DNA of 60,091 nucleotides, the filler included, from Dugesia japonica (lineage: Eukaryota), in assembly GCA_001938525.1 (NCBI GenBank). It is 4 parts of 4 records of this genome, joined end to end, with 100 filler letters (N's around TTAATTAATTAA, not from the genome) between each part and the next. Parts side by side here need not be neighbours in the genome. Positions count along the whole stretch, not along the records: positions 14,274 to 41,047 come from MQRL01608283.1; 3 more parts are not named here. The stretch is one strand, 5' to 3'. This document shows, piece after piece, positions 1-60,091 of this stretch; position 1 is the stretch's first letter; each line of letters begins with the position of its first letter. The notes beneath the pieces were generated by a model that was not told where the DNA came from, did no database searches, and saw only the letters and a list, made by a program, of their open reading frames with translations. Position numbers and translations under genes: made by a program.

Positions 1-1123
1 ATAGGTTCCATAGTAATATGGTCTATTATGATTAAAGGTTCCATAGTAATATGGTCAAAATGTGTCAAAGATGTTTAATATGTGCTAAATAATATTAAAA
101 AAATGTCATGTATTGAGTAAGTAACAGTTGACTTGGTATTCCTTACTATTTTGCGGATCTGAGTCTAGTCAACTATTGACGATGATGACTAATTGTTTTT
201 AAAACAATTGGTGTTCAATTATGTCCGAATGTGAACGGATAGAAACACTGCTACCGGAGATACACATACTGTAATCGAGCTTAGCCTAGTTAAAACTACG
301 CAAGCTAATCGATAAGTTCAATTATGAACGGACTCGAATTGGATGCTAAAGACCTGGATGGATTCGCTCCGTCGGAATGTACATGTCGGAGTAATGGTAT
401 GGAAGGAAAACAAGACTGTTACTGAAACAATGCATGAAAATAATTAATAATNNNNNNNNNNNNNNNNNNNNNNNNNNNNNNNNNNNNNNNNNNNNNNNNN
501 NAAAATAATTAATAATAATTAAAACTAATGTACATAATAAAAAGAAATTAATGTCTTATTCTTTAAATACCTTTGGGCATAAATATAGAGACTCCCCAAT
601 CTCATGCAAAATATAGAGACTCCTCTAGTCCCTTGTATAATAAATTAATTAAATTAAATTAAATTTAATTATCTTTAATTATATTAAAAAGATTTCTGCC
701 CATTCTATGCAAAATATAAATACTTCGCATCCAAAATATCAAGACTGCTTCATCTCATACATAAATAAAGTCTTCTAACAAAAAAAATAAAATTTTAATT
801 ACCAACAAAATTCTAGTATTAATTGAAACAAACCATTTTCATATTTTAAAACAAAAAAACTTCAATAATTAAAACAAACCATTTTCATTAATTTAAACAA
901 AAAAAAAGTTTCATTATTAAAACAAAAAAGTCCAATTATTAAAACAAAAAAACAATTAAAAAAAATTCCCTCCTAAAAAAAGATTAAAAAAGTAATAAAA
1001 AAGGTAAAAAAAGAAAAATAAAGATTAAAAAAAATTCAGATCCGATCAAAAATCAGTAATCAATCATATCAAAAATCGATAATCAATCAGATCAAAAATC
1101 GATAATAAATAATTATCGATTAA

Positions 1124-1191
1124 AAAACGCGGCTCAAGCGTAATGTGTTTCCGAGCCTCCCATGAAGGGGTCCCGCGATAACTGCTTAAAA
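1124..1191 (+). repeat. ~70-bp GC-richer dispersed motif (copy 1), possibly a conserved LINE/SINE 3' end
   Basis: aaacgcggctcaagcgtaatgtgtttccgagcc...gataactgcttaaaaa recurs with few changes at ~26632-26700. Confidence 0.6.
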
Positions 1192-4100
1192 ATTGTGACA
1201 CTATTTTGGTTGATTGCCAAATTGTGACAGTGCGCTACTATCCCCCTACTAACAGTTAGTGATGCTCACGCTTTATGAATTTTTTGTCAATTAATTTTCG
1301 CAGTTAATAAAAGTTAATGTGTGAAGTGACCTGTCAATCAACTAAGCCAGTACGTAGTAGATATGCGCCCCTTAAAAAAGATCATCAATGTGTTAATAAA
1401 TTTTGTAATTAAAATTGTTTTTTATTTTAGTTTGTAATTCATCAAAGATTTTATTTATTTGATTTAGTAGTTTTTATTTAGTAGAATTTTATTTTATTTA
1501 ATTTTGATTTGAAAGTGAGTTTTATTGTTTGTTATTTAATTTAACTTGAGATTTTTATTTTATTATTTTGATAGATATTTGCGGGGTTCCCACCTGAGTT
1601 GCGTGTATGGAACGGTCGATCAACACGCCTGCGTCCCTGTTAAGCGGGTTGACGAAGCGCTGGAAAATCATTCGATGTGTGTGCCGATTACAGGTTTTCT
1701 TCAAATAATGTCCACTAAAATTTGAATATATTATGAAAGTATTTAACAGATTAATCATATGAAATCAAAAACAAAACAAAAAAATAAATTCCGATTTAAA
1801 GGGGTTTGATTTTTATCATTACACGAGGATTAGGTTCGAGAATCATAGTCCATGTCTACTTGGGAAGTGAGTGGGAACATCTCTGCGAGACATGACATGG
1901 TTTCGTCNNNNNNNNNNNNNNNNNNNNNNNNNNNNNNNNNNNNNNNNNNNNNNNNNNNNNNNNNNNNNNNNNTAGCTTGACGGATGACATTCAAAGTTTC
2001 GCGTAGCAATCCCGACATAACTGCAGATGATTCCGGTTCTGAATAATAACTTATGAAAGCAACGTTGAAGATGATCATGGATACACTCCAACTTTATATA
2101 TAACAAAAACCCAACCAATTTGTATCTAACAGAGCCACTTTTGATATTACGGCAATGATAAATGTGGTAATAACTTAACTAATTCGATATTAATAAGATT
2201 AACAATGTTAAAATAATTATAAACATAATATGGGTATCTATACTAAGAGGGATACTGCAATTAATTATGACAAAAATACTGAGTGTTGATGGTAAATGAA
2301 ATAAAAATAATAACGGCTATAGTATTAAGGGTAGGGGTGACATAGACAATGATTCGAAGTAGCAAGAATATTTGGAACAACTACCATAATAATAGAAAAT
2401 ATCAAAAATAACGATAATGATGTGAGCAATTATGTAGACAATAAAAACACTCCAGCTACTATAACATCGGCATAGTTGGGATTTGGAATAGCGGTATAGT
2501 GACGACAAAACGATAATGAGCGAATTCGTGTTAACATAGGTATTAATGAAATATTTGTAATCATAAGAATAAAATAAATTCTTGAACAATATGTTAAAGC
2601 TTATATAAAAAAACTACGCTATGATAACCCCAATATTATACTAAAAATTTAAAACTGGCGAAAGAAATATAAGGTTTGATCTACCCATACTCAAAACCAT
2701 AACTTTTCCTTTACTAACAATTCCCCATATAGTGACCAACATAAGTGTCAGCATGGGAAAAAAANNNNNNNNNNNNNNNNNNNNNNNNNNNNNNNNNNNN
2801 NNNNNNNNNNNNNNNNNNNNNNNNNNNNNNNNNNNNNNNNNNNNNNNNNNNNNNNNNNNNNNNNNNNNNNNNNNNNNNNNNNNNNNNNNNNNNNNNNNNN
2901 NNNNNNNNNNNNNNNNNNNNNNNNNNNNNNNNNNNNNNNNNNNNNTATCCCAAATGAGTCGCTTTTCGCTAAAATATTGATTTTCCTGGTGTTATTGTTT
3001 CATCGTTACTCGGAATTATTCGATTAAATTTTTCATGTTATTTTACACTATTTCTCTAAAAAGTGGAATTTATTAATGAAATAAGAACTAAGTGGATTTA
3101 AACATAAGTCTTTATTTAAATCGAGTTAACATTTATATTATCATAACCAACATATCAAATATTCACTTACTGTGTTTAATAATGATTCTGCAACGAGTGG
3201 AATATACTGAGTAAGATTTTATATTCTTCCCAAATTTTTGTGATAACAAGTTAATTTACCAAAACTGAGGGTGTTGTTTTTCGGTTGATTTGATATTAGA
3301 ATTAAATTTCACAATATTCTCTTTTAGCAAGATTACTTTGTCGTTTTATGAAATTGCTCTCACAGTGGAAAGAAAATTTTTTAGAGGGTAATTTCGACTA
3401 TAATCCAGGTGGTTTATATATGATTCCTGATACAACCAGACTTGGTCTTCATTGGCCATCTATTTTTATTTTTTTAACTTTCATGTTTCATTGATGCCGG
3501 GTCTAAAATTTAGAAATTTCTGCGATTTTAAGCAATTCCATTGGTGTCTATTTTTAGGACACCGGCTGACGTTTGTTCCTTTGTTTTTCATTTATTTTCG
3601 GGTCCCTCATTCTATTCTTAAATTCTTTTTCTAGATCCTCCGGATAATTATAGCTCTTTTGGAAAAATACAATAGCCCCGCAACTCCAGCTTTCTAAATT
3701 TTCTTTTTAGGCTTTTATGTGATCTTCCAAGGTAAAGATATTCTACAAAAACAGATTTTCTCCTAATTTAATTTCTTTTTTGAGACGAATTTTCATAATT
3801 TAATTATATTTTAAATAATACTTTTCTGCTTTTCAATGATTAAATTATCATTTTATTAATTATAATTATTTGATCTTCGTCTAATTGTGGTGATAATTAA
3901 CCATTTATTAGTTTATACCTTTACATTTTTCCTAAATTATTTCTTATTGATTTATTATTGAGGTGTGATTTTTTTATCAATTAGTTTGATTAAAAGTTTT
4001 TCTTTTCTTCTTCATCTGTGTTTGGAACCCCCGAAAAACATATTTCTACTATCAGGTTTTCACCCCAACAATATTATTATTTTAAATAGTTTTCTTTTTA

Positions 4101-4523
4101 GTCAGTTATTATTTAAAAGTTGCTTTTATTATTGAGACTTGTTTTTTTTATAAATAATGACCTTTATTATAATTGACACATTTATAAAAATCTCTTGAGG
4201 ATATGTAGATAATATAATTTCCTATTTATGTTATTTAATTTTTTTAATTTCACAACATGAAGGCATTTTCTTGTTTGATAATTACTTGGTTTTCATTGGC
4301 CGATTTGTATTAAACAGAAATTTTTGGAAAATGACAAAAATTATGGGAAATGATAAAAAACTGACAAAAAGTAGACGAATTAAGCATATTAAATGACTAT
4401 CCATTGAACAAATTTATTACGATTCGTGAGTATTATCAAGTATTTTCTATGACCAATCCTATATTTATAATGGTAAAACTCGTATTCTTTTTGATAAGTC
4501 CAGTTTTTCAATGACAAATCATA

Positions 4524-4617
4524 GAAAATATTAGTTTTGCTATTGGAAAATAATAGCTCAGTCCCTTATTAGCCAATGATGGAACCATTATTTTCAAATA
4601 GTGAAACTCATATTTTC
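4524..4617. repeat. Imperfect ~37-bp inverted repeat (MITE-like hairpin)
   Basis: gaaaatattagttttgctattggaaaataatagctc versus the reverse complement of 4581-4617, gaaaatatgagtttcactatttgaaaataatggttcc. Confidence 0.5.
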
Positions 4618-5711
4618 AATAACGAAACCATTTAAAAAGCCATATAAAAAGCCATGTTAAATTAAAAATATATAAGCAAGATACACATATTATTTCATCA
4701 CTATTTCTCATAATCAATTCACAAGTAAGAATATATTTAATTAATTATGTTTAATTTTACTTTAGATAAAATTAATAGATTTTATCGAATGGATTTAATG
4801 GAAATTATTATGAATTATTAGAAATGTGAAAACTAATGAACTATACAAATAAGTAAGGATTTGTTTTTTATTAATTGCTTGTTGTATTAAATTGTATTAA
4901 TTTTCATGATTTTATTAAATGACAATTATTTTTGTAATGATTTTATTTTAATTTAACAATTTTTAAGATAATAATTTCATTTAAGTTAATAATTTGATTT
5001 TATGATAAAATAAATTGGATTTAAGATAAGTATAAGCTAATGATATGAATTCTTATTTCGAATTATCATTAATGTTATTGGAAATATGAAAACTTATTAT
5101 AAATTTTATGAATTATGAAAAATAAGGATTTATATTGTATTTAATGGTTATATTTTGTTACATGGTAATAATTTTAAATGATGTTTTTCTTTAATGACTT
5201 AACTTTTTCTGTAATAATTTAGATTAAAGATTTATTTAATATCATCATTGAATTAATAACATTAGAATTTAAATTTTTGACCATTTTGCTGATTTTCATC
5301 TATGTTGTGATCGCATAAAACATACACAAGCATCATAAATTCACAGATACATAACATACTCATACTACTTTTTTGGTAAGGACAATGGATCGACCACAGA
5401 AACTACTTCACTTAATTCGGAGGGAGTAGGAGATGAACGGAAGAAGAGTAGTTGTTATGCCATACTTGATGTTAATGGTGTTCACCTATAGCATCTACCG
5501 AAAAGGTCGGAGTAGGAGTTAACGTATCAACAGTAATTTCTGTTAATATACCCCAGATGAACTATTTATTACGTGATAAAGTAATTATTTATGACTCATG
5601 TTTTACATTTTTAGTCATTTATAAAATCATTATAGTATGTAAACATTTTATATAAAAATAAAATAATGTCAATGAGTGATAATGATAGTGATCGCGTAGC
5701 TCAATTCTTCT

Positions 5712-5925
5712 ATGGGATTTAACAATATATAACTTCTTAAAAACTTTTGGAATTAATTTATTTTTATTTATTTGATATTGCTGATTTTTTATCATTACCT
5801 AATTTTTGTTTTAATGAATGACATTTAAAATATTATCATCGATAAAAATTCATCACAAAAATTAATATAATATTAAATTATCAAAACCAAAATTAAAAAG
5901 GAACTCATTGGGTTGTATAGTTAGA
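5712..5925 (+). pseudogene. Degraded adenain-like protease fragment related to the Polinton-like family below
   Basis: Frameshifted translation gives NFLKTFGIN...DIADF...LNYQNQN*KGTHWVV, matching DFLKTFGIN...INYQNTNQKGTHWIA of the 18489 protease. Confidence 0.7.
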
Positions 5926-6084
5926 TATAGATAAAAACATGTATCACTAATAACAAATATCACTAAAAAACATCTTCAAATTTTCACTAAAATCTTGAGT
6001 TGAATTCGTCATTTTCCATCTACTAATGATGATAATAATAAATGTTCTTCGTAATTCCAACCTTTAAATCGCATATTCACATTC

Positions 6085-6805
6085 TAATTATATATATATA
6101 TATTACGACAGCACTCGTCACAACGTTTTCACTCCCCGTGACTATAGTTTCCACCCAAACGAATCTTTTGCTCCATNNNNNNNNNNNNNNNNNNNNNNNN
6201 NNNNNNNNNNNNNNNNNNNNNNACGATCTCTTTCTGGCCCAACAATTTTTTATTTCAGCGTCAATTCAATTTTCTTTCACAAATCAAAAATCTCAAACTA
6301 AAGACGACCCAGCAAAACGAAAATGAATTTCGAAACTCCCGAACAGCGTAAAACAAAAAATGCTATCGACAGCGCAGAAATGAAATGAAAATTATTGAGG
6401 AACTGCAAGCTAAAAGACAAAAATACGCACAGAATAAACGACTTTGACACGACCACTAAACCCCTAAACAAGTTCGACTTTCCTCAGATGCACAGGTGAC
6501 TTAACGTCGTGGTTATAAGTCCACTACATAGCTTGAAATTCAAACCACTTTTATGGCTCTTGCAACACAAACTCAATAACCCAATCAGTCTTAAAGAAAA
6601 TCAAACTCAGCGACAAAAAAAGCATCAGTAAATTATTCAAGCAATTCGTAACGAAGAACTAAGCTTCGACAAAGCCACTGTCAATCCTTACAGCTGCAAT
6701 ACGATGAATGTCGTGTCTATTCAACAAATATAAGAAAAACCTTGCTGAAAAGCATTCCGATGGATTGTTCACGGAGTGTTGCAAAGGATAAGTCAAGACC
6801 TCATT
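6085..6805 (+). mobile_element. Probable Helitron 5' fragment (N-terminal Zn-finger region of Rep-helicase)
   Basis: TA-rich start, a degraded low-complexity charged region, then MSC...GLFTECCKG*VK, resembling the Helitron F..CC..GKV motif. Confidence 0.4.
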
Positions 6806-8873
6806 TACTTTATATTGTAAATATGTTATAGTTAAATTAAATTCGAGCACTTAAATTTTATTATATATGTTATTGATACTATTCAGTGTATTACGATATT
6901 TGCATTTTCAACATGATTGATTGATTATATTTATGTTAATTATTAAAACTTAGAATTGTAGTCTATCACTTGGCACTATAGAATCTGGAAGATGCTATAT
7001 GCCCAGCAGTATCAAATATTACATCAAGGTTTAAATTGCTATGCGGATAAAAACAAGCACATCCGTCACACTGCTGTATTTTTGAATTTTATATATTTGA
7101 TATTTTATTTTAGAAATTAATGATTTACTTTATATTGTTCAGATGAAATAAATAAGTAACTAGTGTGGCTATTTGTTTTGTGGCGTAATCAATAGTTAGT
7201 ATCACGAAAAACTCATGATAAATATGGGGTCATGAATGCAAAACGATTAAAAAGCACTGATTTATTGTTATAAAAAACTTTTATTTTAAAAATTTACTAA
7301 GTCCTTAAATAAAATTTGATGAATTTAAATTTAATAATTAAGCAAGACAGATAACCAGTAGTAATAGATGAACTGATGACTAATCTAATTAAGAATGTAG
7401 AACATAATTGTTAAGGAAAGCTCATAAATAATATACTAACAGCAGATCCATATATACACATATACAAACAAACACACAAGCTCATTCGGCTCAATATCAA
7501 TACAGCTGCTTAAATCAAACAATGGATTTGATAATTCAAATCAATCTGCGATTCAATAATTCAAGTCAATTTAACTTTTGTTATTATCTAGTTATTAATC
7601 TGACTTTTTACTAATTCTCAAATTTTAATGTTATTTTTAATTTATTGTATGATATATAATACTAATTTTTAAATTTTATGTATGATGTTTAATCCGACTT
7701 TTTATGTTATTGTTATTTTTTATTTATTTCATGATCTTAATCATATGTACAAATTTTATTATCTAAATTGCTAAACAAATTCGGATATTATTTTATAAAC
7801 AAATTCGGATTTTAATTAAATTAATATTATTATTTATTAACTTTATCTAGATAATATTGTATTATTAATTTTAATTATGTAAATATTTTTCATAAAAATA
7901 GAAAATCTTTATAAAATTAGAAAATTTTAGTAAATGTTTATGAATTTTTAATGAATTGTGGTATTATTTTTTTAAATATTTATGATTCTTGATAATTTGC
8001 ATACGTATCTCTCTAGTATAAATAGAGATCTTATTTTCATTTTTTTTGCCNNNNNNNNNNNNNNNNNNNNNNNNNNNNNNNNNNNNNNNNNNNNNNNNNN
8101 NNNNNNNNNNNNNNNNNNNNNNNNNNNNNNNNNNNNNNNNNNNNNNNNNNNNNNNGTGAATCTTTTATTTAATTGCATAAGGAACACTATATAGTATATT
8201 TATACGATATTGTTATATTTATATTAATCATATTAAGGAAAAAACGTATAAAATAATATTTGGATTTCGTATTTAAATTTTTGATAAAAAATTTGCGAAA
8301 TCCCAAATACATCTCAACATAATTAGAAATGGATAAAAATGAGTAATTGGATAGTACTAAAATATTTAGTACTATAATATTAAGTGTTAATGTAATTTTT
8401 GAGATTGTTTTTAAATATTCGTTCATGTTTTAATTTTTTTTATAAATATACTTTAGAAAATATTACTTAGTAACGAAGAAATATTAATACTGAATCAATC
8501 AATAATAGATGAAGTGAGAACGAATTTCGATCCTTTCAGGACCACAAATAAAATGATTGAATTTATTATAATTTATTAATATTTTTTTTTACATTTTTGT
8601 GTTAGTCTCTAACAATGCTTTTCAAATAAACAAAATTATTCTAGTCTGGATATGTAATTTAATAAATGAAAAATATTCAATGAAATAAATAACATAAAAT
8701 TACACCTTTAAGTACTGTGGTTTAACATTTATATTTAAATACGCAAATATTTTATTAATAGACTTAAATGATTTCAATTATTATTGATTATTATTAAGTA
8801 AATTTTTATTCTGATTTTAATAGTATAAAAATTATTATTAATTATAATTATAGTTTATGGAGATGAAAAAATG

Positions 8874-8909
<36 letters not shown>

Positions 8910-10977
8910 GAAAAAATATATTATCTCAAAAACCATGTATTTTTCACTATAAGTCCTTAAAGCAATAAATAGGCAAATTTTTATTCTGAGTTTAATGGTA
9001 CCAGATTCGAAGTCATATGGTCAATATTGACAGAATATTCTAAAACCATTTTTAACTGTTCCAGTACGCTAGTACATTTATTTCGAGAACTAAAAATTTT
9101 TCGACAAAAGTAACGTGATATCTATATAGATAATTTAATTCTGAGTTCTACAATACCAAATTTGAAAACATAAGTCCATTTTCACCGAAAAAATTACAAA
9201 CAAAAATTTCGAAATTCGATCTTTTTAGCAAATTTTTGACCAATAAGATTCGAAATCGAAAAGATTTTATTACCAAAATTCTACAATACTAAAACAGTCA
9301 AAACGACATATTTTCTAGAACACTGTCGCTGGGAAAAACTGTTCAGTGCGCTAGTATATATCTACTGTCGAAAAACGTTTAGAACATAATATTGAACATA
9401 ATATTTATATGAAAATTATCCCAAATGTCATTCGATAAAATGAGGTGTTATAAAAACATTATCGCCCTATTTGGAATTGTTGACGGAAACAATAAAAATG
9501 CTTAAGCAATGAACTTTAGACAACTTTATGAAAGAAAAATCAATTAAGAATTCTATTTATGTTAATGTATTGTATGATTTTATTCTTTTGTTATTTTCTG
9601 TTTGTTCATTGAATTATAATTTATTTTCTAGTTAAAATGAAATACATATACTTATTAAAACGACATCAAAATTTGTTTTTTTTCCTTAAAATTTACAAAC
9701 TTTAAAATGTAGGAGTCGGAATCTCAATTTTATTACAAATATTGCCTCTATTTATCAAAAAGGCGAAAACATGCAGGTGCAATTCAGTATTAAAACAGGC
9801 ATATGAAACATGTTCTGTGATTAATCTGACTATTTAGTTGCTTAGTTTTTGGATATGATTTATAAATGTTATGTAAAAAAACTGTTCTAATTTCGACCAT
9901 TTAAATATATGTTCTTGATTTGTTTATTTTTGGTTTTATGGCTATTTTGACCCAATTAAATACATACCAAGTGAAACAACTGCTATTTTGTTAGAAAAAT
10001 AAATTCAAATTAGAACAAGCTTTTGGCAAAGCAGAGAAACTTGGACATACAATTGAATATCTATTTTTAAATAAAACACAATTACATCCAAGAATATTAG
10101 TATTTGAAGTTTACTTTGTACAATCTGTATTACTCATTTTATTTTAATCAGTAAGAACAAAGATTAGCTGATATTTTATTATGTATAATTTTATTTAGTT
10201 TTATAATAACAATATTCTTACGTTGTGTTGTGTTGTTAATTGATTTTGATTTGTTTTAATTGAATTTTATAAATTCAACAGCTGATTTTTTTGAAAAAAT
10301 AAATAAATGTACATCAAAGAATATTAGCAGCTGTTGACCATCTGTGTTAAAAATCAGATTAAATACTGATTGAAATTTAGTTTTATTCGGACACTTCTGG
10401 TGTCTAACCAAGGCGATGCTTAATTAAGAAAATATTCAGTTTATAAGTTTTAGATTTCTATTGGAAACATATTTACACTAAAAATATAATTTTGTGTATT
10501 ATTTATTTATAAGATAACATACACACATATTACTATATAAAATTTACTTAATTATATTACATATTATTGTACTAACATACGAATATCATTTTTTCACATA
10601 CTATCAAAGGCCACCTATTAATATATCATTAATTTTTCAAAAGATACTGAATTATATCAAGTATCTTTAGAAATGATCAAAATCTACATATAATTTGAAT
10701 CATAAAATTCCTTTGGTTGAGTAAATTACCCAACAAATAAGGTGCCGCGAACCGGGATCAAATTAATTAAATCAATTTAAAATCAAGCGGGTGTTCAGCA
10801 CTATTATAAAATAAAAGTTGATTTATTATATTATCTTAAGTTTGATATTAGATTTGGATTGAAATAAATTCTGCCACAATCTCTTAGCAATGTTCTAATA
10901 ACAAAAAAATTCCCTTAATGATAAAAGTTGAAGTAAACACTAGAAATCTTTGAGAAAACATATTTAAAGATATGTAA

Positions 10978-11646
10978 AACTCTGGTAAATATTCGTTTAA
11001 GCGGAGTTTTTTTAATTTTAAGCTGTTAGAAGACGCTCTGCTTTCATATTTAAATAACCATCGGGATTAGTTGCAATTACCAGCAGATTAACGCTCCCAT
11101 ACATGTTTTTCGTTTGACAAAGTCTTAATTTTCCTCAATAGGAATTCTTCTAATTGATTGGCTGTCATGTAGTTTCGATTTGAATCCCTTTGAAAACCTG
11201 ATGCGCATACTAGCATCAAATGTGTATGGCAATGGGAGACAATTTATGACTACTTTCGATTTGCAACAATGTATCAGGGAGTGCTTGGAGGACAATGGAA
11301 GATTGACAATAAAATTTTTATCAAATTCAATGCCTAGAAGAATTTTTAGTTTAGTAAAGTCTCAAGGAAAGCATACGCATCACTAAAGATAATAAAATTT
11401 GTATTTGTAATTATTTTTCATCAATAAAACATAAGTGCGCTTAAACGAATATTTGTTTATTTTAGTGTTTCTGTTGAATTTGCTTATTATTTAAGGTAAC
11501 ATTTAGTTAATTACATAAAAAAAGAGTTTGCTATGCTTATTTTGATGTCAATAATGCCTCTTAGTTAAAACTATATTTATAAGTAACATATAAAATAAAA
11601 TTTAGACAATATATTAAGTGCGCTTAAACGAATATTTGCTAGTGTA
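10978..11646 (+). mobile_element. Internally deleted Tc1/Tc3-like DNA transposon
   Basis: aaatattcgtttaagcg at ~10987 is inverted at ~11438 and ~11621; the right end reads ...gctagtg followed by TA. Transposase C-terminus with NAPIH, DLNPFENL and SMPRRI motifs (ORF 11180-11386). Confidence 0.8.
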
Positions 11647-11899
11647 TATTATAACTGGTATTACCGAATAATGAGTCATAGTATTTAAATAGTATGGTAA
11701 AAAATAAAAACTTAGATAATTAATCAGTTCGGTTAGACACATACTAATTTTATGCAAATATGAATATAAATTGGAGCAAATAATAAGTACATATTTTATG
11801 GTCAATCTATTTAAATAGTATTTAAATTTTTGATTAGGGTCATATTATTTGAGTTGGTAATACTATTTGAGTTGGTCATACTATTATGTAGTATCCGTT

Positions 11900-12430
11900 A
11901 ATATATGATTAGCCAATTAGGAGCTCCATGAATATTAATAACAGATCAAGGACGTCTTCAATAACTTCTATCACAGTTATGGTACTGATCATCGGAAGAC
12001 AACACCGTATCATCTGCAATGCAAGGGCAAAGGTTGAACGTTTCCATCGAACTCTCGAAGATGCATTAAAAGTTCACGTAACTTTATCAATACGGACACC
12101 GGAATATCATGTCACCAAAAAGTGTATGGATCTGATAAAACAATTCCAGGTGATTTTGCAAGTAATTCAACTATGAAAAAGGATGCAAAAACGTTAGGTC
12201 CTTCAACAAAGATTCTACAGTGTGACGTCAAAAGCAAAAAATATTTAAACCAATAGAATTTGAAAAATGTGATAAATAATGGTTAGGTAATGAAAATGTA
12301 TATGGTCTACACGCTTTCTACTCATGTCAATTTGAAGTCATAATTCGAAATTCAGACATGAANACAATGACAATCAAAATTAGTAAAATAATATCAATTC
12401 ATCGCTTAAAACCAGTTTTCATTTCTGATC
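11900..12430 (+). pseudogene. Gypsy LTR-retrotransposon integrase C-terminal fragment
   Basis: AKVERFHRTLEDALK and downstream ISIHRLKPVF. Confidence 0.7.
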
Positions 12431-12558
12431 ACATCACTTCACAATCTAGTGTATGGTATTGTAATGACAACATCCGTAAATTGAATATCAAATTAAATAT
12501 TCTTGTGAAATATTATTATGAAATATTATTGTAAAATAATTTCAAACGCCAATATATT

Positions 12559-12604
12559 TTATCCGAACATGTTTCAACAAGTTAACTGTCATCTTCAGGC
12601 ATAA
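12559..12604 (-). ncRNA. Degenerate minimal hammerhead ribozyme candidate
   Basis: Minus strand reads CUGAAGA-U-GACAG..UUGUU-GAAA-CAUG-UU with a palindromic stem III; stem I is imperfect. Confidence 0.4.
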
Positions 12605-14173
12605 TTCTTAATCTATGAAATTATGATTTATAATATTAAAATTCTGATGTTAATCAATGACCAACTCTTCAGCAGGTCAAATTAATTAATGACCTTTTGA
12701 GCAGGAATTTATGGATCAGTTACCTAAGACATTTAAATGCATAATTTATCCAAATCGAATGAATGTTTTAATTACTTTGCTTATTCAAACAAAATAAATA
12801 TTTCATACAGAACCAAGCAATTTGAAAATCCAACTCCAACTTCCAAAAATTTTTTAAATTTATTTAAAAATATTGAAATAAAATTATAGAAATATCTAAA
12901 ATATAATTTAACTATAAATTGACAAATTTTATTTCGAATTCGTAAAACAGCCAATTAAGTCTGATATTAAAATTACAGTTAATAAAAATGAAGTTTACTT
13001 TTTCAGGATATCACAAAAAGATTATAATCACGAAGGCAATTGTTAACAGGGTAAAACAATTAATGATCTTTTTCTATGCCAACAGGGTTAATATAATTTT
13101 TAGGATTTTTTATTTTTTGAAATAATTGTTGTAGGTAATTTTTAATGGTTTGTATTTAAACGAAAGTTGAAATTAATGAAATGATAATATTATTGAATGA
13201 GATAAAATTATCAAATGAGATGTTAATTTAATATTTTAATTAGTAAATTAATAAAATTTCTAATAAAAAAAATAAAATTAAAATGTAATTTAAATCTTGA
13301 GATTTATGTGGAGCAAGAATTAGTTCATTTACCAAAAAGTATCCTTAATAGAGAATATAATGTGAAACGTGATATGAACCGATATCATCCTACGTTAAAA
13401 CTTGTAGTTATGTTTCTTAGCAAAATAAATAATAGTTAGGAAAATGCGGATTTGTTGATTAACCAATAAGAAATTATTAGGATACACCAAGTAAAACTTG
13501 TAAATAAGCAGATAGTTGTGAAATTAAAAAATTAGTAACAAAATTACTGAAGTGAGAAATAATATATAATTCACAGTAGTTTTAGCAGTTTTATAAAGCA
13601 AACTACTCCTGTAGAATGCTAGCATCATATGCTACTATAATAACCCGTATGTTGTCGATGTTTCGCTCTGTGGATATGCTTATAACATGAGTGTTTTATT
13701 GATTTTTTAAATTGTGTTGGACTAGAACACATAATTTCAGTGCAAAAGGGCCAACAAAGCATCCCAAATAATACGGAAATGATTCGAGAACAAGCGGAAA
13801 ATTAAGTGAAAATTGGTGCTGGACCAGATATTATCATTATTATTATTGTTATTATTATTATAATTATTATACGAATATTATTGAAACGAGAAAAAAATGA
13901 AAATTGGGCGACGAGGACACACATTTGGTGATACAACGCGGAAATTTTGGTGTACGAGTAGAAAATGATAAGCTAAATAATAAAAATAATATAAAATACT
14001 ATAATAAAATATTAAAAGGGCCTCTACGACCCACTATCGTTACTATAAATAACGCTAATTAGCGTTTAATATTATTAAGAAGTTGATTTATTTTGGTCCG
14101 TCACGTTTATTTTGGTTTTTCCAAGTGCTGATTCACTTGGAAAACTAGATAGTGAGACAAAGACATTCCCCTG

Positions 14174-14273
14174 NNNNNNNNNNNNNNNNNNNNNNNNNNN
14201 NNNNNNNNNNNNNNNNNTTAATTAATTAANNNNNNNNNNNNNNNNNNNNNNNNNNNNNNNNNNNNNNNNNNNN
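14174..14273. other. Artificial contig linker (N44-TTAATTAATTAA-N44)
   Basis: Six-frame stop 12-mer between two 44-N runs; the same construct occurs three times. Confidence 0.95.
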
Positions 14274-15356
14274 ATTATTATTATTATTATTATTTACAAT
14301 GAAAAATAAAAAAATATATACAAGCAAAACTGTGAATCAACAAATTTATTAACGAATAAAATAAATTAATAGTTATTATGTATTCAATTTGGATTTTCGT
14401 AACTTTTGACGGTTGTTGCTAATTGTGAATAAAACGTTCGATTTAGGATTTGCAGGAAATTTTATGAATGTGATAAAAATCCAACTGTTAATGNNNNNNN
14501 NNNNNNNNNNNNNNNNNNNNNNNNNNNNNNNNNNNNNNNNNNNNNNNNNNNNNNNNNNNNNNNNNNNNNNNNNNNNNNNNNNNNNNNNNNNNNNNNNNNN
14601 NNNNNNNNNNNNNNNNNNNNNNNNNNNNNNNNNNNNNNNNNNNNNNNNNNNNNNNNNNNNNNNNNNNNNNNNNNNNNNNNNNNNNNNNNNNNNNNNNNNN
14701 NNNNNNNNNATTTACTCACTAAAAATAAATGTATTCATCTATTGAAATAATAATTAATAGAATACTACATGTTATTGCTTTGATCAATGGTTATCGATAT
14801 ACTCTACCATATTATCTATAATTTTATCAATATTCATCGTCAAATTAAACAATGTTATTGTCGTTTATATTATTTAAAATTAATTAATCATACACACATA
14901 CATAGAAATAAAATATTTTCATGACATCATACGGTCAAAGGTTATACAAAAGGTAATTAATCACACCTAATATATAATCTAATGCATTACAAACTTTTTA
15001 CACACATAAATAGTTACTATATAAACCTCAACAATTTACAATATTTCATTATAGAAAATGCAAGAATCGAAAGATAGTGCAACGACCATTGGTTTCGAAT
15101 CGAAGAAGACCTACTACGACAAACTAATCACTTATTCGTTTCAAGTAGCATTTACTTTCATTAATAAAACTATTAAATTTTCATTTAGGAACAAGTAAAT
15201 GTACTCAAATATAAATATAGCTTTCAGTTAACAGACATTAGGAAGGCTGATCAAACGGCTATTAATGATATTATATCAAAATTTGACAATACCATGCCAA
15301 TAAAAGATTGTGCTTTCATTGATTCAAAGAAAATAATCATCAAAAAATATTTGATC

Positions 15357-15509
15357 AGTAGTGTATAAATGACGGCTTCCCATCAAGGTTGTAAACTTCT
15401 TTTATATACATATATGATCTGGGATAAAATAATGTATAATAAATATAAATAAACAACTTCTCTGGAAGCCGTCATTTACACACTACTTGGGTTGATGGTT
15501 TGAATTTTT
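15357..15509 (+). repeat. Left TIR of copy A with terminal hairpin (stem 15357-15380/15464-15487)
   Basis: AGTAGTGTATAAATGACGGCTTCC ... GGAAGCCGTCATTTACACACTACT, 23/24 paired; the whole TIR is the reverse complement of 22456-22608. Confidence 0.92.
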
Positions 15510-15624
15510 ATTTNNNNNNNNNNNNNNNNNNNNNNNNNNNNNNNNNNNNNNNNNNNNNNNNNNTTTACACACTACTTGGGTTGATGGTTTGAATTTTTAT
15601 TTTATTATTTTTTATTATTAGAAA

Positions 15625-16010
15625 ATGGATGATATTTTAGAAGATTTAAAAAAAGATCCAGCATTTATGAATGAATTAAAACAAAATTATACTAAAGGTT
15701 TTAATTCTTCATTAAAAGAACAAAATTTAATATTAAAAAATATTTACCCTAAATATAAATTATTTAAGAAGCTATGAATTTAGTTGCAGACACAATCTAT
15801 GATTTAGCAATAGAAGTTGAAACTTTAAAAGAAGAATTAGAGGAGGTAAATCAATATAATGAAGAAAAAATAAATATGATAATTTCTTCAAAGAAAACTG
15901 AAAAAGATGAAAATAAAAATAAAGTAATATGAAATTTACTTAGAAAATCAAAATAAAATCAAAACCAATACTTAAATAAAATTACTCTAGAAAATGTCTA
16001 TAGAAATAAA
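15625..16010 (+). pseudogene. ORF1, small coiled-coil protein of unknown function (frameshifted)
   Basis: MDDILEDLKKDPAFMNELK is homologous to MEDILEDIKQDPEFRKELK at 47574. Confidence 0.75.
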
Positions 16011-16166
16011 TACAAAAGAAATAATTATTATTATAAAAGATATTGATAATATAAATAAAAATGTGATAATCAAAAAATATAATTATATGTTTTATAATTA
16101 TATTTTATGTAATTATTTGTATAATAATTATTATTATTATTATAATTTATTTTATTAATAAAGAAA

Positions 16167-16973
16167 ATGGCCGCAGAAAACAAAAAAGATTTATGTGAAA
16201 ATGTTGTTGATTACATTAGTTGTGCAAATACCTTTGATTCAAAGTTGTTAAATAAATCTCAAAAGATTTGTTTAGCAGTAAAATATCAAGAACTTATTTT
16301 TAAAGAACCAAATTTAAAAGATTCAATTATAGCTAAAGAAATGNNNNNNNNNNNNNNNNNNNNNNNNNNNNNNNNNNNNNNNNNNNNNNNNNNATTATTT
16401 CTTTTTTTAAAATTTTTTAATATAAAAAATATATTAATTTTAAAAAAATTTTTTATTTATAGATATAAATTATAGATATATTTATAGATATATACTTTTA
16501 ACATAAATTATATATAAAACAAATTAAAGATTTGTTTAAAATATCAAGAACTTATTTTTAAAGAACAAAATTTAAAAGATTTAATTATAGCTAAAGAAAT
16601 GGGGATATCTGTTCAAACATTAAATAAAACTTTAAGAGAATTAAATTTAAAACCTGAGAGAAAAAGGTATGCAAGAGTAAAATATTCTTTTAATGATAAA
16701 TCACATCAATATATTAAAAATAATTATGGTGACTATGTTTTTAATATTAAAACAAGTTCTTTTGAAATTTTAGAAATTCCTACAAAAGAAAGTTTAACTG
16801 ATAAAAGAAATAATTTGGCATTTTCAAAATCAAAAATTTTGCATTCATCAACTATAAATAAATCAATAAACAAAAATCCAAAAAAAATAAATAATGAAAT
16901 TGGAGGTGGATATTTAGATGGAGAAGTAGATAATGAATTAAACAAATCATTAAACTTTAAAACCAAAACATAA
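16167..16973 (+). CDS. ORF2, predicted HTH DNA-binding protein (split by a gap and local duplication)
   Basis: DSIIAKEMGISVQTLNKTLREL HTH-like motif; homologue at 47034 on the minus strand. Confidence 0.65.
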
Positions 16974-17072
16974 GTTAACCATAGATAAATATAAACCAAA
17001 TACTAACCAAAACTCAAAATAAGAACCTTTAAGGTAGTAATTTTTTAAACAACCAAATTAATTCTCTATAAA

Positions 17073-17873
17073 ATGAGTAGGTTCGCAAGTGAAATGAGTT
17101 CCTCAAATATGAATTTTCAAAGACCTATGAGTTCTTCGACTTTAAATTTTAAATATCCTGTTTGTAACAAGACGTTTATAAATAACGCAGGGTTGTCCTC
17201 GCATATCCAATCTCGAACCTGCGCAAGATCGGTACACGATTATTACACATGTAAAATTTGTTTCAAAAGATTAGCAAGTGAAAAAGGCTTGCGATTGCAT
17301 AAAAACTCCTCAAATTGTGTAGTTGATGGCGGGTTCAGAGTTGACTTAAATTGGAATTAATGCAATTTAACATTCACTAGACAAAACCATGCAAGATCTC
17401 ATTTTAATAATGATTTACATAAAAAGGAAGTTTTGAAAGCAAAAGAAGAAGAAACTAAAAAATTATTTGATGAATTACCTAGAGATGAAGCAATTGATTT
17501 TGAAAAGAATGAAACAAGAAAATTATTTAAACATTTAAAAAATATAAAGTATTTTAAAATTGAATATTTTAAAGAAATTAAAATTGAATTAACTAGAAAT
17601 GTACAAAAATTAAACTTTAAACTAATAACCTGGTTTAAAAAAGAAATTACTAAAATTGTTGATATTTATTTTGATTATTCAAAAACGTTGATGTTACGAT
17701 TGAGTGTAAACTGTAATTCTACTAAAGAAGATGAGGAAAGAGTATTTAACTCATATTCAAGTAATGAAAGAATTACTATCAAAAGTGATGTAAAAATTAT
17801 TGTCGAAGAGTTATTAAATCAACTACAAAGATATATGGAAGATTAAGACCAAAATGAAAGTGGATGGATTTTA
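17073..17873 (+). pseudogene. pPolB N-terminal region (zinc fingers plus terminal-protein-like region), truncated
   Basis: Collinear with 46363-45470 (FTRQNHA, LPxxEAIDF, ERVFNSYS, NQLQR..ED..ESG). Confidence 0.85.
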
Positions 17874-18029
17874 GGTTCATTAATAATTTTCAAACAAGTA
17901 ATTGAATCTCAACTTTCCTTCACAAACCTTTTATCGTTGTTAAAAGATTCTAATTTTAATTTAGCAGAAACATGTTTTAATACTTCTGTATTATTTTGAA
18001 TATTTAAAAGTTTCTCAAAATTTATTCAT
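17868..18029 (-). pseudogene. N-terminus of fibre-like protein (truncated)
   Basis: Homologous to the ORF starting at 37722 (MNKF...NNDKRF...DSITCLKIIN). Confidence 0.7.
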
Positions 18030-18049
18030 TTTCTATAAAGATATTATAC

Positions 18050-18489
18050 TAAAGTAAATCTCTAAAGGCTTCATATAATTCTTCAATAATTTCGTCAAAT
18101 GTTTTGGAGCCCTTTGGAAAATTTATAGACTATAAAAAATATAAACATAATACTCCACAAATACTAGTTCCAAAAGGTTGAACTTGAATTTTATTCTAAG
18201 CGTTTACATGTTTTTCTATTTTTTTAAAAGGTTTTAAGCCATAAGAATCAAAATAATAACTATGGTGAAAAGCAATCCAATGAGTTCCTTTTTGATTTGT
18301 ATTTTGATAATTAATAATTATTGGAACTGACGACCACGGTCGCCACTTTGGGATTTTATCTTTCATTAATACTTCTAATTCTAAATCAGTAATTGAATAC
18401 AAATCAAAATTAGTTTTAGTATTTATTCCAAAGGTTTTTAGAAAATCTAATATCCCAAAGGGTCCCATACCATAGTTTACACAAGACAT
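18050..18489 (-). pseudogene. Adenain-like cysteine protease (one internal stop)
   Basis: GTHWIA (His), YYFDSYG (Asp), and after the stop QVQPFGTSICG (Gln/Cys). Confidence 0.9.
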
Positions 18490-18492
18490 TTT

Positions 18493-19161
18493 TTAATATG
18501 AGAAATTTTCTATATATAAAGAAATAGTTTCTCCATCAAAATTTATTGTATTATTATTTTCATCTATAACATTAAATATTAAAGAATCAATACATTTGGA
18601 GTTTAATCTTGAATAAATAAGAGTTGAAGGTCTTTCTATAATTTTAAAACCAAAACCANNNNNNNNNNNNNNNNNNNNNNNNNNNNNNNNNNNNNNNNNN
18701 NNNNNNNNNNNNNNNNCTTTAACTAAATTACAAGTTATATTTATCATATTAATGTTTAGAATATCAACTTAATTTTCTGAATAATATTTTCCTGGTGAAT
18801 ACTGGGAACCTTCTGGGCCTTTCGGTGAAAAACTTAAAATAGTATGAAAAAAAGATTTAACATCAAATTTTATTATATGATTCATTGTTAAATTAGATTT
18901 CGTTGTTGAAAGATCTGGGGTAATTACAATTCCATGTTCTTTTAATTTACTAGAGATTTCTTTAATTTCANNNNNNNNNNNNNNNNNNNNNNNNNNNNNN
19001 NNNNNNNNNNNNNNNNNNNNNNNNNNNNNNNNNNNNNNNNNNNNNNNNNNNNNNNNNNNNNNNNNNNNNNNNNNNNNNNATTCTGTATCTAATTCTATTG
19101 GAAATCTTAAATCAACTTTTAAATCAGACTCTTTACCAACAACTAAAAATTGACGAGACAT
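18493..19161 (-). pseudogene. Minor capsid protein (penton), frameshifted
   Basis: FPIELD N-terminus; INITCNLV...GFKIIERPSTLIY...IDENNNTINFDGETI C-terminus typical of Polinton pentons. Confidence 0.85.
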
Positions 19162-19189
19162 TTTATTTATAGAAAATATTTATTTTTAT

Positions 19190-20010
19190 AAACATTAAAT
19201 TTTTCTTTAGTAATTAACTCCTGATTTAATAATTCTTTACAAACAGTTTTATTTATTTATTCAATTTATTATGACCGGCTTTTTCAGCCGAAATTAATAA
19301 TGTTAATCTTTCAAATAAAGATATATGATCTGAATTTAAACCTTCACCTTTGATAATATCCTCTTGCATGGGACCCTCTGGGATTTCTTTTTCACCATCA
19401 ACACCTTTTTTAAGCTTTGGTATTTTTGTTGTTCGCTTGCGCTAACGACTGGAAGGAGTCTTTTTCCCGGTTAAAAATGTATAATATTTAGAACTAGGAT
19501 GAACTGTAATATTAAATTTATTTAAATAAATATTTTTTGCTTCTGGATCATTTCTTCCATTTCCTAAAATTAAATTCATTAACTCTTCAGAATAAGGAAT
19601 TAGTTCTTGGTTATTTAAAAAGTATTTCGTTCCATTTTCTTCAACTAAATATATTATTGTTTGTGAGCTTTTAAGATTAGGATAAATTATTTTTTGAAAG
19701 TTTTTATTATCAATAACGTCTGTTTCAAATATTGGTATATTTGTTGGAGATTTTAAAAATTATGTATTTACAATGGTACTTGAAAAGAATGGTATTCTAT
19801 TTTCAAAAGGGTTTTTGTAGGTTTTGTTTGGGACCCTTTGGGATTTAAATTTTCAATTGCTTTAATAGTAGGTAGTTATTGATTAGTTAAAGTATCTTGT
19901 AAAGTTCTTGATTCAATTACTCCTGTAGTAAATAAATTATCATAATCATCTTGAGCTTTAATTTATTCTATCAGAAATTTTATTCTTTCTGTTATTTATT
20001 CACTATCCAT
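19190..20010 (-). pseudogene. Conserved Polinton accessory/core ORF (degraded)
   Basis: C-terminal KGEGL...LFERLTLLISAEKAGHN resembles the 'L..RL.LL.A...AGN' motif of animal Polinton proteins. Confidence 0.6.
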
Positions 20011-20013
20011 TTT

Positions 20014-20603
20014 TAAAAGGATTATCATGAGAATTTTCCTAAGGTTTTAAATACAAATCATCACCTTATATTTTAACTTGAATGCTATTTTTAAAGTTTT
20101 TAGTAATCATTTTCAACTCTGAGTTTGGTAAACTATTTTTGAAATATTTATGAATTGCACATATTATAATTGCACAATATTATGAATTCCTTGATAGGGT
20201 TTTAAGTAAAGTCCTAAATCAGAATTAGTTTTATCTAAACCTTCTTTTTCTAATTCCCTCTGGTCGCGAGTGTTAATGAGTTCTTCTTTTTCAATTTGAA
20301 TTTCTAAATCTTTTTTCTTTAATTCAACTAATTCTGTTTTTTTTTGTTTTTTAATTGCATCTCTAGAATTACTTACTGTACTAACAATTCCAGTGGCAAT
20401 TCCAGCTATTGAAGCTAAGCCGGCAATTATAGCCGGTATTGCGGCTAGAAAAGCAAATCCACCTTCATGTTTTTTCCTAGTTTCTGTTTTATTTTCTCTT
20501 TAACTTGTTTACCAATACAATAGTTTTTACCATTAATTTTTACAAATTTACTTTTATTTGAATTTATCAAATCAATTAATTCTTGTTCTGTTATTGAAGA
20601 CAT
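20014..20603 (-). pseudogene. Adenovirus protein X-like membrane-active precursor
   Basis: HEGG|FAFLAAIPAIIAGLASIAGIATGIV followed by a coiled coil and GLYLKPY. Confidence 0.8.
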
Positions 20604-20759
20604 TTTATTTACTTTTAATTTGAAAAAAATAATTCAATTTCTCTTCTCCTCTCAATTTTATAGGTAGGAGGATTTTAAAGAGGTGGGAGCATTTTCAAAG
20701 AAGAGAAATCCTAGAGAGTCTTATAAATTACTCCTCTTACGTTTCAAATCCCAAAGTGT

Positions 20760-21536
20760 CCAATAAATCACTTACGTTTCGAAAAGATCTTCCATTAAAA
20801 TTCCAGCTTCTCTTTCTAAATAGTAATAATTATACTTAGTTTTCCAATGTAAATTTACATTATAATCATATTCCATTTTACTAGAAAAAATGTTACTAAA
20901 TAAATCATAATAAACATTATCTTTATCGGTTTTGTCTAATTTAAAAAATATAAAACAGTTGGAATTATTTCTAATAGAGTTTTGTCTAAATGAAAATAAG
21001 TTTGAGAAATATAAATTACATTACAATTTACATGTCTTCCTCTAGTAAAATAACTTTTTTGAATTTCTTCATTTTTTTCATTTAACAACATCAAAAATTA
21101 TTAAATTCTTTTTATCCTTGGATAATTTGTCACGAAGAATAATTTCATTTGATTTATTACTTAGAATTAAATTTATCATTCTTGAGATTTTTATTGAATA
21201 TTTTTTTATTGGGGCCCTCTGGGTAAACCATTCAATAACTTGTAAAGGAGTTATTAAAGAATCTGGAATTATATTTTGATGTTCAAAAATAAAAATAATA
21301 TCTTCTTTTATTAATCAATTTTCAAAACCATGATAAACTAACTGTATTTCAAATTGATTTATAGTTGTAGAATAAATTATTTAAGTATCATAATCTAAAA
21401 ACTCTGTAGTTAATAACATTTTCATTAACAAAACAATTTTACAGGAGCCGGAAATACCAATTATTAATAATTTAAAATTAGATGGGAAGATTTTATTATT
21501 AATGATATTTTTATTTTTATTCCAAATTAAAGCCAT
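20760..21536 (-). pseudogene. A32/FtsK-like DNA packaging ATPase
   Basis: LIIGISGSCK (decayed Walker A), NLIIFDV (Walker B), FTRGRHVNCNVIYISQ, IRNNSNCFIFF. Confidence 0.9.
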
Positions 21537-21604
21537 TTTTATTTAATAAAAATTTAACTAATTATTTTCGTAATCAGAAGTTATTTTTTCATAAAAGAAT
21601 ACAT

Positions 21605-22036
21605 CTAATTTTTCTCTTTGTTTATGTTTTTTTCAAATGTATGTTTCTTTATATAATCATCATCCATATAATAATTATCTAGTTTATTTGCAACTAGATT
21701 TAATATACTCATACTATATGAATTCATATTTTTAAAATTAAAATGATTAAAATAATTAATTAAAACTGAAGTTTCTTCTACTTGTTCATCTTCTCCAACC
21801 CATAAATAAGTATTGCCAGTTAACCACTTCCAAAATAATTCTGTTGGATTTCTTAAATTTACAGCTGCAAGGGATTTCTTTAAATATTTATTTTCTTCTG
21901 ATTCTTTTTTAAATTCTTCTTTTAATTCATGTTTAAATTCTTCTTTTAATTGTTGTTTAATTTCTTCTTTTAAAGCATTTTTTGATTCTTCATTTAAATT
22001 GCCATTTAAAATCAAATCAAAAGAATTTTCACTCAT
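21605..22036 (-). CDS. ORF143, unknown protein with N-terminal EE/K coiled-coil repeats
   Basis: Intact 143-aa ORF, first gene inside the right TIR and co-oriented with the morphogenesis arm. Confidence 0.6.
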   Translation of the reverse strand: MSENSFDLILNGNLNEESKNALKEEIKQQLKEEFKHELKEEFKKESEENKYLKKSLAAVNLRNPTELFWKWLTGNTYLWVGEDEQVEETSVLINYFNHFNFKNMNSYSMSILNLVANKLDNYYMDDDYIKKHTFEKNINKEKN

Positions 22037-22455
22037 TTAATTTAAATTTCATTTTTTTAAATTATTTTTTTTAGAATTTTTTTATATGACGATATGGATT
22101 ATCATTTCTAGTTTATATATTTACAAAAATTTAATTAATAAACATTTTATCTTTTTATTAATTTAATTAACAAGATAAATTATTCTATACGCTACTTTAT
22201 TTTAAAAATTAAAAAATTCAACTTTAAGCTACTTATTATTAAAAATAGAATATTTTCAAACTTTAAAAATATCAAAAAAATTCAAAAATTTTGTTTGTGT
22301 TTGTTGATTTTGACTTTGAACAGGTCTAATGGAATTTTGTGTTCGATCAAATGGTTTTATTAAAGATTCATATTGTCCATTAACATCTCTTTTTGAAGTT
22401 TTAATGTTTTTCAAAAAATCTAAAATCAAAATCTAAGTCTAAAAATCTTAAATTC

Positions 22456-22608
22456 AAAAATTCAAACTATCAACCCAAGTAATGTGTAAATGACGGCTTC
22501 CCGAGAAGTTGTTTATTTATATAAACTATAAGTTATTTTATCGCAGATCATATATGTATGTGAAGGAAGGTTATAACCTTGACGGAAAGCCGTCATTTAC
22601 ACACTACT
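22456..22608 (-). repeat. Right TIR of copy A with terminal hairpin (stem 22478-22501/22585-22608)
   Basis: Reverse complement of the left TIR, about 17 mismatches in 153 bp by manual count. Confidence 0.92.
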
Positions 22609-23900
22609 AATATCAGCTAATATTTTTATCTTGCCGACAGAGTGCTCCAAAAAGTTTTTTTATTTACAACTTGACCACAAATTGTTTCTTCAGATAATTT
22701 ACTTATTATTGAATTTCTAAAATTATTGCTATATTCCAAAATAATTTTCACTGATTAAAGTAAATTTTTAAATCCATTAGCTTCTAGACCGTCCGTAAAT
22801 CAGAAAAGGAGGATATAACATTGAAGACATTTCACCAAGAGTAGTTAGGCGTGCAAAGGTAGCCTCCAGTAATAGGTCTCCAGCTTTTTTTATTGTAAAA
22901 TAATCAGTAAGAGTCTTTATTTTTTCCTTTGTTGAACTATCTACATCTATTGGATTTTTCTGAACCAAAATAGATGTGCTTCTGACTTTAATTTTTACAC
23001 CGAGAATAATTGCGTATAAAAACCCTTCGTGAAACCCCCAGTAATTCTCAATATTTTCTCGCAATCTGAATGTTTACATTTAGCTATCTGTCCATCTTCA
23101 ACCCTTAAACAGTGTTGCCAAATATCTAAAGTACTCTTTGATAAATATTCTCTGTAAGCCATGGGACTAGAAATTATTTTAAAAAATTGTAAAATCTTTA
23201 ATAATGTATTACATTAAAATTACAGAATAATTTTAATAGTTTGTTGGGATTTAAAACAAAAAATAATTAATTGATAAAGACATTTTATGCTTAAAATAAT
23301 TTCTACTAGTTGATCTATATAATTTCCAAAAAATCTAGATTTAAATTATTAATTCCTGACTTATTCTTCGAAAAACTTACAAGCACACTAATATAAATTA
23401 TGCTGTAAGAAATATTACACGTTAATTTAATTATAATCATAATATTGATTGCAAAAGTTTTGTATGGAGCTACTATAATTGTACTCAGAATATGAAAGTT
23501 TCCTGTAATCTTTAGAGTGCATTATTTTTGGTTTAATATACTCTCTTTGCAATAATATATTTAACTAACGAATGATTTCTTGCCTTAAAGTTAATGCTCA
23601 AGTATTATCTTGAAAACTACTGATAAGATTAGTTTAATAGTTACCCCTGCTGTTTTCGTTAAGATGATTGTTTGATGGACTGTTAAATTAATTATTATCT
23701 TTTTACAAAAATATTATGTTTTCATTATTTATTTCTATATGCTGGATTTAATTTTCTTTTTCAAATTTGAATAATTATTTTACTTGTTGGCCGTTATTCT
23801 TATCCTTCTGGCATCATGTTTGTGTTATTGTTACGAGTCTTAAGATAAGTTATTTAGTCATTTTTGGTGGTTGAAAAAAGTTGAAATGTAATTTAGAAAT

Positions 23901-24640
23901 GTGAAGAGAATTGTTAACATCGTGATTGTTGATAGAATAAATCAAGAATTTATTGGTGGAATTGATATGTTTAATACACTTAATATTCAATTAACAATGC
24001 TTAATATATTGGATTCAGAGAACATTAACAGCAAATTCACTGATAATGATCGTTTTAAGACTGCATTGGCAGCCTTTAAGCCGGAGGATAATGATTTAAA
24101 AGATATACTTCTAAAGTTTTCAAATATATTTATGGCAGATACTTTTGATCTTGGAAAAACACATGTTATAAAACATTTCATTCCAACAGTTGTTGATTCT
24201 ATTCTACAACAACCTCGACGTCTACCAATACATCTTAAACAGAAAATTGATGAATGGATTGAGCAACTGATAGAAAGCGATATTATCAAAGAAAGTAGAA
24301 GTGCTTGGAACTTTCCGATGATAATTGTTTGAAAAAAGAATGTCACGATCAGAATGTGTCAAGACTTTAGAATGTTGAATGATTTTGTAAAAAAATTTTC
24401 ATTCACAATACCAGATACACAAACCTTATTTGATCAGCTTTTTGGTTGTAAATTATTTTCAACTTTGGATGTGGAACAAGCTTATTATCAAGTAGAATTA
24501 AATGAAGATAAGATTAAAACGGTATTTTCAACACAAAATTGACAATTTTGCTACAATCGTATACCATTCGAGTTATCAACAGCTCTAGATACATTTCAGA
24601 AATTGATGCATATAATTTTGGATGGGATTTCATTTAAAGA
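23901..24640 (+). pseudogene. Gypsy reverse transcriptase fragment
   Basis: DLGKTHVIKHFI, SRSAWNFP, MCQDFRMLN, FSTLD..AYYQV, IPFELSTA..TFQK. Confidence 0.85.
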
Positions 24641-24744
24641 TATATATAATTGAATATAAATTTTTACAAAAAACAAATTTATTTTCATAGTTTTGTTTTG
24701 TGAATAAATCTTTTATGGAAATAAGTTTTGACATTAATGATCCG

Positions 24745-24930
24745 ATGAGTACTTCAAACTCATGGTTGCAGCAGTAAACATCGATGCGATCAAATAGAGA
24801 TTGTTACCAAAAGTAATTTGCAGAGACGATGATGTAGAAAAGTTTATTAAACAGTGTGACATATACTTCGAGGCGAAGAACATCGTTATTAAGAAAGATC
24901 AGGAGCGCTTGATAACTTGTATACTTGAAA
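24745..24930 (+). pseudogene. Gag-like N-terminal fragment
   Basis: LLPK...DDDVEKFIKQCDIYFEA. Confidence 0.45.
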
Positions 24931-25044
24931 TAAGATGATTTAAGTAACATTGATGTACCCCGTTGAATCTAAACAGAATTAAACAATAAATTATAAAATA
25001 ACTCTTACTTTATTACAATTATTTCAAGAATACATAGCATTGTT

Positions 25045-25250
25045 TACACCAATACTGTTCCGTTTTCATTAATCTGAATTTATTTTTCAAATACTCCATA
25101 AATGAGAACATATGCCGATTTTGTTAAAGCTTTGCAAACTTGATTTTCAATCTTAAATTTCCTTGTTGAGGTAGTTGACTCTGATTTATATCAAAATCTG
25201 GAGCAAGAACAAATGTAAAGAAAGGATAATTATCCTTAAAATCTTTAAGC
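25045..25250 (-). pseudogene. Polinton major capsid protein C-terminal fragment (second family)
   Basis: YPFFTFVLAPDFD...GNLRLKIKFAKAL...VLIYGVF..IQINENGTV matches the Maverick MCP C-terminal pattern. Confidence 0.7.
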
Positions 25251-25407
25251 TATTTTCATACCAAAAGAACCAATACGTTTACGAATAGGCAAAACAAATC
25301 TCCCTATTGTTCGTAACCAACCAGATCCATATTGTTTTCCAAGAAAGTAAGCTAATTCTCCACCTGCTTGACTAGTACTGTACAATGATACAATATCTGG
25401 ATTCATG
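25250..25407 (-). pseudogene. Gly-rich amphipathic Polinton protein N-terminus (gene following the penton), joined by deletion to the MCP tail
   Basis: MNPDIVSLYSTSQAGGELAYFLGKQYGSGWLRTIGRFVLP. Confidence 0.6.
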
Positions 25408-25890
25408 ATTAATTTTTCTAAAATGTAACGTTAAATGTGTTTTTGAATCTTCAGCAAAGTTGACTAGTTTTCCACTATCATCTCGTAAATTGATTTCTAT
25501 ATTGTTTATATATGACGAGGAAATAGGTAAATACATCGAATGATCAACAATTATTTGTATTACCTCATCATTCTCATGTTCTTCTATCCATACTGCGTTC
25601 AATAAGGGAACATTAACATCTCCAACAATTATAGGTTCAATAATACTACAATATATAAATATTTCATTATAAAACTTTAATATTCTAGGTTTCTTATTAC
25701 TTTTATATAGCAGTTGTTTATCATTAAATTGTATTCGAGTATATTGCGATTCTTTTAATCCTAATGTTTTTGTTAAGATTTTATCTAATTTAACACTTTT
25801 AGTTCTACTTGCTGATGTAAATTCAAATATTTCATCTTGCTTTAATGAAAATGTTTTAAATTACTTTGAAAGGTGTTTCTTAAAATAGTC
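25372..25890 (-). pseudogene. Penton (second Polinton family), C-terminal part
   Basis: FIYCSIIEPIIVGDVNVPLL...MYLPISSSYINNIEINLRDDSGKLVNF...LTLHFRK. Confidence 0.85.
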
Positions 25891-26631
25891 ATNNNNNNNN
25901 NNNNNNNNNNNNNNNNNNNNNNNNNNNNNNNNNNNNNNNNNNNNNNNNNNNNNNNNNNNNNNNNNNNNNNNNNNNNNNATAAAAATATTTAATTTTTATT
26001 TTTTCAATGGATTCATCGTTTTTAAAGCCAAGAAAAAATGTTTTATCTCCAAAACTTTTACTAGCATCAAAAACTAATGTATTATCTTACTTACATATTC
26101 ACCACTAAAATATGAAAATCCCTTTATAGTTTCCTGATTTTCAAATACTAAACTGTGGTATGTAATATCACTAGTAAAGACTAAAACATTTTCTTTCGAT
26201 AATTGTATAACTGTTTTCTTGTTATTTTTATATTTGTCTTGAGAATTAAAAAATTTTAAAAAAACTAAAAAATGACATTATTTTTATTAAATTCATCAAA
26301 TTACCAAATTAAATATTGCAAAAATTTATGACGTCATAACCAACCGACAGAAAAATTCAAATAAATCTTATCAAATCCGATAATTAATTCTCTTTCCACA
26401 CATACCAACCTCCACCTCACGAAAAAAATTTTTAACACACTTATACTACTTACAAAATAAACCAATCAAAAACAAGCCCTTAAAATAAGAAATCAAAACA
26501 CATTCGACAACTATCATCTTTACCATCACATTACCTCTCCAACAAGCCATCAACCAACAAATTCCATCAATAACATAAAAATCTACAACCAAATCAAAAA
26601 CCATCCACGATCACAAAAATCATGGTTAAAA

Positions 26632-26700
26632 AAACGCAGCTCAATCGTAATGTGTTTCCGAGCCCTACGGGGGGAGGGGAGCTCGATAACTGCTTAAAAA
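26632..26700 (+). repeat. ~70-bp dispersed motif (copy 2)
   Basis: Matches 1124-1191. Confidence 0.6.
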
Positions 26701-26704
26701 TAAT

Positions 26705-26935
26705 TGTGCTCGAATTTAGGCTCATTGCAAAATTGTGCCAGTTTGTCACTATCAATCTACTGCTGCACATAAAAACTGTAATTTAAATCTAAGTATAAAA
26801 AGTTTATTTGTACCCATATATTTTCACAATGGAAGTGGATGTGATTTTCATTTAATTATCAAAGAATTAGCAAAACAAACAAGTTTATATTGTCGCGCAA
26901 ATCAAATAAAAATAATACCTAAAACTGAGATATAA
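26705..26935 (+). pseudogene. pPolB fragment (EndoVII-like/Exo II region)
   Basis: AAHKNCNL...VPIYFHNGSGCDFHLIIKEL...IKIIPKTE. Confidence 0.8.
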
Positions 26936-29582
26936 TATAAAAATGAAGAGTTTAAATATTGAGATTTTAGAAGAGAATAATTTGAACCTGTTTTATTTTG
27001 AATAAATATTATTTTAGTAATTTATATTTAACATGGCATCAGGAGCAGTATTCAGTATATTTTTATCAAATTTATTCAACATGGTTCAGAAGCTGCCAAG
27101 TTTTCATATTGGAGATGATTCTGCAAAACACCTACAAGAATTCAAGAACCACATTCTTAATTTAAAGATTGAAGATGGTAATACAAAATTAATTGTTATA
27201 CTAAAGAAGTTATGAATTCAGCTCATATCATCAATGGACAATGANNNNNNNNNNNNNNNNNNNNNNNNNNNNNNNNNNNNNNNNNNNNNNNNNNTGTTAT
27301 ACTAAAGAAGTTATGAATTCAGCTCATATCATCAATGGACAATGAGCCGTATCAAAGTTTTAAAAAAAAGCAAAAACACTGATTTTAGAGAATCACTCAG
27401 AATTCGCTCAAAATAAGTCTTTGGTCCAAGCGAGAATAAAACGACACTATTAGATTGTGTGGTAGAGTCAGATGTAATGTATTATAATTTATTATGTGAA
27501 TTGAGAAAAAGTAACAAACGGATTAAAGTTTTCCAAAGAACAGAAAGAATGTACTGTGCAAATAAATCGCCTATGAAAATCATTGGGGTTGCGAAAGTTG
27601 AATTAGTGATTAGAGAAAAAGAATTGGCACTAGAATTTAAAGTAGTGGAAAACGTTTTCCCACAGATTATCATTGGAAATAAATCGATGAAAGCACACGT
27701 TATACAGATTGTGCCACAGGATGACTGGATATATATCAGGAATCAAATTTGTATCAAAAGTTTGTGATGAAAGAACGGAAAACTAACAAGCACAAATCTT
27801 AAGAGTCACGATTCAGGTGCTACAAAAACGAGGCTCAGTATTGCTCTTTACGTATCAATTTGGACGAAACTGTAGTTTTAGAAACGAATAAATAATATTT
27901 TGGATGTGAATCAATTGACTGTGATGAATTTAAAATTAAAGAAGGAATCTTTGTAGGTTATAAAGATAAACTAGCAAATTTGGATATCTTGTCAGCTAAT
28001 TCGATAGTATCGGTTGAAAAAGACTGAAAGATTCCTATAAGACTTTACAATTTATCTGATTCTGAAAGAAAAGTTTATAAAGGCCNAAGAATGAGTAGTT
28101 TAAAAATCTGGGAAGGAAAAAAGCGAGTTCATCAGAATTGTTTATTCAGACAAATTTTTGGTGTCTCGTGTAAACGGATTGGTTGATCGAATCGAAAAAG
28201 AAAATAGCATTCCTTTAGAACATATAAAAGGCTAAGAGACTAATAATAAAATATGCTACTATATTTAGTAAATGCGACTAGGATATTGGTCAATGTAAAA
28301 AACTAAAGCATTATATTTCCACTAAAGAAGAAGCGCCGATATACGAATACCGACAGGACTTGAGGATAAAGTTGATAATTTAGTTGCAGATTTATTGAAA
28401 AAAAAGATAATCATGAAAAGGGAAAGCCTATAAAATGCACCTTTAGTGTGTATCACTAAAGCCAATGATGACATAACATTTTGTGCCGATTATTGGCAGT
28501 TAAACCTAGTCACAATCAGACCAATATATCCAATTCCAGAAACTTGTCAGCTTTTTGATGCACTGGGTGGAACAAAAATATTTAGCCTTTTAGACTTATC
28601 TAATGAATATTATAATGTCAAAGTAAATGAGGCGGATAAACAAAAAAAGGAGAGGGCAGTATGAATTTAATAGAATGCCATTTGGCCTATGTTCAGCTTC
28701 AGCAACATTTCAACGACTTATGCATCTGATATTGCAAAATGAAAATTGAGAACAAAGTCTTATTTATCTGGACGCTGTTTTGATATTTGGAAACTCTTAT
28801 GAACAACATCTCAGTCGATCGGAAGTAGTTTTACCTAGAATAGAAGAATCAGGAGTTAAATTAAAACCTTAAAAATGTAAAGGAAACATAGAATTACGGC
28901 TAAAAAGATCCAATAAAGTAGAAAAGTTCGAAATCGGTCAGAACCAGGATGTTTCTCAGATCTACATTACTTTATAGCTTTCTGTAACTATTATAGAAAA
29001 TTTATAAAAGATTTTGCGTATGTCGTTCTACCTTTAGAAACTATACTGAAACAAGACAAACAAAAAATAAATTGGAAATACAGCAAAAAACCAATAAATT
29101 GGGATGCTCAAGGAAAAGAAGCATTAAAAAAGATACAGGAACTTCTAACAACAGCTCCAGTTCTAGTTTATCCTCTAAAAGAAGGTATGTTTATATTAGA
29201 CACAGATGCAAGTCACAGTCATATTGGAGGAATCTTAAGCCAAGTTCAAAATGGAGATGNNNNNNNNNNNNNNNNNNNNNNNNNNNNNNNNNNNNNNNNN
29301 NNNNNNNNNNNNNNNNNNNNNNNNNNNNAATTATTAGCTGTCTACGTTTTTGTGAAACAATTTAGGCATTATTTATTGGGGAGAAGTTTCAAAATAAGAA
29401 CTTATCATAAAGCATTATTGTGGTTAAAAAGTTGGAAAAATCCAAATACATCACAGTATTTTACTTAGATCACAGAATTAGAGGAGTATGATTTTGATAT
29501 TAAACACCGACCTGGCCGAATACACATAAATACAGACTATATGAGCCGAACGGGACGTGAACAATGTCAACTCAGACATCAA
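26936..29582 (+). mobile_element. Decayed Gypsy element (LTR end/PBS, gag, protease, RT, RNase H)
   Basis: ...aaCA TGGCATCAGGAGC PBS-like site at ~27034; FCADYWQLN, FSLLDLSNEYY, MPFGLCSA, YLDAV, FILDTDAS, HYLLGRSF. Confidence 0.85.
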
Positions 29583-30530
29583 GAGTGTTTAAAATCTAAT
29601 TTTTTGTTATATATCGATGCAAATAATTTATATGGTCATTCAATGAGTCAAGCTTTACCTTATAGTAATTTTAAAAAAAGCGGGAGAGAAGCAATTGATT
29701 GTTTGAATCGAAATCCAATGCAGGTATTATCATTTATGTTTAACAAAGCAAACGAAATACATAATAATGAGTATAATGTTGGTCTCGCTTTTGAAGTTGA
29801 TTTACAATTTAAAGATAATGCAGCAATAATAGCTATTNGGAAATATCCAATAGCTCCCAAAAAAAAGAAAGATAAATATAAATGAATTATCTAATTATCA
29901 AATAAATTTATTAAATCAATTGGGACAAAAGTTTTTACAAACAGATAAATTGGTTTTAGATTTAAATCCAAAAAGGAATTACGTTGTATATTGGAAAAAT
30001 CTATAATATTATCTTCAAAGAGGAATGATTGTAACAAAGATTCATAATGTAGTTTCATTTAGAGAAAAACCTTGGTTGAAAGAATATATAGATTATAAAA
30101 CAAGAAAAAGAACTGTTGCTACAACTGACTTTGAGAAAGATTTAAGAGAATTGTAATTAACTCCTGAAGATTTAACTAAGCACAAAAAAGTAATTGATTA
30201 TTTTACAGATGAATTAGGAGACAAAATAATGAAAGAATTTGTGCTTTAAAATCAAAATCATATTGCTTCATAAGTGAGGATAAGAAAGAGAGAGGTAATT
30301 AAAAAGAAAATGAAAAATAAAGGAACAAGTAATAGTGTTGTTGATAAAGAAGTACATATGATTAATTATATAGACGCAATAAAGAACGGAAATTTACAAT
30401 ATAAAATTCATTTTAACATTAAATCGAGATTACAGAATGCTTATACAGTAAAAAAAATTAAATATCTTTAAATTCTTACGATGAAAAAAGATTTTATAAT
30501 AACNATATAAATAACGAACCATATTATAAT
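29583..30530 (+). pseudogene. pPolB polymerase-domain fragment
   Basis: YIDANNLYGHSMSQALP, FEVDL, YPIAP, FREKPWLKEYIDY..RKR...FEKD, LKSKSY, SYDEKRF. Confidence 0.85.
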
Positions 30531-30784
30531 TAAATTTAATTATTTAAAAATGCCTGTTTCTAATAAGAAATCATTTGTTGAAATTTATAATATCATTGCA
30601 TCAATATTTTTATTTCAACAGAATAAAATATTTTCTAACATACCAGAAATATTAAATGCTTTTACATTAGAAAAAAATTATAAAATTAAAAGAGCTTCTT
30701 ACTTTAAGTATATACAATATTTAAAATCAGCTATTTATTTATTAAAGTTTTTATATTCAACACAAAATAATGCCGGTTTAATTA

Positions 30785-31650
30785 TTAGGTTGGTAAGAAA
30801 ATAACTGCGGTTTTTAACATATAAATTTAAAAGTAAAAATCTCAGAAAACATAAAAAANNNNNNNNNNNNNNNNNNNTCCCAACGAGAAATAAGTTTGTT
30901 TATGTAAATAGAATAGAAATCCTCTATTCTGGATTCGACGATTTCGAGAAAGGCATTTTTAGCATCTTTGTCTTTATGTAAGACTTTCTTTTGAAGAAAA
31001 TTGGAGACATGATAAAAAGATGATAGTCGGTTGGCGACAGGTCTGGGAACTATAGTATATGAGGCAGACTTTCAAATCTTAAATCATTTAGTTTCTGCAG
31101 GGATAGTTTTGCGACGTGTGGACAGGCATTGTCGTGAAGAACAATGGGGTGTTTTCTGTTAACTAGTGTAGCCCACATAGATCTCAATTTGCGGTGACTT
31201 TTGTCAGTTTTTTGACAAAAGTTTTCTACCGTCATAGTTTCACCTTGATTTAAAAAGTTGTAATGAACCAGACCGGTTGTGGACCACCAAACCGTCATCA
31301 TTGTCTTCTTTTGATGCAATTTTGGCTTTGGATAATAATATGATGCCTTGCCTTTGTCCAACCATTGCGATGCCCGCTTTCTATTGTCGTATACAATCCC
31401 TTTTTTGTCGCAAGTCATAATGCAATCAAGAAATGGATTGGTTTTATTTCTAAACAGATTCACGGAGCCGATCTCGTAATGGCGGTTTTTCTGAAAACTG
31501 TTCAATTCATGTGGAACGCATTTATCGAGCTTCCATACTTTTCCAAGTTGATGGAGGTGGTATAAAGCTGCCACATGACCTACGCCTAAATTCTTCACCA
31601 GCTTCCAAGTTGTTGCGCGTGGACCGGCTTCGATCATTACCTTCAAATTT
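30785..31650 (-). mobile_element. Mariner (DD34D) transposon 3' portion with one TIR
   Basis: TA followed by ttaggttggtaagaaaataactgcggttttt TIR (Hsmar1-like); VPHEL, TCDKKGIVYDN, HDNACPH, PDLSPTDYHLF. Confidence 0.9.
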
Positions 31651-31959
31651 TAATAAAAATTATTTAGAAAAAATTAAAAATAAATGAATACTCAAGATAA
31701 ATACTCAAATAGCTAAAATCTGAACAAAGTCGAGATGAATTAAGTATCCCAAAAATTCGAGTATTGTTTATTATAGTAAAAGTAGTATAAATAATTATAT
31801 AAATAAAAGAAACGAAGATAAACGAATAGATGAGAACAAGGATGTAAAATAAAATTTTTACAGATTTTTAAAGAAAAAATTGATTAAAGGCCAACCAGAG
31901 ATGATCAATGACATAAATTTAGAAGATGACAGTGAAATTCTATAAATAGAAGAGATGAA

Positions 31960-32995
31960 ACGACAAGAGATAAGTTATGACCAGATGCAAGCTAGACCAA
32001 GTTTAACGGTTAAAATATAAGGGGTAAAAGTCGATTGCTTGTTAGACACTGGAGCCAGAGTTAATGTAATAAGTTTGAGAATATTGGAAAAATCGAGAAA
32101 AGTCAATATATTAAAATGTTAAGACAATTTAAGATTTGCAAATAAAAATATTGATTAACAAGCAAAATGAGAATTTAAAGAAAGTTATAATGATTTATAA
32201 AAGAAATATTCATGGTAGACAATTGGGATATTGGCAGAACAACAATGACAGAAAATCAAATAATCAGTAATGGAAAACCAAAAAATAGAAACCAATGCAT
32301 TTAGAGAATAAGATCAATGAAGCTATCAAGATTTTCTTTGACAATGGCATTATTAGGAAGTGTAATTTACAATGGAACACTCCATTAATATGTGTATGGA
32401 AAAAAAGAAAAGACAGACGTTATATAATGTCTAGATTTAAGAAAACTGAATGTAATCACAAAACGAGAGGCATGTCCAATGTAGAGGAAATACTAGACAA
32501 TTTGAGTGGTGCAATATATGGTGCAACTATCAAGCTCTGTTACATAAAGATTCACGAGAGAAAACAGGATTTTCTACGAAAAATGAACAGTATTGTTTTA
32601 CAAGAATGCCCTTTGGTATAGTTACAGCACCTTGAACGTTTCAAGAATTAATGAGAAAATTATTAGGAGGCTTGAGAGGAACGATGGTATGCATGGATGA
32701 TATATTGATTTCGGAAGACATATTATTGTAAAGAACTTGAGAAGCTTTTTAAGAATATGCAATTGCTATAGACTGTTTATCAATAATTACTCAAAGAGAG
32801 CTAGAAGCTTAGAAGAGCTATGTGTAAGTAATAATAAAAAACTTGTGTGGTCTGAAAGTTGCGATAAAGCTTTTAATGAGATGAAAATGGAATTAACAAA
32901 AGAAACGATATTGAGTTTTCCAGATATTAAAAAATGTTTGTACAAGATACATATGAGAGTTTTGATGCCATTGGAGCAGTTTTATTGCAAGTAAA
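31960..32995 (+). pseudogene. Gypsy protease-RT-RNase H fragment
   Basis: CLLDTGARVN, WNTPL, MPFGIVTAP, CMDDILI, LRSFLRICNCYR. Confidence 0.85.
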
Positions 32996-33404
32996 TAGAT
33001 AGTAGCAGAGTCGATCATCCTCCACCCGTTGACGCAATTAGATTATGACATAAGTGATCCAGTATTTTTCTAATTTAAATGTATTTTTGTTTTTTCATGT
33101 GTATTTAATTTAGAAAATTTTTTAAGGCTTTTTANNNNNNNNNNNNNNNNNNNNNNNNNNNNNNNNNNNNNNNNNNNNNNNNNNNNNNNNNNNNNNNNNN
33201 NNNNTGGTTCAGGTGAATTCGATCGAATATTTCCTTAAAAATGGTTAATTTAGTTTACTGGACAATTTAGTCAATTATTTAACCAATTTAGGTAATATTG
33301 GTCAATTATTTACTCGTGGTGGTTAGTTTTTGATGGTTTTTCGCTGGTTATGGCCAATCATTTACTCATAATGGACAGTTTTAAGTGAATTTTAATTACT
33401 AAAG

Positions 33405-33548
33405 GAAATATCATTATAAATAGGGATAAAAGACGTTAAACATTTTTATTAATGAAATAAAATTAAAAACAAGTACTTATTATCAGTTGTTATCATGAAT
33501 AATTGTAATCTCTAATGAGAATTTTCTTTAAATAAAATTACCTCAAAT
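33405..33548. repeat. ~143-bp inverted repeat, left arm (partner 34966-35108)
   Basis: Near-perfect reverse complement of 34966-35108. Confidence 0.85.
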
Positions 33549-33589
33549 AAAGTAACTCAAATTTGACTTGATAATCCTTTCAATTCTAA

Positions 33590-34495
33590 ATACTAATGGT
33601 TTTGGAATCACTTTTAATTCCTGTTCATAGAAATTTTCTTGAATGATGTTTTCTTCATAGTCTTTAATTACGTACATGAATGGATATTGTTTTGTGTTGA
33701 TTTTTGATATTTGAAACACTTCATCGCTCCAATTATTATTGAAATTCTTGATTGAATGGAGAAACTGATATCTTTGAGATTTTATTTTTTGGCCTTTTCA
33801 ATGTTTTTGGTTGCTAACGAGATAACCATAAATTTATTTGATTATTTGATGCCACATCAACTGATCTTGTACCTTTTAAGCTTTTGTGTGATGTATGATT
33901 ATAACTATGAATTAGTTTTGGTAATACATGAATCCAGGTTTTATTACCAGTATGTACAAAATACTTTTCAATGCGTCTCTCAATGTACGATTAAATCTTT
34001 CAACATGTGCTGCTTTGTATTGTGAAAATACCGAATAATGGTTTATTTTAAGATGAGAAATAACATTTATTGACTTTCGAGTTGTAAAATTCCTTTCCTA
34101 AATTAGTTTGCAAATTATCAGGATGTCCTTCTTGAAACATTAATTTGATTACAGTTTCCATTTCATCGGAAGATTTAGTTTTAACTGGAATAGCTCTTGC
34201 AAATCTGCTAAATACATCGATACATGTCAAAATGTACTTGTATCCTTTATTAATTTTTGAATATGGAATCATTTCCATCAAATCCATTTGACATAAATCA
34301 TCAATACCAGATATTTTCTATGCTCTAGTTGGAAATATTTTCAACATCGGTTTGTTTAGACTGTATGCTAACTGGTTTGATAGCCACTTTTGTGTTTTGT
34401 TTTTTGATATTTGTGCTGCTTTTCTCAACTTTTCTACGCCTTTGAATCCTTCTGGGTTTTTTGGGTTTGTCACATATTGTATTGATTTTGTCCAT
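33590..34495 (-). pseudogene. Maverick/Polinton retroviral-like (rve) integrase
   Basis: DLCQMDLMEM, YILTCIDVFSRFA, LQTNLGKEFYN, AAHVERFNRT, WSDEVF, FYEQEL. Confidence 0.9.
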
Positions 34496-34499
34496 TACA

Positions 34500-34846
34500 A
34501 CCAGCTGATGTAAATTTTATAACTAAATTGGAAAGTAAATTCATTGTTTATTGAAAATTCACTAGATCTAATGCTGCTAATGCTATTGGAAGTAAAGCAG
34601 CTAAAAAACCACCTCTTTTTTATACAACACTTTTCTCATTAATCTTTTGTTTTTCGTATTTACTATTGATAATAAGGAATTGTTGTGCTTTTTCAATACT
34701 AGTGTTTTGGTTTTGCTTATATTTACATTTCCACGAACTACATTTACAATAATTTCTAGCAAATCATTAATAAAAAAAGATGGAAATGCTTGTAAAATCT
34801 TCTTTCTCGATTCCTTTGGAGACTTGAGCAATGCAGTAAAAAACAA
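34500..34846 (-). pseudogene. Polinton protein X-like ORF upstream of the integrase
   Basis: EIIVNVVRGNV..LKKH; after a frameshift, KRGG|FLAALLPIALAAL. Confidence 0.8.
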
Positions 34847-34859
34847 CTATTTTAAGTAC

Positions 34860-37140
34860 TTAATTTTTCAAGTTATTTAATCAAGGATAAAGATTGTTGA
34901 TTTTTAATTATGTTTTTCTTACTCAACATAAAATTCTCTAATGAATAGATAAAATTGATGATCAAATTTGAGGTAATTTTATTTAACGAAATTCTCATTA
35001 GAGATTACAATTATTCATGATAACAACTGATAATAAGTACTTGTTTTTAATTTTATTTCATTAATAAAAATGTTTGACGTCTTTTATCCCTATTTATAAT
35101 GATATTTCAAATTTTTTTAGATGAACAGTTCAGTGTTAAGAACTTTCAGTGGTTTGAATGACCACTTATTTTACACTTTGTTTTTCAGAATTTACGAGTC
35201 TCCTATAATGTTTGATAATTAAAAATGATGATATTTAGAATCAGCAAAACATTCTCTATCTAATAGATGTTATGATGTTTAAATTTGAGTTACTTTGTAT
35301 TTTTTCAAAAATCAATGGTTTATCATTGGATATTACAATAACTTATCTGCAACCCGTAATAAGTACTTGGTTTTTAATTTATTTCATCAATAATACAGTT
35401 TATCGATTTTTTCCTTATTATTAATGATATTTGCAAATATTTTAATCACTGTATGGTCCAGCGGTAAAAGCATCTCTTTTACAGTTCATCGGGGGTGATT
35501 CAATTCCTATTTCCTTCAAGGACCGAAAAACCATGACCAAACTGCTTCATGATCTTTTAAGTTTGGCACATACAAGAAAATGGAATACCTTGACAAAACA
35601 GAAGTGCCATCCACAGCTATCGGGGAATCTCCACTATCCACTAAACCACTGTATGATGGCTCTATTAAATTTGATCAATAGGGTTTCATACACCGAGCAA
35701 GGACAAGTACACTTTCAGTAGGTTGCAATTATTGGATGCCGTTCAAATCCTACCGGAAGTGTGGTAACCACTTGGAAACCCAAGCACATGTTTAGTGTCA
35801 TTGACCCCCTTCCTCAGCTTTTAAGTTAGGGTGACACAATGATGTGCTTGATCTACTCGCCCGGTTTATTAGAGCAAACACTTGGTTTAAAGTCATCGTC
35901 GACCTGTGACCTTGTTAACAGGACTGATCGCGTTGACTTGCAATTAATATATAGCGAGAGAAAGCGAATTATATTACTGGATGTAAAGCCTCCATATGAT
36001 ACATCCAGTTATCTAAAAATAACGAGGGACTTAAACATTGCCAAACCAGAACATGATTAAGCCTGGGGAGGATTTTCTAACCTGAAACATGGTTTTGTAT
36101 ATCGCAGCGTATCAATACGTGTAATCCTTGTCGACTTATTTTTCACTTTGTTATTTCTATAACTTTTTATCTATAATATTTGACGATTTGTAGCTATGTT
36201 TTTCTTACTCAACGTCAAATTTTCTATTGAATAGATACTCTGATGTTCAAATTCAAATTACTCTTTCCAAAATTAATAACTTCCTCGGGGACTCACAAAA
36301 TGTAGTACATGTTTTTTCAAAACCTTTTTATTTATAAGGTTTTATGATTTTAGATGATGTTTTTCTCACTGTTTGTAAACGTTTCTATCGAATAGATACT
36401 TTATTCTTTAAATTTCAGATATGTTTTCAATTTTCGAAAAAAGTTACTAAATCCGGGAGGACAGCTAAATATTTTTGTTAGAAAGCATTTTTACCGAAAC
36501 GATATTTTAACTTTGCTTAGTCACTTTTTTCCCAAATAAAATAATACTAAATTTGAAACCATACGAGTTATGTGCGCAGAGAAAATTGAGCACGAAAATT
36601 CGATATTTGCAATTTTTCACCACAAAATCCTGTTTATTTCATCTCGGATAAACTTTGGCAATTTTAGGTTTATATATTTGAAATCAGCGGAAAACTCTCT
36701 ATCTAATAGACATGATTATTTCATGTAAAGATGAGAAAAAGTTTTTCGAATAATTTTTATTTGTGAAAAATAATCTCCATCGAATTTTGCATCGATTGAT
36801 GTAAAAATCTCGACAAAAAAAATTTTCAAAAATTTTCGAAATTTCAGATGTTCTTCCGGTTTCCAATAAAAATTTGATTTAAAAATTTTAAAAATCTAAA
36901 AATTTAAACAAAAATGACCTAATTTTACCAATTTACCAAAAAAGTTTAAAATCTTTTTAAAAAACTTGAAAATTTAAACAAATTCGACTTTTATCATGAA
37001 TTTTACTAAAATTAAATCCAAACTGACCAAACCTGAAGAAATTATCACTCAAATTCCCTTAAAACTGTACCTTGTGAGTAAATAATTGATTAAATAATTG
37101 AGTAAATATTCTTAAATACTGTTAGTTTTGGTTACAAAAT
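34860..37140 (+). repeat. Non-coding dispersed repeat family with internal sub-repeats (gaatcagc..ctctatctaataga), interrupted by an RLE fragment
   Basis: Homologous blocks at 39900-40700 (inverted) and 54400-55250 (direct). Confidence 0.75.
35495..36120 (+). pseudogene. 3' fragment of an RLE-type non-LTR retrotransposon
   Basis: IHRART..L, degenerate CCHC (RKCGNHLETQAHV), HNDVL, RVDLQ...LLDVKPPYD. Confidence 0.75.
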
Positions 37141-37277
37141 TGTAAAAAGACCTTCAACTCCTATTTATTCAAGATTAAACTCCAAATTTATTGATTCTTT
37201 AAAATATAATATTATAGAGATTTAATCTATAGAGATTTTAATGGTGAAACTATTTCTTTATTAGTTCATATAAGAAA

Positions 37278-37720
37278 ATGTCCTACGTTAAGTCGTATAC
37301 AATCTTAGATTTTCTAAAAACATTTGGAATAAATACTTAAACTAATTTTGATTTGTATTCTATTGCCGATTTTTTAATTTAGAAATTGAAGTTTTAATGA
37401 AAGATAAGATTGAGTTAATTATGAAAGATAAAAAGTGGGCCCCGCGGGGCCCAATTTCCAAAATTATTAATTATCAAAATACAAATCAAAAAGTAATTCA
37501 TTGGGTTGGTTTTCATAACGGTTATTATTTTGATTCTTATGGATTAAAAAATTTCAAGAAATTGAAAAATTTGTAAATGTATATAATAAAATTCAAGGTC
37601 AACTTTTTGGAACTAGTATTTGTAGAATATTATGTTTATATTTTTTATATTCACTTTCACATCCTAACAGACCAAAAAACTTTGGAGAAATTATTAATGA
37701 ATTATATATTTCTTTAAATA
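37278..37720 (+). pseudogene. Adenain-like protease (copy B)
   Basis: IHWVG, YYFDSYG, QLFGTSIC. Confidence 0.85.
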
Positions 37721-37721
37721 A

Positions 37722-38762
37722 ATGAATAAATTTGGAGCTACTTTAAATATTCAAAATAATACAGAAATATTAAAACATGTTTCTATTAAATTAAAATTAG
37801 AATCTTTAAACAATGATAAAAGGTTTCTTAATGAAAGTGGAGATTCAATTACTTGTTTGAAAATTATTAATTAACCTAAAAATTAATTAGATGCTATTAA
37901 TTTAAAATATTTTAGTAAATTAGAAAAACAAGTTGTTGATTTATCAAAACAAGTAAATGAGCTAACGCAAATGAAGAGCAATCAAAATATTTATATTCAA
38001 ATATTTTTGGAAAATAATAACCAATGGATCAAGAGTGATTTAGTTATTAAAATAAATGAATTAAATAATTCTGTAAAGAATAATTATAATAATAATAAAA
38101 TAAATATTAGGAATAATACATTTCAAATCAACTATGAAGTTNNNNNNNNNNNNNNNNNNNNNNNNNNNNNNNNNNNNNNNNNNNNNNNNNNCATCATTAG
38201 AAAAACTTTATGAACAAGATTTATTAAAAAAGATTAAAGAAATAATTGATAATTAGTTTCCATTTCTTATGTTAAAAAATTATGGTAAGTATAATGATGT
38301 ATTAATATTTCTGTTAACAATTTTTATTATAGTAAATGAATTACCAACTTATTATGGTTTAATATCACCATTTAAAATAAAAAGAAAAGTAAGAATAGTT
38401 AATCCAGCCCCAAAAAATGATAACACAATAAAATATTATTTCCTTGAAAAACCATTAGAACTTTATTTTAGTTTAAATAGGATAAGAGATAAAGCATATT
38501 TTATCATTCAAGGATATTGTGATATTTCATTTTTTGAAATATATGTAATGATTGATAATATTCCAAAAGTATTTAAAAAACAAGAATTTACTTTTTTATA
38601 GAATACAAAGAAATTATATTAACTGACAAATATATTGTAGATAAAGTTACTTTAATTTTACCTAAAAATATTTTTATTTATAAAATTATTATTTTAAGTG
38701 ATTACTCAATTGCTAAAAAATCATTTTCTGAATTATTATTAAAACCCAAATTATTACTAAAA
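37722..38762 (+). pseudogene. Fibre-like protein (N-terminal anchor, coiled coil, beta-rich C-terminal domain)
   Basis: GDSITC...PKN.LDAINLKY, heptad region, then an aromatic beta-rich domain (ORF 38269-38601). Confidence 0.5.
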
Positions 38763-38766
38763 TAAA

Positions 38767-39460
38767 ATGGATGAGCAAATATTGGTTGAAGATTTAAATG
38801 TTAATGAGCAAATGTTGGTTTAAGGTGAAGGTCAAAAATATATATCCAAATTTAAATCCAGGTTAAGAAAAATATATTTACAAAGATCATAAATACACTA
38901 TTCAAGATCTCAAGTCTAAATAATCAAATTTAAGAATTGAAGATTTTGAATCTGATTTATATTTTATTGATGATAAAATTAAAACATAATAAAAAGATTT
39001 ATAAAAGATGGTCAAGGTTAGATACTTGGATTAGATTTACAGAAATATTTAAAGGAACAATTGTTGGAATAACTGGAACAGTTTTAATTTCTTTAGGTAC
39101 TTTTGGTGTTGATGGAGTTGTTGGTGGATTAATTTCCATAATCTTAATTACACCAGTTTCCTGTATTCCTATAATTGGAACTTTAAATACATCTTTAATA
39201 AAATCAAAAAAAAGAAATATAAAAATTTAATTCATGAGTTAGAAACTGTAAAAAATAAATTATTTTTATTTCAACAAAAAGCTTTAAGTGATGACATTTT
39301 AATTGATGAAGAAATTTCATTAAGTAAGAATATGGTTAAGCAAATTAAAGATTTTATTTCACATGAAAAAATTAAAGAAGTTAAATATAATAATAATTTA
39401 TTAAAGAAACTTGAAAATCAAATTAATGAACAGAAAGTTATTAAAAAATTAAAGAAATAA
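38767..39460 (+). pseudogene. Two-TM membrane protein (copy B)
   Basis: Homologue of 42102-42758. Confidence 0.8.
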
Positions 39461-39463
39461 ATT

Positions 39464-39529
39464 TGTCGTCTGCAGACGACACTTTTTTAATTAGAGATTT
39501 TAGAATTTAGAAAGTGCGTCATGCATGAC
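39464..39529. terminator. Twin palindromes at the convergent gene junction (putative terminator)
   Basis: TGTCGTCTGCAGACGACA (39464-39481) and GTCATGCATGAC (39518-39529). Confidence 0.5.
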
Positions 39530-39534
39530 CAGTT

Positions 39535-51130: not shown

Positions 51131-52299
51131 AACTTTGTTGGAGTCGAACACCCAATTAAGACAACAATCATGACTAATGAGTAAAGGAGAAATCAAAGAA
51201 GATAAAAGTGGTGAGAAAGGAAGAAATCAGAAAAAATAGATATCCAAATAATCGTTGAACAGACGATGGGGCATAAAGTAACGAGAATAATTAAGTAAAA
51301 TCTACAATAATAATAAAAAGCGCCGCATAACATCTGAAATAGAGAAAAAAAATCCCTAGAAAATAGAGCAATAAGAATAAAAACAGAAGGAAAACCACAG
51401 AGAAAGGATCCGACTGATTAAGAAACAAAGAAGCAGCAAGTAACCACTATACCACATAATTAATTTGTATGAATAAAAACGATGAATTAAATTAATAATT
51501 ATCAGAAGAATATTAAACCAAATAAGATATCCTTGAGTTTGGAAACTACAATTAAATTGATAATTAGCCTAAAAATAAAGAACGACCAATCCAATTAATG
51601 AATAAAGAAAAAAGAAAATGAATGATTAAATATAATGAAAAGAAAAATCATTAAAATTAGATGATTTTTTATCAAAAAAATATAAATTCATGAAATAAGC
51701 GAAAGAGATAAAAGGGCGTTTCAGCATAGAAAAATGAACGAGCAACATAGTTATGATAAAAAATATGCATAGATCTTGAAAATCTTAATTAGAAAACGAA
51801 ATACTTCACCGGTAAAAATGTTATAAGGATTTTAAAAGACAGTCAATTAGATTCCATCAATTTTTGATTTCCAAAATATTATTCAAGAGAAATACGTGGT
51901 ACGATACGGCGTGATAAATTCAGTCAACAAGAGTTATTAAACCATCGTACGACGTTATTGTGCTAATAGAAAGATTGAGCGCGTATAAGAAAAGGGGTAT
52001 AAATACCGATGCAAATTTCATAAATTTTAATTTTTACACCTATTAACTTACAAGTTTTAAAACTACTAATAAAATTGACTTTTAAAAAATAATGCAAAAT
52101 ATGTTAACAGTTTCTTCTGGCTTAGAAGGTAAATAAATGAATTAATGTAAATTATATTATATTGTATAATATTATATATTATATTATATTATTATAAATT
52201 AAATTATGGATTTTTTTGCTGATTATTCTCCATGCTCCGGATTGTTAATTTCCTTGAGTGAGTAATAATATAAAGTTTTTGAAAATGTAAACAGGAAAT

Positions 52300-54395
52300 T
52301 GTTATAATAAAAAGCAGTTCACCTGGATTAAATAACGTCTTTTACGGAGACATTAAGTTTTTTGATCCCGATGGTAAAGTTTCTAATAAAATTTTCAATA
52401 TGATCTTCAAGTCGGGCCTGATCTCTATTGCTTGGCCTCAATATTATACAATTATTATTCCTAAACCTGGTAAATCTGGTAACTATCATTTAGTTTCTTC
52501 ATGGAGACCAATAGNTCTGCTCTATTGTCTTTATAAAATTTTAACTGCTGTTTAGCTAACAAACTTTAATCTTGTATTCATGAATTCAAACTCTTGAACT
52601 CATTCCAAAAGAGCTTTGGTGAGTCTGAAGGTTGCTCTGAACACAATTTTGTGTTGAAATGTCTTCCTGATGAGCGTGTTAGATGTAGTAAATACAATTT
52701 ACATATTTTATTCCTTGTTATTATTATCGAATTGTTAGATCACATGGGTGTTTCAAACCTTTCTACCGATTTAATTAAAGGTCTCTATAGTTACTATATC
52801 TGTGAATGGATTTTAAGAAAGCTCATTTCTAATAAGAAGATATTCGTCACGAATGTCCTCTATCCACGTTAAAATTTACAAAGGAATAAATCCTGTAATT
52901 ATTGAATCCTCGAAAGTTGAAAATTCTGGTATTGTTAGTTCTTGCCTACGCTGATGATCTGACTATTATTTATTCTACGAAATTTAATCTGAAATTAATG
53001 ATTAACAAAGCACTTTTCTATGCTTCTTGGTCGTCTTTGGATTTTAGACCTGACAAATGTGGGTATATAGCATGTATAATTAATGGTGTTGAAGCACAAA
53101 TATCTATTAATAATGCTACCATTCCAAAATTAACCTATTATAAAACATAGATATCTTGGAGTCGATTTTGGTCATGATCACTTCTAGTCACCTGATCAAC
53201 TCTTCATTAAATCTGTGTGTAATTTTGAAAAGATTGCAAATTCTACTCTCTTTTGATGGCAAAAGATTCATGCCTAAGCAACATTTATTAACTCAAATTT
53301 TACTTTTGCTTTCAGAAATTTCAATATTTCAATCACAAAATTTCAATCCGGCGGATATCAGAATGAATCAAATATTCTTCGATACAAAAGACTTGATCGA
53401 TTGATTCGTAAACAACTTAAGTCTATTTTATCTGTTCCTAAACCAACATATTCAAACTACATCTATGCTTATTGCAAACTTGGTGGAGTTNNNNNNNNNN
53501 NNNNNNNNNATAAATACGCAATTCAATTGATAAGTCAAGCTTTTTGAATGCTTGTCTCGTCTGACATTCCAGTCAAAGCAATTGCAATTAATGACCTGAT
53601 TTACTCAGCATATCTTCAAATGAAAATCTTTTCTGGATTCTGCTCTCTTTAGAATGCCCTCACGGGGCGCAGTCTCGATACCACTTGCTTGAACTTAAAC
53701 TGTAGGTAGTCGAAAGTTCAAAATGCCGTTTGTCCTCTTCATCAGTTCCAAATTCAGGTTCTTTTTAAATTGGACAATGACAATTTTGCACTCTAAATAA
53801 TCTATCTAGAAGATGAATGCAATATATNNNNNNNNNNNNNNNNNNNNNNNNNNNNNNNNNNNNNNNNNNNNNNNNNNNNNNNNNNNNNNNNNNNNNNNNN
53901 NNNNNNNNNNNNNNNNNNNNNNNNNNNNNNNNNNNNNNNNNNNNNNNNNNNNNNNNNNNNNNNNNNNNNNNNNNNNNNNNNNNNNNNNNNNNNNNNNNNN
54001 NNNNNNNNNNNNNNNNNNNNNNNNNNNNNNNNNNNNNNNNNNNNNNNNNNNNNNNNNNNNNNNNCTGATAATCAAGAAACCCAAGCTCATATTTTTGTTA
54101 CTGTTTACCAAACATAATTTCAGGAATTGAAGACATAATGGTATTCTCATTTTGCTAGCTTCAGTTATTTGAAAGTCCACATTTCACCAAGTAGTTGTTG
54201 ACCAAGCATATAAAATTCACTAACAACAATATACGAGTGGATTTACAGATAATAATGAAAAGGATCAAACGAATTGTGCTTCTAGATCTGAAAGTTCCAT
54301 ATGACAAAGAAGCAAATATTCAAGCTGCAAGAGACAGAAATATCCACAAATACAGTCCATTAGCTGATATAATTAGAAAAAATATGATGACTTGA
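52300..54395 (+). mobile_element. Decayed RLE-type non-LTR retrotransposon (RT plus restriction-like endonuclease)
   Basis: SSPG, IIPKPG..WRPI.L...YKI, QKSF..EGCSEH, LAYADDL, YLGV, RVDLQ...LLDLKVPYD...KY. Confidence 0.85.
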
Positions 54396-54399
54396 CAAT

Positions 54400-55250
54400 T
54401 TACCTGAATAGAGATTCTTATGTTCAAATTTGAGTTACTTTTTATTTTTTAAAACTTTAATGGTTCCTTGATAGAGACTATAGTTATCAGTGAGAGCAAC
54501 CCATAATAAGTACTTGTTTTCAATTTATTTCATCAATAATAAAGTTTGATGATTTTCATTCATATTAATAATGATATTTGAAATATTTTTATTGGATCGA
54601 TGGTCCAGTGATAATAACCTTTCTTTTACAGCTCATCAGTAATCGGTTTAAATCCAATGAATGACCATTTATTTCACACTTTGTTTAACGGACTTAACAA
54701 GTCTTCTATAAGGATTGACGATTTTAAGTGATGATATTCAGAATAAGTTTAAAATTCTTCATCTAATAAATTTTTTAATGTTCAAATTTGAGATACTTTT
54801 TATTTTTTCCAACTAATATTATTGGTCCTTGGGGACTCCTAAATTAAGTATATGTTTTTTTCAATATAACATTTTATCTATAAGGTGTGATGATTTTAGG
54901 TGATGTGTTTCTTGATCAGTGAAATATTCTCTATCGAATAGATATATCGGTGACCAATTTTGAGATACTCTTTCAATTTTTAAAAAAGATACCAAATTCG
55001 GTTGGACAGCTGGATATCTTCGTTAGGAAGCACTTTTAACGAGACAATATTTTAACTTTGTGCAGTCACTTTTCCTTCTGAGTTTATTGATACTAAATTT
55101 GAAACCATATTATGTATGTCGAGAAAATTGAGCAACAAAATTCAAAATTTGCAATTTTTCACCACAAAACACATTTATTTCTTCCCTGATAAACTCTGGC
55201 GATTTTAGGTTTATATATTTGGAATCAGTCGAAAATTTTCTATCTAACTT
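54400..55250 (+). repeat. Dispersed repeat family, third copy
   Basis: Homologous to 35150-35490 and 36220-36710. Confidence 0.8.
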
Positions 55251-55300
55251 TCGATTTTATCTTCCTCAACTCCTGAAGAAGATAAAATCGAAAATTTGGG
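55249..55300 (+). other. 16-bp inverted repeat overlapping a hammerhead-like core
   Basis: tttcgattttatcttc / gaagataaaatcgaaa; CUGAAGA-A-GAU-AAA-AUC-GAAA-AUUU. Confidence 0.35.
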
Positions 55301-56495
55301 GAAAATTAAAAAATTTTTTTTGAAAAAATTTTGTAACTTCAAAAATAAAAATTTTTAAAATAAACATTTTTTGAAACTTTTTTTTATCTAAACCTTAGTT
55401 TATTTTCGTATTTTTGAAAATATTTAATTTTTTCAAAAATAAAATGTTTTTAAATAAGTTTTATATATAAATTTATTTATATTAGTTAATTTATTGCAGG
55501 GTTACTTTAAGTAATAACAGAATAAATTGAAACTTTTCAGATTTTGTTGAGAAATAGTAAATTTTAAAAATTATCTTTTTTTAAAAATGATAATTATTTG
55601 AAAGTGTCCTCTTAAATCAGGGGTATTTTCAATCGCAGTTTATAATTATTTCAAATCTAAATCTGTGTTCGTAAATGACATTTGTTTTTATAAAAATTAG
55701 TCAGTTAAAATAAAAAATATCTAATGACTTATTGCAAGTGGTGCTAAAACTTAGCAATTTATATTATTAAAATAAACAAATTCTTTGAATTTATTCTGAA
55801 ACAGGATATTAATAGTATATCACGTAAATGGTTTCAGTTATTTATGAGGTCAAACAAAAATAATTCTGCAAAATTGAATTTATATTTATCTTCTTTTACT
55901 TTTAATAAATAATCGTGGCATTTTTAGAAAAATGATTAAATCCAATCTTAAATAAATATAAAAATACATACAAATTGAAATGTTTACAATGCACTGTTAG
56001 TAATTAGATAAAAATTAAAGAGTTTCATATTTCATNNNNNNNNNNNNNNNNNNNNNNNNNNNNNNNNNNNNNNNNNNNNNNNNNNNNNNNNNNNNNNNNN
56101 NNNNNNNNNNNNNNNNNNNTTTTATTTTTAAATTTTTTTTATAAAAATAAACATTTATTTGAAATTATTATATATTTTAACTATTCATGTCATTTTCTAT
56201 TAACATTAAGATAAAGAAATTTTAGTAGCCGTTTTCTTTATTTTATAAATTATTATTATTTATTTTATAATAATACATAATATTCATATACATAACAAAT
56301 ATTCATGTGGAGCACTAACAAATGCATCTTTATGCCCAACCACAAAGAGGAAGAGCATAATTTTTACTATAATTTGAACTTGCAATGGTAGTTGCAAGAA
56401 TCGAATTTTGCTCGGTAAAACCTTCATGTTTGAATCGGCTTTTTGTTCAATATGTAATTGATAATTATGATAAATGTATGATTTCAATCTTTCCG

Positions 56496-57460
56496 TTAAT
56501 GATATTTTCAGGTCATTCAATTGGAATTGATCCATATAAATTTCCTACATCTAATGAACCAAATTCATCATCACTCTTCCATTCATAACTTTTAATTCGT
56601 TCTATAAACTCATAACTATTCTTTAAATGCGCCGGAATGAAACTTAATAGTGTTTTTAATATATCTGCCAAAAGTACGCATAATGCAGTAGATGGAGTGT
56701 TAGTAGCGTTTACAATAGGTCTTCTTTGCATTGTTTCTTTGTGATCTTTAGGAACACAGTACATCGATAATGGAACTAGTTCATGACATTTAACTGTTGA
56801 AAACANNNNNNNNNNNNNNNNNNNNNNNNNNNNNNNNNNNNNNNNNAATTGTTTGTTGAATTTAATTTCTTCTGTAGTTGGTAGTCTTTTGTGAGCTATT
56901 GTTTCATAATTATTTAAATATTTAGAAAAGAATTCATTGTATGTTTGTTCAGAAAGAGCTACCAGTTTATTTGTTTTAACTGTTGGTGTAATGATAATTG
57001 ATTTAAAATTTTAATTTCTTTGATAATATGATTTTCATTACTCTTTCTATTGTTATTCTTGTTGTTCTTATATTTTTGTAATAGTTTAAATTGAAGGTTC
57101 TCAATGTTGTTATCAATTCCCATAATAGGAGAATTATAAGTTGGTATCATGCATCTGATTGCTTGTGTATACTTCCATTTCGATGAAGAAATTGAGGAAT
57201 CAATAAATGTTTCGTTTGCTGTATTTTCTAATCGATGTAATTGACATTTTAAGATGTAAATGGAAGCTTTAATCATTGCGGTATTTGATGAGTCAGAAAC
57301 ATTTGAATAGGCCGGAATGTAGCTTGGACCTTTGTTAAGTACATTTAATTGCTTGTCGGTGAATGAATGTTCAGTAAAATTTTTGAAAGGAAGAACAGTT
57401 GTATAAGAGCTTTGATTTAAATTTATTTTGAATTTGATTTTCATAAAGATCACCTTTATT
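56496..57460 (-). pseudogene. Penelope-like element, N-terminal/RT fragment
   Basis: VLNKGPSYIP, YCVPKDHK..RRPIVN, HLKNSYEF, SLDVGNLYGSIP. Confidence 0.85.
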
Positions 57461-58594
57461 TGGTTTTGGAAATAAAACTGTTTTGAATGGCTTCATACAA
57501 TTTGGAACCTGACCAGTTGTGATAATTTTATTGCAAAGAAGAGTCAATTATCTAGCTCATGGATCAAACAAAATAATATCCTTGAAACAAATGCCGTCTT
57601 GACTCGGTGATGTATTTTTTTAATGTACTTTTTTTAATGATGAACTTTTTTAAAATCTAACACATTCAAACACAAAGCAGTTTCACTATTAAACCATTCT
57701 TAATCTCTTCCTTATAATTATAATGCAGAATATTAAATATATTTGTCATTCGTACTAAAATAGATAAAAACCTTTAAATTCCATAATAATAATTAGGAAC
57801 GTATCGAATAAACTTTGATTATATTTTTCTCAATAATTAAATATATTTCAATTTTTTGAAATAACAGTTTATATAAATAATATTTGAAAAAAATCAATAT
57901 TCTGTTTATAAATGATAAAATTAAAATAAAAATCACTTGTAATTTATAAAATAAAAATAAATATTTACTAGTTTACATCATTTTATTCTTTTAACCTAAT
58001 CTTACCAACGCCGCAAATTTTATTGACTCAATTAAAATTAATCAACTGATCAAACATTCCAGGATGTTGAATATACAAGGATTATTAATATCATTTTTGA
58101 TTTTTTTAAATGAGTTCATAAATTATTAAATGTTATAGACTTAATTTATTTATTTATTATGGCATTATAACTAATAAAGGAAGTTTTGAATTTCTTGAAG
58201 AAAAAAATTGCTTTTAAAAAATATTTCAAAGCTATACATGAATATAAATTTCAAAATGTCGATATATGTATTTTTAATAAACTAACATGTTAGGGTTTAT
58301 TACATAGATAAATATAGAGTGGTGGAAAAGTCGTAGGGAATTTTAAAAAAAAGAAATTTTATGTTTTTAGATGGTTAATCTTTTTATCATTTTATTATTG
58401 TTATACAATGTTTAAAAAATATAATTATACTGTTGTTAAGAAAATCTTCAAATGATAATTTATTTTAAATCAGAACTATTACTTTTAAACATATTTTTAT
58501 TTCACTATCAATTCAGATGACTGATTTAAATAAATATAGGACAAATAAAAATATTTAAAATAAAAGCTACGATTAAAGTTTTTTGTTGTTATTT

Positions 58595-58667
58595 TTATTG
58601 ATATTTGATAACAAAAATCCTGACGAAGACAAGGTCGAAATATCGATTTGTTATCTAATATCAATAA
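58595..58667 (+). ncRNA. Type I minimal hammerhead ribozyme (Penelope-type)
   Basis: CUGACGA-A-GAC-AAG-GUC-GAAA-UA-UC core (58620-58644), palindromic AUAU stem III, and a ~23-bp stem I. Confidence 0.75.
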
Positions 58668-58829
58668 TTAAAACCTAAATTNNNNNNNNNNNNNNNNNNN
58701 NNNNNNNNNNNNNNNNNNNNNNNNNNNNNNNNNNNNNNNNNNNNNNNNNNNNNNNNNNNNNNNNNNNNNNNNTTTGGATAAATTTATTTTTACTAAGTTT
58801 TAATTGGTTAATTTAATTTTTTAATTATT

Positions 58830-60091
58830 ATAAATTACATTTATTTTAGGATTGTCTTCTATAATTAGTAATTCTTCATGTTTTTTTCAATGTAGTTTAG
58901 AAATGTAACCTATTCCTAGTGTTTTCCATGTAGTGTGAGTAATGTTCTGGTAAAATTTTATGCTTGTGTTGAAAGTGTTTGAAGACTTCACTTTCTTTTT
59001 GTTTCAAATGTTCCTTAATTCTAGTTCGGATGGTTCTTCATCTTTCACCTATATATGTTTCTTGACAAATTGTGAATGTTATTCTATAAGTGATATTTTT
59101 CTTATAGCATATATTTTTACCATCACAAATGCATTCGAGACCACAAAAGTCGTCTTGGTTTCTGTAATTGGATGCTCAAAGGTGCTTGCGTTTTGAAAAT
59201 AATTCTTGGATTTTGTTTGAGTTTAGCATTTTTTTTTATTATATTCTGCATGATTTGGCTACATTTCTCATTAATAAATGGTAATTTGATAACTGTGTTT
59301 GTTTTTAGTTTGATTTTATTTTGTTTTGTATTTAAAGATAAATATTTCGNNNNNNNNNNNNNNNNNNNNNNNNNNNNNNNNNNNNNNNNNNNNNNNNNNN
59401 NNNNNNNNNNNNNNNNNNNNNNNNNNNNNNNNNNNNNNNNNNNNNNNNNNNNNNNNNNNNNNNNNNNNNNNNNNNNNNNNNNNNNNNNNNNNNNNNNNNN
59501 NNNNNNNNNNNNNNNNNNNNNNNNNNNNNNNNNNNNNNNNNNNNNNNNNNNNNNNNNNNNNNNNNNNNNNNNNNNNNNNNNNNNNNNNNNNNNNNNNNNN
59601 NNNNNNNNNNNNNNNNNNNNNNNNNNNNNNNNNNNNNCTATCATTTATACTGTTGGCTAATTCTAAAATGTTCTGTAAAGGAGAATTAGTTACAAAGAAA
59701 ATATCATCTATCTATCTAAACCATAGATGCATTTTCTTGTTTGATTTAAGAATAATTTGATTTTAATGAAGTTTATTAAAATTATTGCTAGAATAGAAGA
59801 TAAATTATTACCCATAGTAAGACCACCTTTTTGTTTAAAAAGTTGTTTACCAATGAAAAATGCTATCAGAGAAAAGACACAAATTGATAAGACATTTGAA
59901 ATCATTTTTGGTGATCTCTAGAATATCTGTATGTTCCTGATATCTTTCAAAGAAGTCACTTACAATATCAATGATATTTTCAGGTCCTTCAATTGGAATT
60001 GATCCATATAAATTTCCTACATCTAATGAACCAAATTCATCATCACTCTTCCATTCATAATTTTTAATTCGTTCTATAAACTCATAACTAT
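58830..60091 (-). mobile_element. Penelope-like element, RT plus GIY-YIG endonuclease (runs off the window)
   Basis: SLDVGNLYGSIP, GLTMGNNLSSILA, WFR*IDDI, KLPFI, ITYRIT...TYIGE..RTIRTRIKEH; 59968-60091 is nearly identical to 56496-56619. Confidence 0.88.

Follow-up and report, generated by a model that had tools for sequence, protein, structure and literature searches.

Decayed Polinton-derived elements in the window

The window analyzed here is a stretch of 60,091 nucleotides, filler included, from the genome of Dugesia japonica (assembly GCA_001938525.1). It consists of AT-rich, repeat-laden DNA with many short gaps. Two elements within it, designated A and C, end in long hairpins (Table 1). 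These hairpins are identified from the surrounding sequence as the termini of decayed Polinton-derived elements with a Beta-type polymerase, on the basis of the polymerase class, the left-end genes shared by A and C (69-86% nucleotide identity), the remnants of a protease and a packaging ATPase, and the AGTAGT start. This start is described as a common Maverick end motif in the accessible text of PMC8097293. It is carried by A, and the AGTAAT end of C differs from it by one change.

Table 1. Coordinates of elements A and C and of their features in the window
Feature	Position	Strand	Remarks
Element A	15357..22608	.	Decayed, internally deleted Polinton-like element, 7.25 kb
Left TIR of A	15357..15513	+	Hairpin plus about 25 non-hairpin bases; runs into assembly gap
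Left terminal hairpin of A	15357..15487	+	131 nt; 24-bp arms 15357-15380 and 15464-15487; begins with (AGT)2 end motif
Broken ORF near left end of A	16146..16973	+	Also in C; Pfam HTH_10 (helix-turn-helix) matched weakly, below cut-off (E 0.044)
Polymerase N-terminal remnant of A	17049..17873	+	
Maturation protease remnant of A	18073..18492	-	E 6e-15 to an ORF of related locus L007
Packaging ATPase remnant of A	20775..21542	-	Fragmented; Pox_A32 E 0.02-0.03, below cut-off; tblastn E 5e-5
Right TIR of A	22452..22608	-	137 of 157 columns identical to left TIR
Right terminal hairpin of A	22478..22608	-	131 nt; oriented towards its end in the way the left hairpin is
Element C	41168..47817	-	As far as traceable; opposite end outside window
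Polymerase gene of C	42873..46363	-	Beta-type (pPolB2); broken by stop 43949-43951
Terminal hairpin of C	47680..47817	-	138 nt; outer end 47817; 23-bp arms, to 28 with wobble pairs

The polymerase of C is 24-29% identical to its relatives (best E 4e-33), with at most 38% identity among the best matches listed, and its C-terminal piece aligns at E 2e-26. We infer its membership of the Beta (pPolB2) class from an HNH/endonuclease VII-like insertion (within 44345-44734), which deviates from the motif of the relatives. Pfam Endonuclease_7 is matched by four of the five relatives scanned, one of them above the cut-off. In the accessible part of PMC10748475, the HNH insert of pPolB2 is reported only for nematode and oomycete elements.

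Element A is more reduced. At approximately 17870, its similarity shifts from the polymerase of C to the protease region, marking an internal deletion. The ORF of L007 that matches the protease remnant is one that we take to be a protease from its motifs. The deletion junction unites parts resembling two different copies, and A may have arisen by recombination between two insertions or may be old.

Both elements resemble the Beta-class pPolB Polintons/Mavericks, as these are described in the parts consulted of PMC8502044 (adintoviruses) and PMC10748475 (pPolB2). The features found include a protein-primed B-family polymerase with an HNH-type insert (in C), TIRs (in A), an (AGT)2-type end, and protease and packaging ATPase remnants (in A). 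In contrast to those elements, A and C are broken. The length of A is below the 13-25 kb of Polintons, and the Polinton target-site duplication of 5-8 bp is lacking around it; no 6-bp duplication is present at 15350-15356 and 22609-22614, the flanks TTGATC and AATATC being alike at three of six positions. Searches with Pfam and the ORFs of related loci detected no retrovirus-like integrase inside A or C. Likewise, no major capsid match was obtained in either element with Pfam and 369 ORFs of related loci, the gene being possibly divergent or deleted. On present sequence evidence, A and C are filed as Polinton-derived remnants rather than intact members.

Other remnants surround these two elements. 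A third copy of the family lies beside C at 37125-41000, with a protease, accessory ORFs and polymerase pieces (39535-39834, 40727-40987); it is 69-80% like A and C, and its termini were not found. Pieces of additional Polinton-like elements, from the capsid region and the polymerase among others, are present at 25136-30423 and 48454-48732. The end of C lies about 640 nt from the polymerase fragment of another element, so that such insertions are clustered in the window. Outside A and C, the minus strand carries a fragment of an rve integrase (33546-34516), which, together with a small ORF, is enclosed by 144-nt inverted repeats that are 98% alike (33405-35108). These repeats belong to a different family, with more members at 34847-36912, 39931-40650 and 54405-55247. 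Decayed pieces of reverse transcriptase/RNase H, mariner-type transposase and IS4/piggyBac-type transposase are found at 23892-33000, 31050-31646 and 50716-50928.

Terminal hairpins of elements A and C

The first-pass annotation of this DNA had described inverted repeats at three element ends, and these are indeed the top three local inverted repeats of the window. Three repeats of this class (arms of at least 22 bp, at most two mismatches, spacer of 40-300 nt) occur here, against one in total over 20 block-shuffled windows. When folded as single strands, all six strands of the hairpins are predicted to be far more stable than expected (z -5.9 to -8.7), with none of 200 shuffles equally stable. 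Each TIR was found to begin with an imperfect palindrome of about 100-160 nt, and the final base pair of its predicted fold is the terminal base of the element. All three hairpins are therefore real, but the two of A are the TIRs of one element, and the independent cases in the window number two rather than three.

The lengths quoted for the loops (83, 83 and 82 nt) require 24-bp arms for A but 28-bp arms for C. With uniform 23-bp arms, the loops measure 85 nt at both ends of A and 92 nt in C, and exact conservation of loop length was rejected on these figures. The accompanying statement that the loops of A and C share little sequence stands: comparison of these loops gives z 0.85 and 1.32, and they are unrelated in either orientation (z 0.14-1.32). 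The arms of A and C, meanwhile, are 70-87% alike (3-7 differences in 23 nt).

A 39-nt repeat that spans the gap at 15514-15563, next to the left hairpin of A, is an assembly overlap. It lies outside the hairpin, except that the last 13 nt of the inner arm are copied in it. No Rfam match was obtained in the window or in four related loci (L014, L010, L043, L003), indicating that the terminal hairpin is not a known RNA family. The 60-kb window contains no additional arm pair and no solo module.

Hairpins at the ends of related elements

A polymerase alignment search of GTDB genome contigs yielded 54 loci, of which 53 (418,828 nt) were analyzed. Ends were sought by a motif-free repeat scan, by reading upstream from the polymerase in 36 loci, and at 1726 end-motif sites in the window and the 53 loci. 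A flush terminal hairpin of 104-159 nt is present upstream of the polymerase in five of the 53 loci (L014, L003, L004, L010, L043), with predicted folds at z -3.9 to -22; every hairpin end found there adjoins a pPolB element, and the loci were chosen by pPolB. The hairpin of L014 (5614-5742, 129 nt) has an AGTAGT end and lies 150 nt before an intact polymerase of 1248 aa. Those of L003 and L004, which were missed by the motif scan and found by reading the upstream DNA, have an implied length of 132 nt, as the contigs begin 9 and 11 nt inside the outer arm. Contig starts of this kind may occur with free linear DNA or variable flanks. These three hairpins fold as continuous rods. The remaining two have ACACAC ends: L010 (9383-9541, 159 nt), a nearly perfect palindrome in an element that has an integrase, and L043 (2544-2647, 104 nt).

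No hairpin was found at three candidate ends with an end motif (L009, z +0.36; L049, z +0.04; L018, z +0.60); they lack a confirming second TIR, and L018 is the least sure of them. L011 was left out of both groups owing to an N gap 110 nt in, and no terminus was identified in the other 44 loci. One further match of the motif scan, in L007, sits in an AT-rich repeat array. A degenerate two-arm pattern derived from the window gave no match in GTDB genome contigs, and the polymerase relative P0018 gave none in plasmid or phage collections. The geometry that had been called conserved thus recurs as a flush hairpin, but only roughly in size, and it is not universal.

A quick tree was built from 42 loci, element C and two relatives (45 rows), with 11 short loci dropped. 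In it, hairpin ends occur in three places and element C sits on a long branch. The hairpin-less L009 and L018 fall in a supported clade with the hairpin-bearing L010 and L043. This suggests that the fold is dispensable or has been exchanged between elements.

Several other features of these loci were recorded. The motif GTTCTG occupies positions 20-25 or 21-26, counted from the end, both in ends with a hairpin and in ends without one (L009 at 1088, L010 at 9383, L011 at 90, L043 at 2544), and the first 25 nt of L011 resemble the arm of A. Hairpins with no recognized end motif lie shortly downstream of the polymerase in L021 (13356-13418), L034 (13610-13672) and L028 (1979-2105). Large inverted duplications, of which 0.7-1.9 kb are seen at 88-98% likeness, lie downstream of the polymerase in L033, L041/L047 and L042; one contig among these carries two oppositely oriented polymerase genes. 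L010 also has a palindromic repeat in its flanking DNA (8046-8213) that is unrelated to the ends. All 54 loci with Polinton-type polymerases come from prokaryotic MAGs. The flanks of some are eukaryote-like (LINE reverse transcriptase, microsatellites), which suggests mis-binned host or viral DNA.

Variation in arms, loops and orientation

The two stem sequences quoted by the first-pass annotation are correct, and their arms have changed together: both arms differ at 5 of 23 columns between the left end of A and C, and at 3 of 23 between the right end of A and C. The same is seen in L014/L003 (6 of 20 columns), L014/L004 (6 of 18) and L010/L043 (7 of 28), and the near-identical pair L003/L004 has none in 18. 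Between L014 and L003/L004, the loop is kept and much of the stem is replaced, the reverse of the pattern in the window. Changes in both arms are also expected from conversion, however, and alone they cannot separate selection for pairing from copying of one arm onto the other.

An asymmetry is shared by all five outside hairpins: under two different end motifs, the inner arm carries one extra unpaired base at position 20. This base is absent from the arms of A and C. The centers of the palindromes, with 30 nt trimmed per arm, are self-complementary in five of eight termini. None of 1000 shuffles was as good for L014, L003, L004 and L010, and one was for the left end of A, which is only weakly self-complementary. 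The centers of the right end of A, C and L043 are no better than shuffles (782, 59 and 273 of 1000 as good), and a fully palindromic loop was rejected as a general feature. In the eight termini, mismatches turned into G.T wobbles favor the strand with the 3' end by 18 to 6 (p 0.02); this bias is weak evidence, since it depends on the alignment and the termini are related.

The flip/flop loop orientations that the first-pass annotation had raised were not seen. Orientation is uniform in five of five outside ends and two of two ends of A, where random flip/flop would give such uniformity about once in 32; the ends are few, and assemblies can collapse minority forms. The HNH insert was considered as a marker of hairpin-bearing elements and rejected, as its motif is intact in the hairpin-less L009 and L049; it is degenerate in C.

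The observation that started this analysis is therefore partly confirmed, being real with the corrections given, and its interpretation is partly supported. The argument that selection acts on the structure gains from two other pPolB lineages, unrelated arms, both-arm changes between distinct elements and the shared asymmetry, but the both-arm changes are ambiguous when taken alone.

Comparison with known systems

The closest published parallel is with the virophages of Halocafeteria seosinensis and PLV subtype 4. As described in the accessible part of a preprint (bioRxiv 10.64898/2026.07.28.741278), these have terminal palindromes for which hairpin priming is proposed. Both there and here, a palindrome occupies the tip of the TIR in an integrated polinton-related element. 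The Halocafeteria palindromes are tight (52 nt in the example, with gaps of at most 10 nt in the screen) and mostly accompany non-pPolB genes. Ours, in contrast, are 104-159 nt long and mostly imperfect, and all of them adjoin pPolB elements, the outside loci having been selected by pPolB. Spacers in the window are approximately 80-90 nt, and only L010 is tight.

The predicted hairpins of the window, at 131-138 nt, are within the size range of parvovirus terminal hairpins (120-600 nt, PMC6537627). The outside families also share with the left end of MVM a one-base arm asymmetry and, in the five assembled ends seen, a single orientation. They differ in that the element here is integrated and double-stranded and has its own polymerase, and in that its arms bear a protein-priming repeat. 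The telomeres of Streptomyces are likewise protein-primed, and the terminal bases of their 3' overhang can pair with an inner copy (PMC5449611, consulted in part). Unlike the present elements, they are bacterial, with an internal origin, several short palindromes and Tap/Tpg proteins, and they are taken here purely as an analogy.

Further likenesses are partial, judging from the sections seen of each source. The PolB of bidnaviruses derives from Polintons, but according to the source their ITRs do not fold into hairpins (PMC4061559). Casposons are prokaryotic elements, and internal palindromes are present in the TIRs of some of them (PMC4046053). Mismatches in poxvirus telomere hairpins are functional (PMC8956199), but those ends are covalently closed and occur in flip/flop forms.

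Possible functions of the hairpin

The features described above suggest that the palindrome acts on single-stranded DNA, probably on the strand with the 3' end. Among the roles offered by the first-pass annotation, a fold-back in displaced single-stranded DNA fits best. We tentatively favor a version in which a displaced strand, by folding back its 3' end, would locally restore a duplex origin at which protein priming can start. Strand-displacement synthesis or excision would free one strand, and its 3' end would pair with the inner copy, so that a short duplex terminus is rebuilt locally and a search for the other TIR, 7-20 kb away, is spared. The element's own polymerase, through its terminal-protein domain, would start at the 3' AGT or AC repeat and open the hairpin. 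The inner arm could also template the repair of a frayed 3' end, keeping the arms alike. In the outside families, the inner copy may be barred from serving as an origin or an integrase end in duplex DNA by its offset of one base.

This fold-back origin would leave the loop uninverted and need no nicking enzyme. Terminal-protein domains are known in polinton pPolBs (PMC11071308), and short terminal repeats, of the type linked to jumping-back initiation (PMC8097293), are retained on both hairpin arms. It is the combination of a single orientation, no required nicking enzyme, a retained repeat and a terminal-protein domain that leads us to favor this reading. It is also consistent with the flush hairpins in three polymerase lineages, the both-arm changes, the position-20 base and the wobble bias toward the 3' strand. 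Among protein-primed systems, Streptomyces telomeres set a precedent for the folding of a 3' overhang and for repair by fold-back (PMC5449611). Weighing against the fold-back origin are the hairpin-less ends of L009, L049 and L018, the window arms that lack the position-20 asymmetry, the limited occurrence of self-complementary centers, and the demonstration in Streptomyces that repair does not act on the long-range 'rabbit ears' pairing (PMC5449611).

The geometry of these ends places a paired 3'-OH opposite a template, facing the element body, where any polymerase could be expected to extend it. This favors self-priming in the manner of parvoviruses, which is the main rival of the fold-back origin, though not a likely explanation. 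The folded 3' end would prime the second strand to give a hairpin-closed duplex and an inverted dimer, which a nuclease encoded by the element (the HNH insert of the polymerase, or the integrase) would resolve asymmetrically, with the one-base offset keeping only one arm active. A precedent exists in MVM, where the arms differ by one base (GA/GAA) and only one of them is active as an origin (PMC1185569), and the same model was proposed for the Halocafeteria virophages and one PLV. Hairpin sizes in or near the parvovirus range, the near-perfect palindrome of L010 and the rods of L014, L003 and L004 also agree with it. However, Pfam detected no Rep/NS1-type endonuclease among the 140 ORFs of the window, the HNH motif is not distributed in step with the hairpin, flip/flop forms were not observed, and the Halocafeteria palindromes mostly go with replication genes other than pPolB. 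A hybrid confined to a subset of pPolB Polintons appears doubtful: the hairpin would prime by a rolling-hairpin route, the one-base asymmetry would let only one arm resolve, and the resolving nuclease would possibly be a domain inside the polymerase.

The fold may instead be incidental. The likeness of the A and C arms beside unrelated loops, and the arm-like motifs at ends with no detected hairpin (L009, L011), are what would be expected of two inverted protein-binding sites that work in duplex DNA as origin or promoter sites, perhaps for a small HTH-like protein, and are kept alike by gene conversion, which would account for the both-arm changes too. We consider this unlikely, as L014 and L003 share conserved, self-complementary loops between arms that have diverged at many positions, and a wobble bias on one strand would be meaningless in duplex DNA. 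Similarly improbable is a role as an excision or integration substrate, in which each end would restore a double-stranded att site for the integrase, either as a cruciform or on single-stranded DNA of the lagging strand. The hairpin does stop exactly at the element boundary, no pairing of two distant TIRs would be needed, and the standard model has a single-stranded element excised after TIR pairing (bioRxiv 10.64898/2026.07.28.741278 and PMC4046053, in the parts available). Against this, A and C contain no detected integrase, and the wobble bias marks one strand per end, whereas hairpins of both the 5' and the 3' type would be needed to excise one strand. The hairpins could also be a non-functional by-product of template switching that recurs as replication begins and leaves copy-back duplications of the end. 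This would suit the patchy distribution on the tree and corresponds to the accidental annealing that the Halocafeteria authors give as their alternative; it is very unlikely, as the hairpins are always flush, measure 104-159 nt, occur at both ends of A and have the same position-20 base in two families. The idea of a self-contained mini-element (MITE) of about 130 bp, also raised by the first-pass annotation, and that of an assembly fold-back artefact were rejected, retaining only a negligible probability. Palindromic repeats unrelated to ends do exist in flanking DNA, as in L010, and the left hairpin of A adjoins an assembly gap, but no solo copy was found in the window or the 53 loci, including their 1726 motif sites, no target duplication surrounds any of six modules, and the hairpins occur in independent assemblies with different sequences.

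Implications for Polinton biology

Judged from these comparisons, a long imperfect terminal hairpin is a recurrent feature of pPolB-encoding Polintons, though some lineages have it and others do not. We found no published report of terminal hairpins in pPolB Polintons in literature searches on Polinton and adintovirus ends. The portions covered of PMC8502044, PMC10748475, PMC8097293, PMC11296320 and two more preprints mention no hairpin or palindrome inside the TIR, and the word hairpin gave no match in the adintovirus and nematode Polinton papers among them; the supplement of PMC10748475 gave no match for AGTAGT. Most spacers here are long, and the majority of such ends would escape a screen that limits the gap to 10 nt. 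Palindromes of the kind recently described from protist virophages are thereby extended to pPolB elements.

Polinton excision and replication, through a long-range TIR panhandle and protein priming, have been modelled rather than shown in the literature covered. The hairpins suggest that some Polintons may use a folded single-stranded end when copying their DNA. The hybrid route, if true, would mean rolling-hairpin replication by a nominally protein-primed polymerase in an integrating virus. The recurrent flush hairpin would offer a small substrate of 130 nt with which protein priming, self-priming and integrase recognition could be told apart.
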